NCBI GenBank assembly: GCA_046590575.1
Contig: JBKJUS010000169.1
Coordinates: forward strand, 818-64,817
DNA length: 64,000 bases
Source: Mycobacteriales bacterium
GTDB taxonomy: Bacteria; Actinomycetota; Actinomycetes; BP-191
Direction: 5' to 3'
Part shown: positions 1 to 64,000 of the stretch, piece by piece
Layout: every line of letters starts with the position of its first letter
How positions within the stretch are numbered: the first letter of the stretch is position 1
The notes under the pieces: generated by a model
Database searches by the model: none
What the model saw: only the letters and a program-made list of their open reading frames with translations
What the model was told of the DNA's origin: nothing
Translations under genes and position numbers: made by a program

Positions 1-2
1 AA

Positions 3-1043
3 GGAGCCGCCAGTCTGCTGCCTGAGGTCGACCGGCCAGCCCTGCTGTGGCGCATCGACCTCGACGCAGCAGGGGAGCCGACGGCGTACGACGTCCGCCG
101 GGCGCTGGTCCGCAGCCGGGCGAAGCTCTCCTACGCCGAGGCCCAGCAGATGCTCAACGGCGGCACCGCGTCGTCGTCGTTGATGTTGCTCAAGGAGATC
201 GGTCTGCTCAGTGAGGTAGGCGAGCGCGCGCGCGGCGGAATGCACCTGCCGACCCCGGAGCAGGAGGTTGTCGCCACGGATGCCGGCTGGCGCCTCGAGC
301 TGCGCTGTCCGCTGCCGGTGGAGGACTGGAACGCGCAGATCTCGCTGTTGACCGGCAGGTGTGCCGCGCGGTTGATGATCGACGCCGGGATCGGGCTGCT
401 CCGCACCCTGCCGCCGCCGCAGAACCATGCGGTCGAGTCGCTGCGGCGCAGCGCCCGTGCGCTTGACGTGGCATGGGCGGCAGCGACGTCGTACCCCGAC
501 TGGATCCGCGCGCTTGATGTAGCTGATCCTCGCCAGGCCGCACTCGCCGTCCTCGCCACGCGGCTGCTGCGTGGAGCGGGCTACCTGGCGTTCGCCGACG
601 GCGCCCCGGCCGATGGGCTCACGCATGCGGCGATCGCCGCCCCCTACGCCCACGTCACCGCGCCGCTGCGTCGCCTCGGCGACCGCTATGCCAACGCCGT
701 TCTGCTCGCCATCTGCGCCGGGACCGAGGTCCATCCGGCAGTCCGCGAGGCGTTGCCGCTGCTGCCCGGGCTGATGACCGGGGCGAGCCAGCGCGAGCAC
801 GCCGTCGAGCGGGCGGTGCTCGACCATGTAGAGGCGACGGTGCTGGCCGCGCGGGTCGGCGAGGACTTCGGCGGGTCGGTGGTCGAGCTCGAACGAGACG
901 GCCGCGCTGGCGTGGTGCAGCTGACGGAGCCGGCAGTCCGGGCGCCGGTCCGCGGCGCCGGGCTCGTCCTCGGTGAACCGATCACGGTGCGACTCGTCGA
1001 GGCCGACCCCGTCAGTCGGAAGGTGTTGTTCCGGTCGAGATGA
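3..1043 (+). CDS. RNB-domain ribonuclease (RNase II/R family), 5'-partial
   Basis: Reading frame is open from the window start and continues into the 150..1043 ORF. The C-terminal region looks RNase II-like with an S1-like tail. Assignment rests on remembered family similarity only. Confidence 0.5.
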   Translation, partial: GAASLLPEVDRPALLWRIDLDAAGEPTAYDVRRALVRSRAKLSYAEAQQMLNGGTASSSLMLLKEIGLLSEVGERARGGMHLPTPEQEVVATDAGWRLELRCPLPVEDWNAQISLLTGRCAARLMIDAGIGLLRTLPPPQNHAVESLRRSARALDVAWAAATSYPDWIRALDVADPRQAALAVLATRLLRGAGYLAFADGAPADGLTHAAIAAPYAHVTAPLRRLGDRYANAVLLAICAGTEVHPAVREALPLLPGLMTGASQREHAVERAVLDHVEATVLAARVGEDFGGSVVELERDGRAGVVQLTEPAVRAPVRGAGLVLGEPITVRLVEADPVSRKVLFRSR

Positions 1044-2364
1044 GGGCTGCGTCGTCGTCGGCACGAGCCCGCTGCTGCGCGGCGTCGCGGGCGTCGTAGC
1101 TCAGGAAGTCGGGCAGGAAGGCCACGATCCCGACGAGCCCGACCAGGCAGAGCACGCCGCCGGATACGACGGAGGTCTGCACGCTGGTGAAGCGGGCGAC
1201 GACCCCGGCCTCGGCGTCGCCGAGCAGGGGGCCGCTCGAGTAGTTGACCATCTCGATGCTGGCCAGCCGACCCCGCAAGTGATCCGGGATCGTCTGGTTC
1301 CACACGGTCATGCGAAACAGCCCGCTCACCATGTCGGCCGCACCGGCGATCGCGAGGGTGATCAGGGCGAGTGGCAGGGTCGTGGTGAAGCCGAAGGCGG
1401 TGATGGCGAGGCCCCAGGCGGCGACCGCCCAGAGGATCGCCCGACCGTGGTGGTGGATGCGTGCCGTCCAGCCGCTCGTGGCGGTGGCCAGCAGCGAGCC
1501 GGCGTACGGCGCGGCGTAGAGGAGCCCGACGATCCCGGCGCCGCCGTACCGCGACACGGCGAGAGCGGGGAAGAGAGCGCGCGGCATCCCGAAGATCATC
1601 GCGTTGAAGTCGGCGATGTAGGTGCCCATCAGCACCGGCTGGCTCCGGGCGTAGCGAAACCCGGCCCGCACCGCCTGCCAGCTCGGTGCTTCGGCGTCGG
1701 TCGGGGGCGGGGTCGCCTTCATCAACGCGAGAGCGGTGAGCGACGCACCGAATGTCAACAGGTCCAGGGTGTAGACGAGCCCGACGCCGAAAAGGCTGAT
1801 CAGCACTCCCGCGATCGCCGGTCCGCCGAGCGCGCCAAAGCTCGTCGTGGCGCTGCGCAGCGCGGCCGCGGCCGGTTGCTCCTCCTTCGTCACCAAGCGG
1901 GCGTTGAGGGCCTCCAGGCTCGGCCGTTGCAGTCCGTCGAATGCTGCAGCGAACGCGGAGAGGACAAACAGCGGCCAGACCCGCGGCTCACCGACCGTCG
2001 CGTTGAGCAGAAGGAGCGCCGCGACGCTCATGAAGCCGATCTCGGAGATACGGATCAGCACGCGCCGGTTCCACGAGTCGGCCATCGCGCCACCGACGAA
2101 AGCTGAGAGCAGCAGCGGGACGAGCTCACACACGCCGATCAGCCCGACCGAGAGGGTGGATCCGGTGAGCATGAAGACCTGCACCGGGATCGCGACGTAG
2201 GTCATCTGGCTGCCGAAGAAGGAGATGCCCTGGCCAGCCCACAGCAGCCTGAACTCTCGCGACGTGCGCAGCGGAGTGAGGTCCAGCGCGAGCGCGCGGA
2301 GGCCGCGCAGCGCGCCGGGCTGGGCGGAGTCGTCCGATCTCTGGGTTGGATCGCTGGTGTCCAC
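1012..2364 (-). CDS. MFS transporter (EntS-like efflux permease)
   Basis: 450-aa ORF with about 12 predicted TM helices and typical MFS loop motifs. Convergent with the RNB gene. Confidence 0.7.
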   Translation of the reverse strand: MDTSDPTQRSDDSAQPGALRGLRALALDLTPLRTSREFRLLWAGQGISFFGSQMTYVAIPVQVFMLTGSTLSVGLIGVCELVPLLLSAFVGGAMADSWNRRVLIRISEIGFMSVAALLLLNATVGEPRVWPLFVLSAFAAAFDGLQRPSLEALNARLVTKEEQPAAAALRSATTSFGALGGPAIAGVLISLFGVGLVYTLDLLTFGASLTALALMKATPPPTDAEAPSWQAVRAGFRYARSQPVLMGTYIADFNAMIFGMPRALFPALAVSRYGGAGIVGLLYAAPYAGSLLATATSGWTARIHHHGRAILWAVAAWGLAITAFGFTTTLPLALITLAIAGAADMVSGLFRMTVWNQTIPDHLRGRLASIEMVNYSSGPLLGDAEAGVVARFTSVQTSVVSGGVLCLVGLVGIVAFLPDFLSYDARDAAQQRARADDDAALISTGTTPSD

Positions 2365-2444
2365 GAGAGCATGAGGTTAGCCGGGGATGCGCTGCCCGCC
2401 ATTCGATATACGCCGAGTCGAGGCTAGGCCCGATCCCTCGTACG

Positions 2445-2981
2445 ATGAGCGGAGGAGCTGACGAGGATCGGAGCATCACGGCTATGGAGGTGCAGCGCTG
2501 CACCCAGTGCGGTACGGCTCGGCGCGGCGACCTTCAGGTGTGCGTGCGGTGCGAGGCCCCCTTCCCGGCCACCGGCGGCGCTGCCGTTGCTGACGCTGCC
2601 GCGATCGACGCTGCTCTGCCCCGGCCGGCTGCGTCGTCCCCGTCGCAGTCACACGGCACCCTGCTGCTGGGCGTGATCATCGGCTTCGTCCTGCTCGCGG
2701 TGCTGCTCAAGCTCAGCATCCGCGGGGTGGGGCCGTTCCGCGTCGAACTGGTCGACTCGAGTGGCATCGGCGATCAGCTCAGCGTCACGCTCGAGATCAC
2801 CAACACGGGCAACCGCACCGGGCGGGCCAACTGCCGCATTCCGCTGCGGGATGCCAAAGACGTCGTACAGTCGCCCAAGAACGTCTCCACCCAGCGCATC
2901 GAGCCCGACGAGACGATCACCGAGAAGATCACCTTCTCGGTCCCCGATGGGGTGAGACCGTTCGGCGAAATCCTCTGCTAG
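2445..2981 (+). CDS. hypothetical zinc-ribbon membrane protein
   Basis: CxxC...CxxC ribbon (QCGTAR...CVRCE) followed by one TM helix and an extracytoplasmic domain. Start uncertain (2445 or 2484). Confidence 0.45.
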   Translation: MSGGADEDRSITAMEVQRCTQCGTARRGDLQVCVRCEAPFPATGGAAVADAAAIDAALPRPAASSPSQSHGTLLLGVIIGFVLLAVLLKLSIRGVGPFRVELVDSSGIGDQLSVTLEITNTGNRTGRANCRIPLRDAKDVVQSPKNVSTQRIEPDETITEKITFSVPDGVRPFGEILC

Positions 2982-3025
2982 TCCTCGGTCACGAGAGTGT
3001 GCCTGGGCGTGTGAGGATGGCTCGC

Positions 3026-3580
3026 ATGAAGCCTCTGCGCATCCCGTTTGCTGTCGTCGTCATGGCGGGCTTGCTGAGTCTGGCCGCGGCGTCGTCGTAC
3101 GCGCACCAGCGGGCTGACCTCACTGTCGCCAAGCCGGCCGAGGATGCAGTCGTCGATGGCGATGCGGTCGAGCTCGTCGTCACCGCCTCGTCGAGTGCAG
3201 CGCTGGCCGAGGCCTCCTTCACGATCACCCTCGACGGTACGCCGGTGGACACCACGGGCACGGTGGGCGCCGGGTCGGTATTCACGACTTTCTCGCTTCG
3301 CGGTGGTGCCTCGTTGATGGTCCGCCTGTTTCCGGTGCCCGCTGGGACACACGAGCTGCGCCTCGCCTACGAGCGCGACGCCGACAACATCAAGCCCGAG
3401 GTCGTCCGCCGCTTCACCACGGTGGTCCCTTCGTCCGGTGCTTCGATAGACCCATCGAGTGCTGGGTCGAAGGGGTCCGGCGTACCGCTGCCGTGGCTGG
3501 CGATCGGCGGGCTCTTCCTCCTCGGGGTGTCCGTGGCCACAGTGCTGCTGCGCCGGGAGCGGGCTCAGTCAGGTGAGTAG
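3026..3580 (+). CDS. secreted protein with C-terminal membrane anchor
   Basis: GAGGA RBS, N-terminal signal peptide (MKPLRIPFAVVVMAGLLSLAAASSYA) and C-terminal TM plus RRERAQ tail. Confidence 0.5.
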   Translation: MKPLRIPFAVVVMAGLLSLAAASSYAHQRADLTVAKPAEDAVVDGDAVELVVTASSSAALAEASFTITLDGTPVDTTGTVGAGSVFTTFSLRGGASLMVRLFPVPAGTHELRLAYERDADNIKPEVVRRFTTVVPSSGASIDPSSAGSKGSGVPLPWLAIGGLFLLGVSVATVLLRRERAQSGE

Positions 3581-4152
3581 GGCGTGCCCTGCACGCGGTC
3601 GAGCAGCCGGCTGAGTCGGCCGCGCACAGACGGCTTCGACCGAGCGCCGGGAGCGGCCTGGCTGATGAGGTGCTGGACGACGTCGAGGTACGGCGCACCC
3701 CCTGAGGCGGGCACGGTCAACGACTCGTGTGCGACGTACTGCAGGTCGGTGTCACCTGTATCGATCGCCATGATCAGCGCTCCGGCTTTGCGGGCGTCGG
3801 CGAGCCGGTCGAGCAGCCGCTCCGGTGTCCGATCGGGGGCGACCACGAGCAGGGTCTCGCGAGCCGCGACGATCTCGAGCCGTTGCAACCCGATGGCGAG
3901 GTGCGCCGGCGCACCCTGCGGCACCTGCCAGCGGACCAATGTCGGGCTGAGCTCGGCTCGCCCGGCGAACTGCGCCTCGTCGGTCAGATGCGCGGCGAAG
4001 TGCCAGGGCTCCTCCTCGGGCGTACCGACAAGGAGCAGCCCACCCTGCGGCTGCGGCGCGGTGCCGAGCGCGGTTGCGAAGTCGACGACCTGGTCATCGA
4101 GGGCGGTGCCGGCGAAGATGGCGCGCAGCAAGTCGGCTTCGTCGGAGTTCAC
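3565..4152 (-). CDS. hypothetical protein
   Basis: 195-aa ORF lying downstream of, and co-oriented with, the class V aminotransferase gene. No recognisable motif. Confidence 0.4.
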   Translation of the reverse strand: MNSDEADLLRAIFAGTALDDQVVDFATALGTAPQPQGGLLLVGTPEEEPWHFAAHLTDEAQFAGRAELSPTLVRWQVPQGAPAHLAIGLQRLEIVAARETLLVVAPDRTPERLLDRLADARKAGALIMAIDTGDTDLQYVAHESLTVPASGGAPYLDVVQHLISQAAPGARSKPSVRGRLSRLLDRVQGTPYSPD

Positions 4153-4197
4153 GACCGCGAGGCTACGCCAGCAGGCCGCGTGGCCCGCGCGGCAGGT

Positions 4198-5373
4198 TCA
4201 GTGGGAGCCGGAGACTCGGGCGAGCGCGTTCGTGGCCGAGGTGATGTCGGACTCATCGGCGTACGCGTGGAAAGACATTCGCAGCTTGGGTCGCGGCAGA
4301 TCGGCAGGCGCACGAGGCACGTGCAGCAGCGACGTGACGACGCCGGCATCGCGGAGCGCGGCGTGCACCCGTGTCGCGTCCAGCGAGTCGTGGTCGAGGA
4401 CGACGCTGCCCGACGCCGAGTCGTGCGGCTCCTGCACCTGCCACCCGGCGGTGCCGTCGAGGGAGTCGCGGGCGGCGCGGCCCAGCGCAGCGATGCGCTC
4501 GATGACCAGCGCCGGCCCTGCGGCTTCCAGCTCGTCGATCGCGTTCGCCCAGCCCATCAGCACGGCAATCGAGATCTCGCCGACCTGGATCCGCGGTCCC
4601 TCGTCGAAGGCCACCGGTGCCGCCCGGAGGTCGCCGTCCCAGGCGTGTGTCTCCATGCTCGGTGCGACATCGAGGCGCTCGCCCCACGATCGGCGTACGC
4701 CGACGAATCCGGCACCGCGCGGTCCGCACAGCCACTTGCGCGCGGGTGCGACGAAGGCGTCTGCACCGGTCGCGTTGACGTCGATCTGGCCGACTGCCTG
4801 CGCGACGTCGAGGATGACTGCAGTGCCGACGGCGTGGCAGCGACGGACGATCTCCGTCGAGGGCTGGACGATGCCTCGGTGACTGGCGACCGGGCAGAGG
4901 AGCAGGAGGTCCAGTCCCTCGTCGAGCTGGCGATCCAGCGCGTGGAGGTCGACCAGCCCGTCGTCGTCCACGGCGAGCTGCACAGGGACGAACCGCTCGT
5001 GCGCACCGGCTGCCGCGACGAGCATGGCGTTGCTGGCGTATTCCGCCTGCGAGCACGCGACCCGTGCTCCCTCGGGCAACGGCCAGGCTCGGAGCAGTGC
5101 GGCGATGCCGTCGGTCGCATTGCCGACGAAGCCCACGTCGTCCCGGGGGAGCCCGACCAGGGTGCCGAGCTGTTCACGCAGCCGATCCAAGACCGGCATG
5201 ACATCGCTGGCAGCGGGATACCCACCGATCGAGGCCTCCCGCTCCAAGTGAAGCCGGACGGCCTCACGCGTTGCCGCGGAATGCACCGAACACCCTGCGG
5301 CATCCAGGTGCGTGACCTGCAGGCGGGGTCGAGCCGCCCGCCACGCGGCGCCGAGGTCCGGATGCGGCAGCAT
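4198..5373 (-). CDS. aminotransferase class V-fold PLP-dependent enzyme
   Basis: PLP-lysine motif region (ARKWLCGPRGAGF) typical of class V / cysteine-desulfurase-like enzymes. Start taken at MLPHPDLG. Confidence 0.6.
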   Translation of the reverse strand: MLPHPDLGAAWRAARPRLQVTHLDAAGCSVHSAATREAVRLHLEREASIGGYPAASDVMPVLDRLREQLGTLVGLPRDDVGFVGNATDGIAALLRAWPLPEGARVACSQAEYASNAMLVAAAGAHERFVPVQLAVDDDGLVDLHALDRQLDEGLDLLLLCPVASHRGIVQPSTEIVRRCHAVGTAVILDVAQAVGQIDVNATGADAFVAPARKWLCGPRGAGFVGVRRSWGERLDVAPSMETHAWDGDLRAAPVAFDEGPRIQVGEISIAVLMGWANAIDELEAAGPALVIERIAALGRAARDSLDGTAGWQVQEPHDSASGSVVLDHDSLDATRVHAALRDAGVVTSLLHVPRAPADLPRPKLRMSFHAYADESDITSATNALARVSGSH

Positions 5374-5430
5374 GTGATCACTGTGCGCGAAGTCAGCCGC
5401 GGGGTCGAGCGCAATCCACAACGGTGGTAC

Positions 5431-5445
5431 TTGCGAATGATTCGC
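5431..5445. promoter_or_regulatory. 7-1-7 palindrome TGCGAATGATTCGCA, a candidate Zur/metalloregulator operator
   Basis: Near-perfect inverted repeat in the divergent intergenic region about 65 nt upstream of the metal-uptake ABC operon. Its AATGATT core resembles actinobacterial Zur boxes. Confidence 0.3.
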
Positions 5446-5509
5446 ACCTGCAACAGTCTGCTATTAGACTGCGGCACAGGACAGCCGGGTCGACGATGGA
5501 GGTTCGTAC

Positions 5510-6514
5510 GTGCGCGCCGTACGGATGTCGGCCGGCCTGCTCGTGGCCGCGACGCTCACGGCATGTAGCCCAGGGCCCCAGGACGCCGCGATGGGCGCGA
5601 AGAATGGGGACCGGCTGATCGTCGTGACCACGGTCTCGCCGCTGACCAACATCGCCCAGAACGTCGCCGGTGAGCTTGCGTCGATCACGGGTCTGGTGCC
5701 CGAGGGGGTCAACAGCCACGAGTTCGAGCCGCGCCCCAGTGACGCCCGAGTGCTGGCGGCGGCCGACTTGGTCTTCATCAATGGGCTCAATCTCGAGACT
5801 CCGACGAAGATGCTGGCGAAGGCCAATCTCCGCGACGGGAGCCGCCTGATCGAGATGGGCGCCCGGATCGTGACCCCCGCGGAATTCATCTACGACTTCT
5901 CCTTCCCCAAGGCAGCGGGGGATCCCAACCCGCATTTGTGGACGAATCCCCTCTTCGGCATTCGGTACGCCGAGATCTTCCGCGACGAGTTCTCGAAGGC
6001 GGCACCGGAGAATGCCGATGCCTTCGCGGCCAACGCGGCGGCGTACATCGAGAAGATCAAGGCTCTCGACGGAGCAGTGCGGGTGGCCAGCGCGACGGTG
6101 CCGAGCCGCAAGCTGCTGACCTATCACGACTCGTTCCCCTACTTCGCCCGTGAGTACGGCTGGACCGTGATCGGGGCGATCCAGCCCTCAGACTTCGCCG
6201 AGCCGAGTGCCCGCGAGGTCGCCGACCTGATTGCTCAGGTCAAGGCGGCTAAGGTCCCGGCGATCTTCGGCTCGGAGGTCTTTCCGAGCTCGGTCCTGGA
6301 GCAGATCGGCAAGGAAGCCGGCGTCCGCTACGTCGACGACCTGCGCGACGACGATCTGCCCGGCAAGCCAGGCGAGCCGGCCCACTCCTACGTCGGTCTC
6401 CTGCGCTTCGACTTCGTGACGATGGTGAAGTCCCTCGGCGGGGACCCTTCGGCACTCCAGGGACTCGACGTCGCCAATGTGCAGACCGGTGATGTGGAGT
6501 ACCGCGAACAATGA
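5510..6514 (+). CDS. metal (Zn/Mn) ABC transporter substrate-binding lipoprotein, TroA/ZnuA cluster A-I
   Basis: GGAGG RBS plus GTG start, lipobox LTAC, and TroA-like helical-backbone SBP sequence. ATGA overlap with the next gene. Confidence 0.8.
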
Positions 6515-7286
6515 CCGTGCCTCTGGTCCACCTCGACGGCGTCACCCACTCGTACGCCGGTCCGCCGGTGCTGGAAGGGGTGTCGTTGCGGGTCGCGCCG
6601 GGGGAGTTCCTCGGCATCGTGGGTCCGAGCGGGTCCGGCAAGAGCACGCTGCTCCGGGTGCTCGCCGGGTCGCTGACCCCGCTCGTCGGGACAGTCACCC
6701 GCTCGGGTCCGTCCAGGATCGGCTATGTGCCCCAGGTGAGACGGTCAACTGGGACTTCCCGGTGACGGTGTCCGAGGTCGTCACGATGAGCCGTACGTCG
6801 GGCCGGTGGCTGCCCTGGTCGTCCAGGGCGGAGCAAACCGAGGTCGCGACGCTGCTCGATCGGCTCGGCCTCAGCGGACTGGGCAAGCGGCACATCCGTG
6901 AGCTCTCCGGCGGTCAGCAGCAGCGGGTGTTCATCGCCCGTGCGCTGCTGCGGCAGGCCAGCCTCCTGTTGCTCGACGAGCCGACCAGCGGCGTCGACGT
7001 ACGCACCCGCCACGACGTGCTTCACCTCCTCGACGACCTGCACGCCGGTGGGCTGGCCATCGTGCTGACGACCCACGACCTCAATGGCATTGCCGCCCAC
7101 CTGCCGCGCCTGGTGTGCCTCAACCGCGAAGTCATCGCCGACGGTGTCCCTCGCGCAGTCATCACTCCGGACGTCCTCGAGCGCACCTACGGCGCGCGCA
7201 TGGAGGTCATCGAGCACGCGGGCATGCCGGTTGTCTTCGAAGGAGGTTCGCACCACGGCGCGGACGTGGAGCGGGTGAGCAGATGA
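6511..7286 (+). pseudogene. metal ABC transporter ATP-binding protein (ZnuC/MntB-like), apparent -1 frameshift near 6736-6740
   Basis: Walker A (GPSGSGKST) is in frame 1 up to a stop at 6763-6765. The ABC signature LSGGQQQR and Walker B LLLLDEPTSGVD continue in frame 3. The junction reads ...IGYVPQV|ETVNWDF... at caggtgagacgg, so one G is missing relative to the expected gtggagacg. Confidence 0.7.
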
Positions 7287-8128
7287 GCCTCGACCGGCTG
7301 CTCGAGCCGTTTGCCTTCGAGTTCTTCCGCAACGGCATGATCGTGGCCACCATCGCGGGTGCCCTGTGTGGGCTGATCGGGGTGTACGTCGTCCTCCGCG
7401 GGATGTCCTACATCGGGCACGGACTGAGCCACTCGATCTTCGGCGGAGCGGTGGCCTCCTCCGTGATCGGGATCAACGTCCTCGCCGGCGCTGCAGTGTG
7501 GGGCTTCGCTTCTGCCCTGATGATCAACGGAGTGACCCGCCGTCGGGCCATCGGCGGTGATGCTGCGATCGGCGTGATCACTACTGCGGCCTTCGCCGTC
7601 GGGATTGCGCTCATCTCGGTCCGCCGCAGTTTCACCCAGGACTTCGACGCGCTGCTCTTCGGCAACGTCCTAGGTGTGGAGCGCAGCGACATCGTCGTCG
7701 TCGCCCTGGTCGCGCTGGGTGCGGCCGTGGTCGTCTTCCTCGGCTACCGGCAGCTGCTCTTCACCACCTTCGATCCGGAGGTCGCGGAGACCTCGGGGCT
7801 CTCCACCGCACGGGTCGACGCGCTCTTCTCCCTCGTGCTCGCCATGTCGATCATCGCCACGATGCGCATCCTGGGCGTCACCCTCATCGCGGCCACGCTG
7901 GTGCTTCCCCCGGTCGTGGCGCGGATGCTGACCAACTCCTTCTCCCGGATGCTGCTGCTCTCGACGACCATCGGGGCCTTCTGCGGCCTGGTCGGGATGT
8001 ACGCGAGCTTCCAGCTCGACATCGCCTCAGGCGCCTCGATCGTGCTGACCGGCGCGATCCTCTTCGCGCTGGTCTTCGCGGTGACCGGCACCCAGGCCCG
8101 CCGTCGTCTCGGTCACGCCCACTTCTAA
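7283..8128 (+). CDS. metal ABC transporter permease (ZnuB/MntC-like)
   Basis: ATGA overlap with the ATPase stop. 8-TM ABC-3 family permease sequence. Confidence 0.8.
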   Translation: MSLDRLLEPFAFEFFRNGMIVATIAGALCGLIGVYVVLRGMSYIGHGLSHSIFGGAVASSVIGINVLAGAAVWGFASALMINGVTRRRAIGGDAAIGVITTAAFAVGIALISVRRSFTQDFDALLFGNVLGVERSDIVVVALVALGAAVVVFLGYRQLLFTTFDPEVAETSGLSTARVDALFSLVLAMSIIATMRILGVTLIAATLVLPPVVARMLTNSFSRMLLLSTTIGAFCGLVGMYASFQLDIASGASIVLTGAILFALVFAVTGTQARRRLGHAHF

Positions 8129-8516
8129 GGGGTCCCCAGCCCCACACGACACGCTCTCGAGGCGTGCACCGAGTGCCGACCGATCCGAGCCAATCCGCGA
8201 CCGCTCACGCACGCAACCCGTCGGCCGACCTGGTCCGGGGACCGGTCCTGAGCACGAACGCGCAGAGGCTCCGGGCCGCTGTGCGCTCAGTTGCGTGCGC
8301 GGGCGGGCGGACTAGGGGGTCGAGGCCCGGCCAGCACCGCGCCCCAACCATCAAGATCGGAGATTTGAACGAGTGTCGGACGATGCGCTGGAAGCCAGGA
8401 TCTGCCGCCCGCCGCCCCGCCGGCGCGCCGGCCCCGCGGGAGGCCGCTAGGCCGGATGGCTCAAGGCCGCGGTGTACGGCGACGATGACGACACCGTGGC
8501 GTTGCTGGGGTATTGG

Positions 8517-9638
8517 GTGCGCGCGCGGGTGACGCGCGTCGTAGGCGCCAGCCTGGTCGCCGTGGTCACCGCCGCAACCCTCGGCAGCGCTCCGGCGGCC
8601 GCGCAGGTGGGTTCCGCCAAAATCCGCGCGGCCGAGCTGCGTCGACAGGTGGAGACCCTGCGGCGGCAGACCGGGATGGCGCTCGAGAGCTACAGCCGGG
8701 TGTACGGCGCCCTCGGCCGGGTCGTCAACGCCCGGGTGGCTGCCGAGCGCGCCGTCGAGGCTGCCCAGGCTCAGCGTGATGGCGACGCCGGCCGCGCGGA
8801 CGCCCAGCTGCGTCAGCTCTACATGCGAGGCGGCCGGCTGAGCCTCTACGCCACCCTGCTGGACTCGGTGGACCTCCACGATGCCTTCGGCCGCTACGCC
8901 AACATCACCTCGATGGTCGCCGGGGACCGCAAGGCAGCAGCGGCCGGCGACGCGACGGTCGCCCTGGCGGTCGCCGCCGAGGTCAAGCTCACCGAGCTCG
9001 CCGCCCGCGAGACGCGACTCACCCGTCAGGCGGATGAGCAGGCCGAGCGGGTGGAGGCCATCCTCGCGCAGACGCAGCAGCTCCTCGCCTCGGCCGACGC
9101 GGAGGTGCTGCGTCTCGTGGAGGAGGCGCGGCTGGCCGAGCAGGCCGCCCGCGCCCGGGCGCTTCTCGCCGCACAGCTGGCGTCGGGCGCTGCCAGCGAC
9201 TTCCCGAGCGCGGTCTTCACGCCTGTCGACGGAGCAAAGTACGCCTGCCCTGTCGGTACCGTGAACTCGTTCGTGGACACCTGGGGGGCGCCGCGGTCGG
9301 GAGGCCGTCGGCACCAGGGCACCGACGTCTTCGCGCCGATTGCCAGCGCGGCGTACGCCATGGCAGACGGGGTCATCGACCAGGTCACCAACGCCAACAT
9401 CGGCCTGGGCGGCATCACCGTCTGGCTGCGCGCGGACAACGGCGACCGGTTCTACTACGCGCACAACACGGAGAATCTGGCCGCTCTGGGTCAGCGAGTG
9501 AAAGCTGGGGACGTGATCGCGACAGTCGGCCAGTCTGGCAACGCCGCGACGACCCCACCGCACGTGCACTTCGAGGTGCACCCGGGCGGCGGGGGCGCGG
9601 TCAACCCCTACCCGTTCCTCAAGGCAGTCTGCGGCTGA
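8517..9638 (+). CDS. M23-family metallopeptidase with N-terminal signal peptide and coiled-coil
   Basis: C-terminal LytM/M23 motifs (HQGTD...HNTEN...HVHFEV). Long alanine- and glutamine-rich coiled-coil. GTG start chosen at the signal peptide. Confidence 0.7.
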   Translation: MRARVTRVVGASLVAVVTAATLGSAPAAAQVGSAKIRAAELRRQVETLRRQTGMALESYSRVYGALGRVVNARVAAERAVEAAQAQRDGDAGRADAQLRQLYMRGGRLSLYATLLDSVDLHDAFGRYANITSMVAGDRKAAAAGDATVALAVAAEVKLTELAARETRLTRQADEQAERVEAILAQTQQLLASADAEVLRLVEEARLAEQAARARALLAAQLASGAASDFPSAVFTPVDGAKYACPVGTVNSFVDTWGAPRSGGRRHQGTDVFAPIASAAYAMADGVIDQVTNANIGLGGITVWLRADNGDRFYYAHNTENLAALGQRVKAGDVIATVGQSGNAATTPPHVHFEVHPGGGGAVNPYPFLKAVCG

Positions 9639-9678
9639 CCGACCCACCGTCGATCGCCGTCTGGGAGAGACTTCCGCC

Positions 9679-10866
9679 ATGTCGCACCCCCACGCGCACG
9701 GTTCGGCGCACGACGCACCGCCCGCCCCGCCGGAGATCCGGCGCCTGCTCGCGCTGGCGGTCGTCCCTCTCCTGCTCGCGACGTTCGTCGGGCTGGTCGT
9801 GCTCTGGCCACGCGGCGCGGGGCCGGCGATCGGCGAGGGCATCGGGGTGGCCGCGGACCTCGTGCCCGCGACGGTGCGCGCCCGCGAGGTGGTGCCGTGC
9901 GACGACACCCCGGCTGACGACGACGCTGAGGTCACCTGCACCCTGTTGGAGGTGGAGATCACCGAAGGGGTCGATGACGGCCAGGTGATCGCGCTCGACT
10001 TCGTCGAGAGCCCGCGCACTCCCTCGATCGCTGAGGGCGACAAGATCGTGCTCGGCTATGAGCCGGAGGCCGAGCCGGGGAGCGAGTACTTCTACGCCGA
10101 CCGACAGCGGGGTCGGCCGCTGCTGCTGCTGACCGCGATCTTTGCGCTTGCGGTCCTCGCGCTCGGCCGATGGCACGGTCTACGCGCCCTCGGCGGACTC
10201 GCGGTCAGCCTCGTCGTTCTCGTCGCCTTCGTGCTCCCGGCGCTGCTCCGGGGCAGCAACCCGCTTGCCGTCGCCGTGGTCGGCGCCGCGGCCATCATGG
10301 TCGTCGCGCTCTACCTCGCCCACGGGATGACAGTGCGTACGACGATCGCGCTGCTCGGCACGCTCGCCAGCCTGGCGCTCACCGGCGTGCTCGCGGCGAT
10401 CTTCGTCGCCGGGGCACGATTCACCGGGCTGGCCAGCGAGGAGGCGACGTTCCTCAACGCCGTCGCAGGGCAGGTCGAACTCGAAGGACTCTTGCTTGCC
10501 GGAATCATCATCGGCTCACTCGGGGTCCTCGATGACGTCACCGTGACGCAGGCCTCCGCGGTGTGGGAGCTGCACCTGGCCAATCCGACGTACCGGGCCC
10601 GAGAGCTCTACACCGCGGCGCTGCGGATCGGCCGCGACCACATCGCCTCGACGGTGAACACCCTGGTGCTCGCCTACGCCGGAGCCTCGCTCCCACTGCT
10701 CGTGCTCTTCTCCCTGGCCAACCGCGACCTCGGTGACGTGCTCACCGGCGAAGTCGTCGCGCAGGAGGTCGTGCGGACGCTGGTCGGCAGCATCGGGCTG
10801 GTGGCCTCGGTGCCGCTCACCACCGGGCTCGCGGCGTGGGTGGCCAGCCGCTCGCCAGCGGGTTAG
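9679..10866 (+). CDS. YibE/F family membrane protein
   Basis: N-terminal soluble domain plus multi-TM C-terminus typical of the YibE/F family. Confidence 0.65.
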   Translation: MSHPHAHGSAHDAPPAPPEIRRLLALAVVPLLLATFVGLVVLWPRGAGPAIGEGIGVAADLVPATVRAREVVPCDDTPADDDAEVTCTLLEVEITEGVDDGQVIALDFVESPRTPSIAEGDKIVLGYEPEAEPGSEYFYADRQRGRPLLLLTAIFALAVLALGRWHGLRALGGLAVSLVVLVAFVLPALLRGSNPLAVAVVGAAAIMVVALYLAHGMTVRTTIALLGTLASLALTGVLAAIFVAGARFTGLASEEATFLNAVAGQVELEGLLLAGIIIGSLGVLDDVTVTQASAVWELHLANPTYRARELYTAALRIGRDHIASTVNTLVLAYAGASLPLLVLFSLANRDLGDVLTGEVVAQEVVRTLVGSIGLVASVPLTTGLAAWVASRSPAG

Positions 10867-11852
10867 GGACGCGCGGTCGGGATCGGGTTGCTGCCGCTGC
10901 TCGACGAGGGCGATGCGGACGACGACGACGACGGCTTGGGCGCCGGCGTCGGGCTCGGCTTCGGAGCGGCCGGGCTTGGCGACGGGGACGGCTTGGCTGC
11001 GGGGCTCGACTTGGGAGCGGCACTGGCCGAGGACTCTGCCTTGGCCGAGGGGACCGGCGCGATGGTCGACACCACTGCGGGCGGAGCAACTCGCTTGAGC
11101 TTGCGCACCAGCCGTGCCACGTCCGCGAGGACGCCCGCGCTGACCGACGACTTGTCGACGACAAACAGTCGCTGCTCCTCGCGGATGAGCTCAGCGATCA
11201 TCTCGGCCACTTCCGGGTCACCCTCTGCGTGCTCCGCGATGAGCGTGTCGAGGGTGGCGTGCAGCTCGGTGGCGGCCACGGTGATGTCGGCCGAGGAGGC
11301 GGAGCGGATGATCTGACCGGTCAGAGTGCTCAGCTGCTCGTCTGCGAGGGCGAGCGCGACAGCCTCGGTGGACGGAGCGCCGTCCCTCAGGCCCGGGGAG
11401 GTGACCGTGATGCCGCCGCCGACCAGAGCGACCAACGCGGCGGCCGCAGCCACCAGGCGTGCCCGGCCGACCAGGCGCTCGCTGCGCGCCTTTCGGCCGG
11501 CGGAGATCTCGTCGACCTGCGGTCGCAGGTCCGGACCGCTCAGGTGGGAGAGCATGCGCTCCTGGAAAGCAGCCAGCCCGGCGCGCTCGCCGTCGAGCAC
11601 GTCGGCCACAAGGCCGAGCTCGTCGGCATCGGCCGCGGCAGCGGCAATGATCATGTCGGTCTCGAGCGCGAGCCGGAAGTCGGCCACTTCCCGCAGGACC
11701 TCGTAGACAGGGGCACCCGCCTCCTGGGCGAGGGCCACGATGCGGGCCGCGTCACGCTCGGTTGAGCGCGGAGCCGGCACGTGCTCGCCCGAGCGCAACA
11801 GCCACGACGGCAGGGCGGGCTGCGCCTCGCCGCGGTGCCGTCGGTCACGCAC
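10863..11852 (-). CDS. single-pass membrane protein with Pro/Ser/Ala-rich C-terminal tail (anti-sigma/DUF5667-like architecture)
   Basis: GAGGAG RBS plus GTG at 11852. Central TM helix (LVAAAAALVALVGG). C-terminal PS-rich low-complexity region (SPAAKPSPSPSPAAPKPSPTPAPKP). Confidence 0.45.
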   Translation of the reverse strand: MRDRRHRGEAQPALPSWLLRSGEHVPAPRSTERDAARIVALAQEAGAPVYEVLREVADFRLALETDMIIAAAAADADELGLVADVLDGERAGLAAFQERMLSHLSGPDLRPQVDEISAGRKARSERLVGRARLVAAAAALVALVGGGITVTSPGLRDGAPSTEAVALALADEQLSTLTGQIIRSASSADITVAATELHATLDTLIAEHAEGDPEVAEMIAELIREEQRLFVVDKSSVSAGVLADVARLVRKLKRVAPPAVVSTIAPVPSAKAESSASAAPKSSPAAKPSPSPSPAAPKPSPTPAPKPSSSSSASPSSSSGSNPIPTARP

Positions 11853-11954
11853 TGGGAATCTCCTCGGTCGGGTGGTCAGGAGAGCCTTTCGCCGAACGTG
11901 CGGCTCATTCCTTCCTTTGTGACACAAATCACCAGCTCGGCGGTCTGAGCGTCA

Positions 11955-12425
11955 TTGAGAGAAGATACGGGCGTGGCCCCACCCGGTGCGACCCCGTCCG
12001 ACGGGACGGGTGCCATCGGGTTGCTCCTCGTCGGCCACGGATCCCGGCGTACGGCGGCCAACGAACTGCTGGTTGCGGTCACCGCGGCGGTCGCTGAGCG
12101 GGCCGATGCCGTGCTTCCGCTGCACGCGGTCACCCATGCTTTTCTCGAGATGGCCCGACCGAGCATCGGTGAGGGGTTCGCCGAGCTGGTCCGGGAGGGC
12201 TGCCGGCATGTGGTGGTGCACCCCTACTTCCTCTACCCCGGCGCCCACACCACGACGGACATCCCGGCCGCGCTGGCCGCCGCCGCCGCTGCCGCTCCCG
12301 GCGTGACATGGGCACTCACCGACGCGCTCAACCTTGACTCCCGGATCATCGACGTCGTGCTCGACCGCGTCACCACTGCGCTCGTTGCCCGTCCCGATCA
12401 CGCTCACTCGGAGGAACATCCATGA
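11955..12425 (+). CDS. CbiX-family (sirohydrochlorin chelatase-like) protein
   Basis: Small CbiX-like fold signature (LLLVGHGSR...H...VVHPYFL). First gene of a three-gene operon. Confidence 0.6.
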   Translation: MREDTGVAPPGATPSDGTGAIGLLLVGHGSRRTAANELLVAVTAAVAERADAVLPLHAVTHAFLEMARPSIGEGFAELVREGCRHVVVHPYFLYPGAHTTTDIPAALAAAAAAAPGVTWALTDALNLDSRIIDVVLDRVTTALVARPDHAHSEEHP

Positions 12426-13102
12426 TGGTCACCCTGCCCGCCGAGGGCTACACGATCGGGATCATCGGAGGGACCGGCGACCAGGGCCGTGGACTGGGCC
12501 GGCGGTTCGCGCTCGCCGGTCATCGCGTCGTCGTCGGGTCCCGCGACCCGGCTCGAGCGCAGGAGGCGGCTGCGGCGCTTGTCGCCGCGCACCCCGACGA
12601 GGAGCTCGACGTCACCGGAGCTGACAACGCTCACGCGGCCAGCAGTGCCGAGCTGGTGATCGTCGCGGTGCCGTACGAGGGCCACCGCGAAACGCTGGCC
12701 CCGCTCGCCGAGCACTGTGCGGGCAAGATCGTGATCGATTGCGTCAACCCGATGTCGTTCGACAAGACCGGCGCGGCGTACGTCGAGCTGCCGGACGGCA
12801 GCGCCGCGGAGGAGGCCGCCGCTGTGCTGCCCGGGGCGCGGGTCGTCTCGGCGTTCCACGACGTGTCCGCCAAGCGGCTGCTCGGTACCAACCTCTCCGT
12901 CAGCACCGACGTGCTGGTCTGCGGCGACGACCAGGCGGCCAAGGACATCGTCTGCGCCCTGGCGGCGCAGATTCGGGGGATGCGCGGAATCGACGCGGGG
13001 CCCCTGCGCCTCTCCCGTCACCTGGAGGCGTTGACCGCCGTGCTCATCGGCATCAACAAGACGTACAAGACGCACTCCGGGGTGCGGATCACCGGCGTAT
13101 GA
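12422..13102 (+). CDS. NADPH-dependent F420 reductase-like (NAD(P)-binding Rossmann) protein
   Basis: GxIGxTGxQG dinucleotide-binding motif near the N-terminus. ATGA overlaps on both sides. Confidence 0.6.
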   Translation: MMVTLPAEGYTIGIIGGTGDQGRGLGRRFALAGHRVVVGSRDPARAQEAAAALVAAHPDEELDVTGADNAHAASSAELVIVAVPYEGHRETLAPLAEHCAGKIVIDCVNPMSFDKTGAAYVELPDGSAAEEAAAVLPGARVVSAFHDVSAKRLLGTNLSVSTDVLVCGDDQAAKDIVCALAAQIRGMRGIDAGPLRLSRHLEALTAVLIGINKTYKTHSGVRITGV

Positions 13103-13908
13103 CCGTGCGCGCGGCGCGCGACGACCTCGGATTGGCGGTCGCGGTGCCACGTGAGGTGCACCGAATCGTGTCGATCGTGCCGTCGCTCACCGAGACCGTC
13201 GCCTCCAGCGGTGGGGCACATCGGCTGGTCGGGGTCACCGACTGGTGCACCCACCCGCCGGGCGTGGTGGCCGGGCTGCAGCGGGTAGGTGGAACCAAGA
13301 ACCCGGACATCGCGGCGATCATCGGTCTCGCGCCCGATCTCGTGATCGCCAACGAGGAGGAGAACCGACCGGCTGACCTCGCGGCGATGCGCGCCGCCGG
13401 TCTTGCGGTCTGGGTGACCGCCCCGGAGACCGTGTCCGCGGCCGTGACCTCCCTAGGGCGGTTGCTCGCCGTGTGCGGACTCGGCGACGGCGGGCGGTCC
13501 TGGTACCGCGACGTCGTGCAGGCCTGGCCGGTTGTGGCCGCGCCCGCCGTACGCGGTCGCGCTGTTGCCTTCATCTGGCGCCGTCCGTGGATGGTGCTGG
13601 GCCGCAGCACCTTCGCCGGCGACGTGCTGCGCCAGCTTGGGGTCGACAACGCCTACGCCGGCCACGCGGACCGGTACCCAGCCGTCGAGCTCGATGACGT
13701 ACGCCGGCTCGGCGTCGACCTGGTCGTGTTGCCGGACGAGCCCTATGCCTTCTCCACCTCCGACGGACCGGAGGCCTTCGCCGGTTGGAACGTGCCCGTG
13801 GCGCTCGTGTCGGGCCGGCATCTCACGTGGTACGGCCCGTCCCTCGCCGACGCTCGGGACGTGCTGACCGCGCAGCTCGCGGCCGCGGTCGTCCCGGCCT
13901 TCCCTTAG
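13099..13908 (+). CDS. periplasmic binding protein, BtuF/FhuD-like (cobalamin or iron-chelate SBP)
   Basis: Class III SBP features (helical-backbone receptor). Translationally coupled to the upstream reductase gene. Confidence 0.6.
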   Translation: MTVRAARDDLGLAVAVPREVHRIVSIVPSLTETVASSGGAHRLVGVTDWCTHPPGVVAGLQRVGGTKNPDIAAIIGLAPDLVIANEEENRPADLAAMRAAGLAVWVTAPETVSAAVTSLGRLLAVCGLGDGGRSWYRDVVQAWPVVAAPAVRGRAVAFIWRRPWMVLGRSTFAGDVLRQLGVDNAYAGHADRYPAVELDDVRRLGVDLVVLPDEPYAFSTSDGPEAFAGWNVPVALVSGRHLTWYGPSLADARDVLTAQLAAAVVPAFP

Positions 13909-15179
13909 CAGTCGCGAGCGTCCTCGGCGCCGTTGCAGTCGTCGTTGCCCAGCCCGCCATCGACGTAATCGGCGCCGGCGCCGGCACTGATGTAGTCGTC
14001 GCCTGCCCCGGCCGAAATCCGGTCGTCTCCGGCGCCAGTGCGCAGCTCGTCCTTGCCGCCGAGGCTGCGCAGGCGATTGTCACCGTCTCCAGCGCTGACG
14101 TAGTTGTCACCGTCGCCGGCCTCGATGACATCGTCGCCGCTACCGGTACGGATCTCGTCTTTGCCGCTGCGGGCCGTCACCCGGTTGTCACCGTCGCCCG
14201 CGCTGACGTAGTTGTCACCGTCGCCGGACTGGATGATGTCGTCGCCGCTACCGGTACGGATCTCGTCCTTGCCTTCGCGAGTCGTGATGATGTTCTTTCC
14301 GTCGCCGGCGCTGACGTAGTTAGCGCCGCTGCCCGCGTCGATGGTGTCGTCGCCGCTGCCGGTCCGGATCTCGTCGTTTCCCTCGCGAGCGACTACCCGG
14401 TTCTTTCCGTCGCCGGCGCTGACGTAGTTGCTGCCCGCTCCGGTATCGACGATGTCATTGCCGCTGCCAGCGCGGATCTCGTCATTACCCTCGCGCGCCA
14501 GCACCCGGTTGCTGCCGTCGCCGGCGCTGACGTAGTTGTTGCCGACGCCGGTGTCGATGACGTCGTTGCCCGCGTCGCCGTAGATCGAGTCGTCGCCGCT
14601 CTCTCCGAGCATGCGGTCGTCGCCGTCGCCGCCCCGGATGTTGTCACCGTCACTCCCGCCGAGGAGGAGGTCGGCGCCCTCCTCACCGTGCAGGTCGTCG
14701 GCGCCGTCGCCGCCGAGCAGCTTGTCGTTGCCTTCGCCCCCGTAGAGCCCGCCCTCGTCACCGCCGATTCTTATCGGGTTGCTGCCGATGCCGATCGTGA
14801 TCGTGCCGCCGGTGGCCTCGTCGTCCCCGCCTTCACCGGCGAGCACGTCGTTGCCCTCACCGCCGCGCAATAGGTCCCGTCCGTCACCGCCGCAGATCAG
14901 GTCGTCTCCACCGAGGCCGTCGACAATGTCGTCGCCGTCGAGCGCGAGGATCACGTCGATTCCATTGGTGCCCTCGATCGTGTCGGTGTCCTCCGTGCCG
15001 ATGATCGTCGCCTTCTTGCCGAGGCAGGTCGGCGACGCGGCGAGGCTTGCCGAGGCCAGCAGCACGGGCGTGACCAGCAGGCCTGCAGCGGCCAGCCGAA
15101 GGCCGCGGGAGTAGGAAACAATGGGCACGACTGTCCTCCGGGGCTGGGCTGTCCGGACGTATCGCCGGCGGGTAAGCAA
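13905..15179 (-). CDS. secreted calcium-binding repeat protein (RTX/hemolysin-type GGxGxD-like repeats)
   Basis: Signal peptide, then a Gly/Asp-rich region. This is followed by about 4.5 tandem 32-aa repeats (NYVSAGDG.N....REG.DEIRTGSGDD.I..G.G.). Confidence 0.65.
   Translation of the reverse strand: MLTRRRYVRTAQPRRTVVPIVSYSRGLRLAAAGLLVTPVLLASASLAASPTCLGKKATIIGTEDTDTIEGTNGIDVILALDGDDIVDGLGGDDLICGGDGRDLLRGGEGNDVLAGEGGDDEATGGTITIGIGSNPIRIGGDEGGLYGGEGNDKLLGGDGADDLHGEEGADLLLGGSDGDNIRGGDGDDRMLGESGDDSIYGDAGNDVIDTGVGNNYVSAGDGSNRVLAREGNDEIRAGSGNDIVDTGAGSNYVSAGDGKNRVVAREGNDEIRTGSGDDTIDAGSGANYVSAGDGKNIITTREGKDEIRTGSGDDIIQSGDGDNYVSAGDGDNRVTARSGKDEIRTGSGDDVIEAGDGDNYVSAGDGDNRLRSLGGKDELRTGAGDDRISAGAGDDYISAGAGADYVDGGLGNDDCNGAEDARDC
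14010..14540 (-). repeat. about 96-nt tandem repeats, roughly 4.5 copies, inside the RTX-like gene
   Basis: Repeated nucleotide blocks such as gtcgccgctaccggtacggatctcgtc recur at about 96-nt spacing. Confidence 0.6.
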
Positions 15180-15232
15180 TACCTGTCCGCGACGATGTCA
15201 TGGGTTGTCGCGGATGTCACGATTCGGCTGGG

Positions 15233-15450
15233 TCAGCGGTATCCGTGCTCGGGGCCGGGGTAGGTGCCGTCGCGAACCTCGGCAGCGAAGGTCTGGACCG
15301 CCTCGGTCAGGACCGTGCGCACATCGGCGTACCGCTTGAGGAATTTCGGGCCGGCCAGCGTTCGCCGCGTGCCTTGGCGGCCTGCAGGTCGGTGACGGTG
15401 ACCCGCCGGTCCGTCGGACCGCCGTACAGGGTCGGGATGGTGTCAGCCAT
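15233..15450 (-). pseudogene. panB: panB (3-methyl-2-oxobutanoate hydroxymethyltransferase) remnant with internal deletion of about 0.6 kb and a frame change
   Basis: GAGGA RBS plus ATG at 15450. This encodes MADTIPTLYGGPTDRRVTVTDLQAAKARGERWP, matching the PanB N-terminus up to the conserved K/RWAMLTAYD block. The sequence then jumps, with a +2 frame offset, into PKFLKRYADVRTVLTEAVQTFAAEVRDGTYPGPEHGYR*. This matches the PanB C-terminus including the E. coli -EVESGVYPGEEHSF- tail. The junction sits at the palindromic ggccggcc (about 15348-15356). Confidence 0.6.
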
Positions 15451-15551
15451 GGTCGCTGTCCTCGAGCTCATCGAGGCCCCGAACTGGGGTCCCCGTGCGC
15501 TGAACATCGTCGCATGGGAATCCGCCGGGCGGCAGAGCGCGAACGTCTGAC

Positions 15552-15992
15552 GTGGCGCCCACTCGGTTGGTGAGGACTGTGCTCGTCGTGTCGGCTGTGG
15601 TTGTCGTCGCGGGTTGCGGGTCCGGCGTCAGCCCCGCGGATCGGCTCACCTCCGCACCGCGGCTGCCGGCAGTCAGCGAAGAGGGGATTGCTGCCATCCG
15701 TGACCCAGCGGAGCCTGAGGTCATTCTGCCCGCAGTATGGGAGGTTGCCCCAGGCCAGGGCCGCGGTCGTCAGGTCGAGGTCCGCTGGGCGACCTCGAAG
15801 TGCGCGTTGTTCCGCCGCGCAGACGTGATCGAGTCGGCCGAAACGGTCACCATCACCGTGCAGGAGCAGCTGGTCGGCGACGGCATGTGTCCCGGCTACC
15901 GGGTGGCCAGTCACACGGTCACGCTCGCCGCGCCGCTGGGCACCCGGACCCTGCTGGACGGTTCGGTCTCGCCGGGGCGCATCGTCGCCTAG
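15552..15992 (+). CDS. lipoprotein, hypothetical
   Basis: Signal peptide plus lipobox (VVVVAGCGSG). 146 aa. Confidence 0.5.
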   Translation: MAPTRLVRTVLVVSAVVVVAGCGSGVSPADRLTSAPRLPAVSEEGIAAIRDPAEPEVILPAVWEVAPGQGRGRQVEVRWATSKCALFRRADVIESAETVTITVQEQLVGDGMCPGYRVASHTVTLAAPLGTRTLLDGSVSPGRIVA

Positions 15993-15993
15993 C

Positions 15994-17619
15994 TCAGGTG
16001 TGACGGTAGCGGTTGGTGATCGGCAGTCGCCGGTCCCGACCGAAGGACTTCGACGACAGCTTTGGACCTGGCGGGTTCTGTCGTCGCTTGAACTCCGCGA
16101 GGTCGACGAGCCGGATCACCCGGTCGACTGTCCCGGCGTCGAAGCCGGCGGCGACGATGTCGTCGCGGTCGCAGTCGCTCTCCACATAGGCCTCGAGGAT
16201 CGCATCGAGAACGTCGTACGGCGGCAGCCGGTCCAGGTCCAGCTGGCCTGGTGCTAGCTCTGCTGAGGGTGGCTTGGTGATCGAACTCTCCGGGATCGGC
16301 GGTTCCGAGCCACGCTCGACCGCCTGCGCGTTGCGCCAGCGCGCGAGCGCCCACACCAGCGACTTCGGTACGTCCTTGATGACCGCCCAGCCGCCGGCCG
16401 AGTCGCCGTAGAGAGTCGAGAAGCCGGTCGCCAGCTCACTCTTGTTGCCTGTGGTCAGCACGAGGTGGCCGTGTTGGTTGGACAGTGCCATCAGCAGGGT
16501 GCCGCGGACTCGGGCCTGGAGGTTCTCCGCAGCCAGGCCGGTGAGTTCGCCGAGGCCGTCGCTGCCGTCCAGCAGGCCGTGGTAGGCGAGAACCACCGGC
16601 TCGATCGGCACCACGGAGTGGTGCAGACCCTGCCGTGCCGCGAGGTCGGCGGCGTCGTCGAGGGAGTGCTGCGACGAGTGCACCGAGGGCATCGCGATGG
16701 TGTGGACCGCATCACCCCCGAGTGCGTCGGCGGCGATCGTCGCGGTGAGAGCCGAGTCGATGCCCCCGGAGAGGCCGAGTACGACTGACGTGAACGCGTT
16801 CTTGCGCACGTAGTCGCGGGTGCCAGTGACGAGCGCACCCCAGATCTCAGCGCAGTCGGGTAGTCGGGGGGCGGGCGCCTGCGCCCCTCCGCTGAAGTCG
16901 TGCACGAGCAGGTGCTCGACGAACTGTGGGGCTCGGGCAAGCAGCTCGCCGTCCGCACCCACCACCATGGAGTCGCCGTCGAAGACCAGCTCGTCCTGCC
17001 CGCCGACCATGTTGCAGTAGGCGATCGGTGCACCGGCCTCCGCTGCGCGGCGGCGTACCAATGCCAGTCGTGTGTCGTCCTTGCTCCGCTCATAGGGCGA
17101 GCCGTTGATGCACACGACGAGGTCGGCGCCGTTCTCACGCGCTGCCGCGAACGGTCCGCCCTGCTGCCAGAGGTCCTCGCAGATCGTCAGCGCGACTCGG
17201 TGACCGCGGAAGGGGACGACGGTGAAGTCGGTGCCCCGGGTGAAGTAGCGCGCCTCGTCGAAGACGCCGTAGTTCGGCAGGTGATGCTTGAAGTAACGCG
17301 CCCGGACTTTGCCTTCGTGGAGAAACGCAGCGGCATTGCGCAAGCCGTGCTCGTCACGATCGAGGTAACCCACGACGACCGCGGTCTCGCCGGTTTCGCA
17401 GGCCAGCGCGTCGAGCGCCTCGAGGTTGTCCTCGACTACGGCGCGGCGGTACACGAGGTCCTCTATCGGATAGCCCGTGAGGACCATCTCAGGAAGGACC
17501 ACGAGATCGGCGTTGGCCGCAGCCGCTTCCGCCACCCAGACCCGGGCGAGCGCGGCGTTGCCGACGATGTCGCCCACCGTCGGGTTGACCTGGGCGAGTG
17601 CGACGCGCAGCGGAACCAC
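15994..17619 (-). CDS. nadE: glutamine-dependent NAD+ synthetase
   Basis: N-terminal CN-hydrolase domain fused to the NAD synthetase domain, with the SGGxDS PP-loop (LGLSGGIDSALT). Confidence 0.85.
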   Translation of the reverse strand: MVPLRVALAQVNPTVGDIVGNAALARVWVAEAAAANADLVVLPEMVLTGYPIEDLVYRRAVVEDNLEALDALACETGETAVVVGYLDRDEHGLRNAAAFLHEGKVRARYFKHHLPNYGVFDEARYFTRGTDFTVVPFRGHRVALTICEDLWQQGGPFAAARENGADLVVCINGSPYERSKDDTRLALVRRRAAEAGAPIAYCNMVGGQDELVFDGDSMVVGADGELLARAPQFVEHLLVHDFSGGAQAPAPRLPDCAEIWGALVTGTRDYVRKNAFTSVVLGLSGGIDSALTATIAADALGGDAVHTIAMPSVHSSQHSLDDAADLAARQGLHHSVVPIEPVVLAYHGLLDGSDGLGELTGLAAENLQARVRGTLLMALSNQHGHLVLTTGNKSELATGFSTLYGDSAGGWAVIKDVPKSLVWALARWRNAQAVERGSEPPIPESSITKPPSAELAPGQLDLDRLPPYDVLDAILEAYVESDCDRDDIVAAGFDAGTVDRVIRLVDLAEFKRRQNPPGPKLSSKSFGRDRRLPITNRYRHT

Positions 17620-17779
17620 CGGCTCAGCCTACGACCGCGACAGCGGTGCCACCGATCGGGCGTCTTGCGGCCGTCCGGTGAACCAATCCGGCGCCGGGAC
17701 CGTATGTCGGATACCGACGCGGCAACTTCCCTGTGCCGCACCGGCCTTGACTAGCCCGTCGACGACCCAGGACCGATCG

Positions 17780-18016
17780 ATGAGCAAGCTCCGGATTTCC
17801 CGCGAGATGACACCCGACGAGGTGCTGGTCGAGCGTGCCCGCTCGGGCGACGACGTCGCTCTGGCCGAGTTGATCCTGCGGTATCGCGGCCATGAGTTCG
17901 GGGCGCTGCTGTGTGAGGCGATCCGGACCTACGAGTCTGGTGGCGACCGGCTCTTCGTCGAGCACCTGACGCCGGGGCGCCTAGGTCAGACCAGCAGCGA
18001 CGTCAGCGGGCAGTGA
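17780..18016 (+). CDS. small hypothetical protein
   Basis: 79-aa ORF with an ATG start. No recognisable domain. Confidence 0.2.
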   Translation: MSKLRISREMTPDEVLVERARSGDDVALAELILRYRGHEFGALLCEAIRTYESGGDRLFVEHLTPGRLGQTSSDVSGQ

Positions 18017-18413
18017 CGATCACGACGCCGGCCATGCCCGAGCCAGGCTTGCCCGGCGTAGATGCACCGCCATGGATCTTGCAGAAGTAGTAGTACTTGC
18101 CCGGCTTCGTGAAGGTCGTGCTGAACGACGTCGTTGTCGTGAGCCCGCACATCGTGATCGCAGAGCCGGCGCAGCTCGGGTGAGAGTCAAATGACTTGCG
18201 GTCGGTGCTGGTCACCGAGTGCGGTCGCACTGAGGTCGTGTCCCAGCGCCAGGTGACCGTCGCCTTGCCGCCCTTGAGCCCCACTGTCACGGACGGCGCG
18301 ACGAACACGCTGTCCTGGACTGAGACGGCCGCCCTATCCGCGGCGTGCGCCGAGGGGGCCAGAAGTGCCGGCGCGGCCAATAGTGATATCGCGAGGAGTC
18401 GAAAGCGGTTCAT
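18003..18413 (-). CDS. cupredoxin-like (plastocyanin/azurin family) secreted copper protein
   Basis: Signal peptide. C-terminal YYYFCKIHGG...M motif typical of a type-1 copper site. Confidence 0.55.
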   Translation of the reverse strand: MNRFRLLAISLLAAPALLAPSAHAADRAAVSVQDSVFVAPSVTVGLKGGKATVTWRWDTTSVRPHSVTSTDRKSFDSHPSCAGSAITMCGLTTTTSFSTTFTKPGKYYYFCKIHGGASTPGKPGSGMAGVVIVTAR

Positions 18414-18430
18414 GGGCGTGTCTTGTCTGC

Positions 18431-19105
18431 TCAGCGGATCCGGAAGACCTGGTCAGTCTCCGCCAGGTCGGTGCGCACTGCGTTGAGATCGATCTGGGGG
18501 GTCCCGTAGTAGGAGGGGACGGTGAGCACCTGGTGGCTGCTCGCGCGGAGGGCGCGCAGCTCCGTCCGGCTCGCACCGCGACCGGGAAGCATGCCGGCCG
18601 GCACGGTAATGCCGACGGTGGCCTTGTCGAGTTGGGCGGCTGGCAGCTCCTGTCGCGTCGTCATCGGCACGCCGTACAACCCCGGGCAGGTCTGCTCCAG
18701 CACGGTGCTCGCGGTGCCGATCCTCGGTAGCCGGGTCTCGGCAACCAGGCGGCAGCTGCCGACCGTGGCGCCGAAGCGCACGGCGGTGCCGGCGGCGAGC
18801 GGTGCCCCCAGCTCCACAGTCACCCGCAGGTCGCGGCCGGTCGCTTTGCCGCGAGTCTTCGGTCCGGGCGCGGAGTGCACGAGCACTCGAGTGATGTCGG
18901 CAGCTGCGGAGCTGCTCGGCCCGGCGTTGTGGTTGCCGACGCGATAGCCGTAACCCGACTGGTCGCCGGCACCGGTCTCCTGGTCGTTCACGTGGTTCGC
19001 ATCGCCGGCGATGTCAGCGAAGGCGAGGTGATCGCGGGCTTCGGCACCAGTAGCGAACATGCCGCCGACGAGCACCGTGGCGAGAACAGCAAGGCGCAGG
19101 GTCAT
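18431..19105 (-). CDS. secreted hypothetical protein
   Basis: Signal peptide MTLRLAVLATVLVGGMFATGAEA. No known motif. Confidence 0.45.
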   Translation of the reverse strand: MTLRLAVLATVLVGGMFATGAEARDHLAFADIAGDANHVNDQETGAGDQSGYGYRVGNHNAGPSSSAAADITRVLVHSAPGPKTRGKATGRDLRVTVELGAPLAAGTAVRFGATVGSCRLVAETRLPRIGTASTVLEQTCPGLYGVPMTTRQELPAAQLDKATVGITVPAGMLPGRGASRTELRALRASSHQVLTVPSYYGTPQIDLNAVRTDLAETDQVFRIR

Positions 19106-19676
19106 GTGCGCGTTCCTTAAGTCAGCAGGCCGGAAGTCCGGCAACGGGGGTGTGGAGGAGATTTCGACCTACCCACTGCAATTCCTGCTGGCCTGTCGCA
19201 CCCCGGCTAGAGGTAGGGGGGATGGGATTTCCCGGGGCGGTTACTCGTAGACGACTTCGGCCTTGAGCAGGTCGGCCTCGACCGCGGCATCGGCGGTGCC
19301 TGCGTGAGTGGCGGAGCTTGTCTGGCAGACGCCATTGACGCAGTACGTCGACGGGTTGCCGAGCGCGAACGCGTAGGCGTAGCTGTCGACGAGCAGGTGA
19401 CGTGGCAGGTCACCGGTGATGGTCACGACGATCGTCGCGGTCGCTGGCGGCGGGGTGGGCGAGGGGATGTCGTGAATGTCGTCTCGGACCCCGGCGGTGC
19501 GGCGAGGGAGCCGGCCGCGGGAACGAGAACCGCCGTGGCAAGCGGGATGAGGATGGCAAGGCGTGCGCGCATGTGGGCCGGTCTGGGACGAAGAGCGGAG
19601 TCAGGGTGCACCGACTTGAGCAGTTTGTCTGTCAGCCACCTGACACGAAGATCAGGCGACCCGAACCGGATGGTGG

Positions 19677-19692
19677 GTAACAGCAGCGAAAC
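19677..19692 (+). promoter_or_regulatory. GlnR-box-like site GTAAC-n6-GAAAC upstream of glnA2
   Basis: gtaacagcagcgaaac lies 23 nt upstream of the glnA2 start. It matches the actinobacterial GlnR a-site/b-site consensus gTnAc-n6-GaAAc. Confidence 0.4.
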
Positions 19693-19714
19693 ACAGCCGC
19701 ACTAGGCTCGGCGC

Positions 19715-21040
19715 ATGGGTAAGCAGCAGGAGTTCGTGCTCCGGACGATCGAAGAACGCGACATCCGGTTCGTCCGGCTGTGGTTCACCGACGTACTCGG
19801 CTTCCTCAAGTCGGTGGCCATCGCCCCGGCCGAGCTCGAGGGGGCCTTTGCCGAGGGCATCGGCTTCGACGGCAGCGCGATCCAGGGCTTCGCTCGGGTG
19901 CACGAGAGCGACATGCTGGCTCGGCCGGACCCGTCGACGTTCCAGATCCTGGCCACCCGCGGAGACGGTCCCGGCGTCGCTCGGATGTTCTGCGACATCG
20001 TGATGCCGGACGGCACACCGAGTGAGGCCGACCCGCGGTGGGTGCTGCGCCGCGCGCTCAACAAGGCGGCGGACAAGGGATTCACCTTCTATACCCACCC
20101 GGAGATCGAGTTCTTCCTCTTCAAGGACTCGACGGCGCCGGTGCCCGTTGACCACGCCGGCTACTTCGACCTCACACCGCACGAGGCCGGACACGACTTC
20201 CGTCGGCAGGCGATCACGATGCTGGAACGCATGGGCATCTCGGTGGAGTTCAGCCACCACGAGGTCGCGCCGGGCCAACATGAGATCGACCTGCGATACG
20301 CCGACGCGCTGACGACCGCTGACAACATCATGACGTTCCGTCTCATCATCAAGGAGGTGGCGTTGACTGCCGGCGTCTATGCCTCCTTCATGCCGAAGCC
20401 GATCAGCGAGCATCCCGGTTCGGGCATGCACACCCACCTGAGCCTTTTCGAAGGTGACCGCAACGCCTTCCACGACCCGAGTGACCCCTACTATCTGTCG
20501 AAGATCGGCAAGGCGTTCATCGCCGGTCTCCTGCGCCACGCTTCGGAGATCACCGCGGTCTGCAACCAGTGGGTCAACTCCTACAAGCGGCTCATCGCCG
20601 GCGGCGAGGCGCCCGTCCACGTGACGTGGGGTCACAACAACCGCTCCGCACTGGTCCGCGTGCCGATGTACAAGCCGCAGAAGGGCAACTCCACGCGCGT
20701 CGAGTTCCGGTCACCGGACTCCGCAGCCAACCCCTACCTGGCCTTCGCCCTGATTCTCGCGGCCGGGATGAAGGGCATCGAGGAGGGCTACGAGCTGCCG
20801 CCAGGGGCCGAGGACGACATCTGGGCCCTGTCCGACACCGAGCGTCGGGCGATGGGCTATGAGCGGCTGCCCACCTCGCTGTCCGACGCGATCCGCGTGA
20901 TGGAGAGCTCCGAGCTCGTCGCAGAGACCCTCGGAGAGCACGTCTTTGATTACTTCCTGCGCAACAAGAAGGCGGAGTGGGAGGAATACCGCCGCCAGGT
21001 CACCCCCTTCGAGCTCGACCGCTACCTTCCGCTCCTCTGA
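19715..21040 (+). CDS. glnA2: glutamine synthetase, GlnA2-type
   Basis: The N-terminus (EFVLRTIEERDIRFVRLWFTDVLGFLKSVAIAPAELEGAF) is near-identical to mycobacterial GlnA2. GS catalytic motifs are present throughout. Confidence 0.9.
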   Translation: MGKQQEFVLRTIEERDIRFVRLWFTDVLGFLKSVAIAPAELEGAFAEGIGFDGSAIQGFARVHESDMLARPDPSTFQILATRGDGPGVARMFCDIVMPDGTPSEADPRWVLRRALNKAADKGFTFYTHPEIEFFLFKDSTAPVPVDHAGYFDLTPHEAGHDFRRQAITMLERMGISVEFSHHEVAPGQHEIDLRYADALTTADNIMTFRLIIKEVALTAGVYASFMPKPISEHPGSGMHTHLSLFEGDRNAFHDPSDPYYLSKIGKAFIAGLLRHASEITAVCNQWVNSYKRLIAGGEAPVHVTWGHNNRSALVRVPMYKPQKGNSTRVEFRSPDSAANPYLAFALILAAGMKGIEEGYELPPGAEDDIWALSDTERRAMGYERLPTSLSDAIRVMESSELVAETLGEHVFDYFLRNKKAEWEEYRRQVTPFELDRYLPLL

Positions 21041-21307
21041 GTCCCGGCGAACCTGGAGCAGCGGGCTCTTTCGAATCCTCGTGACCTTGTGCAACGATGA
21101 TCGCTCGATCCGAGCCTGGCCGAGGACCCAGTACTTCCTGGCGGTCGCGAAGCTGGCGCGAACCCCCTGCAGCACTTCAGGCTCTCCAGTGAGGTGCGCC
21201 CAGGTCCATGGGTCGGTCGGCCGTGCTCCGCGGGCACCTTTTGCACGTCCAGCTTCCCCGCTGCAACCCGCACTAACCCGTCAAGTCCAGCAGAACCAGG
21301 GAGAACG

Positions 21308-23566
21308 ATGGCCAAGGCCGCCAACAGCAGCGCTACCTCGTCGCCGGAGCCGTCATCCGGCGCGAGGCTGCAGAATTTCAGCCGCTCTGCCCGCGCCTAC
21401 CTGAGGGAGCGCAAGCGGCAACGGGCCATCAAGCGCCGGACGTCGAACTCCCGCCTAGCCATCTTCCTGGTGATCACACTGCTCGGTCTTTTCGCGACCG
21501 TTTTCCTCGCGCTGCGCTTCCTCGGCGCAGACGCGGACGGGCGTCAGCTCACTCTGGGTGAGGTTCGGCTGCTGGCCGATCAGGGCCGGATCGAGACCGC
21601 GACGTTGCTGGATGAGGACGACCTCTTTGTCGGCCGCTTCGTGTCGCAGGACGACGCCGACGAGCGCAACGCGCCCATTCCCGTGGCGAGCGCCTCTGCG
21701 GCCCCGGTGGCGTCGGCCACGCCGGCGCCGGCCGCGAGCGCGAAGCCGGTCGTCTCGGCGTCTCCTGCCGCCAAGCCTGCACCGTTGCCGCTGACCAACC
21801 AGGTCCCCGTCGACTCGCCGGTGCGGAACGACGCCGCTGCGGGCGACTACTACGTCAACGTCTCGGGCAGCGGCTCGCTGACCCAGGGCTTGGAGCAGGC
21901 CTTGCGCGGCAGCACCACCGAGGTGGCCGTCGACGAGCAGGGCACCAAGCAGAACGTGCGCCTGCTCACGACGTTCTTGCTGCCACTGATGATCCTCGCC
22001 AACCTTTTCGCGATGCTCTTCACCCTCGGCAAGGGTGGCAGCTCGGCAATTGGCGATGTCATCAACTTCGGCTCGATTGGCAAGGGCAAGGCCAAGAAGG
22101 GGGCGAGCTACGTCACTTTCGAGGACGTCGGTGGCGCCGACGAGGCAGTCACTGAGCTGCGTGAGGTGCGGGACTACCTCACCGATCCGGCGAAGTACGA
22201 GGCACTCGGCGCTGCTCCGCCGAAGGGCGTGCTGCTCTTCGGTCCACCCGGCACCGGCAAGACCCTGCTCGCCAAGGCGGTGGCCGGCGAGGCCGGTGTG
22301 CCGTTCTTCTCCGTCGCAGGTGCGCAGTTCGTCGAGGCCCTCGTCGGCGTCGGCGCAGCTCGGGTACGCGACCTCTTCGAGCGGGTCCACGCGGCGGCAC
22401 CGGCGATCGTCTTCATCGACGAGCTCGACGCGGCCGGGCGTAAGCGCGGCACCGGTGGTGGTGGCGGCGGCTCGGACGAGCGCGAGCAGACGCTGAACCA
22501 GCTACTGGTGGAGATGGACGGGTTCGAGGTGTCCTCGGGCATCGTGGTGATCGGCGCGACCAACCGGCCCGACATCCTCGACCCCGCGCTGATGCGCCCC
22601 GGTCGCTTCGACCGGCACATCACCATCGAGCGGCCGGAGCAGGAGGGCCGGGAGCGGATCCTGCGGATCCACGCCAAGGGCAAGCCGATCGCGCCCTCGG
22701 TGGATTTCGCCTTCCTGGCTGAGCGCACCCCGGGCTTCACTGGCGCGGACCTGGCCAACGTGGTGAATGAGGCCGCGCTGCTCGCTATCCGCCAGGGCAA
22801 GGCGCTGGTCGAGCCGGCGGAGCTCGAGGAGGCGATCCAGCGGGTGCTCACGGGGCCCAAGCGCCGCGGCCGGCTGATGAGCAGCGACGAGCGTCAGCGC
22901 GCCGCGATCCACGAGAGCGGGCATGTGGTGGTCGCTGCGGCTGCTGGGCGGGTCGCCGACGTCGAGCGCGTGTCGATCCTGAGCCGGGGGAAGCAGCTCG
23001 CCACGACGACGTTGCAGTCCGACGCCGACGTCAGCTTGCTGTCCCAGACTGCGCTGCGCGGTCAGCTGGTCACCCTCCTCGGCGGCATCGCCGCGGAAAA
23101 CCTGATCTTCGGGGAGATGTCAACCGGCGGCGAGCAGGACCTGGAGCAAGCCACCGACCTGGCCCGGGACATGGTGGCCCGCTACGGGATGAGCCCGATC
23201 CTGGGCCCCGTCCGTCTCCTCGGAAAGGCCAGTGAGGCGTTCCTCGGCAACGACATCCCGCTATCCGATGTCTCCCCGGAGACCCGGGCCACGCTGGACG
23301 CGGAGATCCGCCGGTTCATCGCCGAAGCCCAGGACGAGGCCATGGAGCTGCTGTCGCGGCACCGCGCCACCCTCGACGGCCTGGCTGCCCGACTCGAGGA
23401 GGAGGAGACCCTCGAGGGCGAAGAGCTCCAGGAGGTGCTCGCCCCGATCGAGCGGGAGATGTCCCGGGAGAAGATCAGCCCCAACGGCCGCGCCGTCCGC
23501 CGTGCGCCGGCCACCCGCCGTACGCCGGCCACCCGGCGGGCACCCGTCAAGTCTGCTCGCCGATAA
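21308..23566 (+). CDS. FtsH-family membrane AAA+ zinc metalloprotease paralog
   Basis: AGGGAG RBS. TM1, a long low-complexity periplasmic loop, then TM2. Walker A GPPGTGKT, second region of homology (SRH) and HEXXH as HESGH. M41 peptidase-like C-terminus. Confidence 0.75.
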
Positions 23567-23659
23567 CCTCAACCCGGTAACGCCCGCAGGATCGCCCGCC
23601 CCGCCGTCGAAGGCTTATCGTCGACGGCGGGGTGCATTGCTACGGAGGACACGCAACCG

Positions 23660-26413
23660 GTGAGACCCACACACGCGCCGCGTCCCGCGCGCATCACGCG
23701 GATCCGCGCTGCTCTGCTCGCGGCGGTGGTCACGGTGCTCGCCGTGCCGATCGTGACCTCCCAGGCGCAGGTGGCCGCTCCCCGGTGTCCTGACCGCAAC
23801 CAAATCGTGCCGGTCGGTGGCAACGTCGCCCGCTGGGAGGCCATCGCCAAGCCTGCGTTCGACGTCGGCCCGCAGACCATGACGGCGTACGCCGTCCAGC
23901 CGACCGACCCATCGATCATCTATGTCACCAACGGCAAGACCGTCATGCGGACCTCCAACAGCGGATGCACCTTCGATGAGGTGCTCGAGCTGCGGCCCGA
24001 GGCGTCCGGCGATGTCGCGCTCTCGTCCGCCACGACGACGATCACATCGCTCGCCCTGCCCGAGCGCGGTTCTCCTCGCCGGGTCATCGCCACCGCCGTG
24101 GAGGTCGACGCCGGCGCCGGGCGGCCGCACGTCCTGCGCACCGACACGGGCAACAACGGCACCTGGGAGATCGCCGACGGCGGCCTACCCCCGGTGGGCC
24201 GGCCGGTCGACCTGCGAATCGCCCCCGGCGACGCGCGGGTCGTGTTCCTCTCCCTCCGCGCGGTCAGCGGCCTGGACGACACGCCGGTCGGTCCGATTCC
24301 GCCGATCGGTGGCCCCGCGCCGACGCCCAGCGGGCCGGTTGGCGCGCTCTATCGCAGCGGCAATGGGGGGCAGAGCTGGACCCAGGTGGCACAGGGCGAC
24401 CAGCTCGGTGGTGCGACGGTGCTCGACGACGTGGCGGTCAGCGACCTCAGCGCTGAGCGGGTCTTCGTGATCGCCGGGGGGGTGCTGCTCAGCTCGACGG
24501 ATGGCGGGGCGACCTTTTCCGACAGCGGTCTCACCCGCGCGCAGCAGACCTCCGGCGGATACCGGTTCACCACCCTGGACGTCTTCCAACAACGGATCTA
24601 CGCGTTCAGCAGCACTACGACCGCCGGCGGGCCGGCGGCTGTCCGCTCGAACGACAACGGGCGGACCTACTCTGCGGCGAAGGTGCCGTTCGTCGCCGAG
24701 TCCGCAGCGCACGGTTCGCGCGCCGGCGACGTGATCGTCGGCACCACGCTCGCCGATGGCACCACAGACGTCTTCGCGCTGTCCAACAACCGGTGGGTGG
24801 CCGTCACCCCGGCTCCTAACGCGGTGCCGTTCCGGGTGCAGATCGACCGCTCGCGGAGCGTGCGCTTCGGCCTGTCGACGGAGAAGATCTACCGGACCAT
24901 CGCGGACCGGTCCACGCCCGACGTGGCACCTCCGCCGATCAATGTGGACAACAACGCCGGCAACTTGGCCGGTGTGCGGCCACCGAGCCTGCTGCCCCGC
25001 AGCCAGACCGTGGTGCTCGACATCGGGCAGTCCAAACAGATCACGTACACGCTCCAGATCCCTCGTCGCCCCACCCCGCTCGACGTCTACATCGTGCTCG
25101 ACAACTCCGGCTCGATGATCGCCTTCATCGACGACCTGCGGGTCAACCTCGCCAAGGCGGTCAGCACGCTGCGGGCCAATGCGGTCGACGTCTACGCCGG
25201 CCTGGGTTACTACAAGTCGCTCACCAGCCCGCCGCTCTACGACCGACTGGTCGACGTCGGTCCGGTCAACCAGAACTTCTTCAACCAGCTCGCGACGCTC
25301 GATCCCAAGAAGACGACTGGCAACCAAGAGCCCATCCTCGACGCTCTCTACCAGAGCGCCACGGGTGAAGGCCGGTCCAACCTGACGTTCGCCGCCTTGA
25401 GCACCTGTGACATCGACCCGGGACTTGCCGGGTGTCAGATCCCGCGTAACAAGCAGGCAAACTTCCGCACCGACTCGCTGCGGGTGCTTCTGCACGCCGG
25501 CAACGAGGAGTGGGACCGCGAGCTCCAGGGCTCGCCCAGCTTCGCGCGGACGGCCGAGGCCCTGCGGAACCGGTCCATCAAGCACGTGGGCATCGCAGTG
25601 CTTCCGATCGCCCGTCGAGACATGCAGGACATGGCCCGGGCCACGGGTGCGCTCGCCGGTCCCGGAGGAGTCGACTGCAGCGGTGACGGCCGGGCGGACA
25701 TCGCCCAGGGCGAGCCCTTGGTCTGCACGGGCAACGGCGAGCTCGCCCGCACCCTGGTGCAGATCCTCAACGGAGTGACCGACGTACAGAACCTTCGGTT
25801 CTTCGCCCGTCGGCCCTCGCCGGTGCTCCGTGCGCTCGAGCCCACCCGGATCCTGCCGATCAACGTCAAGGCCGACAGCACGGTCACGCTGACCGCGACC
25901 GTGTCCTGCCTCGGCGTCGAGCCGGGGCAGTACGAGTTGAGCTTCGGGGCTGCGTTGCGCGAGGCCACGGTCGCTGAAGCGGGCGCGCTCGTCACGTGCG
26001 GCCTGTCACCGGCCGTCGTTGCGGGCGTGGCCGCACCACCTGCGGCGCCGCAGCAGCAGGCGGGTCCCGTCCAGCCGGCGCCCGCGCCCGTCCCGGCGCC
26101 AGCACCCGCGCCGCAGGTCAACCCCGCTCCGCAGTCTCAGGTGCAGCCGCAGATCAACACCCAGGTCAACGCCGGCACGGCCTTCGAGGAGCAGGAGCAG
26201 ATCCAGATCGCCACCGTCGGGGTCGATGTGCGCCAACGGGAGGAGCTGGCCATGAGTGCGCTCCCACTCGGTGAGCGGGACGACCCGGTGACCGCCGCCG
26301 CGACCGTCCTCGTCGGCGGGTCGCTGGTGATGTCGGCCTGCGTGGGTGTCGTGCTGGCCCAGCGTCGGCGTACGGCGACCGCAACCGTGACCGCACGCTC
26401 CGACCGCCGGTGA
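23660..26413 (+). CDS. secreted BNR/Asp-box beta-propeller plus VWA-domain protein with C-terminal TM anchor
   Basis: Signal peptide. Four Asp-box motifs (SNSGCTF, GNGGQSW, STDGGATF, SNDNGRTY). VWA MIDAS motif DNSGS (DVYIVLDNSGSM). Pro/Gln-rich linker and C-terminal TM helix. Confidence 0.65.
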   Translation: MRPTHAPRPARITRIRAALLAAVVTVLAVPIVTSQAQVAAPRCPDRNQIVPVGGNVARWEAIAKPAFDVGPQTMTAYAVQPTDPSIIYVTNGKTVMRTSNSGCTFDEVLELRPEASGDVALSSATTTITSLALPERGSPRRVIATAVEVDAGAGRPHVLRTDTGNNGTWEIADGGLPPVGRPVDLRIAPGDARVVFLSLRAVSGLDDTPVGPIPPIGGPAPTPSGPVGALYRSGNGGQSWTQVAQGDQLGGATVLDDVAVSDLSAERVFVIAGGVLLSSTDGGATFSDSGLTRAQQTSGGYRFTTLDVFQQRIYAFSSTTTAGGPAAVRSNDNGRTYSAAKVPFVAESAAHGSRAGDVIVGTTLADGTTDVFALSNNRWVAVTPAPNAVPFRVQIDRSRSVRFGLSTEKIYRTIADRSTPDVAPPPINVDNNAGNLAGVRPPSLLPRSQTVVLDIGQSKQITYTLQIPRRPTPLDVYIVLDNSGSMIAFIDDLRVNLAKAVSTLRANAVDVYAGLGYYKSLTSPPLYDRLVDVGPVNQNFFNQLATLDPKKTTGNQEPILDALYQSATGEGRSNLTFAALSTCDIDPGLAGCQIPRNKQANFRTDSLRVLLHAGNEEWDRELQGSPSFARTAEALRNRSIKHVGIAVLPIARRDMQDMARATGALAGPGGVDCSGDGRADIAQGEPLVCTGNGELARTLVQILNGVTDVQNLRFFARRPSPVLRALEPTRILPINVKADSTVTLTATVSCLGVEPGQYELSFGAALREATVAEAGALVTCGLSPAVVAGVAAPPAAPQQQAGPVQPAPAPVPAPAPAPQVNPAPQSQVQPQINTQVNAGTAFEEQEQIQIATVGVDVRQREELAMSALPLGERDDPVTAAATVLVGGSLVMSACVGVVLAQRRRTATATVTARSDRR

Positions 26414-26440
26414 TCGCGAGCCCTCGGTAGGCTCGCCGGT

Positions 26441-29400
26441 GTGGCGAGCGAAGGCACAGGTGCCGACGCACGGCTGACCCGACTCGGCTTCACCGACCCA
26501 CGTGCCGCGCGGGCGCTGCTCGGCCCGGATGGCCTCCGCCTGTGGGGCAGCGACGGGGCGGTCGACGCCGGAGCCGCAGCGATCCTCGCCGCGCTGGCGC
26601 ACGTCGCCAACCCTGACCTCGCACTCGGCGCGCTTGGCCGGCTGGTCACGGTCGTCCCGAAGCCGGCGGTTCTGCTGGCCGCTCTGCGGTCCTCCGCCGG
26701 CCTACGTGAACGTCTGCTGGGAGTGCTCGGCACCTCGACCGTGCTCGGTGACCACCTCGTGCGGCACCCGCGGAGCTGGCCGACGCTCGCGGACAACCGC
26801 ATCGCCGCCTCACGGCCCAGCGCTCTCGGTCTGCGCGAGCAGCTGCTCGCTGCCGTCGGCGCCGACGTCACTGCTCCGCTGCCGTGGGGGAGTGGTGCGG
26901 GGAGTCGGGCGTCCGGGGCCGGCGATGACGTGCTCGACGAGCTGCGCACGGCGTACCGGTCGGCGCTGCTGCGGCTAGCGGCGCGCGATGTCGCCGGCGG
27001 CATCGCTATCGACGACGTCGCCGCCGAGCTGGCCGACCTGGCCGCCGCAACGCTGGAGGCTGCGCTCGCTGTCGCTGTGGCCGCGATCGAGCCGGACGTC
27101 GAGCCGTGCCGGATCGCCGTCATCGGCATGGGCAAATGCGGTGGGCGCGAGCTCAACTACGTCAGCGATGTGGATGTCGTCTTCGTCGCGGAGGCGCTGC
27201 CGGGCGGAGACGAGGCGCGCGCCCTGCGCACGGCTACCAGGCTGGCGGAGGGCCTGATCAAGGCATGTTCGGCGACCACTCGCGAAGGCTCCATCTGGCC
27301 GGTCGACGCCGGGCTGCGTCCCGAGGGCCGATCGGGCCCGCTGGTCCGGACCCTGGCCAGCCACGCGGCGTACTACGAGCGCTGGGCGAAGAACTGGGAG
27401 TTCCAGGCGCTGCTCAAGGCGCGTCCGGTGGCCGGCGACCTCGCCCTCGGTCAGGACTACCTCCGGGTGATCGCGCCGATGGTGTGGTCGCAGGCGCCGC
27501 GACCGGATCTGGTCGCCGACGTCCAGGCGATGAAGAAGCGGGTGGAAGGCTCGGTCGCGCCGAAGGAGTCGGGGCGCCAGCTCAAGCTCGCGCCCGGAGG
27601 TCTGCGCGACGTGGAGTTCAGCGTGCAGCTCCTCCAGCTCGTCCACGGCCGGGCCGACGAGACACTGCGCGTGCGCAGCACCCTCGAAGGGCTCGAGCGG
27701 CTGGCCAAGGGTGGCTACGTCGCGATCGAGGATGCCGAGCGGCTGGCTGACGCTTACCGATTCCTCCGCGGGGTCGAGCACCGGCTGCAGCTCCAACGCC
27801 TCCGGCGTACCCACACCCTGCCGACCGAGCCGGCGGCCTTGCGGTGGGTGGCTCGCAGCATGGGGTTCCGTGACGGGGCGCGCGGCACGGCGACGGAGGG
27901 GCTGCTTGCCGAGCGCGCCCGGCACGCGGTCGAGGTGCGGCGCCTGCACGAGAAGCTCTTCTACCGCCCCCTGCTGACCGCGGTGGCGCGGCTGCCGGCC
28001 GATGCCATCCGGTTGGCGCCCGAGGCGGCCCGCGAGCGACTGGATGCTCTTGGCTTCGCTGACTCGGCAGGTGCGCTGCGTCACCTCGAGGCGATGACCG
28101 GCGGCCTGTCCCGGAGGGCCTCGGTCCTGCGAACCATGCTGCCGGTGATGCTCCCTTGGTTCGCGGCGGCGCACGACCCGGACAGCGGGTTGCTCGCCTT
28201 CCGCACGGTCAGCGAGCAGCTAGGCAGCTCGCCGTGGTTCATCGCTCTCTTGCGGGACTCAGAAGTAGTGGCCGAGCGGCTGGCCAGTCTGCTCTCGTCC
28301 AGCAAGTTCGTGGCAGACCTGCTTGGCCGTGCCCCGGAGGCGGTAGCCATCGTCGCGCGCGACGCCGAGTTGGCACCGCGGACGGCAGCCGCACTGCACG
28401 AGGAATTCGGGTCGGTGGTGGCCCGCCACCACGACGCGGAGGCGGCCGCAGCTGCGGTGCGCGGTCTACGGCGTCACGAGCTCCTGCGAGTCGCGTGCGC
28501 TGACCTGCTGGGAATGGTCGATGTCGACGGGGTCGGTCCAGCCCTGTCCGACGTGTCGGATGCGACCCTCGCTGCGACCCTCGACGTGGCCCAGCGCCAC
28601 GTCACGGCGGTCCGCGGCGCGCCGCTCGACGTACGTCTTGTTGTTGTCGGCATGGGTCGTCTGGGCGGGCGCGAGCAAGGCTACGGCTCGGACGCAGACG
28701 TGCTCTTCGTGCATGAGCCCATGGACGGTGCCGACGAGGCAGCTGCCGCGGCCACGGCGAAGAACATCGCCGAGGAGCTGAGGCGGCTGCTCTCGGTGCC
28801 ATCCCCCGATCCACCGCTCCTCGTCGACGCGGGTCTCCGTCCGGAAGGTCGACAGGGTGCGCTCACTTTGAGCCTGTCCGGCTATGCCCGCTACTACGCA
28901 GGTCGAGCCGCCGTATGGGAGGCACAGGCGCTTCTGCGCGCTCGGGTGGTCGCCGGTGACGCCGACCTGGGTAACCGCTTTTGCGAGCTCATCGAGCCGG
29001 TGCGCTGGCCCGAGTCGTTCAGTGACGAGAGCGTGACGGAGATCCGGCGAATCAAGGCCCGAGTGGAGACCGAGCGGCTGTCGCGCGGCGTCGACCGCCA
29101 CCGTCACACGAAGCTAGGTCCCGGAGCGATCGCAGACGTGGAATGGACCGTGCAGCTGCTGCAGCTGCGCTACGCGCACTCAACGCCGACCTTGCGTACC
29201 GCTTCCACGCTCGACGCTCTGGCCGCTGCTGCTGCGGCGGGGTTGATCCCGCCGGATGACGCAGACCTGCTCTGCACGGCGTGGCAAGCGGCGACCGCGG
29301 CGCGAAACGGGCTGACGTTGGTCCGTGGCCGCGCACACGACGTGCTGCCGGATGACGCGCGCACTCTGGCCGGGGTGGCGCGGGCAGTCGGCTACCCTGC

Positions 29401-29485
29401 CGGGAGCCGAGCGGACTTCCTCGACGGCTACCGGCGCGCGACTCGGCGCGCTCGCGCAGTGGTGGAGAGGGTGTTTTACGCGTGA
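26441..29485 (+). CDS. glnE: bifunctional glutamine synthetase adenylyltransferase/adenylyl-removing enzyme
   Basis: Two nucleotidyltransferase domains with GlnE-specific motifs. 1014 aa. Confidence 0.9.
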   Translation: MASEGTGADARLTRLGFTDPRAARALLGPDGLRLWGSDGAVDAGAAAILAALAHVANPDLALGALGRLVTVVPKPAVLLAALRSSAGLRERLLGVLGTSTVLGDHLVRHPRSWPTLADNRIAASRPSALGLREQLLAAVGADVTAPLPWGSGAGSRASGAGDDVLDELRTAYRSALLRLAARDVAGGIAIDDVAAELADLAAATLEAALAVAVAAIEPDVEPCRIAVIGMGKCGGRELNYVSDVDVVFVAEALPGGDEARALRTATRLAEGLIKACSATTREGSIWPVDAGLRPEGRSGPLVRTLASHAAYYERWAKNWEFQALLKARPVAGDLALGQDYLRVIAPMVWSQAPRPDLVADVQAMKKRVEGSVAPKESGRQLKLAPGGLRDVEFSVQLLQLVHGRADETLRVRSTLEGLERLAKGGYVAIEDAERLADAYRFLRGVEHRLQLQRLRRTHTLPTEPAALRWVARSMGFRDGARGTATEGLLAERARHAVEVRRLHEKLFYRPLLTAVARLPADAIRLAPEAARERLDALGFADSAGALRHLEAMTGGLSRRASVLRTMLPVMLPWFAAAHDPDSGLLAFRTVSEQLGSSPWFIALLRDSEVVAERLASLLSSSKFVADLLGRAPEAVAIVARDAELAPRTAAALHEEFGSVVARHHDAEAAAAAVRGLRRHELLRVACADLLGMVDVDGVGPALSDVSDATLAATLDVAQRHVTAVRGAPLDVRLVVVGMGRLGGREQGYGSDADVLFVHEPMDGADEAAAAATAKNIAEELRRLLSVPSPDPPLLVDAGLRPEGRQGALTLSLSGYARYYAGRAAVWEAQALLRARVVAGDADLGNRFCELIEPVRWPESFSDESVTEIRRIKARVETERLSRGVDRHRHTKLGPGAIADVEWTVQLLQLRYAHSTPTLRTASTLDALAAAAAAGLIPPDDADLLCTAWQAATAARNGLTLVRGRAHDVLPDDARTLAGVARAVGYPAGSRADFLDGYRRATRRARAVVERVFYA

Positions 29486-30390
29486 CGAGCCAGAGCTGGC
29501 CGAGCGGGCGGCCGTCGATAGCCGGAGCCGACTCACGGTTCGTAGCCGTGAAGGGGGTGCGCTTCCACGTCCACGGTGCGCGGCCCTCACGCAAGCGGCG
29601 TACGACGCCGGTGCTGCTTCTGCATGGCGTGCCGGAGACGGCCGCTTGCTGGCGCGACCTCATGCCGGAGCTGGCCAAGGACCGCGTGGTCATCGCGCCC
29701 GACCTGAAGGGGCTGGGCCTGTCGGAGGCACGCGGACCCTACGACCTCGCGACGGTAGCCGCCGAGCTGGCCGCTCTGGTTCTGCACGAGGTGGACGGCC
29801 CCGTCGATGTCGTCGGGCACGACTGGGGCGGGTCGATCGCGCTGGCCCTCGCGGGTGCCCGACCGGAACTGGTCCGTCGCGTCGTCGACATCTCCGGGCC
29901 GTACCGCAAGGTCAACCTGCTGCGGGCATTTCACATCCCCCTGTTGTCATTGCCGGCGTTGCCCGAGCTCGCGTTTCGGGCCGGCGGGCGTCGTCTCGTG
30001 CGGGCGATGTTCGACTACGGGTGGAAGGCTGATCCGCGACTGCCTGAAGAGGTGCTCACCCACTACGTCGACAGCTACGCCGACCCGGCGCGCGTGGAGG
30101 CGATGCTCAGCTACTTCCGGGCGACTACCCGGCCGCGTGTCGTCGCTGCCGTCCAGGGCCTGCTTGGGCAGGACGCAGGTCCGGCCGGGCCGCCGCGGGT
30201 GCGGGTCGAGCGGTCGCTTGTCGTATGGGGTGCTGCGGACCCCGCGCTGCCCCTCTCGGATGGCGAGAGCGTCGTCAACGACCTCGGCGCATCCTCGACC
30301 ATGCTCAGCCTGCCCGGGGTCGGCCACTGGCCGCTCGAGGAGGCCCGGGACGTCGTCGTACCCGCGGTCGCGGAGTTCCTCAGGTCGTGA
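29482..30390 (+). CDS. alpha/beta hydrolase fold protein
   Basis: HGxP motif (LLLHGVPE), nucleophile elbow GHDWGG and a C-terminal His. GTGA overlap with glnE. Confidence 0.7.
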   Translation: MTSQSWPSGRPSIAGADSRFVAVKGVRFHVHGARPSRKRRTTPVLLLHGVPETAACWRDLMPELAKDRVVIAPDLKGLGLSEARGPYDLATVAAELAALVLHEVDGPVDVVGHDWGGSIALALAGARPELVRRVVDISGPYRKVNLLRAFHIPLLSLPALPELAFRAGGRRLVRAMFDYGWKADPRLPEEVLTHYVDSYADPARVEAMLSYFRATTRPRVVAAVQGLLGQDAGPAGPPRVRVERSLVVWGAADPALPLSDGESVVNDLGASSTMLSLPGVGHWPLEEARDVVVPAVAEFLRS

Positions 30391-31751
30391 CGGGGGCACC
30401 ACGGGAACGCCCCGGGCGGTACGCCGATGCGCTCAAGGTCAGGGAGTTTCGCGCTCTCTATATCGCTCAGGTTGCTTCTGGCATCGGCGACCAGGTCGCC
30501 AAGGTGGCGCTCGCGGTCCTGGTCTACGACCGCACGTCCTCGCCCTTGCTTGCGGCGTTGGCCTACGCCGCGGGATTCCTTCCATGGATCGTCGCGGGTC
30601 CGGTGCTCAGTCCGCTTGCCGACCGGCTCCCGCGTCGCCGGGTCATGGTGGTCTGCGAGCTGGGTCGTGCCGCTCTCTTCGGCGCGATGGCGCTCCACGG
30701 CGTCCCGCTTCTCGTGCTCTTCGTGCTGCTCTTTCTGGCCAGCATCCTCGCGCCTCCGTTCGAAGCTGCCCGGGCGGCGACGTTGCCCGACGTGCTGACC
30801 GGTGACCTGTACGTCGTGGGCTCCTCGCTCGGTGCGATCTCCAGCCAGCTGGTGCAGGTGCTCGGGTTCGCGGGCGGCGGCGCACTCGTGGCAGCCGTCG
30901 GGGCGCGAGGCGCGCTCGGCCTCGACGCGGTGACATTCGCGGTGTCCGGCCTGTTGCTCCTCGTCCGTCTCGTGTCGAGGCCGCCCGCCGCGACCGGCGC
31001 CCGCCCGACCCTGGTAGCAGATGTCCGCGAAGGCTCGCGCGTCGTCTTCGCCAGCCCAGTGCTGCGCTCGATCCTGCTGCTGGCATGGGTGGGGGCGGCC
31101 TTCTCGATCGTGCCCGAGGGCTTGGCGGTGACGTACGCCGACTCCCGCAATGCCGGGCCGCTGGCGACTGGACTGCTCCTGGCCGCCAATCCGGTAGGCG
31201 CTGTCATCGGGGCTTTCGCCATAGGTCGGCTGGTCGCGCCATCCCGTCGGCTGCGGCTGATGCTTCCCTTGGCCGTGTTGACCTTCCTTCCGCTCATGGG
31301 CACGGTCGTGCACCCTCCGGTCGCCGTGGCCTGCCTGCTGTGGGCGATGAGCGGAGTCGGTCTGGCTTTCCAGCTCCCGGCCAACGCGACATTTGTCGCA
31401 GGCGTACCAGCCGCCTCGCGAGGTCGCGCCTTCGGGTTGGCGCAGTCTGGGCTGCAGGTCTTCCAGGGCCTGGCGCTTACGGTAGGTGGGGCACTCGCGC
31501 AAGTTCTGCCGGTGCAGCGCGTCGTCACGCTCGCCGGGCTCGTCGGCCTGTGCGGGGTGCTGCTGCTCGCCCGTTCCTGGCCGCATGCGGCGATGGAAGC
31601 GGTGCATGCGCCCGCGTCGAGCGTCGGCTGGCCGGACGAGGTGGTGGTCACCGACGACGACTCCACGACGAACCTGGAGATGCCCGTGTGGACCGGGCCG
31701 TACGTGCTGCGCCCGGCGGCGAGGGAGATGATCATCCGACTGGTTCCGTGA
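30387..31751 (+). CDS. MFS transporter
   Basis: 12-TM MFS with an EntS-like sequence. GTG start overlaps the hydrolase stop. Start uncertain. Confidence 0.6.
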   Translation: MTGAPRERPGRYADALKVREFRALYIAQVASGIGDQVAKVALAVLVYDRTSSPLLAALAYAAGFLPWIVAGPVLSPLADRLPRRRVMVVCELGRAALFGAMALHGVPLLVLFVLLFLASILAPPFEAARAATLPDVLTGDLYVVGSSLGAISSQLVQVLGFAGGGALVAAVGARGALGLDAVTFAVSGLLLLVRLVSRPPAATGARPTLVADVREGSRVVFASPVLRSILLLAWVGAAFSIVPEGLAVTYADSRNAGPLATGLLLAANPVGAVIGAFAIGRLVAPSRRLRLMLPLAVLTFLPLMGTVVHPPVAVACLLWAMSGVGLAFQLPANATFVAGVPAASRGRAFGLAQSGLQVFQGLALTVGGALAQVLPVQRVVTLAGLVGLCGVLLLARSWPHAAMEAVHAPASSVGWPDEVVVTDDDSTTNLEMPVWTGPYVLRPAAREMIIRLVP

Positions 31752-31763
31752 CCCTCGTCGGCG

Positions 31764-32750
31764 TTAGATCGCGACCGGCACTCCGGCTGCGGCCGATTCG
31801 AACGCCGCGTCGAGCACGCGCGCACAAGCGAGCGACTCCTCGACCGGCAGCACCCAGCCCGCGTCACCGGCGATCACCGAGGACATCTCCTCGACCATCA
31901 GCCGGTACGGGTCGGCCGCCGGCACTGGATGGCGGGTTGTGTCGACGCCGTCGGAGACCCACAGCTCGCTGACCTGGTCGACCCACGACGTGTACGGCGC
32001 GTCGCGCAGCTCGATCTCGCCGGCGTCACCGCGCACGACGAGCCACTGCCGTCCCGGCTCATGGATGGAGACGCGCACATCCGCGTCGCCGTCGTCGAAG
32101 GTGACGATCGTCTCCATCGCGAGGTCGACGCCGGTCGGTCCGACATCCGCCTTGGCCGAGACTTCTCTCGGAGCCGCACCACCGAAGGCCCACAGGGCGG
32201 CGGAGACGGCATAGCAACCGACGTCGTACATCGCACCACCGCCGTGTCCCGGGTCGAGCCGGTAGTTCGACTCGTCGGCGATGGCGAAGGCGAAGCCGGC
32301 GCTGACATGTCGCACCCGACCAATTGCCCCGTCTGCAAGCAGGTGCTGGGCCAGCCGCACCCGCGGGTGCCACCGATACCACGAGGCTTCGACGAGCAGC
32401 CGGTCGGCGCGCGTGGCCGCGTCGCGCATCTCCTCCACTTCGCGTGCGGTGAGGCCCAGCGGCTTCTCGCAGAGCACGTGCTTGCCGGCCGCCAGCGCCG
32501 CCACGGTCCACGGCAGGTGCGCATCGTTGGCCAGAGCGATGTAGACGGCATCGACCTGGGAGTCGGCGAGAAGTGCGGCGTAGTCGCCGTACGACGTCGG
32601 CACGCCGTGCCGCGCAGCGAAGGCGGCGGCTCGCTCACTGCTGCGTGCGGCGATTGCCTGGAGGGTGCATCCCTTGGCGCCGCGAATCGCCGCGGCGATC
32701 GCGCGGTCGGCAATCCACCCTGCGCCGAGTACGCCCCAGCGCAGCGTCAT
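31764..32750 (-). CDS. Gfo/Idh/MocA family oxidoreductase
   Basis: N-terminal Rossmann GxGxxA and EKP motif (HVLCEKP). ATGA overlap with the upstream gene. Confidence 0.75.
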   Translation of the reverse strand: MTLRWGVLGAGWIADRAIAAAIRGAKGCTLQAIAARSSERAAAFAARHGVPTSYGDYAALLADSQVDAVYIALANDAHLPWTVAALAAGKHVLCEKPLGLTAREVEEMRDAATRADRLLVEASWYRWHPRVRLAQHLLADGAIGRVRHVSAGFAFAIADESNYRLDPGHGGGAMYDVGCYAVSAALWAFGGAAPREVSAKADVGPTGVDLAMETIVTFDDGDADVRVSIHEPGRQWLVVRGDAGEIELRDAPYTSWVDQVSELWVSDGVDTTRHPVPAADPYRLMVEEMSSVIAGDAGWVLPVEESLACARVLDAAFESAAAGVPVAI

Positions 32751-34417
32751 CAGGCGATCGGCTCTGTTCGGCCGCCGGCGCGCGCAGACCTGGTCGCAGC
32801 CTGCATCACCTCGATGTTTCGGCGTGAGCCCTCGGGGGTGACTGACATCGGCGCGCCGGACTGGAGGTGCTCCGCCAGCTCTCGATGGAACGGCTGCGCC
32901 GGTGGCTTGGGATACGACAGCTGCTGGACCGAGATCCCGCCGGCGCCATCTGGACGCCAGACACTGATCGTGGCGGGCGATTCTGCCGCGGCGAGACGGT
33001 CCTCGGTCAGGTTGCCGATCGCGTCACGCGCGACCACCGACTCGGTCCGCCAGTCACCGCGCACCGCCCCGTGAGTGCCGAGCGCCAACCACTTGGGCTT
33101 GAGCGCCGCGGCGATGTCGGAGTGCACGAACTCCGCCTCGACACCGTCGGCAAAGTGGATCAGCACTCGGCTGTGGTCCGCGTTGGATACGTCGTGCCAC
33201 ACACGCTTGTGGGTCGTCGCGCTGACCGACTGAACCTGCTGCGGGATCAGGTCGAGAATCCAGTCGATGTAGTGCGAGCCCCAGTCGTAGATCGCGCCAC
33301 CGGACACGGCTGCGTCGCTGTGCCAGTAGTTGCACGGGTGGCCGTAGCCACCGATGAACGTCTCGAGCGAAAAGAGGTCACCGATGTCACCCGAGCTGAC
33401 GACCTTCTTGAGGGTGAGGTAGTCGGCGTCCCACCGGCGGTTCTGGTAGACCGCCAGCGTACGGTCGGCGGCGCGCGCAGCGGCGATCATCGCGTCCGCC
33501 TCGTCGGTCGTCAGACAGAATGGCTTCTCGACAACGACGTGTTTGCCGGCCTCGAGAGCGCGCAGCGACCACTCCGCATGTGTGTTGGGCGGAGTCGAGA
33601 TGATGACCAGGCCGACCTCGTCGTCACGGAGCAGGTCTTCGCCGGTGGCGACGCCGCGAAGCTCGGGCGCGAGTGCGCGAGCGGCAGCGACGCGCTCCGG
33701 CAGGCTGTCGCAGACCGCAGCCAGTCGTAGGCCGTTCACGGCCCCGATGGCGGCGTTGTGCTCGTGCCCGATGGCGCCGTAGCCGAGGATGCCCACCCCA
33801 ACGTCCGGTCCGTCCTTTTCGCCGCTGAGCTGCCGGACGAGCCGGTGCACGATGCCGGCGTACGACGCCGCGCCAAGGCTGTCCGGCGTCGAGCCGAGCG
33901 TCAGTGCGGCGATGTTCGACGGTCCCTCGCGCAAGGCCGCGACTGGGTGGTCGACGAGGTGATGGTTGGCGGTGAGCAGCACCCGTACGTCGTCGGCAAC
34001 CTTGTCGACAAGCGGCCAGGCGTCGACTAACAGCAGGTCCCCGGACCACCGGGCGGTGAGGTCACCGGCATCCGGGCCAGGCCGCACGCGTACTTCGTGC
34101 CGGGGGAGCGCCCGTGTCGCGACCAGGCCCACGAGGTCGTGGAGTGCTGTCGCGGCGCTCGCCGCGACCAGAGTGGGTCCGGCCAGGAGAAGTGCGACTC
34201 CCCGTCCGGCAGCGGAGAGCAGCGCGTCCTCGGCGGCGTCGTCGATCGGCCGGTCGGTGAGGACGATCGCCACCGTCGCGGGCGTCGTACGCACGGCTTC
34301 GAGCCCGTCGATGACCGTGACCGAGTGACCTGCTCGGGTGAGCCACCCGGCAAGGTCGTCTGCGGCAGACCGGAGGGCGGGTGCGGCGAGGTCGAGTGCG
34401 AGATGCAGCCTGGTCAT
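32750..34417 (-). CDS. two-domain protein: N-terminal domain of unknown function (possibly ThuA/GATase1-like) fused to a Gfo/Idh/MocA oxidoreductase
   Basis: C-terminal half carries GYGAIG...EKP motifs. The N-terminal 200 aa have no confident assignment. Confidence 0.6.
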   Translation of the reverse strand: MTRLHLALDLAAPALRSAADDLAGWLTRAGHSVTVIDGLEAVRTTPATVAIVLTDRPIDDAAEDALLSAAGRGVALLLAGPTLVAASAATALHDLVGLVATRALPRHEVRVRPGPDAGDLTARWSGDLLLVDAWPLVDKVADDVRVLLTANHHLVDHPVAALREGPSNIAALTLGSTPDSLGAASYAGIVHRLVRQLSGEKDGPDVGVGILGYGAIGHEHNAAIGAVNGLRLAAVCDSLPERVAAARALAPELRGVATGEDLLRDDEVGLVIISTPPNTHAEWSLRALEAGKHVVVEKPFCLTTDEADAMIAAARAADRTLAVYQNRRWDADYLTLKKVVSSGDIGDLFSLETFIGGYGHPCNYWHSDAAVSGGAIYDWGSHYIDWILDLIPQQVQSVSATTHKRVWHDVSNADHSRVLIHFADGVEAEFVHSDIAAALKPKWLALGTHGAVRGDWRTESVVARDAIGNLTEDRLAAAESPATISVWRPDGAGGISVQQLSYPKPPAQPFHRELAEHLQSGAPMSVTPEGSRRNIEVMQAATRSARAGGRTEPIA

Positions 34418-34505
34418 GGCCACCAAGCCTACGGACCACATCCCGACGACGCACGTTGCAGGTGGGAAAATGACCCAGAAGGGCGCCGACGGGTTGCCGC
34501 CGCGC

Positions 34506-35318
34506 TCAAGCTATCGGTACGACGAGGCCGAGTTGGCGGCTCTGCGCCAGCAGCACCCCGGCGTCGTCGTAGATCTCGCAGTCCTCCTCGGCGAAGCCGT
34601 CCGCGACAGCGATCGTCCGGACGTGGCCGAGGCACCAACCTTTGTACGCCGATTGCGGCGGGGACCGAAAGTGGACGGTCAGGTCGACCGTCGGCACGGC
34701 CACCGGCACGGTGGAACGCAGGAAGAGGGTCGGGATCATCGCGTCGACGTAGAGCGCGAGAACGGCGGCGTCGACCGGCCGGCTGTCGGCCAGGCGAAGC
34801 CAACACCAGAACTCTGCCGGCGCCCCGGAGAAGAACGGCTTCGGCTCGACCGGCCGGTAGTCCAGACGCTGCGCCATCGGTGGCGCGGGAAATCCCGGCG
34901 GCGGCGACGGAGACGGCAGCGTCTCGGCAGGCGGAATGTGTGCTGCGGGACCGGCATCCTGAAATCCCTCAGCGCCCCGGCCCGCGCCGAGCGCGGCGAG
35001 GCCGTGCGCCACGAGCCGCTCGCCCTGCCGGAGCCGCACTTCGACGAAGGAAAGCGAACGTCCGGTGCGCGTGATGTCCACCTCGATCTCGGCCGGGCCT
35101 TCGGTAGCCGGTAAGAGGTAGTGCACGCTCAACGACCGAATCGGCTTGGGCTGGGCGTCATCTGCCGCGGCGACCGCCGCTTCGACGGCCCGGACGAGCA
35201 GCGCGGCGACGTAGCCGCCGTGGGGGCCGGTCAGGACGAACCAGGCCGGATCAACGTGGGCGGCGTACCGACCATCGGAGATAAAGGTCAGCGCGATTCC
35301 TTTGTCGAGCTCGCTCAT
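34506..35318 (-). CDS. acyl-CoA thioesterase II-like (double hot-dog) thioesterase family protein
   Basis: TesB-like sequence. ATGA overlap with the upstream MetE-like gene. Confidence 0.6.
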   Translation of the reverse strand: MSELDKGIALTFISDGRYAAHVDPAWFVLTGPHGGYVAALLVRAVEAAVAAADDAQPKPIRSLSVHYLLPATEGPAEIEVDITRTGRSLSFVEVRLRQGERLVAHGLAALGAGRGAEGFQDAGPAAHIPPAETLPSPSPPPGFPAPPMAQRLDYRPVEPKPFFSGAPAEFWCWLRLADSRPVDAAVLALYVDAMIPTLFLRSTVPVAVPTVDLTVHFRSPPQSAYKGWCLGHVRTIAVADGFAEEDCEIYDDAGVLLAQSRQLGLVVPIA

Positions 35319-36823
35319 CGTGATGCTTCCCTGAGTCGGTCTCGGGTGGTGGACAGGACGGCGAGGTGAGCTTCCGCCACCTCAGCGGTGACGATCGGGT
35401 TGTCGGCGAACGTGGCAAACCCGCAGTCCGGGTTGAGCAGCAGCCGTTCGGCTCCGAAGAGGTTGACCGCGTGCCGCCCCCGCGCGACGACTTCATCGAC
35501 CGGGTCGGCCATCTGCGCCTTCTGGTTGACCAGGCCCACTCCGATCCGGCGGTCGTCGGGAAGGTCGGTGAGCACTTCCATCTCGCCCGCCCGCGGCGTA
35601 CACAGCTCGAGTACGTAGGTGCCGAAATCCAGCGAGCTCAGCAGCGGGATCAGCGGCCGGTAGTCGCCCGCCAGAGCCATGGCCTCGTCCGGCGTCCAGT
35701 TGCCTCGGCATACGTGCAGGGCCAACCGGTCCGCCGGCAAGCCGGCGGTGAGCTCTTGCAGGAGACCTTGCGCAAGGTCGAGTTCGTCCCGCACGCTGCC
35801 GCGGTCGCCGAGAGCGCCGCACATGAAGGTCCGGCCGCCCTCGCCGGGTGTGCCGTAGACCACTTCGGTGAGCACCGGCTCGTCGAACTGCACCATCGCG
35901 ACGCCCTCCGCCAGCAGGTGGTGCAGCTCCTCCCGGAGCACCCGCACGATGTCGCGGGCCAGATCTGCTCGGTCGTCGTACGCCCGGTCGGAGATGCACT
36001 CCATCCACATCGTCCGGGTCAGCAGGTAGGGACCCGGCAGGCTGACTTTGATCGGCCTATTCGTCAGACGGCTCACGAACTTCGCCTCGTGCACCGCGAG
36101 GGACCGACTTCGGCCGAGTGGTCCGAACACGGCTGGGTGACGGATCTGGCCGGCCGGTACGTCGAGTGCGGCCAGCTCGGCCTCGAACTGCGCCGGGTCG
36201 TCGACGTAGGGCAACAGGTCGGTGACGGGGATCAGCTGGCAGTTCTCCAGCAAGCCGCCCACGAAACTCGCGTAGTTGTCCCGGCGCTGTTCTCCGTCGG
36301 TCACCACATCCACGCCCGCGCGCAGCTGGGCCTCGACCGACAACCGGACGGCGTCGTCGGCGCTCTCCTCGAAATCGCTCTCGCTCAGCCTGGTCTCGAG
36401 GCGCTCGTGCAGCGCTCGCAGCAGCCATCGTGGTCGCGGCCAGCTGCCGACGCCCATCACCGCCAGCGGTCCGATCGATGGCGCCGGCGCCGGCGCCGGC
36501 AGCGTGGCCGGGATGGTCGGCTTGACCACCGGCTGGGTGATCGGCGCCTGCCGCCGCGCAGCGGCGAACCCGCCCTTGCTGACCAGAAAGCTGCGTTGCG
36601 CGCCGGTCCGCCAGGTGCTGACCAGCTGGTTGCCGGTGAGCCGGCACCAGGCCGGCAGATCCTCCTCGACGGATGATTCCATCGAAAGGATCTCCAGGAG
36701 CTGACCCTGCTTCAGCGGGTCGATGTGCTTGCGGATCAGGAGCAGGAGCCCGTTACCGCAGTCGAGCTCGCCGCCGTCGAAGCTGACGTCAGGCTCGTGC
36801 GGATGCGCCCTGGGACGGCTCAC
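35315..36823 (-). CDS. fusion protein: N-terminal TusA-like domain plus cobalamin-independent methionine synthase (MetE C-terminal, Meth_synt_2) fold domain
   Basis: Residues about 8-75 align with TusA (LDCGNG...DLPAWCRLTGNQLV). The remainder is a Meth_synt_2-like domain that retains the zinc-ligand motifs HVCRGN (HxC) and NPDCGF (DCG). GTG start lies 15 nt after the DsrE stop. Confidence 0.65.
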   Translation of the reverse strand: MSRPRAHPHEPDVSFDGGELDCGNGLLLLIRKHIDPLKQGQLLEILSMESSVEEDLPAWCRLTGNQLVSTWRTGAQRSFLVSKGGFAAARRQAPITQPVVKPTIPATLPAPAPAPSIGPLAVMGVGSWPRPRWLLRALHERLETRLSESDFEESADDAVRLSVEAQLRAGVDVVTDGEQRRDNYASFVGGLLENCQLIPVTDLLPYVDDPAQFEAELAALDVPAGQIRHPAVFGPLGRSRSLAVHEAKFVSRLTNRPIKVSLPGPYLLTRTMWMECISDRAYDDRADLARDIVRVLREELHHLLAEGVAMVQFDEPVLTEVVYGTPGEGGRTFMCGALGDRGSVRDELDLAQGLLQELTAGLPADRLALHVCRGNWTPDEAMALAGDYRPLIPLLSSLDFGTYVLELCTPRAGEMEVLTDLPDDRRIGVGLVNQKAQMADPVDEVVARGRHAVNLFGAERLLLNPDCGFATFADNPIVTAEVAEAHLAVLSTTRDRLREASR

Positions 36824-36837
36824 CGGCGTACGCCGAC

Positions 36838-37176
36838 CTAGTAGGTGACGCAGGGTGCGCCGCTGGCGAGGAACTCCACCAGCTTCGCCCCGCCGACAAT
36901 CGTCGCGCCCTTGATCAGCGCGTTCTCGTCGAGACCGCGCTTCTTGAAGCAGGGGGAGCACACCCAGATGGTCCCGCCGGCCTCGACGAAGTTGGCCATC
37001 AGGTCCTTGAGCGGGGAGAAGCCGTCCTCGTGGATGTCGTCGGCGTAGCCCTCGACGGCTAGCTGCACACCATCGGTGGAGAGGAAGACGAGGGTCTCCT
37101 GATCAGACCCGGCAGCGGCATTCGCCACCACAAAACCCACCGTGACCCGGTCGGGGTCGTTCTTGGCGTTGGTCAT
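36838..37176 (-). CDS. DsrE/DsrF-like family protein
   Basis: 113-aa YchN/DsrE-fold signature (...AGGTIWVCSPCFKKRGL...LVEF). RBS-like GGAAAG. Confidence 0.65.
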   Translation of the reverse strand: MTNAKNDPDRVTVGFVVANAAAGSDQETLVFLSTDGVQLAVEGYADDIHEDGFSPLKDLMANFVEAGGTIWVCSPCFKKRGLDENALIKGATIVGGAKLVEFLASGAPCVTY

Positions 37177-37202
37177 CGACACACAGAACTTTCCAGCCAC
37201 TG

Positions 37203-37445
37203 CTACTCCTTGAGTCGTCGTTGGATGAGGTAGACGGGATGGTCGGCGGCCACCAAGGTGTGGCCCGTCATGCGGCACCATGACGGAATGTCGGCCGGAG
37301 CGCCCGGATCGTGCGCCACGAGCTCGAACATCGCACCCGGCATGAGTGGAGCCAGGCGACGGCGGAGCTCCATGACGAGCTCTCCACAGCCGGTTTGGCC
37401 CGCGTCCCAGCGCTGCACCGCGCTGTCGTCGCTGTCCGCGGGCAC
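37203..37445 (-). CDS. TusA-family sulfur-carrier-like protein (CPxP replaced by CGEL)
   Basis: Aligns along its whole length with E. coli TusA (DAGQTGCGELVMELRRRLAPLMPGAMFELVAHDPGAPADIPSWCRMTGHTLV versus [52 protein letters not shown]). Confidence 0.65.
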   Translation of the reverse strand: MPADSDDSAVQRWDAGQTGCGELVMELRRRLAPLMPGAMFELVAHDPGAPADIPSWCRMTGHTLVAADHPVYLIQRRLKE

Positions 37446-37632
37446 GCGGCTCCTCTCAGCGAACTCGGCGGCGCGCTAGGAGGGGGCGTGGCGCGGACCG
37501 AGGGGTGGACGCTCGCCCGACCGGACGAGAGGCGGGTGGACTCAGCGGTGTGTCATGGCGCGGCCCTCCTCCCGGTCGGTGCTCCAGCAGCGGCAGCCAG
37601 ACTAGCCGGATCCGTATGGCGCCCCCGAACGC

Positions 37633-37669
37633 GAGGGATCCCCGCCGCGAGCCGCGGCGGGGATCCCTC
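37633..37669. terminator. perfect 17-bp stem / 3-nt loop palindrome (GAGGGATCCCCGCCGCG-AGC-CGCGGCGGGGATCCCTC)
   Basis: Found directly in the sequence between the protease gene stop (37693) and the TusA operon. GC-rich hairpin without a U-tract, as is common for actinobacterial intrinsic terminators. Confidence 0.5.
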
Positions 37670-37692
37670 TCGACGTCTGACGGTTGTGCTGG

Positions 37693-38472
37693 TTAGACGC
37701 CTGTGTTGGACGAGATGAAGGAGCGGATAGCTGGGTTGTTGATCTCGCTGTACACGCCCGGGAACTTCGGCAGGGCGCAGCTCTGGCCGTAGCTGACGAC
37801 GCCGATCTGAACCGGGCCCGCAGGTGTCGGCGCAAAGAGCGGCCCCCCCGAGTCACCCTGGCAGGAGTCCTTGAGCAGCGCCGCTGCGCAGACGCCGGTT
37901 GCGTCGTCGAAGCCGAAGTTGGTCTGTCCGCATTCGGCGTCGGAGACGACGTTCAGGTCGACCTGTCGCAGCCTGCTCGTCGAGTTGAGGCCGAGCGTGG
38001 GGGTCTGGTCGCCCCAACCTGTCACCGTGACCCGGGTGCCGGCGGTCTCCAGCGCCTCGTTCGCCGCGGTGGCCAACGTGATCGCCGGCGAGGTTGTCAC
38101 GGACGTCAGCTTCAGCAGCGCGACGTCGTGGGTGGAGTTCTCGTACGCCGGGTGCACGATCACCTGAGAGACCTTGATCCGCTGACCCTTGCTCGCGTCG
38201 GCGAGATTGGTGCGACCCGTCACGACGAACAGGTCGTTGGCGCTGCCGTCGGCGACGCAGTGTGCTGCGGTCAGCACCCAGCTGGCGCTGATCACGCTGC
38301 CGCCGCAGAAGGCGAATCCAGAGCCGTCCTGAATAGAGGCCATGAACGGAAAGGCGCCTTCAGTGGCCGCCGAGCCGCCGACGACCGCCTGACTCGGCGC
38401 CGCGGCGATCAGGGTGCCGCCACACGCCAGGCTGGCAGCGGCGAGGGTTCGTACGAGGAAGCCGAGACGCAT
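37693..38472 (-). CDS. secreted trypsin-like (S1 family) serine protease
   Basis: Signal peptide. Catalytic triad motifs TAAHC, D and GDSGGP. Confidence 0.75.
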   Translation of the reverse strand: MRLGFLVRTLAAASLACGGTLIAAAPSQAVVGGSAATEGAFPFMASIQDGSGFAFCGGSVISASWVLTAAHCVADGSANDLFVVTGRTNLADASKGQRIKVSQVIVHPAYENSTHDVALLKLTSVTTSPAITLATAANEALETAGTRVTVTGWGDQTPTLGLNSTSRLRQVDLNVVSDAECGQTNFGFDDATGVCAAALLKDSCQGDSGGPLFAPTPAGPVQIGVVSYGQSCALPKFPGVYSEINNPAIRSFISSNTGV

Positions 38473-38572
38473 GCGGATGTCCGATCGGTCGGGGAAAGGT
38501 GTCATATGTCCTAACGCCGGACCGACCGGATCCATTCGCGTGTATCTCTCACTTCTCGGTGAGATCGTGGTG

Positions 38573-38845
38573 TCAGGCAGGCGAGGTCGCCAGGTTGCGC
38601 CCGATCCGGACCAGCGTGACTCCCATCAGCATCAGCGTGATGGCGGTGAGCACGACGAAGAGCAGGTTCAGGCCAGTCAACGGCAGAGTGCCGTTGGCCA
38701 CGCCCTGAACGGTCGCTACGAGGGGATTGGCGTTCTGGGTGATCTTGACGCCGAGGACCTCGGCATTGCTCTGGCTGGCCAGGGTGCCGACCACCGGGGT
38801 TGCGGTGGCGCCGGCGACGATGGTGCCCGTAGTGGCGTGGTACAT
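38573..38845 (-). CDS. tiny LPXTG-sorting-signal protein (mature domain about 30 aa)
   Basis: Strong GGAGGA RBS 6 nt before the ATG. Weak N-terminal signal-like segment ending SNA. C-terminal LPLTG, then a hydrophobic helix and an RIGRN tail. Lies 46 nt downstream of the GT2 gene. Confidence 0.45.
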   Translation of the reverse strand: MYHATTGTIVAGATATPVVGTLASQSNAEVLGVKITQNANPLVATVQGVANGTLPLTGLNLLFVVLTAITLMLMGVTLVRIGRNLATSPA

Positions 38846-38890
38846 GAAGCTGTCCTCCAGTGCGAGATGGGGAAGTGCGGGGAATTTTCG

Positions 38891-40057
38891 TTACCAGCTC
38901 AAGGGCTTGCTGCGCATCACCAGCCAGGCTGATCGGACCGACCATGCTTGACCGACGAGCGTGAGCAGCTCGGTCGGCAGGACGGTCACGGCGAGCACGC
39001 AGTCGAGCCAGGTGCGACCGCGCATCTTCCAGGCCACGACGAGCCGGTCCATGGCCGCCAGAGCGAAGGGCAGTGCCCAGAACCAGTTGACCTGCACGGG
39101 TAGATCGAGCACCAGGATCAACAGCCAGGCGGTCAGACCCAGCACGCGTAGGACGACGCCGAAGAGCATGGTTGCGTACGCCCACCAGTTGCGACGCGTC
39201 CACGGCGTCCAGCCCTCGCGGACCATCTCCTGGAACGTTCCGCCGGACCAGCGCAGCCGTTGCTGCCACAAAGCGCGCAGAGTCACCGGCGTGTCTGTAA
39301 AGGCGAGGGCGTGCGGGGAGACGCGGATCTGCCAGCGGGCGGCGCGCAGGTTGAGCGAGAGCCGGTAGTCCTCCACGATGCTGTCGGTCGCCCACGGCGC
39401 ACCCTCGGCGCGTGCGACCTGGTGCAGAGCCGCATTGCGGAAGAGCGACCCGAAGCCGCCGAGCACCTCGGTGGAGAACTTTCGGCGGACCAGGCTGCGG
39501 TCGTACGCCGCGAAGTCCAGCGCCAGCAGATGCCACAGCACGGTGCTCCACCAGGACATGCCGGCCGGGGGAACCTTGTTCAGCGGCCGACCGCAGATGC
39601 CACCGATGCCGTGCTCGGCACTCATCTGCGTGCGCATCCGTTCGATGCAGCGCGGGTCGAGGATCGTGTCAGCATCCATAGAGACGACGAACCGCGCATC
39701 CTGGCCGTAGCGGGTCCATGCCTGGTTGAGTGCCCCGGCCTTCCGATGGGGGTTGTCCACGGTTTCCATCACGACGACGGGGTAGCGACGAGCGATCTCT
39801 ACCGTCTGGTCGGTGCAGTTGTCCGCCACCACCACGACGAGGGCGGGGCGATAGGTCTGGGCGAGCACGGACTCGATCGCGGCGGCGATCTGGTCTTCCT
39901 CGTTGTGCGCCGGGATCAACACGACCGTGCGCTGAAAGTCCGGACGATGTCCGCGACGGCGACCAGCGCGACGGGGGGCGTTCGGCGTAGGTCGATGGCC
40001 ATCCCGGGGCAGCCCGCGGCCGGAGATGGCAGCGGGATCAAGGCTGCGGACGAGCAT
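38891..40057 (-). CDS. family-2 glycosyltransferase, processive membrane synthase type (NodC/PgaC/cellulose-synthase-like)
   Basis: DxD region, QxxRW motif (QQRLRW) and C-terminal TM helices. Confidence 0.7.
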   Translation of the reverse strand: MLVRSLDPAAISGRGLPRDGHRPTPNAPRRAGRRRGHRPDFQRTVVLIPAHNEEDQIAAAIESVLAQTYRPALVVVVADNCTDQTVEIARRYPVVVMETVDNPHRKAGALNQAWTRYGQDARFVVSMDADTILDPRCIERMRTQMSAEHGIGGICGRPLNKVPPAGMSWWSTVLWHLLALDFAAYDRSLVRRKFSTEVLGGFGSLFRNAALHQVARAEGAPWATDSIVEDYRLSLNLRAARWQIRVSPHALAFTDTPVTLRALWQQRLRWSGGTFQEMVREGWTPWTRRNWWAYATMLFGVVLRVLGLTAWLLILVLDLPVQVNWFWALPFALAAMDRLVVAWKMRGRTWLDCVLAVTVLPTELLTLVGQAWSVRSAWLVMRSKPLSW

Positions 40058-40284
40058 GAGCTCTGGTCCCTTCGGCCGTCTTGGAGGTGGGTTGTCTGGT
40101 TTGTCTGGCTACGTCGCTTTCCGTAGTCAGACGGTTGCTTGCTCTACGTTGCCCGCATTTCCCTCGTTCACGCTGGATGCACTGCGTAGCCCAAGCCACA
40201 CTGGGCTTACCTTCGGCGGGAAGGGTTACAGCCCCGGCCAGGCGCACCCGACACGGTTCAGGACGCCACCGCCGAGGAGCCCTT

Positions 40285-41334
40285 GTGCACCGGTCCCGCT
40301 GTGCCCGCTCGTTCGCTCGCGCCTTCGCTGCTCTCGTTGTCCTCGTGCCGCTGCTGGGCGCGGTGACACCGGCGCACGCCGCGGCCGCCCCTCGACGGGT
40401 GACCGCGTGGCTGCCGTACTGGGACCAGGCTCGCGGCTACCAGAGCTTCCTGGCCCATGCAGATCTCTACTCGGTGTTGTCGCCGTTCTGGTACTCGATG
40501 ACTCCGACCGGGTCTGTGCAGGGCTACCCGGGAGCGGCTGACAAGTCGATCGTGGCGGGCGCCCGGGCCAACGGCGTGCGAGTGCTGCCGACGATCACCA
40601 ATGACTTCGACCCGGTGCGGGTCCGCACCATGCTCTCGACGAAGATTCGCCAGAGCCGACATGTCTCGGCACTGGTGAACCTCGTCAAGTCGAACGGCTA
40701 CGACGGGCTCGACGTCGACTACGAGAACCTGTATGCGGGTGACCGCAGCCGGTACTCCAGCTTCCTCAGCAAGTTGGCGACTTCCCTGCACAGCGCCGGC
40801 AAGACACTGTCTGTGGCTGTGCACCCGAAGACGTCTGAGCCTGGCTCGTGGAGCGGCCCTCAGGCGCAGGACTACAAGGCGATCGGCGCCGTGGCGGACA
40901 CCGTGCGGGTCATGGCCTACGACTACTCGTGGTCGACGTCGGCCGCCGGGCCGGTTGCGCCGTTGACTTGGGTCGATGAGGTCGCCCGGTTCGCGGCCAG
41001 CCAGATCGCACCGTCGAAGATCGAGTTGGGCATGCCGCTCTACGGCTACGACTGGGTCGGTACGGTCGGGACCGGCGTCACCTACGACGAGGCCATTGCT
41101 CGTCGTACGGCGTACTCGGCGACCAGCCAGTGGTCCTCGACGGCTCAGTCGTCATGGTTCTCCTACGTCGCTGACGGTGTTGCGCACACGGTGTGGTACG
41201 CCGACGCCTCCTCGGTGGCGGCCGCATTGCCGATCGTGGATCGCTACGGCCTGGCCGGAGCGGCGTTCTGGCGCCTCGGCGGCGAGGATGCTGCGACGTG
41301 GGCAGCCGTCCGGTCCCACTGGTCGACCGCGTAG
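40285..41334 (+). CDS. secreted glycoside hydrolase family 18 (chitinase-like) protein
   Basis: GAGGAG RBS plus GTG. Signal peptide. GH18 catalytic motif DGLDVDYE (DxxDxDxE). Confidence 0.7.
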   Translation: MHRSRCARSFARAFAALVVLVPLLGAVTPAHAAAAPRRVTAWLPYWDQARGYQSFLAHADLYSVLSPFWYSMTPTGSVQGYPGAADKSIVAGARANGVRVLPTITNDFDPVRVRTMLSTKIRQSRHVSALVNLVKSNGYDGLDVDYENLYAGDRSRYSSFLSKLATSLHSAGKTLSVAVHPKTSEPGSWSGPQAQDYKAIGAVADTVRVMAYDYSWSTSAAGPVAPLTWVDEVARFAASQIAPSKIELGMPLYGYDWVGTVGTGVTYDEAIARRTAYSATSQWSSTAQSSWFSYVADGVAHTVWYADASSVAAALPIVDRYGLAGAAFWRLGGEDAATWAAVRSHWSTA

Positions 41335-41433
41335 GTCGCCTTCCGCTGCCCTCGAGCCCCACCAGTACGGCTAGGGTTGCCGTGTAGATGACCGCACCCA
41401 CAGCCGCGGCGACGGCCGATTGGAGGCTCGGGC

Positions 41434-41982
41434 ATGGGATCTCGCATCGAGGTGAACCAGAGCGCTGGCGACCTGACTCTGCACACGGGCCGTGCGGGAC
41501 TCGGTAGCAAGGCGGGCCACGACCTGACCTTGCGCGTGGGGAGGTGGTCCGGTCATGCCGAGCTCAGCGACACGGGTGAAGGCTCCGCCATCCGCGTGGT
41601 GGCCGAGCTGAGCTCGCTCGAGGTGGTGCGTGGCGACGGGGGGCTCAAGCCACTCACGGACAAAGACAAGGTCTCGATCCTCGAGAACGCGACGGGCACG
41701 ATGAAGGCCAAGAGTCATCCCGAGCTGGTCTTCGAGGCGGCCGGACTTGAGCTGACCGAGGGCAAGAGCCGAGTCACTGGGCAGGTGTCACTTGCTGGCG
41801 TCACGAAGCCGCAGAGCCTCGACCTGACCATCACTCGCGAAGGTGGAACGGTGTCCGTCGAGGCGCGCGGTGAGCTCCTGCAGACTGACTTCGGGATCAA
41901 GCCGTACACCGGGCTGCTCGGCGCATTGAAGGTGCGCGACATGGTGGAGATCCGCGCTCAGCTCACCCTCGCGACGGGTTGA
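41434..41982 (+). CDS. YceI-like family protein
   Basis: GGAGG RBS. The C-terminal ...TDFGIKPYTGLLGALKVRDMVEIRAQL resembles the YceI barrel ending. Confidence 0.5.
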   Translation: MGSRIEVNQSAGDLTLHTGRAGLGSKAGHDLTLRVGRWSGHAELSDTGEGSAIRVVAELSSLEVVRGDGGLKPLTDKDKVSILENATGTMKAKSHPELVFEAAGLELTEGKSRVTGQVSLAGVTKPQSLDLTITREGGTVSVEARGELLQTDFGIKPYTGLLGALKVRDMVEIRAQLTLATG

Positions 41983-42030
41983 CCCACCCACCGAAACCAA
42001 AGCGCGTCGGTGCCTCGGCCGGTGTTCGGG

Positions 42031-42348
42031 CTACCTGATCACCGGGTTGGAGATGTCGGAGCCCGGCGGCATGGAGTCCAGCTGGTAGCAGCCGTCGCCA
42101 TTGCCTGAGGTGCCGGAGTCCGGCCCGTGGTGTGCGGTCTCCAGGCCGTACGCCGCCGGGTCTCCACCGCAGGTGACCCCGCTCGTGGAGTAGGCACCGT
42201 GGTTCGCGCTGTTGGCAAGCACCTGGCCGGCCCCTTGGTGAGCCGCCACCACCCGATGCGGGTGGGCGGCCGCCGGCGCTGCTGCGGCGAGCACCATCGC
42301 GCTAGCCGTCACCGCACCCAACGAGAGCCTGCTGAGAAGCTTGTGCAT
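42031..42348 (-). CDS. small secreted hypothetical protein
   Basis: Signal peptide MHKLLSRLSLGAVTASAMVLAAAAPAAA. About 105 aa with a His-rich N-terminal part. Confidence 0.4.
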   Translation of the reverse strand: MHKLLSRLSLGAVTASAMVLAAAAPAAAHPHRVVAAHQGAGQVLANSANHGAYSTSGVTCGGDPAAYGLETAHHGPDSGTSGNGDGCYQLDSMPPGSDISNPVIR

Positions 42349-42420
42349 GGTGGAGTCCTCCCCTTGCGCTTCGGTCGGCCCGAGGCGATGAGCTGAGGCT
42401 AAGGGCGACAAGGCACCGAT

Positions 42421-45195
42421 TCATGAGGGATCTCCCTCATTCCTGTCCACTGTTGGCGCCGATGAGGCCCGGGCCAGCACGGCCGCGAGCTCGGCCCGGT
42501 TGCGGACGTCGTACTTGGCCAGGATGTTGGAGACGTGGCGCTCTACCGTCTTGCGCGAAAGGAAGACGGTTGCGGCGATCTCCGGATTGCTTGCGCCGGT
42601 CGTCAGCAGGCGGGCGATCTCCTGTTCGCGCTCACTGAGCTCGCCGCCGGTGGCCGAGCCACGTCGCCAGGTGCGTACGCCGAGCTCTCGCATGCGTCGT
42701 GCAACGGCAGCGGTCACGTTGGACGCCCCGATGGCGCAGCTGCGCCGCGAGGCCTCCTCGAGCGCCGACAGCGTCTCCTCCTGGTCGTCGCCCGTGAGCG
42801 CGGCCAAGTCAGTGCTGATCCAGAGCGCACTCAGCAGTTCGCCGGTGCTTTCGTAGTCGGCCCGCAGGTCCTCGAGGTATCGCGTTGCTGGGCGGCGGTC
42901 ACCTTCCGCGGCCATGACAAGCGCCGCCGCCCAGGTCTGCCACCTCCGAACGATGCGTGGTGGGTCGCTTGTGGCCTCTTCCTGCGAGGTGTCGAGCAGT
43001 ATTCGCGCTGCGGTGGTGTTGCCGAGGACCGAGTGGGTGATAGAGGTAGTCAGCCGCGCCTCCTGCCGGCACCGCCGGCAGCCGACCGTCTCTGCTGCGC
43101 TGATCGTGCGGTCGCACAGATCGGCGGCGGTGTCAGCGTCACTCCCGGAGCCCAGCCGGGCCGTGAGCGCCGCAGCGCATTGCAGAGATCTGATCGCGAA
43201 GTGCGGTGTCGTCCGAGGTGTCTCGTCGACGATGCGCCCCACCGCGACGCGCCAGTCCGCGGTCAGCGCTCGCACCTCCTGGACGGCGGCGGACACACTC
43301 GTCAGGTCCATCCCGACGGTGAACCGTCGAGCAAGCTCGCGGCTTCGACCGACCAGTGGTTCGACCTGGTCTGAGATCATCTGGGCTTCGGCGAGTTTTC
43401 CTTGCTCTGTCAGCGCCTCCAAGAGCTGTCCGGCCGTCTCCAGGACGCGGCTGGTGTGTCCCGCATGCACCGCGGCTCTCCAGTGCCGACGAGCGATTCG
43501 CTCAGCGCCGGGGAAGTCTCCAGTCGCCATGAAGGTGAGCACGCGGTAGGTGGCCACGGTGTAAGTCAGGTCTGGATGCCCACGCGCGAGGGCGTCCATC
43601 TCGTCGGCGTACACCACCACCTGGTCGAGGTCGCCGCGAACAAGGGCATCCTCCATGCCGACCTCGAGCGCTTCGACCACGACCGGCAGCATGTCTGGTG
43701 AGGGCGACGCGCCAAGCTCGCGGGCCGCGCTCACCGCGCGCCTCGACGCGGCGGCAGCCTGGTCGAACTTCGACTCGCTCCACCGCAGTACGTGAGATTC
43801 CAGTGCCTCCACTCGAACGATCAGGGCGGGATCTCCCTGTGCCAGTGCGCGGGCCCGTTCCAACCACCGCAGCGCGGCTGCGCCGTCGCCCGACTGATAC
43901 TTCGACCGAGCCGCCTCGCGCGCCGCGATGGCCTGCGTCTTGAGATCGGGCGCCAGATCCACCACTCGCTCCCATAACGGGAGCGACAGCTCAGGCTCAC
44001 CGAAGTCGGTCGCCAGCTGTGCGAGCGCGGGCAGGAGGACGTCGATCTCCGGTCCCGCGGCGTGCTCGACGATGGCGGCGAGCTCGCGCACTCCCGTCAT
44101 GTCCATCAGTCCACGCTGCGGCGAAGTCGTGATTCGGCCGACCAGGTCACCGACGGCGTCGCCGGCATTCACCCGGTGCTGCACGGCTCCGATCAACGCG
44201 GACAGCTCATTGCTGCGCTCGAGCCAGCCCGCGACTGACCGATGCAGGTTCCTCCTCACGTCGGCTGGGAGGTCTGCGACCACCGCCGATCGCACGAGAT
44301 CGTGGACGAGCGAAACCATGTCGTACCGCTGATGGGCCAGGCCCCGGTGGACGAGAGACTCGACGGCCGCTTCGACTTGGGCCGAAGACCAGCCGAGGAC
44401 CTCTGCCGCAGCGCGCACCGATAACGGCCGAGCCGCGACTCCCAGCGCGCTGGCCAACATTGCGGCATCGACTGAGCACGCTCGCAGCCTGGCCTGGACA
44501 AGAGAGGTGCTAGTGGACCGGCTTTCGTCTTGGGCAAGCATGCGCAGCCAGAAGGGCGATCCGTTGGCGGTCACCCAGTACTGCTCGGCGACTTCAGCAG
44601 TGATGGATTGGTCGATGTCGCGCACCAGCGTCGCGCCGGCCGCGCGGTCGAGCGGCGCGAGCTGGGTCGCGTGCACTGCAGGGCTGCCCAGCAGGCTGAT
44701 CAGTGCGTCGTGGAGTGCGGCGACTTCCGCACAGGGACGAGCAGCGATGACGAGTAGGACGTCCCGGCCGCGGTCCCGGCTACCTCTGACTACGTAGTGC
44801 AGCAAGGCCAGAGTCGACGAGTCCAGCCACTGCAGGTCATCGACCGTGATGACGACTGGTCGTGACTCGGCGACGACTGCTTGCTGGACCTCTTCGAACA
44901 CTCGCGTGACGTCTGTCAGCAGTTGGTCAGCATCGAGCAGTTTCGCCAGGGCCGGGTGCTCCAGCGCGAGGTCGCGAATCAGATCGCTGGCCGCGGCGAG
45001 AGGGGCGAGGGCTTCCGGCTCGTAACCCCGAAGCGCCATCACTCGGCGCTTGCCGAGAGTGGCGCACGCCTCAGCCAGGAGGCGGGACTTCCCGCTGCCG
45101 GGATCGCCGGTGATGAGCACCGCTCGAGAGCCCTCTGCTGACACTGCGCTGGCAATGAGGTCCAACTGGATCGCGCGACCTACGAACCGTTCCAT
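42421..45195 (-). CDS. LAL-type (large ATP-binding LuxR family) transcriptional regulator
   Basis: N-terminal Walker A (GDPGSGKS), long helical TPR-like middle region, and C-terminal LuxR HTH (EREQEIARLLTTGASNPEIAATVFLSRKTVERHVSNI). Confidence 0.8.
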   Translation of the reverse strand: MERFVGRAIQLDLIASAVSAEGSRAVLITGDPGSGKSRLLAEACATLGKRRVMALRGYEPEALAPLAAASDLIRDLALEHPALAKLLDADQLLTDVTRVFEEVQQAVVAESRPVVITVDDLQWLDSSTLALLHYVVRGSRDRGRDVLLVIAARPCAEVAALHDALISLLGSPAVHATQLAPLDRAAGATLVRDIDQSITAEVAEQYWVTANGSPFWLRMLAQDESRSTSTSLVQARLRACSVDAAMLASALGVAARPLSVRAAAEVLGWSSAQVEAAVESLVHRGLAHQRYDMVSLVHDLVRSAVVADLPADVRRNLHRSVAGWLERSNELSALIGAVQHRVNAGDAVGDLVGRITTSPQRGLMDMTGVRELAAIVEHAAGPEIDVLLPALAQLATDFGEPELSLPLWERVVDLAPDLKTQAIAAREAARSKYQSGDGAAALRWLERARALAQGDPALIVRVEALESHVLRWSESKFDQAAAASRRAVSAARELGASPSPDMLPVVVEALEVGMEDALVRGDLDQVVVYADEMDALARGHPDLTYTVATYRVLTFMATGDFPGAERIARRHWRAAVHAGHTSRVLETAGQLLEALTEQGKLAEAQMISDQVEPLVGRSRELARRFTVGMDLTSVSAAVQEVRALTADWRVAVGRIVDETPRTTPHFAIRSLQCAAALTARLGSGSDADTAADLCDRTISAAETVGCRRCRQEARLTTSITHSVLGNTTAARILLDTSQEEATSDPPRIVRRWQTWAAALVMAAEGDRRPATRYLEDLRADYESTGELLSALWISTDLAALTGDDQEETLSALEEASRRSCAIGASNVTAAVARRMRELGVRTWRRGSATGGELSEREQEIARLLTTGASNPEIAATVFLSRKTVERHVSNILAKYDVRNRAELAAVLARASSAPTVDRNEGDPS

Positions 45196-45338
45196 GGTGC
45201 CACCGTACGGGGCCGGCGCCCCGGCGGGAATGTGACCAGGTTGGCCGCGCCGAACCTTCCGAAGTTGAGGTCCGATGCGGTGCGGAAGCTCAGTCGCGCT
45301 CGACCGGGTGGTCCGCCTCAGCCCAGGCCGTAGGAGGT

Positions 45339-45596
45339 CTAGCTGCGGCGCGGCTGCGGCACACCTTGCGCGGTGTTGTAGGTGAGGACCGCCCGGCTTG
45401 CCATCATGAGCTGGTGCCGCAGAGTGTTGACCTCAGCCAGCGTCAGCCAGACCAGGTGCCCGTCCACGACGAGAGCGACCCGGTCGTGTGAAGCGTGAAC
45501 AGCGACCCCCGGCTCGGTCAGGTCGAGGATCGGTGGAGGCAGGGGGGCGGCCGTGGGCGGGTCGACGCTCGGGCGCTTACGGGCGAGGAGGGCCAT
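45339..45596 (-). CDS. small hypothetical protein
   Basis: ORF only. No motif. Confidence 0.25.
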   Translation of the reverse strand: MALLARKRPSVDPPTAAPLPPPILDLTEPGVAVHASHDRVALVVDGHLVWLTLAEVNTLRHQLMMASRAVLTYNTAQGVPQPRRS

Positions 45597-45735
45597 GCAT
45601 TTATTGTGCACCGCGGCCAAGCCGCAAGCCCATAGCTCGTTCGTGTCGTCAGTAGTAGCACAAACGACTCATCCCGTTGCACGGCGTAGCGTCGGCCCAC
45701 GACACGACGCCACGGGGAACCACGGGGAGCTGAGC

Positions 45736-46020
45736 ATGGCCACGTTACACATCGAGCACGCCATCACTGACCTGGAGACCTGGCTCGGTGCTTTCCACCG
45801 CTTCGCTGAAGCGCGCGCCGGTGCAGGTGTCCGCCAGGAGCGCGTGCATCAGCCGAGGGACGACGACAAGTACATCTACGTGCAGCTTGACTTCGACGAC
45901 GTACCGGCGGCGGAAGCGTTCTTGGGATTCCTCGAGCGCTCCGTGTGGCCGTCCGCCGACGCCTCGCCGGCGCTCGTGGGCACGCCCCGGGGCCGCGTAC
46001 TGGAGGCCGTGGCGACATAA
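45736..46020 (+). CDS. small hypothetical protein (possibly dimeric alpha/beta-barrel fold)
   Basis: GGGGAG RBS plus ATG. 94 aa. Confidence 0.35.
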   Translation: MATLHIEHAITDLETWLGAFHRFAEARAGAGVRQERVHQPRDDDKYIYVQLDFDDVPAAEAFLGFLERSVWPSADASPALVGTPRGRVLEAVAT

Positions 46021-46086
46021 GGCTTGGATGCCGCTGGTGCAGCCACCCAGTTGTGACGACCTGCGTGCTGCCGATCGACCGACGAG

Positions 46087-47352
46087 TCAGACGTCGAAGC
46101 GTCGGAGCTGGCCGGAAGTGTCGTCGACGACCCAGAGGTGGCCGTTGTTGAAGGTGGTTGCGTTCGGCGTGGTCCCGCCGTCGAGGCGAGCCAGTACCGT
46201 GCCGGTGGTTCTGTCCACGACGAGAACCTGCCCGACATCGGAGGCGGCTGCGTAGTACGTCGTCTCGGTGAGAGCGCCAGGTCCGCCGCCCGCGTCCATC
46301 GGGCTGTGGAACAGGAGCTTGCCGGTAGTTGCGTCGACGGCGACGAACCCGAACTTGTCAGCGTGCGCTTGCGAATGTGTCCACACCGTCGACCCTTCGA
46401 TCGACGGGAAGGTGGCGTGGTCGATCGGTATGTCGGTCGTGAGCAGAACCTTCGCCGTCCTCGGGTCGATCTTGGCGAGGCGCCCGGCGCCGTCGTCCGA
46501 GGTGACCCATACCTGGCCGGCGGCGCTCGAGACGGTCCCACACGGGAAGCCGAGGCTTGCGGTGCTCGTCGGGGCGCCTTGGAGGTTCGCCCGGATGATG
46601 GTCGTACCGCTGCAGGCCCACATCGCGGTGTCGTCGACGAAGACGCGTGTGATGTCGGTGCCGATAAGGCCCTTGATGACTGTCGCGATGACCCGGTTGC
46701 TTGCTGGGTCGATGCGGTGCAGCGCCGACGCGCCGCGAACCCACACACCGTTGGCGGTGACCTGGATCGTGCGCAGCTCGGCGTCCTCAACAGTGATCCG
46801 GGCGAGGATCTGCCCTGTCGACGAATGCACGCGCGTCACGACGGCCTTATCGAAGTCGGCGACCCAGACGTCGTTGCCCGCCGCGGTCACCTGGCCGATC
46901 GCTCCGCCGATGTCGATGACGGAGTCCGGCTGCGTCAGATCGGCGGGCTGAGGCTTCGCCTCCCCACAATCGAGGCCCCGTTTCCGGACGACGGCGGAAG
47001 CATCCTCGATGTGGGCTCCGGCTTCGTCGACCCGGCCCGCTTCGAGCGCCAGTTTGGCGGCGTCGAAGATGTCGACGAGCTCTGCAAGCGTCGCTCGATC
47101 ATCGGCGGCATCTGGATCGAGGACCGCAAGCCTGTCCTGCATCACCGGCACGATGGCTGCGGGTCCGCCAGGCGTGTTCCCGCCGGTGGCGCAGATGTTC
47201 TCGAGATCTTCAGCGAACGAGGCTTTCCCCGTCGTCCTAGTGGTCGAGGCGTCGTTGTCACAAGCGCTAAGGCTGAGGAGGGCGACGAGCAGAAGGGGTG
47301 CGATCCGACGGTGGCCTATCCCACGACTGCTTGGTCGGTGATGCCGCATGGT
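46087..47352 (-). CDS. lipoprotein with beta-propeller (YVTN/NHL-like) repeats
   Basis: Lipobox LSAC after the signal peptide. Repeated hydrophobic-strand blocks. Confidence 0.5.
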   Translation of the reverse strand, partial: TMRHHRPSSRGIGHRRIAPLLLVALLSLSACDNDASTTRTTGKASFAEDLENICATGGNTPGGPAAIVPVMQDRLAVLDPDAADDRATLAELVDIFDAAKLALEAGRVDEAGAHIEDASAVVRKRGLDCGEAKPQPADLTQPDSVIDIGGAIGQVTAAGNDVWVADFDKAVVTRVHSSTGQILARITVEDAELRTIQVTANGVWVRGASALHRIDPASNRVIATVIKGLIGTDITRVFVDDTAMWACSGTTIIRANLQGAPTSTASLGFPCGTVSSAAGQVWVTSDDGAGRLAKIDPRTAKVLLTTDIPIDHATFPSIEGSTVWTHSQAHADKFGFVAVDATTGKLLFHSPMDAGGGPGALTETTYYAAASDVGQVLVVDRTTGTVLARLDGGTTPNATTFNNGHLWVVDDTSGQLRRFDV

Positions 47353-47456
47353 GTACTCCCCCTGCTGGAGCAATGCCCTCTGGGCACGAGCACATCATGG
47401 CTCACAGGCCCGCCCTCGTCGACAGGCTATCGGACCACCCTTAGCTGCTCCGGGTG

Positions 47457-48055
47457 TCACCCATCGACGATTTCCTCGCCGGTGAGCCTCGGAGTTTTCT
47501 GTAGCGCGAGTTGGGTGGGTCCGCGGGGTCGGCTGGCGTAGGAGCGGAGGCCGTCGGGGCTGGTGAAGGTGACGTGCCAGGAGGTGTCCATCTCGATGGT
47601 CCAGCCTCGGTCGTGCACGAGGTAGTGGTGGAACGCGCAGAGTCGCCCGAGCCGCCCTTGACTCGGAGTCCTACGAGGCGCTCGTGGACGATGGGTCAGG
47701 GCTGGACTATGAGTCCGCCGTCGCGCACGCGCTGGGCTGAGCCCCGTCCCTCATCTGTACTGATATCGCGTGGTTTCCACGGATGTGCGGTCCCCACCGC
47801 GTGAAGATGATGCGCCTCATGAGCACAGCGAGCGAAATCACGCGACGGGCAGGGTGGGGCGGCTACCACGTGCTCCCCATCGAGCACCCCTTCTACCGGT
47901 TCTACCGCCTCGTGCAGTAACCGGCTGCGCAGAGCGAGCTGCATCCGTCCGCGCTTCGAGGCGCCGTCCGTGACTCGCAAGGACCGTGGACCCATTCGTC
48001 CGTACGCCAACTGCTTTTGAGACAAAGGGGAACAGTAATGCGCACCACACCACAC
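47457..48055 (-). pseudogene. HNH endonuclease (DUF222 / '13E12-repeat' family) remnant, 5'-truncated and frameshifted
   Basis: The C-terminal frame encodes ...GRLCAFHHYLVHDRGWTIEMDTSWHVTFTSPDGLRSY..., the hallmark tail of actinobacterial DUF222-HNH proteins. The upstream part is in another frame and interrupted by stops. The region is AT-richer than its surroundings. Confidence 0.45.
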
Positions 48056-48586
48056 TCGAGGGGCACGAGGCTTCTACGCACCCGATGCATGCGGACAACG
48101 CTGCAACGGCTTTCACTGCTCATCATGTTGTCGGCCAGCTCGCTGCTAGGAGTCGCCGTACCGGCGCAGGCGACGAACAACCAGATCCACGGATCGGCGT
48201 ACTTCCAAGAACCATCAGGCGGGTGCCCTGTGATGACGGACTACGACAGCTATGCGCCACTGGTCATGGAGGGAGACCTCACTGGGTGCCTTTATACCCA
48301 CGTCGAGTCGTCCCGGACTACCTCCGGCGGGGCGTCCATGGAGCGCGGGCGGGAGCTGTTCGTGGGCAGCCTCAACGACGGGCTGCCAGGAACGTTCACC
48401 ACCACGTATTGGTTCGAGGCGAAGCTTGCCTCCGACGGATCCGAGGTCCGCGGACAGTGCCAGCATCCCATCGTTTCCGGCAGCGGCACCGGTGGCTTCG
48501 CCGGAGTCACGGGTCGCATCTACTTCATGGACATCATCGGAGACACGATCACCTACGACTACAAGGGCCACATCTCGCTCCCGTAG
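48038..48586 (+). CDS. secreted hypothetical protein, atypical codon usage
   Basis: AAGGGG RBS. Signal peptide. Many A/T-ending codons (cta, ctt, tat, caa, gga) against a GC3-rich background. Confidence 0.5.
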   Translation: MRTTPHSRGTRLLRTRCMRTTLQRLSLLIMLSASSLLGVAVPAQATNNQIHGSAYFQEPSGGCPVMTDYDSYAPLVMEGDLTGCLYTHVESSRTTSGGASMERGRELFVGSLNDGLPGTFTTTYWFEAKLASDGSEVRGQCQHPIVSGSGTGGFAGVTGRIYFMDIIGDTITYDYKGHISLP

Positions 48587-49013
48587 TGCCAGCCACGGCT
48601 GGGGGGCAGTCTCCGACGTGCGACCGGCAGCGCACTACGGCCGCACAGAAGTGCTTACTGTTCGATGAGATCAGCTCGGGACCTGGCCAGGCTTGGTGCA
48701 GGCGGTCGGCGGAGTAGCTCTGAAGCGTTTGCCCACGAGGTCTGTGTGGCTCACGAACGGAGCGCGTTCCGCCGGCCGCTGTTTGGCACGACGTGGCTCG
48801 AGAGTGGTCCGCCTTAGGTGGGGTTAACGTGGCCTGAGAGTCCTGACATGGAACGGGGGCCCGCCATGCAGCGCTTGTTCGCGGTGACTGCACCTGCCGT
48901 TCTGGTAGCGGCCGGCACCGGCCCGCTCGCTCCGGGCGCCGTAGCTGGTGGCGGTGGCTGTCAAACCGACGGCGAGCTAGGCACGCCGCTGGAATGACTT
49001 CGCCGACTTCATA

Positions 49014-51578
49014 GTGCCGCAGGGTCGTGACGACCTACCATCCGGATCTGTGGCGGCCATTCCCCTGTCCAGGCGTGAGCGTGAGGTGCTCGATGCCCTG
49101 GCGGACCGCCGGACGAACGCCGAGATCGCGGCGCAGCTGTTCCTCTCCGTCCGTACCGTCGAGACACATGTCTCCGCGTTGCTGCGCAAGTTCGACGCCC
49201 CCAACCGGCGTGCGCTGGCCGACAGCGCCCGACAGCGCGGGTCCCTGAGCAGATCGAGTCGAGGACCCGACCTGCCCGCAGACTTCCCGCCGCTGACGAG
49301 CCTCGACGTCGCGACGCACAACCTGCCTGAGCAGGCCGCGCCGTTCATCGGCCGGGAGGCCGAGCTGGCGGGTCTGGTCGACGCCGTGCGGGCGCACCGG
49401 CTGGTGACGCTGACCGGCTTCGGCGGGATGGGCAAGACCCGGCTCGCGCTGCAGGCGGCAGCCGAGCTGGTCGGTGACCCAGGCGTCGGAGCGGTGTGGT
49501 TCGTCGACCTGTCTGCCGTGACCGACCCCGTCCTGGTGCCCGCACGGGTCGCCGAGGCCGTGGGTGTCCGCTACGGCGCCGACGACCCGGCGGACGCTTT
49601 GGTCGCCGCGTTGACGGCGTCGCCGGCGCTGCTGGTGCTGGACAACCTCGAGCAGGTGAAGGGCTGCGCGCCGTTCGTCGCAGATCTCGTCAGTCGCGCG
49701 ACACGATCGAGAATCTTGGCCACGAGCCGCGAGCCGCTGCGGGTCCGCTCGGAGCGTCAGGTCGAGTTGGCGCCGATGTCGTTGCCGGACCCGGCGGGGC
49801 CGCCGCCGACCGCGGAGCAGCTGTCGGCCTTCGAGGCGGTGCGCTTCTTCGTTGACCGGGCGTGCGCCGTGCGCGCCGACTTGGCCGTCACGAACGAAAC
49901 AGCGCCTGCGGTGGCGGCGATCTGCGCCCGACTCGACGGGCACCCGCTGGCCCTGGAGCTGGCGGCTGCACGGACGAAGGTGCTCAGCTTCGACAAGCTG
50001 CTGGTCCGCCTCGACTCCGCACTCGGAATCCTTACCGGCGGAAGTCGCGATATGCCGGAGCGGCACCAGACGCTGCGGGCGACCATCGCCTGGTCCTACG
50101 ACGGGCTGGGCTCCGATGAGCAGCGGCTGCTCGCCCGCATGTCGGTGCTGCCTGCCCCGGCGGACTTCGAGATGGTCGAGGCGGTCGGCGGTGGCGACCT
50201 CGACGTACTCGACCTCCTCGAGATCCTCGTCGACCGGAGCCTCGTGCGGACCAGCGAAATGGGCGGCGACACCCGGTACGGGCTGCTCGTGAGCATCCGC
50301 GACTACGCCGCCGAGCACCTCGACGACCAAGAGAAGGCCGACTGCCAGGACCGGCACGCCCAGCAGGTGCTGGACATCTTCACCCGCCCTCGGCCGTGGG
50401 ACACGGCGAAACACCTCGTCGCCCGCGAGCTCCCCCAGCTCCGGGCAGCCTGGGAGCACCTGCGGTCGACTGGCGCCGACGCGGACGCGGTTGCCCTCGC
50501 CGTGAGAGTGGAGGACGGGCTGTTACACCAGGGCCTGACCCTCGACGCGCTCTCGTGGTCGCAGGAGGCCGAGAAGCTCACTCGCGACCCGGCTCAGCGG
50601 GCCTTGCTCTCCTGCATCGCGTACGTAGCCTTGAGTATCCTCGGCCGCGCGGACCAAGCGAGTGAGGTCGGCGGTGCGGGCCTCGATCAGGCCAGGATTA
50701 GCGGCGATCCCGAGGTGCACGCGAACCTGCTGGTGATGGTCGCGGCGCGCGCTGATAGCCGCGCCGCCCTCACCGCCTACGTCGAGGAGTACGCGCAGCT
50801 GAAGCCGCAGCTCGATCCCGCGACGGCGCTGAACTGCGACAGCGAGCTGGCCAACAGCGCGGCCACTGCTCTGCGCCTCGTCGACCCGGTCGAAGCCGAG
50901 CGCTTCTCCCGAGCAGCCCTCAACGCCGGACTGCCGCAGAGGAAGGTCCACCAGGTCAGGCTGGCGCGCACCCTGATCGACCAGGGCCGAGGGGCCGAGG
51001 CCTGGACCGTACTCGAGGAAGTGCAAGACCCTGCAGTCTTCGATGGAATGGCCGCGTGGGAGGTCATCGGCGAGGTGGCGTCCGCCGCTGCGCTGCTGCT
51101 GCTCGGGAAGCCCCAGCGGGCCGGCGAGCTAGCGGCGCGGGCGTGGGAGCGCGTGGTCGCGCTGTCCTTTCAGCCGACCGGCGCCACGATGGTCCTTGCA
51201 GGTGTCGCCGCCTTGCGCCAGTCCGATCGCGGCGAGGCGCTGCAGCTCCTCGAACGCGGCCTCGCCCGACTGCCCGCCGACGCCGTCGCCGACGCCGCGA
51301 TGCTGAAGTGGCGGCGGGCCATCATGCTCCATCGCCTCGGCCGCACCGACGAAGCCGCCATCGACATCGCGACAGCCCGCGAGGTCCTCGAGGCGCGGGA
51401 GATGCTCCTGCTCGAACTCATCGGCTGCCTCGGCGCAGAAGCCGTCATCACCACCGACGACGATGTCGCTGCTGGGCTGCTCGACCGCATCGCCGCGCAG
51501 CGAGGCCCGTGGGTGCTGCCGTTCGACCTCGACACCGACCTGCGCGAGGTCGAGCGCCGGCTGGGCCGTCAGCCATGA
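49014..51578 (+). CDS. LuxR-HTH (N-terminal) plus NB-ARC/STAND ATPase plus TPR-like regulator
   Basis: LuxR HTH at residues about 15-70 (LSRREREVLDALADRRTNAEIAAQLFLSVRTVETHV). Walker A GFGGMGKTRLA, Walker B LLVLDNLE and helical repeats follow. Confidence 0.7.
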   Translation: MPQGRDDLPSGSVAAIPLSRREREVLDALADRRTNAEIAAQLFLSVRTVETHVSALLRKFDAPNRRALADSARQRGSLSRSSRGPDLPADFPPLTSLDVATHNLPEQAAPFIGREAELAGLVDAVRAHRLVTLTGFGGMGKTRLALQAAAELVGDPGVGAVWFVDLSAVTDPVLVPARVAEAVGVRYGADDPADALVAALTASPALLVLDNLEQVKGCAPFVADLVSRATRSRILATSREPLRVRSERQVELAPMSLPDPAGPPPTAEQLSAFEAVRFFVDRACAVRADLAVTNETAPAVAAICARLDGHPLALELAAARTKVLSFDKLLVRLDSALGILTGGSRDMPERHQTLRATIAWSYDGLGSDEQRLLARMSVLPAPADFEMVEAVGGGDLDVLDLLEILVDRSLVRTSEMGGDTRYGLLVSIRDYAAEHLDDQEKADCQDRHAQQVLDIFTRPRPWDTAKHLVARELPQLRAAWEHLRSTGADADAVALAVRVEDGLLHQGLTLDALSWSQEAEKLTRDPAQRALLSCIAYVALSILGRADQASEVGGAGLDQARISGDPEVHANLLVMVAARADSRAALTAYVEEYAQLKPQLDPATALNCDSELANSAATALRLVDPVEAERFSRAALNAGLPQRKVHQVRLARTLIDQGRGAEAWTVLEEVQDPAVFDGMAAWEVIGEVASAAALLLLGKPQRAGELAARAWERVVALSFQPTGATMVLAGVAALRQSDRGEALQLLERGLARLPADAVADAAMLKWRRAIMLHRLGRTDEAAIDIATAREVLEAREMLLLELIGCLGAEAVITTDDDVAAGLLDRIAAQRGPWVLPFDLDTDLREVERRLGRQP

Positions 51579-51655
51579 CAGCGGCTGGGCCGTCGACGCC
51601 CGCAGGTGAGGTCTGGTCGGCTCTTGTTCGACCCAGCGCATGATCCACCTATGGC

Positions 51656-53080
<1,425 letters not shown>

Positions 53081-53155
53081 CCATTCCTCCTCGTACCGGC
53101 TGCGCGGCGTGGCGAGACTGGGGAAGCTCGACGTACCCGACCTTAGTCCGGGTGG

Positions 53156-53193
53156 GTTACCCGCTCATGTCCCGGATGTTTCGCCGGTGTTAC
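53156..53193 (-). promoter_or_regulatory. tandem GlnR-box-like sites upstream of glnA1
   Basis: On the coding strand: GTAAC-accggc-GAAAC-atccgg-GACAT-gagcgg-GTAAC. This is the a1-n6-b1-n6-a2-n6-b2 arrangement. Confidence 0.4.
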
Positions 53194-53222
53194 GCCAGCT
53201 GAATGCGGTACGCCGTGATCGG

Positions 53223-53951
53223 TCAGCGCTGCTTCCCACGTGGCATCCGGCCCATTCCGGGCACCGGGCCCTTCGGAATCGGCATCGCCATGCCGCCGAC
53301 GGCCTTGAGCCGTGCCTCGAGGTCGTTGACCGCGCGTGGCTTGAGGTTGCGGGGCAGCTTCATGAGATGTGACTGAAGACGGTCGATGGCCACCTGCCCT
53401 TGGCCATCCCCGACCACAATGTCGTACAGCGGCGTGTCACCGATCAGCCGCCGGGTGCGGCGGAGCTCCGCGGTCAGCAGCTCCCTGGGACGCGACCCCG
53501 AGCCCTCCGCCACCAGGACCACTCCGGGCCGACCGACGACGCGGTGTACGAAGTCCTGCTGGCGAGTGACGCCGACCGCCGGCGTTACGTGCCACTGCCC
53601 GCGCATCGAGCCGAGCACGGCCGCCGCGGCGCCGGGCTGACCTTCCAACCCTGAGAACGCGGCGGCACTGGCCCGCCGCCCGGTCACCACCAATGCGGCC
53701 AGCAGGCTGAAGAGGACAGCAATGATCCCGAAGAGGACCGGCCGACCGAGAGCCAGTCCGATGCTGAAGATCGCAGCGAAGGTCACCGCGAAGGCGGCCA
53801 CGACCAACGGGACGAACTTCTTGTCGGCGCGCGCGGTCGCCTTGATCGTCTGGCGGATCGCGGCGGATCGACGGGGTGCCTTGGGTGCCTTGGGTGCCTT
53901 GGGTGCTTTGCCGGGCTGAGCGGACGTGGGTGGCAGCGCCTTGGGTGACAT
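53223..53951 (-). CDS. DUF4191-like conserved actinobacterial membrane protein (Rv2219-like)
   Basis: Lys/Pro-rich N-terminus (KAPKAPKAPKAP) and two TM helices. Its position next to glnA1 matches the mycobacterial Rv2219. Confidence 0.55.
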   Translation of the reverse strand: MSPKALPPTSAQPGKAPKAPKAPKAPRRSAAIRQTIKATARADKKFVPLVVAAFAVTFAAIFSIGLALGRPVLFGIIAVLFSLLAALVVTGRRASAAAFSGLEGQPGAAAAVLGSMRGQWHVTPAVGVTRQQDFVHRVVGRPGVVLVAEGSGSRPRELLTAELRRTRRLIGDTPLYDIVVGDGQGQVAIDRLQSHLMKLPRNLKPRAVNDLEARLKAVGGMAMPIPKGPVPGMGRMPRGKQR

Positions 53952-53979
53952 GCCGAACAGGATACGGGCGGGCCGGCCG

Positions 53980-54729
53980 CTACTCGCCCGCGCCCGGCCG
54001 GCGGCCGCGGCGCTGCGCTTCCTCGAGCGTTGGCGCTGTCCCGCCGAGATGCGCCGGCATCCACCACGCGTCGTCCGGGCCCTCGGGCTTGTCCGGGTAC
54101 GACGTCTGCGCCTGGTCCAGTAGGGCGCCCATGGCGGCCTTGAGAGCCGCGGTCACCGCCGCCGGGTCGTCACCAGGTGCCGGATGCAGCGGCGCGCCGT
54201 ACATCACGGTGATCGGCAGGTGCCGGGTGTAAGTCCGCTTGCGGCCCTTGGTCCACACCCGCTGGGAGCCCCAGACGACGGCCGGAACGAGGGGCACGCC
54301 CGCGTCGATCGCCATCCGGGCGGCACCGACCTTGAAGTCCTTCAGACAGAACGACGTGCTGATCGTGGCCTCTGGGAACATCCCGACGAGCTCACCGCGC
54401 CCCAGCGCGGCGACGGCCTCGAGGTAGGACGCCCCGCCCGCACCGGCCGACCGGTCGACCGGGATGTGGCGCATGCCGCGCATCAGCGGTCCAGATATTT
54501 TGTGGTCGAAGACCTCCTTCTTGGCAAGGAAGCGCACGAGGCGCTTGCCACGCATCCGCGCGCCGTAGCCGACGAAGGCGAAGTCCAGATAGCCCACGTG
54601 GTTACACGAGATGACCGCGCCGCCGTTCCGCGGGATGTGCTCCGCACCTTCGACGGTGAAGCGCAGGTCGAGCGCGCGGAAGAGGCCCCGCGCGAACGAG
54701 ACGACGGGGCGGTAGACGAGATCAGCCAT
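53980..54729 (-). CDS. 1-acyl-sn-glycerol-3-phosphate acyltransferase (PlsC family)
   Basis: HxxxxD motif (NHVGYLD) and PEATIS-like motif (FPEATIS). Alternative start at 54768. Confidence 0.65.
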   Translation of the reverse strand: MADLVYRPVVSFARGLFRALDLRFTVEGAEHIPRNGGAVISCNHVGYLDFAFVGYGARMRGKRLVRFLAKKEVFDHKISGPLMRGMRHIPVDRSAGAGGASYLEAVAALGRGELVGMFPEATISTSFCLKDFKVGAARMAIDAGVPLVPAVVWGSQRVWTKGRKRTYTRHLPITVMYGAPLHPAPGDDPAAVTAALKAAMGALLDQAQTSYPDKPEGPDDAWWMPAHLGGTAPTLEEAQRRGRRPGAGE

Positions 54730-54804
54730 GCCGGGCAGGTTACGCCACCGTAGGTTAGATAGCCTCATCCGGCCAGCCACCCACTGAGCTCGGGGAGTCG
54801 TGCC

Positions 54805-55167
54805 GTGACCGCAGTCCTCATTGCGCTGAGCATCGGTCTGCTGGCGGGGGTGCTGTCCGGGCTCTTCGGCATCGGCGGCGGCGTCGTGATGGTGCCGGCC
54901 CTCGTCCTGTTCCTCGGTCTCGGCCAGAAGTCCGCGATCGGCACGTCGCTGGGCGCGTTGATCCTGCCGGTCGCGGCGCTGTCGGTGCTGCAGTACTACC
55001 GGGCCGGCCACGTCGACGTACGCGTGTCCCTATTGCTCGCTGCCGGCATCTTCGCGGGCTCCTTATTGGGTGCCCGGGTCGCGCTCGGCACCAGCGACCA
55101 GGTGTTGCGTCGGCTCTTCGCGGTGCTGCTCGTAGCGACGGCGGTGCGCTTGTTCGTGGCGTCCTAG
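54805..55167 (+). CDS. TSUP (TauE/SafE) family membrane protein, half-size (4 TM)
   Basis: GGGGAG RBS plus GTG. The GIGGG motif is typical of DUF81/TauE. It is only 120 aa, roughly one repeat unit. Confidence 0.45.
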   Translation: MTAVLIALSIGLLAGVLSGLFGIGGGVVMVPALVLFLGLGQKSAIGTSLGALILPVAALSVLQYYRAGHVDVRVSLLLAAGIFAGSLLGARVALGTSDQVLRRLFAVLLVATAVRLFVAS

Positions 55168-55378
55168 GGCCATGACTAGGCCCGCGGCGGACGGGCAAGA
55201 ACTACGCACATGATCACTGCCTTGTTGTCCTCCCGCCTTCGCACCTGGGTCATGCTCGCTGTTGCCGCGCCCATCGGTGCGTGGGCTCTGGAGCGCGCCG
55301 CGGACGAGGTGGAGCGACGGCAAGGCGACTCGCGCGCGACTCGAACATTGCGCCGGGCCAGCTCGGCTGCTGACCGGG

Positions 55379-55606
55379 TCAGCCGCAGGAAGCGGACACG
55401 AACTGCGCGCCCGAGTTCCGCCGCGCCTCCGCAGCGCTGAGGGCCGCAGCGGCGGTACGCCAATGGTCGCGCCGTGCATCATCAGCAATGACCGAACGCA
55501 GCGCATTCCGTCGGGCCTGGGACTGCAGGCCATGCGGCGCCGCCATGAGCATCGCCTGCTGTGCGAGCGATCCCGCGCGACCTGCGAGCACGAGGATGAT
55601 GGTCAT
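55379..55606 (-). CDS. small hypothetical protein
   Basis: GGAGG RBS 6 nt upstream of the ATG. 75 aa. Confidence 0.25.
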   Translation of the reverse strand: MTIILVLAGRAGSLAQQAMLMAAPHGLQSQARRNALRSVIADDARRDHWRTAAAALSAAEARRNSGAQFVSASCG

Positions 55607-55679
55607 AGCTGCCTCCAAGGGGGAGTGGGCGCTTCGATGCAGCGTGCCGCTCCGCCATGACGGCGTCATGTCTGGCGTG

Positions 55680-56636
55680 TTACGTCGCGGATAACGTTTG
55701 CGCTGCGCTCATCCGGGCGGTCATCGCCTGCTGGTAGAGCCGGCCGGCCCGGTAGGACGAACGCACGAGGGGTCCCGACTGCACACCGAGGAAGCCGATG
55801 CGCATCGCCTCTGTGGCGAGCTCGTCGAACTCCGCCGGCTCGACGAAGCGGATCACCGGGTGGTGGCGTGAGGTCGGTCGGAGGTACTGCGTGATGGTGA
55901 TCAGGTCGCATCCGGCGTCGTGCAGGTCCTGCAGCGCCACCTGCACTTCGTCGATCTCCTCGCCGAGCCCGAGGATGAGGTTGCTCTTGGTTACCAGACC
56001 CGCAACGCGCGCCCGCTCGATGACACCCAGCGAGGTCTCATAGGTGAAGGCCGGGCGTATCTCGCGGAAGAGCCGAGGCACGGTCTCGAGGTTGTGCGCC
56101 AGTACTTCGGGGTTCGACTCGAAGACATCGTCGAGCCGGGCGGGGTCGCCACCGAAATCCGGGATGAGCAGCTCCACCCCGCAGCCGGCCTGGAAGGAGT
56201 GGATCTGGCGCACCGTCTCGGCATAGAGCCATGCGCCGCCGTCCTCGAGATCGTCTCGAGCCACCCCGGTGACGGTGGCATAGCGCAGTCCCATCGAGCG
56301 CACGGACTCGGCGACCCGGCGTGGCTCGTCCCGGTCCAGCGGTGCCGGCTTTCCGGTGTCGATCTGGCAGAAGTCGCACCTGCGGGTGCACTGGTCGCCG
56401 CCGATGAGGAAGGTCGCCTCGCGGTCCTCCCAACATTCGTAGATGTTGGGGCAGCCGGCTTCCTGGCAGACCGTGTGAAGCCCCTCGCGCTCGACCAGCG
56501 CGCGCATCGCGGCGTACTCGGGCCCGGTCTTGAGCTTCACCTTGAGCCAGGGCGGCTTGCGCTCGATCGGGGTGGCGGCGTTGCGCACCTCGAGTCGCAA
56601 CAGCTTGCGGCCGCCAGGCGCCGGGTGCTCAGACAC
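55680..56636 (-). CDS. lipA: lipoyl synthase
   Basis: Two Cys clusters (CxxxCxxC radical-SAM and CEEAGCPN). N-terminus [22 protein letters not shown]. Confidence 0.85.
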
Positions 56637-57369
56637 CGATCGCCACCAGTCCGACGTCGGCCGGGCTCGCGCCGATGATGGTGCGATTCCACACGCTGCC
56701 GAGATGTCGCTCAACGACGGGCAGCGCCTCGGCAACTGGGAGCGACCGGCCGAGCAGCACCGAGAGAGAGGTCACACCGGCATCGCGAATCCCGCAGGGC
56801 ACGATCGTGTCGTACGCCGTCAGATCGGGCTCGCAGTTGAGCGCGAAGCCGTGCATCGTCACGCCACGCGCCACCCGGATGCCGATCGCCGCGACCTTCG
56901 AAGCGCCGTCACCCACCCACACACCGCTCCGCCCATCGATCCGGGTTGCATCGCGCACCCCGAGCTCGAGACAGGTGCGGATCAGCACCTCCTCGACCCG
57001 TCGTACGTACGCGACGACGTCGACAATCGGCTCGAGTGACACGATGGGATAGCCGACCAGTTGACCGGGTCCGTGCCAGGTGATCTTTCCGCCCCGGTCT
57101 ACATCGATGACCGTGACGTCCCGTGCCGGGCGCTCGTCGGCATCGGTGCGGCGGCCGGCGGTGTAGACGGACGGGTGCTCCAACAGAAGGCAGGTGTCAC
57201 CGATCTCGCCCGCGACCCGGCGTTCGTGCAACTGCTGCTGCCACCGCCATGCCTCCTCATAGGGCACGACGCCGCCCCGGACGCAGGTCAGATCCACCCC
57301 TCCAGGGTACGCGAGCGCACGGGGACCGGCTGCCAGAGCGGCGCCGTGATCGCTGTTGACACTTCGCAT
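56629..57369 (-). CDS. lipB: lipoyl(octanoyl) transferase
   Basis: LipB motifs ([10 protein letters not shown], catalytic C in PCG). Directly upstream of lipA. Confidence 0.8.
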
Positions 57370-57410
57370 TACGATCGCCGCCCGTACTGACGACGTTGAA
57401 GGAGAGCGCA

Positions 57411-57854
57411 GTGACCGAGTCGCCCGACCGCCCGCGGGTAGACAGGGCTGCGCTCGCCAGTCGGGTACGCCCCTCGCTCGTGCTCGACGAACGGATGGCC
57501 CGTGCTCTGTTACAGGAGGCCGACCGGCTCGACGTCGGTCGTGGCGGCCGGTTCTCCGGCGGTCCGGCCGGGATCCAGGTCTGGACCGGACCATGGGACG
57601 CCGCTGGAGGCACGAAGCACGGGACGTCGGCCCATCTCGGGTCGGTGGACTGGACCTATGACACACCTGCGCGCAACTACGCGACGGTGTACCGGTCGAT
57701 GGTCACGCAAGCGGGGATCGACCGCGGAGAGACGACCGAGTCGATTCTGCGGACCGTCCTCGAGTTGGGAAATCTTAGTGTCGAGGGCCCGCGCATCGAG
57801 CAGGCACTGCCGCCGGCGCGCGACCCCTTCAAGGCAAGTGGCGGCGGCGAGTAG
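57411..57854 (+). CDS. hypothetical protein
   Basis: AAGGAG RBS plus GTG. 147 aa, no motif. Confidence 0.4.
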
Positions 57855-57964
57855 GCAACTGTCACTGCGGGGACACCGAGCAGTCGCCGCAATCGGGTCA
57901 ATGCGCCGCGTGGATCGCCGACACTCCAAGCGCCATCTTGTCCCCGCGGCCCTGAGGATCCCTC

Positions 57965-59401
57965 GTGCACCGTCGACGCATCCCTACCACCGTGGCGGGC
58001 ATCGTCATCGCCGTGCTCGTCGTGCTCTCCTTGCCGTCATCGGCTCAAGCCGCTGCGCCACGCGGTTTCCGCGTTGTTGGACGACAGGTCCTGGCCACGG
58101 GAGTGCAGCACTTGACCTATGTTCGCGACAGCCCACGGGCAGTCGCCCACGTCGCCATCGTGAAGAAGGATGCGGGCGTCCGCCTGGACTCCGTGGTGTC
58201 AGCCAACCGGGTGGCTGGGCCGGGGGGAACGCTCGAGACGACCAGCTCGATGTGTCGACGATTCCGCTGCATCATGGCGGTCAACGGCGACTTCGCCACA
58301 CCCAATGTCGGTACGCCGATCGGGGTCGCCGTCGCGGGCGAACAGCCGCTGCGCTCCGCCGGCAACCTCCATCAGCAGATGACCGTCGCGACCACCGGGT
58401 CGATGACCAGCACCAAGCCGACGTGGTCCGGTTCCTTCGAGGGCAGTGACCTGGCCGATCGGCGTATCCACGGCGTCAACGTGCCGCGCGGTGTCGATCA
58501 GACCGTGCTCTACACCAACGGGTTCGCCACCACCACGCAGACGGACGGATCCGGAGCCGAGCTGCTGCTGCGCATCGTCGAGCCCGTCGGGCCCATCCGA
58601 CTGGGCCAGTCAACCCTGGTCGAGATGATCGCCTTCCACGCCGGTGGCAACGTCACGATTCCGGCCCAGGGCGCCGTGCTCTCGGCGCACGGGGCGGGCA
58701 TCCCGGTGCTTCAGCGGCTGTGGGAGGTCGCTGCGTCGGGCAGCAGCCGTCACCTGATGCTGCGGGTTTCCTCCGATGCCAGCAGTCGGGCGAGCGTCGG
58801 GGCCAGCCACGTGCTGGTGCGGGCCGGGCGACGCTGGTTCGCCAGCGACGGGAGCACCTTCGCCGAGCGCCGCCATCCGCGCACGATGTCGGGGGTGACG
58901 CGCGACGGGACGACGCTCCTCGTCACCGTTGACGGACGCCAGCCTGGCCACAGCCTGGGGTTGACGTTGGGCGAGGCGACGGACTTCATGGTCGGCCTCG
59001 GCGCTGTCGAGGCGGTCAACCACGACGGTGGCGGGTCCTCGACCTTCGTCATGCGCGGTCGTGTCGTCAACCGGCCGAGCGACGGTCGCGAACGTGCGGT
59101 CACCAACTCCTGGGTCATCGTGGCGGGTCGCAGCGGGTCGCGGCCCTACGCCGAGCCCTGGCACGAGGGCACGCCGTTCGCCGATGAGGACGCGGGCGCC
59201 GGAGAGTACGTCCTCGGACCGCCGACCGCGCCCGACCCGGTCGTATCTGCCGATGGCGCAGCCCCTGACCTGGTCGCGCTCGGGGCCGGGTTGGCCACCG
59301 AGCAGGGTGGGGCGTCGGCCCGGGTCGCCGCGGCAGCGATGGGGCTGTTGGCCGCTTCCGGGGTGGTCTACCGGTTTCGGCCACCCAGGTCACCGGCATA
59401 G
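57965..59401 (+). CDS. secreted phosphodiester glycosidase family protein (NAGPA/DUF2233-like)
   Basis: Signal peptide. C-terminal NHDGGGSS motif characteristic of the phosphodiester glycosidase domain. Confidence 0.55.
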   Translation: MHRRRIPTTVAGIVIAVLVVLSLPSSAQAAAPRGFRVVGRQVLATGVQHLTYVRDSPRAVAHVAIVKKDAGVRLDSVVSANRVAGPGGTLETTSSMCRRFRCIMAVNGDFATPNVGTPIGVAVAGEQPLRSAGNLHQQMTVATTGSMTSTKPTWSGSFEGSDLADRRIHGVNVPRGVDQTVLYTNGFATTTQTDGSGAELLLRIVEPVGPIRLGQSTLVEMIAFHAGGNVTIPAQGAVLSAHGAGIPVLQRLWEVAASGSSRHLMLRVSSDASSRASVGASHVLVRAGRRWFASDGSTFAERRHPRTMSGVTRDGTTLLVTVDGRQPGHSLGLTLGEATDFMVGLGAVEAVNHDGGGSSTFVMRGRVVNRPSDGRERAVTNSWVIVAGRSGSRPYAEPWHEGTPFADEDAGAGEYVLGPPTAPDPVVSADGAAPDLVALGAGLATEQGGASARVAAAAMGLLAASGVVYRFRPPRSPA

Positions 59402-61239
59402 CGGATCCGGCGGATGCCAGCCGCCACGACGACGGCGGCCACGGCGAAACCGAGCAGCGCGAAGTCGGTGCCGGTTGCCGGCAGGGGAGCCGGCGTCGGA
59501 GCCGGGCGAGGTGTGGGACGCGGCGCCGGGGCGGGGGAGCCGGGTGCTGGCGCCGGACCGCCCGATGTCGGTCGCAGGCGTGGTCGGGCGTTCGGGGTGT
59601 GGTCGCTCAGCGGGTTGGGTGCGAGGACCAGGCGTACGACGTCGACGCCGCGAGTGATGTCCGACGTCATGATCCAGTAGGTCCTGGTGCCGTCGGCGTT
59701 GTCTTCCGTCTTGAAGACTTCGGCGGACCAGATGGCGTTGCCGGGCGTGTTGTAGAAGGCGACCTCCTCAAAGGACCACGTCCCGTCGTCAGCGACATCC
59801 CAGTCGACGATCTTGATGCCCTGGCTGTACCACGCCATCACGAGGCGCTGCTCGTCGGGCACCTGCTCGATGACGTGCACCGTGCAGAACGTCGGCGATG
59901 GCAGCGTTTGCTTGGTGATGAAGATCGCCTTGTTGCCTGCGGCGTCAAGGGCGTAACGCGGCTTCAGCGGGTCGCTGATGTCGAGAGTGTGGATGCCACC
60001 GTTGCCCATCGGGTTGTCGATGTTGGCCGGCGTGCAGGCCGCGCCGGGCGGCGCGATGCCCCCTCCGCGCTCGTCTGTGACGAACATGAAGTCGTGGTCG
60101 GGTGTGGGATCGGCCTCGTGCGAGATCGCAACGTCGGCCCTCGGTGACGACGACGACGGCCCGTGGTTGTACGACGTGACGTAGCTCCAGCCCGTGGCCG
60201 CTGGGCTGCCGAGCTTCTTGAAGTTCTCGACGTCGTCGGCAGCAGCAGTGCCTTCGACGAAGTCGCAGTTGGTGACCTTGGCCGTCGTCAACGTGCCATC
60301 TACGACGGTGCAGGGAAGGGGAGTGCCCCGGACGTTGCCCTGGGCGTCGGTGAGGTCGCGTACGTCGATGACGACGGTCGCCTTGATCGCTGCGCAGTAA
60401 AGGCGGGTGCCCCGGCTGGTGATGTCGTGACAGCCGTTCCCGGTGTCCTCGGCTGCGGGCACACCGTCAGTTTCGGTGGCTCGTCCGGTCCAATCGGCCT
60501 GCAGCGGGATGCGGAAGACCTTCGGTCGGCACTTCACCCGCTTGACCTCGAGTGGGTCTGCGGCGTTGCCGAGGCAGGAGCGGATGTCGAGGACGTCGAT
60601 CCAGGGTCGGCCGCCATCCGTCGTGGAGTTGTAGACGATCCACGGCCGGTTCACATCAACGGTGTTGGTGTGGGAGTAGCCCTCGTGGCGGGTCAGGTGC
60701 ACCTCACGCAGGCTGTCCCCGTCGGGCACTGCAGCGATGCCGGTCACGTCGATCATCTCGAGCCCGGCGAACTCCGGGTCATGGCAGCGGAAGCGTCCGT
60801 CGGTCGCATCGATCACCAGCTCGGTCTGCTTCCGAGGGGTGGCAGTGGCGTCGTGCTGCAGGCTGGTGCTGCCGGTGCCTTGGTTAGGGCCGCCACACGC
60901 CGCCGAGCCGTGGTCGCCGACGAATTGGGGGTCGACCGTGCCATCGGCGTCGACCAGCTTGATGATCCGCTGCCCGGCGTGGCCGGCCGGTCCGCCGCCT
61001 AGGGTCCCCGAGGACGCATACGTCACGCCGTCCCGCTCGAAGAACTTCAGGTCGGTGCCCGGGTTGGCCACGAAGTGGGCCAGGTGCGTCCATGCCAGCG
61101 CCGGCAGACTGATCGCCGCGGCGGGAGGACCGTCCTGAATCGGCGTCACCGAGTCGGGGTCGGTGTGATCGGCTCCGGCGCCGCCGACCAGGGCGGTCGC
61201 GGACAAGGTCACGACGGCCGCGATGAGCCGAATGCGCAT
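59368..61239 (-). CDS. LPXTG-anchored surface protein with beta-propeller-like ectodomain
   Basis: Signal peptide. C-terminal Pro-rich stalk, LPATG, hydrophobic helix and an RRIR tail. Confidence 0.6.
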   Translation of the reverse strand: MRIRLIAAVVTLSATALVGGAGADHTDPDSVTPIQDGPPAAAISLPALAWTHLAHFVANPGTDLKFFERDGVTYASSGTLGGGPAGHAGQRIIKLVDADGTVDPQFVGDHGSAACGGPNQGTGSTSLQHDATATPRKQTELVIDATDGRFRCHDPEFAGLEMIDVTGIAAVPDGDSLREVHLTRHEGYSHTNTVDVNRPWIVYNSTTDGGRPWIDVLDIRSCLGNAADPLEVKRVKCRPKVFRIPLQADWTGRATETDGVPAAEDTGNGCHDITSRGTRLYCAAIKATVVIDVRDLTDAQGNVRGTPLPCTVVDGTLTTAKVTNCDFVEGTAAADDVENFKKLGSPAATGWSYVTSYNHGPSSSSPRADVAISHEADPTPDHDFMFVTDERGGGIAPPGAACTPANIDNPMGNGGIHTLDISDPLKPRYALDAAGNKAIFITKQTLPSPTFCTVHVIEQVPDEQRLVMAWYSQGIKIVDWDVADDGTWSFEEVAFYNTPGNAIWSAEVFKTEDNADGTRTYWIMTSDITRGVDVVRLVLAPNPLSDHTPNARPRLRPTSGGPAPAPGSPAPAPRPTPRPAPTPAPLPATGTDFALLGFAVAAVVVAAGIRRIRYAGDLGGRNR

Positions 61240-61282
61240 GGGGTTCCTATCGAGGTTGGGTGGGGTCCGGGCCAGCACTTCG

Positions 61283-62728
61283 CTATTCGACGTCGAGTCC
61301 CAGGGCGGACTCGAAGCGGCCCTCTTCGAGCCGGTCCTTCACGGTGGTGAGGTAGCGGGCGGCGTCGGCGCCGTCGACAATGCGGTGGTCGTAGGTCAGT
61401 GCCAGGTACACCATTGAACGGATGGCCACGACCTCTCCCAGCTCTGAGTCGGAGATGACGACGGCGCGGCGTACGACGGAGCCGGTGCCGAGGATGGCGA
61501 CCTGCGGCTGGTTGATGATCGGCGTGTCGAAGAGGGCTCCCCGGCTGCCGGTGTTGGTCAACGTGAAGGTGCCACCGCCCAGTTCGTCCGGAGTGACCTT
61601 GTTGGACCGGGTGCGCTGGGCGAGGTCGGCGACGTGACGTGCGATGCCCCCGATGTTGAGGTCACCGGCGTCCTTGATGACCGGGACGAGCAGGCCCCGC
61701 TCGGTATCGACGGCGATGCCGAGGTGCACGCTCTCGTGGTAGGTCACCGTGCCGGCCTCAAGGTCGATCGAGGAGTTGAGCACCGGGTGGGTCTTGAGCG
61801 CCTCCACCGCGGCGACGGCGAAGAAGGGCATGAAGGAGAGCTTGGTGCCCTCTCGCGTTTCGAAGGCTGCCTTGGCCCGGTCGCGCAGCCGGGCGACCCG
61901 CGTGACGTCGACCTCGACGACGGTGGTGAGCTGGGCGCTCGTGTCGAGGGACTCGACCATCCGCGTTGCGATGACCTGGCGGAGTCGGCTGAGCTTCTCG
62001 GTCTTGCCCCGCAAGGCGGACCGAGTCGCGGTCGATGCCGCGTCGGACTTGGTGGGCTGCGCGGCGGGCGCGCTGGCGCTCGGGGCCGCCGTGGCAGCGA
62101 CATCGCCCGTGGCAGTGACATCGCTCTTGGCAGCGCCACTGCCCTTGGCAGCGTCGAGGACGTCCTGCTTGCGGATCCGACCGCCGAGTCCAGTGCCGGT
62201 CACCGACGCGAGGTCGACACCGTGCTCGCCCGCGAGCTTGCGCACCAGGGGTGTGACGTACTTGCCTTCGGCGTCGCTGTCCAGCGCCGGTGCGTCCGAG
62301 GACTGTGCGTCCGAGGTCTGTGCGTCCGACGCCGATGCGTCCGACGCCGGGGCAGCGGGCGCTGGTGTCTCGGCCTCGGGGGCCACGGCTTCGACGGGCG
62401 GCGCCTCTTCCGCGGCCGGAGCGGCTGGCTCTGCATCGGCTGGCTCAACGACGGATGTCTGGGGGTCGGCCGAACCGGGGCTCTCCGAGCCGCCCTCGTC
62501 GATCACGGCCAGCTCGGTGCCGACCGCGACGGTCTCGTCCTCCTGCACCTTGATCGAGGTCACGACGCCGGCGGAAGGCGACGGGATCTCGGTGTCGACC
62601 TTGTCGGTCGACACCTCGAGCAGCGGCTCGTCGGCCTCGACGCGCTCGCCTTCTTTCTTCAGCCACCGGGTGACGGTGCCCTCCTGCACGCTCTCGCCGA
62701 GGCGAGGCATGGTGACCGAGACCGGCAT
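61283..62728 (-). CDS. sucB: dihydrolipoamide acyltransferase E2 component (SucB/DlaT)
   Basis: Lipoyl domain (EVSTDKVDTEIPSPSAG), Ala/Pro/Asp-rich linker with short tandem repeats, an E3-binding domain, and a catalytic domain with DHRxxDG. Confidence 0.85.
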   Translation of the reverse strand: MPVSVTMPRLGESVQEGTVTRWLKKEGERVEADEPLLEVSTDKVDTEIPSPSAGVVTSIKVQEDETVAVGTELAVIDEGGSESPGSADPQTSVVEPADAEPAAPAAEEAPPVEAVAPEAETPAPAAPASDASASDAQTSDAQSSDAPALDSDAEGKYVTPLVRKLAGEHGVDLASVTGTGLGGRIRKQDVLDAAKGSGAAKSDVTATGDVAATAAPSASAPAAQPTKSDAASTATRSALRGKTEKLSRLRQVIATRMVESLDTSAQLTTVVEVDVTRVARLRDRAKAAFETREGTKLSFMPFFAVAAVEALKTHPVLNSSIDLEAGTVTYHESVHLGIAVDTERGLLVPVIKDAGDLNIGGIARHVADLAQRTRSNKVTPDELGGGTFTLTNTGSRGALFDTPIINQPQVAILGTGSVVRRAVVISDSELGEVVAIRSMVYLALTYDHRIVDGADAARYLTTVKDRLEEGRFESALGLDVE

Positions 62729-62758
62729 GGGTAGACCCTTCGCGTGTCGTGCTGGTGG

Positions 62759-64000
62759 TTAGGAGTGGCTGTGCAGCGGCTTGCCGGCCAGCGCCAGGTG
62801 CGCCTCGCCGACCGCTTCGGACATCGTCGGGTGCGGGTGGATGAGCTGCGCGACCTCGCTGGGCAGTGCCTCCCAGTTGGTGATCAGCTGCGCCTCGGCG
62901 ATGAGCTCGCCGACTCGTGAGCCGACCATGTGTACGCCGAGCACCGGGCCATCCTTCTGCGCCACCAGCGTGACGGCGCCGGCCGTCTGCAGAATCTGGC
63001 TCTTGCCGTTGCCGGCGAGGTCGTAGGTCACGCTGACGACGTCGTACCCACGCTCCTTGGCGATCGCTGCGGTCAGGCCGACGGAGGCGACTTCGGGCTC
63101 GGAGTAGGTGACTTTCGGTACGCCGTCGTAGTCGACCGGCGCGGGGTCCAGACCGGCGATCTGCTCGGCGACGAGGATGCCCTCGGCGAAGCCGACGTGA
63201 GCGAGCTGCAGGGTCGGGATGAGGTCACCGACGGCGAAGATGCCGGGGACTCCGGTGCGGCAGTACTCATCCACGACGACGTAGCCACGGTCGACCTTGA
63301 CGCCGGCCTCCTCGTAGCCCAGTCCTTCGCTGACCGGGCCACGGCCGACGGCCACCAGCAGCAGTTCGGCGTCGATCGTCTTGCCGCTTTCCAGGGTGAC
63401 AGTGACGCCGCTGTCCGCGGTCTTCACTCCCTGGAATCGGGCACCGAGCTCGAAGGCGATGCCGCGCTTGCGGAAGGCTCGCTCCAGCAGCTTGCTCGAG
63501 GACTCCTCCTCGAGCGGCACGAGGTGGGGCAGCGCCTCGACGATCGTCACCTCGGCGCCGAAGGAACGCCAGACGGAGGCGAACTCGCAGCCGATCGCGC
63601 CGGCGCCGAGGATCACCACCGAGGTAGGGACTCGGTCCAGCTTCAACGCGTCGTCGCTGCTGATGACCCGCTTGCCGTCGAGGTCGAGACCGGGCAGCGA
63701 CTTGGGCCGCGAGCCGGTGGCCAGGACCACGTTCTTGGCCTTGATCTCCCGGCCGTCGACCGTCACGGTATCGGGAGCGGTGAGGCGTCCCTCTCCGGCG
63801 ACGACCTCGATCTTGCGGCTCTTGATCAGGCCCTGCAGGCCCTTGTAGAGCTTGTCCACGACCTTGTCGCGGTAGTTGTTGACGGCAGGTACGTCGATGC
63901 CCTCGAAGGTCGCCTTGACGCCGAAGTGCGCGCTGTCCTTCGCGGAGTCGGCGACCTCGGCCGCGTGCAGCAGCGCCTTGGTCGGGATGCAGCCGCGGTG
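62759..64000 (-). CDS. lpd: dihydrolipoyl dehydrogenase, C-terminal part (gene start lies beyond the window end)
   Basis: FAD/NAD Rossmann and dimerisation-domain motifs (HPHPTMSEA). The reading frame is open to position 64000. Confidence 0.85.
   Translation of the reverse strand, partial: HRGCIPTKALLHAAEVADSAKDSAHFGVKATFEGIDVPAVNNYRDKVVDKLYKGLQGLIKSRKIEVVAGEGRLTAPDTVTVDGREIKAKNVVLATGSRPKSLPGLDLDGKRVISSDDALKLDRVPTSVVILGAGAIGCEFASVWRSFGAEVTIVEALPHLVPLEEESSSKLLERAFRKRGIAFELGARFQGVKTADSGVTVTLESGKTIDAELLLVAVGRGPVSEGLGYEEAGVKVDRGYVVVDEYCRTGVPGIFAVGDLIPTLQLAHVGFAEGILVAEQIAGLDPAPVDYDGVPKVTYSEPEVASVGLTAAIAKERGYDVVSVTYDLAGNGKSQILQTAGAVTLVAQKDGPVLGVHMVGSRVGELIAEAQLITNWEALPSEVAQLIHPHPTMSEAVGEAHLALAGKPLHSHS

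Follow-up and report, generated by a model that had tools for sequence, protein, structure and literature searches.

The locus lies in a 64-kb stretch of DNA (hereafter the window; G+C content 69%), where the two ends of panB stand in different frames between nadE and a gene for an RTX-repeat protein. The features around panB and the annotated genes further along are as follows, in window positions.

13905–15179, minus strand: gene for an RTX calcium-binding repeat protein, with a likely start GVG at 15128 (Pfam HemolysinCabind, conserved synteny)
15233–15352, minus strand: panB C-terminal remnant, 39 codons for residues 240–278 and the original TGA stop
15307–15351, minus strand: out-of-frame tail of a 47-codon ORF, ARNSSSGTPMCARS, with its stop at 15307–15309 (translation)
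15351–15352, minus strand: deletion junction, 619 nt missing relative to panB of the relatives L002 and L003 (DNA alignment, breakpoint contexts in relatives)
15352–15450, minus strand: panB N-terminal remnant, codons 1–33 (88% identity to residues 1–33 of L002 PanB)
15459–15463, minus strand: Shine-Dalgarno-like GAGGA, 8 nt before the ATG (read from the sequence)
15994–17619, minus strand: nadE, glutamine-dependent NAD+ synthetase (Pfam NAD_synthase and CN_hydrolase; 80–85% identity to L001–L003)
19715–21040: glnA2 (Pfam)
21194–23566: FtsH-like protease (Pfam)
26441–29485: glnE (Pfam)
51656–53080: glnA1 (Pfam)

The 47-codon ORF runs on the minus strand from the ATG at 15450 to 15307, and its product consists of 33 residues, MADTIPTLYGGPTDRRVTVTDLQAAKARGERWP, followed by 14 residues out of frame, ARNSSSGTPMCARS. 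In the other frame, positions 15352 to 15236 of the minus strand translate into GPKFLKRYADVRTVLTEAVQTFAAEVRDGTYPGPEHGYR and are followed by TGA at 15235–15233; translation begun at the panB ATG does not yield this C-terminal remnant. We used the full-length PanB of the four closest relatives as tblastn queries against the window. Positions 15450–15352 matched their residues 1–33 (E 5e-15 to 7e-11, 74–88% identity), and positions 15352–15236 matched their residues 240–278 (E 1e-17 to 4e-13, 72–85% identity). The C-terminal piece also matches positions 227–258 of the 259 in the Pfam profile PF02548 (E 1.2e-6), and the PanB structures 1OY0, 3VAV, 3EZ4 and 1M3U align to it via their last 38 residues. 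The N-terminal piece is too short for Pfam, and its identity is settled by the PanB of the close relatives. Judged by similarity well beyond chance, both pieces are PanB termini. The exact translations and tblastn agree with the preliminary description of this DNA, which had read here an ORF with the first 33 PanB residues, then a frame offset and the PanB C-terminus, and the match of the relatives' PanB to both pieces bears out its assignment of the termini. The 47-residue N-terminal peptide that it called translatable corresponds to the ORF with GAGGA before its ATG. One detail has to be corrected: the N-terminal piece does not end before the conserved block, as had been stated, but keeps the W-P that opens W-P-M-L-T-S-Y-D.

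The relatives come from a NadE scan of species-representative genomes, which found L001, L002 and L003, all metagenome-assembled genomes (MAGs) of uncultured Mycobacteriales, and from a metagenome scan, which added L089. These four uncultured Mycobacteriales are the closest relatives, with NadE 80–85% identical; no same-species sequence was found by NadE in the genome and metagenome collections, where the best matches were 85% and 84% identical. All four carry an intact panB, encoding 278–283 residues, directly downstream of nadE, between nadE and the RTX-repeat gene or its equivalent, which is the slot of the stub. L001, L002 and L003 share the order znuA...F420 reductase, binding protein, RTX, panB, nadE, glnA2, ftsH-like, glnE; from znuA to glnE the order in the window is identical, panB alone being shortened, and the flanks on both sides of the stub are collinear with the relatives. 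Pfam annotation, which covered about 50 ORFs of the window, confirmed the neighbourhood of nadE, glnA2 and glnE in which the preliminary description had placed the gene, and panB adjoins nadE, its upstream neighbour here, in all close relatives. Across the panB-bearing loci that we compared, the gene is intact in all 23 others, L011 having one frame break.

Several side observations concern these loci. The frame break in L011 panB (19972–20780) falls at residue 217/218, and the ftsH-like gene of L002 also has frame breaks; both are probably long-read assembly indels and not biology. The RTX gene lies directly downstream of panB in the same orientation in the window and in L001–L003, and may be co-transcribed with it; it evolves fast (61–63% identity, against 80–98% for its neighbours). 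The nadE–panB spacer holds an ORF of 146 codons (15552–15992, plus strand) with a lipoprotein-type signal (…VVVAGCGSG…) and high GC3 but no Pfam match; this ORF is absent from L001 and L002, and L003 and L089 have a DsbA-like gene there. The spacer is a variable spot.

At the DNA level, the window differs from panB of L002 and L003 by one gap of 619 nt. Because the gap equals 206 codons plus 1 nt, it takes out residues 34–239 and also changes the reading frame. On the left, the break comes after TGG CCG, the Trp-Pro that opens the conserved block, and on the right it lies within the Gly codon of G-P-K-F. With the intact gene in the same slot of the relatives, the alignment supports the internal deletion and frameshift proposed earlier; the deletion stands, and the count of about 210 missing codons gives way to 206 codons plus 1 nt. 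Microhomology at the breakpoints amounts to 1–3 nt at most, depending on the ancestral wobble bases, and is uninformative at such base composition. Nor does the palindrome ggccggcc (GGCCGGCC) at the junction, which had been pointed out before, have any significance. The window contains it 10 times where 5.85 would be expected, a count reached by 9 of 100 shuffles, and we rejected it as a meaningful feature. The lesion would fit illegitimate recombination, replication slippage or end-joining.

What is left falls far short of an enzyme. A complete PF02548 domain spans about 260 residues in a single frame, and only residues 1–33 and 240–278 are found here, in two frames. The metal-binding and catalytic residues of PanB, which we take from the E. 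coli and M. tuberculosis structures to lie between about 40 and 200, belong to the interval 34–239, which is wholly absent. Since this interval holds the whole TIM-barrel core, the locus, as read, cannot encode a functional ketopantoate hydroxymethyltransferase, in line with the earlier prediction. Transcription of the stub probably continues, and its translation would then give a 47-residue peptide, 33 residues of PanB and 14 out of frame, that would lack enzymatic function. This product is on record at NCBI as a singleton protein from one 65,562-nt contig, so the stub has already been called as a protein-coding gene; the '47-aa protein' should carry a panB pseudogene label.

The remnants themselves are well preserved. 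Compared with L002, the N-terminal piece has 10 codons that differ synonymously only and 4 that differ nonsynonymously, and the C-terminal piece has 11 and 6, ratios similar to those between the intact relatives. Neither piece contains a further stop codon or indel, and upstream of the stub the promoter-like site, the leader hairpin (see below), the ribosome-binding site and the start codon are all intact. From the mostly synonymous differences and the intact leader we infer that most of the divergence predates the loss and accumulated under selection; together with the freedom of the remnants from lesions, this points to an evolutionarily recent deletion. An intact syntenic orthologue in each of the four relatives, and a 619-nt deletion with a frameshift in the window, are both as expected of a unitary pseudogene. 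We consider it very likely that this is a real one, produced by a single 619-nt deletion with no more than about 3 nt of microhomology, by which codons 34–239 were lost and the frame was shifted. It is an ordinary gene loss, a well-known kind of event, if a cleanly documented one.

Unless another panB exists in the genome, the cell would not make ketopantoate and would depend on pantothenate or pantoate taken in from outside; auxotrophy follows only if the genome has no other copy. The preliminary description had rightly offered both, auxotrophy or dependence on a second copy elsewhere. The deletion could thus be real and harmless, with a second panB elsewhere supplying the enzyme. The visible part of the genome is 64 kb, which leaves room for such a copy, and nothing speaks positively in its favour: beyond the two pieces, tblastn found nothing like PanB in the window, and the panB of the relatives at this locus is well conserved (88–90% identical among themselves), as one would expect if it is the only functional copy. 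In actinobacteria, panB is usually single-copy. We regard a rescuing second copy as unlikely. Genes for panC, panD and panE were likewise absent among the roughly 50 ORFs of the window annotated by Pfam.

The deletion allele might instead be an artefact of assembly or a minority variant, the organism really having a full-length panB and the contig representing a mis-join or a rare allele of a mixed population. The allele has been seen in one assembly and contig only, its product is a singleton protein cluster, and the close relatives are all metagenome-assembled genomes, as the source may be too. Against this, the intact panB of the relatives contains no direct repeat of at least 13 nt (the longest is 11–12 nt) and none at the breakpoints, which leaves no substrate for repeat collapse, a route we rejected as unlikely, and the collinear flanks indicate that the contig is not chimeric. 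We also compared with the window all of the approximately 24 kb that is covered by ORFs of the relatives, and besides panB found one frame-breaking lesion, which means that frame errors in the assembly are few; the two lesions are the only ones in this comparable sequence. The other lies in a znuC-like ABC ATPase gene (6379–7256, plus strand) between znuA and an ABC-3 permease gene, where 1 nt is deleted at 6737/6738 outside any homopolymer (CAGGT-GAGAC against CAGGTCGAGAC in L001, L002 and L003). It is either a second pseudogene, and so a sign of mild gene decay, or strain heterogeneity or a sequence error; because of it we leave the artefact or minority allele a small chance, and hold it to be improbable. 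The MFS transporter ORF at 30225–31751 is continuous.

Alignments of the regions upstream of panB revealed a block of invariant sequence some 20 nt ahead of the ATG, which belongs to the first of two leader features.

15469–15497, minus strand: pan-motif-like leader hairpin of 29 nt (covariation, minimum-free-energy fold, covariance model)
15506–15514, minus strand: putative extended -10 promoter element TGCGACGAT (TGn + NAnnnT)

The hairpin has two pairs at its base; next come a bulged A in the 3' strand (15471), a 5-bp stem CGGGG/CCUCG in which one G.U pair is invariant, and a bulged A in the 5' strand (15490). It ends in a 4-bp apical stem, in the window CCCC/GGGG closed by the loop AGUUC; the loop is variable among loci. 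The pattern [AG]GGGAC-N6-30-CCTYGAK occurs upstream of panB in 21 of the 24 panB-bearing actinobacterial loci examined, among them Mycobacteriales MAGs, Micromonospora, Lentzea and Nanopelagicales, and is missing from two Cellulomonas loci and L096. Examples include L001 6907–6940, L002 11758–11791, L005 11874–11906 and L009 10030–10063. The 11 pairs of the hairpin are paired in 98.9% of alignment cells, and six of them show compensatory changes (for example CCCC/GGGG, CUCC/GGAG, CCGC/GCGG and CGCC/GGCG in the apical stem; CA/UG against UC/GA at the base). None of 500 shuffles reached the covariation score, and all slid controls collapsed. The minimum-free-energy fold of the window sequence is the same hairpin (-24.9 kcal/mol). 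A covariance model made from it scored 33–48 bits at every panB leader, only upstream of panB, and at most 24.6 bits elsewhere in 0.88 Mb, where the two best matches lie inside coding sequence. The two sub-threshold matches, window 30311–30343 and L009 1373–1405, were rejected as chance, being in coding sequence and having no bulged A.

Eighteen of the hairpins end 12–40 nt before the panB start. The other three stand about 20 nt before an upstream ATG, 170–190 nt upstream of the conserved PanB N-terminus (L011 19774–19807, L013 20379–20412, L015 16991–17024), which suggests that PanB of these loci may have an N-terminal extension of about 60 residues. In the alignments, most relatives show the pattern TGC-NAnnAT some 10 nt ahead of the hairpin, and TGCGACGAT resembles an extended -10 element; if it acts as one, the mRNA would begin right at the hairpin. 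A consensus sigma-70 scan found nothing. As a general mechanism, masking of the ribosome-binding site by the CCUC strand was rejected: it fits the clade of the window (CCUCGA/UCGAGG) but not Micromonospora or Nanopelagicales.

That the stub is retained for a function, either because its promoter and pan-like leader drive the RTX-repeat gene or because the 47-residue peptide has a role, could draw on the intact leader, ribosome-binding site and start codon, on the short panB–RTX gap in the relatives (45–80 nt) and on a terminator scan of the window that found no terminator-like site between stub and RTX gene, yet a recent deletion explains the intactness equally well and a homology search found no homologues of the peptide other than PanB N-termini, so that we give this explanation little credence. 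The recent pseudogene remains our reading of the locus, and what its leader represents is best seen beside the known pan RNA motif.

The original description of the pan motif (RF01749) covers Chloroflexi, Firmicutes and delta-Proteobacteria, and the motif occurs mostly in tandem (Weinberg et al. 2010, PMC2864571). Its consensus secondary structure consists of 3 bp, a 3' A, 5 bp, a 5' A and an apical stem (RF01749, PMC2864571); some published members are single hairpins, and the original authors suggested that it is bound by a protein (PMC2864571). For actinobacteria there is only a tentative M. avium match (PMC4607514), and expression of the pan genes of M. tuberculosis was said in 2024 to respond 'by a yet-to-be determined mechanism' (PMC11626117). 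Like the pan motif, the hairpin of the window lies in the 5' leader directly upstream of panB and has two bulged A on opposite strands with a 5-bp stem between them; set against the published consensus, both A are invariant and the stems covary. The two also share a third pair that is a wobble, a GG preceding the bulged A of the 5' strand, a 3' strand that begins with CC, and an apical stem-loop that varies. There are also four differences. First, the element stands alone, the covariance model finding no second copy nearby, whereas the pan motif is usually a tandem pair. Second, its middle stem is CGGGG/CCUCG, in contrast to CYUGG/CCGGG of the pan motif, with two pairs flipped. Third, it is actinobacterial, and Actinobacteria are not listed in the original description (PMC2864571). 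Fourth, the Rfam 15 pan model gives it no match at the gathering threshold, and none either when slices of 901 nt and 96 nt are scanned at E<=10; Rfam matches to sR28, mir-596 and MIAT in the window and leader are noise.

We read the element as an actinobacterial variant of the pan motif that has one hairpin. The wider proposal, that it is the pan motif of actinobacteria and, for this phylum, the so far missing cis-regulator of pantothenate synthesis, standing here on a dead gene as a relic or in control of RTX, is a tentative one, which we think has somewhat less than an even chance of being right. The covariation-supported leader, overlooked by the Rfam model, offers a concrete element for pantothenate and CoA regulation in Mycobacteriales, and its retention is a more reusable result than the loss of panB itself.

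Compared with the intact PanB of L001, L002, L003 and L089, of M. tuberculosis (1OY0) and of E. coli (1M3U), the window has kept the first 33 and the last 39 residues, and it shares with the relatives the genomic slot beside nadE and the same leader. Unlike them, it is without residues 34–239, and so without the whole barrel and the metal-binding and catalytic residues, and its remnants stand in different frames.

In M. tuberculosis, PanB is essential without supplementation (PMC11626117). Many environmental bacteria have lost panB and panC naturally (PMC9666465): among leaf-associated bacteria, PanB and PanC are present in 10% of pantothenate auxotrophs and in 84% of prototrophs (ISME J 2022, PMC9666465), and Methylobacterium isolates are pantothenate auxotrophs lacking panB/panC according to work cited there (PMC9666465). 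The deletion described here predicts dependence on external pantothenate or pantoate, and such vitamin cross-feeding is common in soil and plant communities; a recent loss would be useful to know of in culturing the lineage, by supplementing B5, and in metabolic modelling. As in the leaf-associated auxotrophs, a free-living environmental bacterium has lost an early pantothenate gene and would rely on its neighbours for B5; unlike them, the window shows a fresh deletion scar with both ends of the gene still present.

Follow-up and report, generated by a model that had tools for sequence, protein, structure and literature searches.

Neither FtsH paralogs nor bacterial VWA adhesins are new as such, and several described systems come close to one or the other half of the gene pair studied here. 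HflK/HflC interact with FtsH via its periplasmic domain, and paraplegin, whose pore is non-aromatic, assembles with AFG3L2 into mixed hexamers. The pore residue of paraplegin (SPG7) is aliphatic (Ile), at a position to which substrate specificity has been ascribed (PMC2734466), and in P. aeruginosa clone C the FtsH2 xenolog is an extra FtsH that degrades fewer substrates (10.1101/2023.06.19.545564). Concerning integrin-like surface proteins, Myxococcus xanthus CglD and an integrin-beta homolog of Trichodesmium are the prokaryotic examples reported so far according to the CglD preprint (10.1101/2023.10.19.562135). In the literature that we searched, nothing corresponds to a separate FtsH subfamily set apart by an aliphatic residue in its pore loop, to a large actinobacterial family of type-I membrane proteins whose head joins a propeller to an integrin-beta hybrid/betaI unit, or to a conserved pairing of such an FtsH with an integrin-like protein.

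The window (the whole stretch of DNA that was analysed, 64 kb) carries two genes between glnA2 and glnE. We propose that this interval is a conserved two-gene membrane module, in which an FtsH with a leucine in its pore loop would be the dedicated protease of an anchored surface protein, and we give this reading a probability of about 0.5. The locus is organized as follows:

19715-21040, + strand: glnA2-type glutamine synthetase, upstream context gene (Pfam Gln-synt_N and Gln-synt_C, E 1e-128)
21308-23566, + strand: candidate Leu-pore FtsH paralog, 752 aa, complete (TIGR01241, Pfam and PDB matches, tree)
23599-23632, + strand: GC-rich hairpin with a 13-bp stem, in the 93-nt spacer between ftsH and the VWA gene (folding energy)
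23660-26413, + strand: integrin-like surface protein, 917 aa, predicted type-I membrane protein (AF2 model mc68f25197b17, Foldseek, PDB profile)
26441-29485, + strand: glnE adenylyltransferase, downstream context gene (two Pfam GlnE and two GlnD_UR_UTase matches)

Open reading frames in this GC-rich DNA were chosen with a GC3-based filter, and the ATG start of ftsH, which has a GGGAG Shine-Dalgarno sequence 5 nt upstream, agrees with a 752-aa database entry (P0001) and with the homolog in locus L084. The spacers from glnA2 to ftsH, the 917-aa gene and glnE are, in order, 267, 93 and 27 nt long. The 106-nt stretch that bears the hairpin has a minimum free energy of -47.4 kcal/mol (z = -2.96); the same hairpin recurs in loci L004, L084 and L005, and L002 has a hairpin of other sequence. 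Scans for promoter and terminator consensus sequences gave no signal above shuffles, and tblastn against plasmids returned no match. The glutamine synthetase is 80-97% identical across the syntenic loci L002-L010 and L084. The earlier remark that secreted hydrolases occupy this interval in mycobacteria does not fit M. tuberculosis, where Rv2221c glnE adjoins Rv2222c glnA2 directly and the hydrolase genes Rv2223c and Rv2224c follow on the far side of glnA2.

The first gene of the pair encodes the complete FtsH with two TM helices, an AAA module and an M41 domain that a preliminary description of this DNA had announced, and its parts could be placed as follows:

21308-21454, + strand: basic N-terminal cytoplasmic extension, aa 1-49 (length comparison; modelled helix at aa 18-42)
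21455-22018, + strand: TM1 (aa 50-68), ectodomain (aa 69-218) and TM2 (aa 219-237) (hydropathy scan; AF2 model m032442520af4)
22229-22831, + strand: AAA module and lid, AAA_lid_3 (Pfam AAA, E 3e-43)
22241-22264, + strand: Walker A, GPPGTGKT
22328-22354, + strand: pore-1 loop FVEALVGVG, with Leu345 at the aromatic position (canonical FVEMFVGVG)
22409-22432, + strand: Walker B, VFIDELDA
22556-22615, + strand: second region of homology
22874-23437, + strand: M41 zinc-protease domain (Pfam Peptidase_M41, E 4e-45)
22910-22924, + strand: HESGH, aa 535-539
23123-23140, + strand: TGGEQD, with the third-ligand Asp

The protein scores 647.2 bits on NCBIfam TIGR01241, above the equivalog cutoff of 600, matches FtsH structures in the PDB (E 3e-146) and shares 45-50% identity with canonical bacterial FtsH over its cytosolic part. 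It is predicted to be catalytically intact: 48 homologs share without exception the AAA residues K318, D371, E372, N419, R430 and R433, which cover the Walker A/B, sensor-1 and Arg-finger positions, and the zinc-protease residues H535, E536, H539 and D611. Two details of the preliminary description had to be revised. The HESGH sequence is present as stated, but it does not set this protein apart from FtsHs with HEAGH, since the position varies (A/S/G/I/T/M/V/L) among FtsHs, and we rejected it as a diagnostic feature. The supposed 170-aa low-complexity periplasmic loop is in fact an ectodomain of about 150 aa with an alpha+beta FtsH-type fold in the AF2 model; only the Ala/Pro/Ser-rich insert that splits it (aa ~122-178, nt 21671-21841) is of low complexity, with pLDDT <50 as against about 90 elsewhere. 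Pfam FtsH_ext has no match in the window FtsH, and a precomputed match (PF06480) exists for its homolog P0022.

It is the Leu of the pore loop that marks the separate FtsH subfamily to which the window FtsH belongs. L345 is invariant in the same 48 homologs (clade motif FVE[AS]LVG), and the pore-1 residue is Leu in 33/33 clade members and Phe in 30/30 of the other FtsHs compared. A neighbour-joining tree with the canonical FtsHs recovered, including copies from actinobacterial MAGs, set the Leu-pore clade apart on a long branch with 100/100 bootstrap support, which is in line with the specialised copy that the preliminary description had supposed and had proposed to check by phylogeny. All members come from uncultured Actinomycetota. 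The N-terminal tail measures 40-50 aa in clade FtsHs linked to a VWA gene versus 6-13 aa in most canonical FtsHs, and the ectodomain loop 105-168 aa in the clade versus 80-90 aa in canonical FtsHs; both are longer in the VWA-linked FtsHs than in the VWA-less members of the clade.

The second gene begins 93 nt 3' of ftsH. Its product of 917 aa is, as had been described, secreted and anchored by a TM helix at its C-terminus, and both the signal peptide and the helix were found:

23660-23767, + strand: Sec-type signal peptide, aa 1-36, ending in SQA before QV (hydrophobic segment aa 15-33; read from sequence)
23789-24901, + strand: seven-bladed Asp-box (BNR) beta-propeller, aa ~44-414 (motifs; ~28 strands in the model; profiles)
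24986-25999, + strand: integrin-beta-like headpiece (Foldseek, PDB profiles, weak Pfam vWA_SIBA-E / Integrin_beta)
25100-25114, + strand: MIDAS DNSGS, aa 481-485
25127-25138, + strand: IDDL after the MIDAS
26006-26266, + strand: disordered Pro/Gln-rich stalk, aa 783-869 (pLDDT <50)
26186-26212 and 26243-26257, + strand: conserved membrane-proximal motif, EEQEQIQIA and ELAMS respectively
26300-26410, + strand: C-terminal TM anchor (aa 881-899) and 18-aa Arg-rich cytoplasmic tail (hydropathy; model helix aa 876-902)

The protein has 26 close homologs and, in a search of representatives, belongs to a large family in which 135/148 representatives have the C-terminal TM helix. No sortase-type sorting signal (LPXTG or LAXTG) was found; ELAMS lies 14 residues before the TM helix and lacks TG. 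The four Asp-box repeats claimed earlier correspond to Asp-box-like motifs of the SxDxGxTW type at aa 98, 233, 279 and 330, the strict pattern fitting three of them only. The propeller matches profiles of GH74 xyloglucanases (the best, E 2e-17), sortilin (4e-7) and Ycf48, over a range of E 2e-17 to 1e-6, and the homologs carry PF02012 and PF15902. What had been labelled simply a VWA domain is part of a larger integrin-beta-type unit, which that label missed. In the AF2 model a hybrid beta-sandwich (aa 443-470 and 709-780) receives a betaI/VWA domain (aa 472-705) as an insertion, and the top 50 Foldseek matches in the PDB are all integrin beta chains (E 7e-16, ~410 aligned columns, TM-score at most 0.57). 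Profile matches in the PDB to integrin beta-8, -1, -7 and -2 reach E 4e-8 to 2e-5. In Pfam the window protein matches vWA_SIBA-E only weakly (E 0.002), its homologs match PF00362 weakly, and Integrin_beta stays below the gathering threshold. The MIDAS had been called intact, and its DNSGS is indeed there, but at the distal position, where the family consensus HATDE has [ST]D, the window's subclade has GN (N615). With this propeller and headpiece, the 917-aa protein resembles a single-chain integrin head.

The part of this protein that is best kept lies next to the membrane. Although members share only 25-35% identity overall, two residues of the membrane-proximal motif, Q849 and A851, never vary, and two more, A864 and M865, are conserved to at least 90%; the motif is seen in the family representatives too. 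Across the homologs, identity falls from 89% to 25% in the surface-protein ectodomain and from 93% to 52% in FtsH, and the motif, the TM helix and the basic tail are kept despite this fast divergence of the ectodomain.

The pairing of the two genes is frequent and recurs in different surroundings. A VWA homolog adjoins the Leu-pore FtsH in 23/28 assessable loci, compared with none of the ~50 canonical FtsH loci recovered, and the pair was met in at least three unrelated contexts (glnA2/glnE, glycogen/LVIVD, and nuo/M23, where the two genes stand in reverse order). As the adjacency survives these changes of context, the reversal and an FtsH divergence to ~46-52% identity, neither chance nor co-expression alone would readily account for it. 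The linkage is not obligate and is incomplete both ways: five loci (L001, L020, L023, L024 and L027) have a Leu-pore FtsH without an adjacent VWA gene, and among VWA-family loci sampled from metagenomes an FtsH is adjacent in 9/24 and clearly absent in about 10. Hence the co-occurrence suggested in the preliminary description holds for the adjacency in three contexts but only in part when followed from the VWA side. In one group of loci (group B) a small antisense ORF lies between the two genes, so that the pair is not always one operon. A role in nitrogen metabolism was considered and rejected, no tie to it being evident, since in other contexts neither glnA2 nor glnE accompanies the pair.

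Taken together, it is most likely that the FtsH paralog and the surface protein work together at the membrane, with the surface protein as a presumed client or regulator. The ectodomain of FtsH would lie next to the juxtamembrane motif and its AAA ring next to the tail of the surface protein, the two thus meeting at the membrane. Gripping the tail, the FtsH paralog could then extract the anchored protein, either as quality control or to remove it in a regulated way, and the aliphatic pore loop may tune the protease to a narrow clientele. Two observations weigh against the client model. The cytoplasmic tails of the surface proteins are short (10-20 aa), and work in E. coli places such a length at or below what FtsH needs to start degradation. 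Furthermore, the C-terminal motif is also conserved in family members without a neighbouring FtsH and may therefore serve another purpose.

The short tail would be less of a difficulty if the 917-aa protein served the FtsH paralog as a sensor or modulator on the extracytoplasmic side, in the manner of HflK/C, with a ligand at the MIDAS altering the treatment of other substrates, membrane or cytoplasmic, by outside-in signalling. This is possible but doubtful. It would fit the extracytoplasmic position of the conserved juxtamembrane motif, the enlargement of the FtsH ectodomain specifically in VWA-linked members, and the purifying selection on the functional motifs of both proteins. Against this, no other conserved candidate substrate (anti-sigma factor, regulator) was found across the three contexts, the surface protein has no SPFH domain, and many members of its family have no FtsH as a neighbour.

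We consider it unlikely that these are co-located, co-expressed envelope genes whose products do not interact directly, the FtsH paralog being general or otherwise specialised, for example in mixed hexamers with the other FtsH. The linkage that is incomplete in both directions would be expected in that case, and both paraplegin, with its Ile at the pore position (PMC2734466), and the P. aeruginosa FtsH2 xenolog, which simply has a narrower substrate range (10.1101/2023.06.19.545564), offer precedents. The adjacency in three unrelated neighbourhoods, including one of reversed order, down to ~46-52% FtsH identity and at no canonical locus, is difficult to square with this. A bolder reading, in which the 917-aa protein would be a bona fide prokaryotic integrin-like receptor, with propeller and beta-type hybrid/betaI head on one chain, that relays ligand binding across the membrane to a dedicated AAA+ protease, with outside-in signalling by regulated FtsH proteolysis, seems to us decidedly improbable.

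It is very improbable that the window FtsH is the organism's housekeeping copy, moved into the glnA2-glnE interval. The protein meets the TIGR01241 equivalog cutoff and keeps all catalytic residues, and no second ftsH was found within the 64-kb window, as this explanation would have it. Nevertheless, the clade is set apart by its long branch and full bootstrap support, the pore aromatic is absent, and the contexts vary as they would for an accessory gene. Among the loci recovered, tilS-hpt adjoins several canonical FtsHs and never the clade genes. In addition, the 9.7-kb contig of locus L033 bears both a Leu-pore FtsH and a Phe-pore FtsH with an FtsH_ext match, and a stretch of 12 kb in locus L108 (GCA_030447315.1) holds a VWA homolog together with two FtsHs, one of the FtsH_ext type and one with the pore Leu. 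Since the Leu-pore FtsH stands beside a Phe-pore, FtsH_ext-type FtsH on these two relatives' contigs, we infer that its subfamily is a paralog, as the preliminary description had supposed. No FtsH-VWA module was found within 10 kb on the 1.44-Mb contig of P0399.

Finally, it is barely credible that the two genes form a variant of the MoxR-vWA-FtsH "ternary" conflict systems (Kaur et al. 2020), which also combine divergent vWA proteins, sometimes beta-propellers, and FtsH-type AAA+ proteins in actinobacteria (PMC7159879) and of which the double-AAA protein adjoining FtsH in the relative L001 is reminiscent, because neither the window nor any of the three contexts has a MoxR gene, the FtsH is an M41 protease that sits in the membrane and has a single AAA module, the vWA protein is exported and anchored to the membrane rather than cytoplasmic, and PADLOC returns generic AAA matches only.

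If the coupling of the Leu-pore FtsH with the surface protein is real, it would provide a natural protease-client or protease-sensor pair with which to approach the selection of membrane substrates by FtsH and the role of the pore-1 residue, and would add a third, much larger prokaryotic beta-integrin-like group to those of Trichodesmium and myxobacterial CglD. In that case this family, which is widespread among uncultured Actinomycetota, would also be relevant to a prokaryotic origin of the integrin beta headpiece. For annotation, the housekeeping label "cell division protease FtsH" and the label "hypothetical protein" are unsuitable for these genes.

Compared with canonical FtsH (E. coli FtsH/HflB and the T. 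maritima and T. thermophilus structures), the window FtsH has the same topology of two TM helices, ectodomain, AAA and M41 domains and keeps the catalytic residues. It differs in the pore-1 Leu in place of Phe, in a basic N-terminal tail of ~45 aa, in an ectodomain that spans 105-168 aa in the clade and is interrupted by a low-complexity insert, in forming a clade of its own and in having no link to tilS-hpt. FtsH2 and paraplegin/SPG7 are likewise extra members of the FtsH family with altered substrate handling, but neither is known to be linked to an integrin-like surface protein, and FtsH2 differs mainly in the linker between membrane and cytoplasm. HflK/HflC are membrane-anchored, have large extracytoplasmic domains and are functionally tied to FtsH, as we propose for the surface protein; they are N-terminally anchored SPFH (Band 7) proteins, whereas the 917-aa protein has no SPFH match and a C-terminal anchor. 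The ternary systems need MoxR, a double-AAA FtsH-type protein and associated effector components (PMC7159879), none of which is present here.

On the side of the surface protein, the likeness to integrin beta extends to the betaI domain set in a hybrid beta-sandwich, the DxSxSM MIDAS followed by a DD pair, the single TM helix, the short cytoplasmic tail and a beta-propeller that precedes in the same head. In contrast to integrin beta, the 917-aa protein is without PSI, EGF and beta-tail domains (AF2 model, Pfam), its tail has no NPxY, and the distal MIDAS Asp is Asn in its subclade; its propeller is of the Asp-box/BNR and not the FG-GAP type, and is carried on the same chain instead of being supplied by an alpha subunit. 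CglD and the Trichodesmium homolog share with it a bacterial betaI-like VWA/MIDAS domain, which has been matched to integrin beta3. CglD acts together with the Glt gliding machinery and is a lipoprotein of the outer membrane that includes COMP-like and EGF-like parts, whereas the protein described here would be a type-I protein of the cytoplasmic membrane, from Actinomycetota, that carries an Asp-box propeller and is paired with an FtsH.

Across positions 19715-29485 of the window, four genes read in one direction with spacers of 267, 93 and 27 nt between them:

Genes of the locus (window coordinates)
19715-21040, glnA2-type glutamine synthetase (Pfam Gln-synt_N/C)
21308-23566, FtsH
23660-26413, 917-aa ORF, the surface protein (its gene is the VWA gene below)
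26441-29485, glnE

Gene calls and domains confirm the preliminary description of an FtsH and an anchored BNR/VWA protein between glnA2 and glnE. The FtsH start is likely the ATG at 21308, based on a GGGAG 5 nt upstream, an identical 752-aa database entry (P0001) and the start of a relative's homolog (locus L084), whose N-terminus is MAKA... as in the window. GC content is 66-74% over the whole window with uniform composition, and thus gives no sign of recent insertion. The closest named relatives are metagenome-assembled genomes (MAGs) labelled Mycobacteriales, Frankiaceae or Actinomycetota bacterium, and no search made returned a cultured organism.

Other features of the window and related loci were recorded. 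In several relatives, glnA2 and FtsH are separated by a gene for a class-I glutamine amidotransferase (L003:8961-9683, L007:8977-9702, L084:2682-3398), where the window has only the 267-nt spacer. A second, 474-aa glutamine synthetase, 34% identical to the glnA2-type gene and probably glnA1, lies 22 kb downstream of glnE at 51656-53080 (-), and a 424-aa protein at 13905-15179 (-) with 14 RTX (HemolysinCabind) nonapeptide-repeat stretches (E 3e-59) has a homolog (cluster c33) in L004 and L008. The ftsH-VWA spacer holds a GC-rich hairpin with a 13-bp stem (23599-23632; MFE -47.4 kcal/mol, z = -2.96, for the 106-nt stretch containing it), which is kept in L004, L084 and L005; at the same place in L002 lies one of equal strength and other sequence, and more distant relatives, with spacers of 2-60 nt, have none. 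The hairpin may act as a stabiliser or attenuator between the cistrons and so set the expression ratio of both genes. In L010:10001-17014 (long-read MAG CAVXXT01), FtsH (M41 region) and glnE are each split into two ORFs, probably by assembly frameshifts rather than as pseudogenes.

The window FtsH scores above the NCBIfam FtsH equivalog cutoff (647 vs 600 bits) and has the Pfam domains AAA, AAA_lid_3 and Peptidase_M41; its matches to solved FtsH structures reach E 3e-146. By hydropathy, aa 50-68 and 219-237 are TM helices. In an AlphaFold2 model from 48 homologs (mean pLDDT 77), a helix at aa 18-42 lies in the cytoplasm ahead of TM1, and the segment between TM1 and TM2 folds as a compact alpha+beta ectodomain (pLDDT about 90). 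The supposed 170-aa low-complexity loop is therefore modelled as a folded FtsH-type ectodomain, and what survives of that claim is an unstructured Ala/Pro/Ser-rich insert of ~57 aa (aa ~122-178) that breaks it up. Nor is HESGH special, as had been suggested: the middle residues among 60 FtsHs are AG, SG, GG, IG, TG, MG, VG and LG. Apart from these details, the earlier interpretation, a specialised paralog with the adjacent VWA protein as possible substrate or partner, holds in its core. Across the 48-sequence alignment, the Walker A Lys, Walker B Asp-Glu, sensor Asn, both Arg fingers, H535, E536, H539 and the third-ligand D611 are invariant; selection thus keeps the enzyme active both as an ATPase and as a protease.

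The pore-1 loop reads FVE[AS]LVG[VI]G in the window FtsH and every close relative, and FVE[ML]FVG in all other (canonical, Phe-pore) FtsHs recovered, including tilS-hpt-linked copies whose neighbours were checked by Pfam; it is the true signature of a subfamily, here called Leu-pore FtsH. An aliphatic pore residue has precedent in the FtsH family, since paraplegin has Ile at this position, which has been described as a substrate-specificity determinant (PMC2734466). The phylogeny proposed earlier as a check (neighbour-joining, 63 sequences, 438 columns) separates 33 Leu-pore proteins as one split on a long stem, with 100/100 bootstraps, from canonical FtsHs that include Acidimicrobiia and Thermoleophilia MAG copies. 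FtsHs linked to the surface protein have a basic N-terminal tail of ~45 aa (W/Y-x-LRRRR..KRK) and an ectodomain of 105-168 aa, as against mostly 6-13 aa and 80-90 aa in canonical FtsHs. A further set of 1156-1173-aa FtsH-like proteins from Actinomycetota and Thermoleophilaceae MAGs (P0005, P0007, P0009-P0011, P0013) scores ~1000 bits against the window FtsH with many AAA-type Pfam matches; they probably combine two AAA modules with an M41 domain.

There is no second ftsH within the 64-kb window. The 9.7-kb contig L033, from an Actinomycetota MAG, encodes a 648-aa FtsH that matches Pfam FtsH_ext and has a Phe pore (FIELFVGLG); 5 kb downstream of it lies a Leu-pore FtsH that is truncated where the contig ends. 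Searching with this Phe-pore protein led to L108 (GCA_030447315.1, contig JAUJPD010000003.1, 253,954 bp), which carries an FtsH_ext-type FtsH at 10001-11950 and, at 17768-19954, a Leu-pore FtsH (pore FVESLVGIG; 53% identity to the window FtsH over 703 aa), followed by an 899-aa surface-protein homolog (28% identity, MIDAS DTSDS). Both types are also found among Acidimicrobiia/Acidimicrobiales MAGs. The Leu-pore subfamily is thus a paralog lineage, and the window's organism likely keeps a canonical FtsH as well.

The surface protein begins with a Sec-type signal peptide (SQA|QV, about aa 36), has four Asp-box-like motifs (aa 98, 233, 279, 330) and DNSGS at aa 481-485, and ends in a TM helix (aa 881-899) followed by AQRRRTATATVTARSDRR. 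An AlphaFold2 model from 24 sequences (mean pLDDT 74, domains mostly 85-95) gives the following architecture:

Modelled regions of the surface protein
aa 49-414, propeller of about seven blades
aa 443-470 and 709-780, beta-sandwich in two parts
aa 472-705, alpha/beta domain inserted in the beta-sandwich
aa 783-869, disordered Pro/Gln-rich stretch, then the TM helix

All of the top 50 Foldseek matches to this model in the PDB are integrin beta chains, with a best E of 7e-16 and a TM-score on the target of up to 0.57; the alignments span about 410 columns, corresponding to the hybrid domain and inserted betaI domain. Sequence profiles agree: the family profile matches integrin beta-8, -1, -7 and -2 (E 4e-8 to 2e-5, profile positions 408-555), its N-terminal part matches propellers of GH74 xyloglucanases, sortilin and Ycf48 (E 2e-17 to 1e-6), and Pfam gives only weak vWA_SIBA-E and Integrin_beta matches to the protein and its homologs. 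DNSGSM...IDDL is similar to DLSYSMKDDL of integrin beta3 (MIDAS plus ADMIDAS). In layout the protein resembles an integrin head and probably works like one: a propeller sits beside betaI, and a stalk leads to a single TM helix and short tail. In the strict sense, the integrin beta family does not include it. PSI, EGF and beta-tail domains are absent, and where the consensus of the surface-protein family reads HATDE, the window's subclade has GN in place of the distal [ST]D. Six cysteines conserved throughout the alignment (C43, C103, C673, C689, C750, C780) fit an extracytoplasmic location.

A word-indexed search found only 26 relatives of this protein; a HMMER scan of 1.84 billion representatives found 3599 at E<=1e-30, the best 150 all near full-length and >500 bits. 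Among 148 representatives from the best of these, three or more Asp-box-like motifs occur in 142, DxSxS after the predicted strand in 110 and a C-terminal TM helix in 135. The ectodomain evolves rapidly, and even at 25% overall identity the membrane-proximal motif (QEQxQxQxA, ~10-20 residues, E-[LY]-A-[MF]-[SV]), TM helix and Arg-rich tail are kept. Two family paralogs lie close together, tandem or convergent, on metagenome contigs L089:835-4432 and L094:3937-11664, with no FtsH in reach.

A scan of GTDB species representatives, followed by tblastn and ORF clustering, placed the VWA gene next to Leu-pore FtsH in 23 of 28 assessable loci and next to canonical FtsH in none of roughly 50. The expected co-occurrence is therefore borne out from the FtsH side, but from the surface-protein side only 9 of 24 metagenome loci have an adjacent FtsH, about 10 clearly lacking one and the rest lying on contigs of insufficient length for a call; the linkage, though strong, is not obligate. 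The pair occurs in three unrelated neighbourhoods:

Neighbourhoods of the gene pair
A, glnA2-[GATase]-FtsH-VWA-glnE: window, L002-L010, L030, L084
B, FtsH-(small antisense ORF)-VWA-LVIVD-repeat proteins-glycogen genes: L011-L016, L019, L022, L096, L108
C, order reversed, nuoL/M/N-nucleotidyltransferase-VWA-FtsH-M23 peptidase: L017, L018, L021, L026

The identities of the two proteins drop together, unequally (FtsH/surface protein: 92-93%/82-89%, 83%/70%, 80%/64%, 69%/40%, 64%/30-33%, 52-57%/24-29%). Leu-pore FtsH has no adjacent surface-protein homolog in L020, L023, L024 (Dormibacterales), L027 (Acidimicrobiales) and L001, where a 902-aa protein 5.7 kb downstream instead shares the propeller and C-terminus and lacks the VWA domain. 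On this 1.86-Mb JGI contig (L001:10001-20604), four genes follow FtsH, encoding a 752-aa double-AAA (Cdc48-like) protein, a LuxR-type HTH protein, a 968-aa protein without Pfam match and the 902-aa protein, with its Asp-box propeller, C-terminal motif and anchor. At L027:3155-9844, a 2229-aa protein also ending in a TM helix and long Arg-rich tail precedes FtsH. The small context B ORF (80-89 aa, conserved, opposite strand) lies between, or just upstream of, the FtsH and VWA genes (L011:12148-12417 (-), L019:9599-9841 (-), L108:19973-20224 (-)), and all three have sub-threshold matches to a BldD-like C-terminal domain (E 1e-4 to 5e-4). Integrin-like family members, with FtsH nearby or not, repeatedly have secreted proteins of 390-590 aa with LVIVD repeats as neighbours (L088:1000-2202, L096:8093-11064, L103:3978-5753, L011:15249-19000); these may be a second partner of the family.

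FtsH and the surface protein are both intact and under purifying selection, both sit in the membrane and extend to either side of it, and their genes stay together through rearrangements. We infer that they meet at the membrane, and favour a dedicated protease-client relation, because FtsH degrades membrane proteins from their cytoplasmic ends and the changed element is the pore loop, a specificity determinant. The enlarged FtsH ectodomain would recognise the conserved juxtamembrane motif, and the AAA ring would engage the Arg-rich tail and pull out the anchor. The main rival is that the integrin-like protein is a sensor or modulator of FtsH; its short cytoplasmic tail speaks for this, as does the location of the conserved motif outside the cytoplasm. 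The two may also be co-located without interacting, and Leu-pore FtsH may form mixed hexamers with the other FtsH. Nothing points to a link with nitrogen metabolism, since neither glnA2 nor glnE is present in contexts B and C.

In open-access papers and bioRxiv, we found no description of the Leu-pore subfamily, of the actinobacterial propeller-hybrid-betaI family or of their pairing. The window pair differs in every defining component from the MoxR-vWA-FtsH system of Kaur et al. (PMC7159879). FtsH2 of P. aeruginosa is an accessory FtsH (10.1101/2023.06.19.545564), and two prokaryotic beta-integrin-like cases have been named, in Trichodesmium and as myxobacterial CglD (10.1101/2023.10.19.562135).

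Follow-up and report, generated by a model that had tools for sequence, protein, structure and literature searches.

The processes so far known to draw on TusA/DsrE relays are tRNA thiolation, molybdenum cofactor synthesis and dissimilatory sulfur oxidation. Carrier proteins, and not free sulfide, also give the sulfur of cysteine and homocysteine in CysO-CysM of M. tuberculosis and HcyS-MetY of Wolinella. On the fold of the methionine synthase MetE, the homologous epoxyalkane:coenzyme M transferase pairs a zinc-thiolate with an alkyl donor that is not a methyl carrier. For the folate- and B12-independent 'core' methionine synthases, the methyl source is unsolved in the case of MesD and MesX. 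MesD, whose methyl donor is likewise described as unsolved, needs a partner protein and O2 (PMC7857596).

Here, we report a computational analysis of a locus at positions 34506-37445 of a 64,000-nucleotide stretch of DNA from a Mycobacteriales bacterium (hereafter, the window), in which a relay of the TusA/DsrE kind is encoded together with, and partly fused to, a core-MetE barrel. A literature search found no publication or characterised system with the TusA::core-MetE architecture, in line with the preliminary description of the locus. The four ORFs given in that description are all present on the minus strand, where all features named below also lie: a free-standing TusA-like carrier (37203..37445, 80 aa), a DsrE-fold protein (36838..37200), the TusA::core-MetE fusion (35315-36823, GTG start) and a TesB-like thioesterase (34506-35318). 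The fusion is 502 aa plus stop and not 503 aa as first given. The sequence confirms a spacing of 14 nt from DsrE to the fusion and the ATGA overlap between the fusion and the thioesterase, while the 26-nt spacing reported between TusA and DsrE holds only if DsrE starts at ATG 37176 (112 aa). A GTG at 37200, five bases past an AAGGAG, leaves a spacing of 2 nt and yields 120 aa, the length called in homologues.

A perfect 16-bp G+C-rich hairpin, read directly from the sequence at 37633..37669, stands upstream of TusA and directly 3' of the stop (37693) of a trypsin-like protease gene. It is probably the terminator of the protease transcript, and the TusA operon would therefore be its own transcription unit, with a leader of about 190 nt (37446-37632) after the hairpin. 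Neither the window nor this leader gave an Rfam match that reached the gathering score of its family, and a scan for consensus terminators and promoters detected nothing.

The free-standing TusA passes the Pfam TusA model PF01206 (37.3 bits, cut-off 28.6), and its alignment with E. coli TusA (PDB 3LVJ/1DCJ) is ungapped, residues 13-68 on 13-68, as the residue-for-residue homology claimed for it implied. Its candidate active residue, Cys20 of GCGEL (codon 37386-37388), is conserved in a 36-sequence alignment and falls on the active Cys19 of E. coli RCPEP; a second conserved cysteine, Cys57, lies in PSWC. Both this carrier and the TusA domain of the fusion (DCGNG) retain the cysteine of the CPxP motif and have lost both prolines. 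The DsrE assignment was likewise upheld by PF02635 (58 bits, cut-off 22.7); the closest solved structure is 3MC3, a DsrE/DsrF-like protein of Sulfolobus, with which the first cysteine is aligned, and the VCSPC motif (CxxC; Cys81-Ser-Pro-Cys84, codons 36958-36960 and 36949-36951) is conserved in 80 sequences. The window holds this one DsrE gene and not the three-paralogue set DsrE/F/H or TusD/C/B; some Burkholderiales loci, and no others, have a further, divergent DsrE-like gene.

With the TusA-TusBCD/DsrEFH relays of E. coli 2-thiouridine synthesis and Allochromatium sulfur oxidation, the locus shares the TusA fold with its cysteine at the place of E. coli Cys19, a DsrE-fold partner with a conserved cysteine and, in Paracoccus, an adjacent cysteine desulfurase. 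It differs from them in its CG motifs (GCGEL, DCGNG) in place of CPxP, in having a single CxxC-bearing DsrE without DsrF/DsrH or TusB/TusC, and in its acceptor, which would be a MetE-fold enzyme in place of TusE, DsrC or MnmA.

The fusion is matched over 97-100% of its length, at 63-82% identity, by more than 100 proteins of 498-575 aa in the database, and it is therefore real and not a frameshift artefact. Its N-terminal domain (aa 1-84; 36572..36823) has the beta-alpha-beta-alpha-beta-beta order of TusA over residues 13-82 of the AF2 model, and both Cys22 of LDCGNG (codon 36758-36760) and Cys60 of PAWC are invariant in 38 sequences. The motif on which a second TusA-like domain had been proposed is thus present; the PF01206 match of the fusion itself (aa 27-81, E=5.5e-6, 26.6 bits) falls just under the cut-off of 28.6, and its homologues carry a precomputed PF01206 match. 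A Pro-rich linker (aa 85-120; 36464..36571) follows, and the AF2 confidence over its residues 101-120 (pLDDT 94-97) suggests that its second half packs on the barrel. In 14 loci of a sister clade that keep TusA-DsrE upstream, the orthologous TusA domain, of the DCG[NS]G type, has OsmC as its fusion partner in place of the barrel.

The remainder of the protein (aa 121-502; 35315..36463) is a Meth_synt_2 barrel (PF01717, 93.4 bits, cut-off 21), and its HVC and DCG motifs are, like DCGNG, present and invariant in 38 homologues, which agrees with the MetE C-terminal-fold domain first described. The closest solved relative is MesD (PDB 3RPD; phmmer 8e-23, 84 bits), on which the barrel is superposed by Foldseek with a target TM of 0.81 and about 23% identity in the structure alignment. 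When the motifs were aligned one by one to 3RPD and their codons checked in the window, H370, C372, E406 and C467 were found to correspond to the E. coli zinc ligands H641, C643, E665 and C726, and S127, E178 and D314 to the homocysteine contacts S433, E484 and D599, all invariant in the 38 sequences; the roles of these residues are taken from PMC7857596. The signature SEDHCEC is found in 38 of the 45 MetE-like ORFs of the wider clade, most of the others being truncated. Judged by these correspondences, the zinc site most likely binds a homocysteine-type amino acid.

MesD (Acinetobacter ACIAD3523; Shewanella structure 3RPD), a core methionine synthase of aerobes, is the best match in both sequence and fold. 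Common to the two are the single (beta-alpha)8 Meth_synt_2 barrel without a folate domain, the HxC...E...C zinc site and the Ser/Glu/Asp homocysteine contacts, whereas the TusA domain, the Pro-rich linker and an FMC(G/A) loop with Cys/Sec are found in the fusion and not in MesD. That the fusion is MesD was rejected on its 84 bits to 3RPD, on an NCBIfam PRK09121 score of 104.7 bits against a cut-off of 392 (at least 390 bits were taken as MesD membership by Price et al.) and on the missing MesX partner, no DUF1852/MesX being found among the annotated neighbours of the loci. The C-terminal domain of MetE has the same fold, zinc ligands and substrate contacts, but the fusion is without Meth_synt_1 (a 16.5-bit, sub-threshold overlap is all that the 502 aa contain) and hence without the folate triglutamate site; MetE proper was rejected since the N-terminus is a TusA domain and the TIGR01371 score, 56 bits, lies far below the cut-off of 930. 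The epoxyalkane:coenzyme M transferase acts on a different thiol (CoM) and has neither relay nor loop cysteine, a distinction drawn from its description and not from its sequence.

The clade-specific active-site loop (aa 329-341, GGRTFMCGALGDR; 35801..35839) contains an additional cysteine that the preliminary description had missed, Cys335 of FMCGAL (codon 35819-35821), which is invariant in the clade. Residues 319-354 have no aligned counterpart in 3RPD, where the loop is unaligned, nor does any MetE alignment cover it well, and the AF2 confidence is low over 321-340; the loop is probably mobile. Of 45 MetE-like ORFs drawn from three clades, 43 have the loop cysteine. Two relatives (L139 and L121) have TGA, for selenocysteine, at this position, followed downstream by a conserved hairpin of identical sequence, and selA and selB adjoin L139; at the other conserved cysteine positions no selenocysteine was found. 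In the window, codon 335 is TGC; the selenoprotein feature, an in-frame UGA with a SECIS-like hairpin at a conserved cysteine position, belongs to the two relatives, whose Sec forms seem to make up a selenoprotein family not yet listed. Selenocysteine marks catalytic, redox-active or nucleophilic positions, and Cys335 is a candidate extra catalytic cysteine of the fusion and a candidate last station of the relay.

We surveyed the neighbourhoods of 80 related genome loci, which represent at least five phyla. Of these, 75 have DsrE, 67 of them directly upstream of the fusion, and 53 have a free-standing TusA, so that the conserved unit is TusA, DsrE and TusA::core-MetE. This triad was found in Actinomycetota, Planctomycetota, Binatia, Burkholderiales, Alphaproteobacteria (Paracoccus), Obscuribacterales and Acidobacteriaceae. 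The proposed functional tie between a persulfide relay and the MetE-fold enzyme is much strengthened by the position of DsrE, and further by the TusA-OsmC sister fusions, the exchange of the loop cysteine for selenocysteine, and the recurring neighbours. A rhodanese adjoins five loci (L088, L091, L094, L097 and L124), and in Paracoccus a SufS-family desulfurase is divergent from TusA, with TrxB as another neighbour. The metY-metX-metW genes form the homoserine-to-homocysteine branch, and in 23 Binatia loci they stand divergently to the unit (metY 649.8 bits, metX 529.8, metW 219.8). No methyl-donor partner (corrinoid protein, DUF1852/MesX or MetF) was found in any locus with annotated genes. 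The triad is widespread yet unstudied, and it points to an undescribed making or processing of homocysteine or methionine.

We tentatively read the triad as a cysteine-based sulfur relay which ends at the fusion and acts on the sulfur of a homocysteine-type substrate. Sulfane sulfur generated elsewhere by a desulfurase or rhodanese would be taken up by the free TusA and handed to DsrE, from which it would reach C22 in the TusA domain of the fusion and next C335 of the loop; C335 would deliver it to the zinc site holding a four-carbon amino acid. The likeliest chemistry would be the formation of a homocysteine thiol on the enzyme, in one of two ways. A zinc-activated C335 persulfide could be alkylated by O-acetyl-, O-succinyl- or O-phospho-homoserine to give an enzyme-S-S-homocysteine, to be released reductively by relay thiols (the CxxC of DsrE); or the loop cysteine could reductively unload S-thiolated or S-sulfonated homocysteine. 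Either way, the homocysteine would go to methionine synthesis, for which the same zinc site may serve. Of the outcomes first suggested for this locus, it is the second, homocysteine/methionine-type synthesis from protein-bound sulfur, that we prefer. The persulfide generators (rhodanese, SufS-type desulfurase) and reductants (OsmC-like, TrxB) beside relatives of the unit count for a relay, and the Binatia metY-metX-metW context counts for a role related to methionine. Several points stand against it. To our knowledge, all characterised enzymes with this pocket (MetE, MesA-D) methylate homocysteine and none makes it, and we know of no precedent on the MetE fold for C-S bond formation from activated homoserine without PLP. 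In the Binatia loci MetY already serves that step, and the simpler way to complete the pathway would be a methionine synthase. What passes along the relay could be reducing equivalents and not sulfur, and an HtxB-like importer present in 10 loci is left unexplained.

If sulfur is installed by the enzyme, aerobic soil and water bacteria would have a new way of making homocysteine without sulfide, and TusA/DsrE relays would have a further end point. The triad would be set apart from CysO-CysM and HcyS-MetY by cysteine persulfide carriers and a zinc barrel in place of ubiquitin-like thiocarboxylates and PLP enzymes. A broader proposal, which we regard as speculative and rather unlikely, is that the FMC-loop MetE-like enzymes are a new C-S bond-forming or sulfur-unloading class, in which a zinc-activated Cys/Sec persulfide fed by TusA/DsrE reacts with activated homoserine to give homocysteine without PLP or free sulfide; should these enzymes methylate instead, the relay would be a partner of the long-sought kind, one that provides or activates the one-carbon unit for folate-independent synthases of the MesD type. 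The names '5-methyltetrahydropteroyltriglutamate--homocysteine methyltransferase' and 'TusA family protein' are wrong for thousands of entries in the databases, since the enzyme has no folate-binding domain.

A possible, though somewhat doubtful, alternative is that the fusion is a fifth folate-independent ('core') methionine synthase family, in which, as in MesD, homocysteine on the zinc would receive its methyl group from a donor not yet known, and TusA, DsrE and the loop cysteine would either replace MesX in methyl delivery or activation or keep the oxidation-prone zinc and loop cysteines reduced in aerobes. MesD being the closest solved relative, the invariance of all zinc and homocysteine residues and the very high cross-phylum identity (61-82%), which fits a central enzyme, speak for it, and in Binatia metW-metX-metY beside the DsrE-fusion pair would make a complete homoserine-to-methionine set; that the donor is also unsolved in MesD, with its need for a partner protein and O2 (PMC7857596), is in keeping with it. 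The neighbourhoods, however, hold no methyl carrier of any kind, and a search of 23 sources yielded no SAM, B12 or T-box leader. TusA, DsrE, rhodanese and SufS traffic in sulfane sulfur and are not known methyl carriers, and a thioether on cysteine is a poor methyl donor. In Paracoccus the unit lies on a 1.5-Mb replicon listed in PLSDB as a plasmid, amid selenium and redox genes, and therefore looks accessory there. If this alternative holds, the sister family, in which MesX is exchanged for cysteine-relay proteins and a catalytic Cys/Sec is added, would offer a second system for the methyl-source question, genetically compact and with other equipment.

It is improbable that the unit acts on reduced phosphorus, a disulfide or persulfide oxidising imported phosphite, or on selenium (selenide, selenohomocysteine, selenomethionine) and not in C-S chemistry. 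The suggestion comes from an HtxB-like ABC importer, related to HtxBCDE/PtxABC of P. stutzeri, that is inside the operon in eight loci of Burkholderiales and follows the operon in L006 and L081. The binding protein of this importer matches HtxB with 259-263 bits (about 50% identity) and keeps W52, Y97, T129, S130, R178 and D206; it carries N128S, F158H and M176F, the changes of the 'HtxB-like' predicted phosphite binders (PMC6629693). The permease scores above the PhnE cut-off and the ATPase above that of PhnC. Related loci have PhoD and a PiT-family transporter nearby, and some have selA, selB, a UGSC selenoprotein and TrxB next to the unit. Against this, the importer is restricted to 10 of 84 fused-clade loci in two lineages and is absent from the window; unlike in HtxBCDE/PtxABC, it is embedded in a TusA/DsrE/MetE-like operon, and neither htxA nor ptxD was seen in the loci. 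In the loci with sel genes the enzyme is itself a selenoprotein, which accounts for these genes, and an acidic amino-acid pocket is unfit for a phosphorus oxyanion.

The chemistry favoured in the preliminary description, methylation on zinc of a persulfide on the TusA domain or C335 to give methyl persulfide or methanethiol, for instance for MetY, is very improbable. MetY can use methanethiol and is adjacent in Binatia, and the relay is covalently joined to an alkyl-transfer fold; yet the invariant alpha-amino-acid pocket (S127, E178, D314) would be without a role, no methyl donor was found, and the product would be toxic and volatile. The claim thus gained no support.

That all four genes form one pathway on an acyl-CoA or thioester intermediate is scarcely credible, for although the ATGA overlap means co-translation in the source genome and a third MetE-like clade adjoins an Rv1679-like acyl-CoA dehydrogenase, a thioesterase homologue was found by tblastn (1e-4) in none of the 80 related loci, those 79-82% identical included, which contradicts the fourth membership once given to it as a general statement. 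The thioesterase matches 4HBT_3 and 4HBT_3C, a double hotdog of the TesB type, and is a local passenger outside the conserved unit, translationally coupled to the fusion in the source genome only.

The four minus-strand ORFs that occupy window positions 34506-37445 encode, in order, a TusA homologue (37203-37445), a DsrE-family protein (36838-37200), a TusA::MetE-like fusion (35315-36823) and a TesB-type thioesterase matching 4HBT_3 and 4HBT_3C (34506-35318). The preliminary description had named these folds from sequence, and profile searches bore it out. The free TusA matched the Pfam TusA profile at 37.3 bits and aligned without gaps to E. coli TusA, with its Cys20 (GCGEL) falling on the active Cys19 (RCPEP); the second protein matched Pfam DsrE at 58 bits and the barrel of the fusion matched Meth_synt_2 at 93.4 bits. 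The fused TusA domain scored 26.6 bits, slightly below the Pfam cut-off of 28.6, and none of the NCBIfam equivalogs accepted any of the three core proteins. The 14-nt gap between the DsrE and fusion genes and the ATGA overlap of the fusion and thioesterase genes were found as described, whereas the 26-nt gap reported between the TusA and DsrE genes becomes 2 nt if DsrE starts at GTG 37200. This is most likely the true start, since AAGGAG lies five bases before it and the resulting 120-aa protein is as called in homologues.

A perfect 16-bp hairpin (37633-37669) lies 3' of the upstream gene, and the operon would therefore have a leader to itself, about 190 nt long; the upstream gene itself (37693-38535, minus strand; Pfam Trypsin, 180 bits) encodes a secreted trypsin-family protease. 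The G+C content is even throughout the window (0.66-0.74) and glnE (26441-29485) and an FtsH-family gene (21194-23566) are found nearby, hence the window is unremarkable chromosomal DNA from a high-G+C actinomycete. Neither the window, the 190-nt leader (searched at a lenient threshold) nor any of 22 related loci gave an Rfam match above threshold, so that there was no SAM, B12 or T-box clue, and a promoter/terminator consensus scan gave no match, as expected at 68-70% G+C. Two minus-strand GFO/IDH/MocA oxidoreductase genes (32750-34441 and 31764-32750) lie 64 nt 3' of the thioesterase gene, overlap each other by one base (both include position 32750) and may be cotranscribed with the thioesterase gene; the first has an extra N-terminal region of ~210 aa without a Pfam match.

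The best solved relative of the fusion by sequence was PDB 3RPD (8e-23), which was also its best fold match (Foldseek target TM 0.81), ahead of MetE C-terminal halves. 3RPD is MesD, a folate-independent methionine synthase that requires MesX (DUF1852) and oxygen and for which the methyl donor is unknown (Price et al., PMC7857596). Identity of the fusion with MesD was ruled out by a score of 84 bits to 3RPD, a PRK09121 score of 104.7 vs the cut-off of 392 and the lack of a DUF1852 neighbour. Structure prediction, recommended in the preliminary description, gave an AF2 model (pLDDT 82, pTM 0.77) in which the TusA domain has a beta-alpha-beta-alpha-beta-beta pattern and the Pro-rich linker between it and the barrel is placed with confidence. 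The zinc-ligand motifs noted there were retained, with H370, C372, E406 and C467 aligning on the zinc ligands and S127, E178 and D314 on the homocysteine contacts; all seven were invariant in 38 homologues, as were the cysteines C22 and C60 of the TusA domain and C195, C276 and C335. Judged from the alignment, the predicted homocysteine/zinc site of the fusion is complete.

The fusion is genuine, occurs widely and is strongly conserved. More than 100 full-length relatives (498-575 aa, 63-82% identity), named only as 'MetE' or 'TusA family' in the databases, emerged from the 5.8 billion proteins searched, and scanning a single genome for each species confirmed 343 fusion-encoding stretches. The best 80 of these 343 came from Actinomycetota, Acidimicrobiia, Propionibacteriales, Micrococcaceae, Planctomycetota, Binatia, Burkholderiales, Obscuribacterales and Acidobacteriaceae. 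Conservation of the gene neighbourhood, a check proposed at the outset, was evident at these 80 loci: DsrE was present in 75, in 67 of them upstream of the fusion at a distance of no more than 400 nt, and a free TusA was present in 53. The thioesterase, earlier counted as a member of the system, was found at none of the 80, and no identical sequence of it is on record. As flanking genes also vary from locus to locus among the closest actinobacterial relatives, the conserved unit is the TusA-DsrE-fusion triad and the thioesterase is a local passenger.

C335 lies in the motif R-T-F-M-C-G-A-L (the FMC loop), within an insertion following the DEP strand that has no aligned counterpart in 3RPD; AF2 confidence is low here and the loop is thus probably mobile. 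The loop Cys was present, alongside the complete signature for zinc and homocysteine, in 43 of 45 MetE-like ORFs from three related clades and was missing from more distant paralogues. Two metagenomic loci, L139 and L121, carry an in-frame TGA at the C335 codon position (SRTFMUGSL), at 157-159 in the L139 ORF (1-850) and at 8667-8669 in the L121 ORF (8013-9161), and in both the conserved sequence runs on past the TGA via HICRGNW to PDCGF. An identical hairpin (AACCCGC-CGUGAU-GCGGGUU) follows 14 nt after each TGA, in surrounding DNA of only 64% identity. The genes selA and selB come directly after the L139 enzyme gene and are present in loci L122 and L144 too. No TGA replaced any further conserved Cys of the system (TusA C, DsrE CxxC, PAWC, HxC, DCG), six 'U' matches to the DsrE pattern being dismissed as opposite-strand junk. 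The selenoproteome reviews consulted list no MetE-like family, and the L139/L121-type enzymes look like an unlisted selenoprotein family. A Cys/Sec pair is the mark of a catalytic nucleophile or redox centre. Unlike the FMC-loop enzymes, MetE and MesD have no Cys/Sec at the C335 position, and the added loop is a candidate for a catalytic role.

Searching 1.84 billion representatives without a profile recovered unfused MetE-like relatives (~390 aa, 33-46% identity), and a metagenome scan supplied 80 further loci. The sister-clade operon comprises TusA, DsrE, TusA::OsmC and a MetE-like gene. In-frame TusA::OsmC fusions with a DCG[NS]G-type TusA domain occur in 14 sister-clade loci (L099, L100, L104, L105, L107, L110-L114, L116, L137, L140 and L144; e.g. 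L104:7288-7960); the proteins are ~220 aa long with a single Cys in the OsmC part, they are encoded between DsrE and the unfused MetE-like gene, and the TusA domain that they carry is an orthologue of the one fused to the barrel in the window. Other members have the order MetE-like, OsmC, rhodanese, and OsmC was counted in 38 of 57 loci. In a third FMC-loop clade (L127-L136, e.g. L130:5970-9660) the MetE-like gene belongs to a set of four, the others encoding an acyl-CoA dehydrogenase similar to Rv1679, a PhnD-fold protein that is cytoplasmic and Rv1680-like, and a weakly OsmC-like product; MsrAB adjoins the set in one locus. The literature found gives no function for the M. tuberculosis Rv1679-Rv1681 cluster, of which Rv1681 has a TusA-like N-terminus.

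In Paracoccus versutus and P. ferrooxidans the fusion resides on replicons of 1.5-2.2 Mb that are plasmids according to PLSDB. The Paracoccus gene order is a divergent SufS-family desulfurase, TusA, DsrE, two unknown genes, the fusion, selA and trxB. At 23 Binatia loci metY-metX-metW lies divergent to the unit. None of the annotated loci contained a corrinoid protein, MetF or DUF1852. In the window, a search for the recurrent neighbours found no HtxB-like importer, MetX, MetY, MetW, molybdoenzyme or second DsrE, the sole match being an unrelated ABC ATPase (6526-7172).

In three clades, then, the barrel enzyme is tied covalently or operonically to Cys-carrier proteins, and the recurrent neighbours are persulfide makers (rhodanese, SufS) or reductants (TrxB, OsmC-like, CxxC DsrE). 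A relay could begin at a source and pass through TusA to DsrE, continue to C22 of the fused TusA domain and loop C335, and end at the zinc-bound substrate. We tentatively favour the view that C335 acts chemically on zinc-bound sulfur, this being the simplest account of a Sec-replaceable Cys next to it. C335 might install that sulfur, in which case a zinc-activated persulfide would be alkylated by activated homoserine before reductive release, or might unload homocysteine that is S-thiolated or S-sulfonated. The main alternative makes these proteins a fifth core methionine synthase family, with the relay replacing MesX or protecting the site. It has precedent and is in keeping with the Binatia gene order; it does not explain why the partners are proteins that traffic sulfur or why a methyl donor is missing, and seems to us somewhat less likely.

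Eight Burkholderiales loci have a PhnC/PhnE-type ABC importer between DsrE and the fusion (L072:5375-7983; L063, L066, L067, L069, L070, L077, L046), and at two loci it lies 3' of the fusion (L081:11652-14206; L006:3230-5100). Its binding protein matches HtxB at ~260 bits and retains the P-H...pi Trp52 (W52 cap), Y97, T129, S130, R178 and D206, with the changes N128S, F158H and M176F as in the 'HtxB-like' group of predicted phosphite binders (PMC6629693). Neither ptxD nor htxA was seen at importer-bearing loci, near which the regulators were CysB-family at one and a generic LysR at another. Methylphosphonate, prompted as methyl donor by this importer, was set aside because the importer is confined to two lineages, because it is chemically implausible that phosphite would be displaced from a methyl carbon, and because the pocket residues indicate a ligand with a P-H bond or one isosteric with it. 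That the unit serves in phosphorus or selenium metabolism, as suggested by neighbours from a minority of lineages, is improbable. The formation of methyl persulfide or methanethiol, as first proposed, is at odds with the conserved amino-acid pocket and most improbable, and a four-gene pathway including the thioesterase is contradicted by synteny and scarcely credible.

The component protein families are already known. As the preliminary description had supposed, no characterised system of this architecture was found in the published literature searched, and a MesD-like barrel with a fused TusA domain and Cys/Sec loop, partnered by DsrE and TusA or OsmC, appears undescribed, as do the selenoprotein variants. 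The unit offers a compact, testable way into either the unsolved question of the donor used by folate-independent methionine synthases or a new homocysteine route that is sulfide-free.

Several minor features were seen around the unit. In P. ferrooxidans (CP038202.1), the 80- and 95-aa 'hypothetical proteins' at L170:2496-3065 correspond to the two halves of Pfam UGSC and are probably one UGSC selenoprotein gene split at UGA in the deposited annotation; the selA and trxB adjoining the fusion lie 8 kb away. At 11 Binatia loci (including L082:11708-12187), a ~160-aa protein directly 3' of the fusion consists only of the molybdopterin-binding part of the sulfite-oxidase/SoxC/MsrP family, with a longer relative near the unit at L081:5109-6266. 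In Burkholderiales another, divergent DsrE-like gene borders the fusion (L063:9515-9853; PF02635, 31.8 bits; also L046, L049, L062, L069, L075 and L026). Immediately 5' of the TusA/DsrE unit, distant lineages repeatedly encode a protein with a transglutaminase core (L170:3469-4575; L104:4798-6249; L113:5118-6248; weaker in L053, L041 and L068), which in Paracoccus has a TAT signal. The free TusA of Planctomycetota and some sister-clade loci has a ~120-aa N-terminal extension with CxxC...CxxC (L053:7587-8216; L104:6266-6847; L031, L079, L085), which may be a metal-binding domain.
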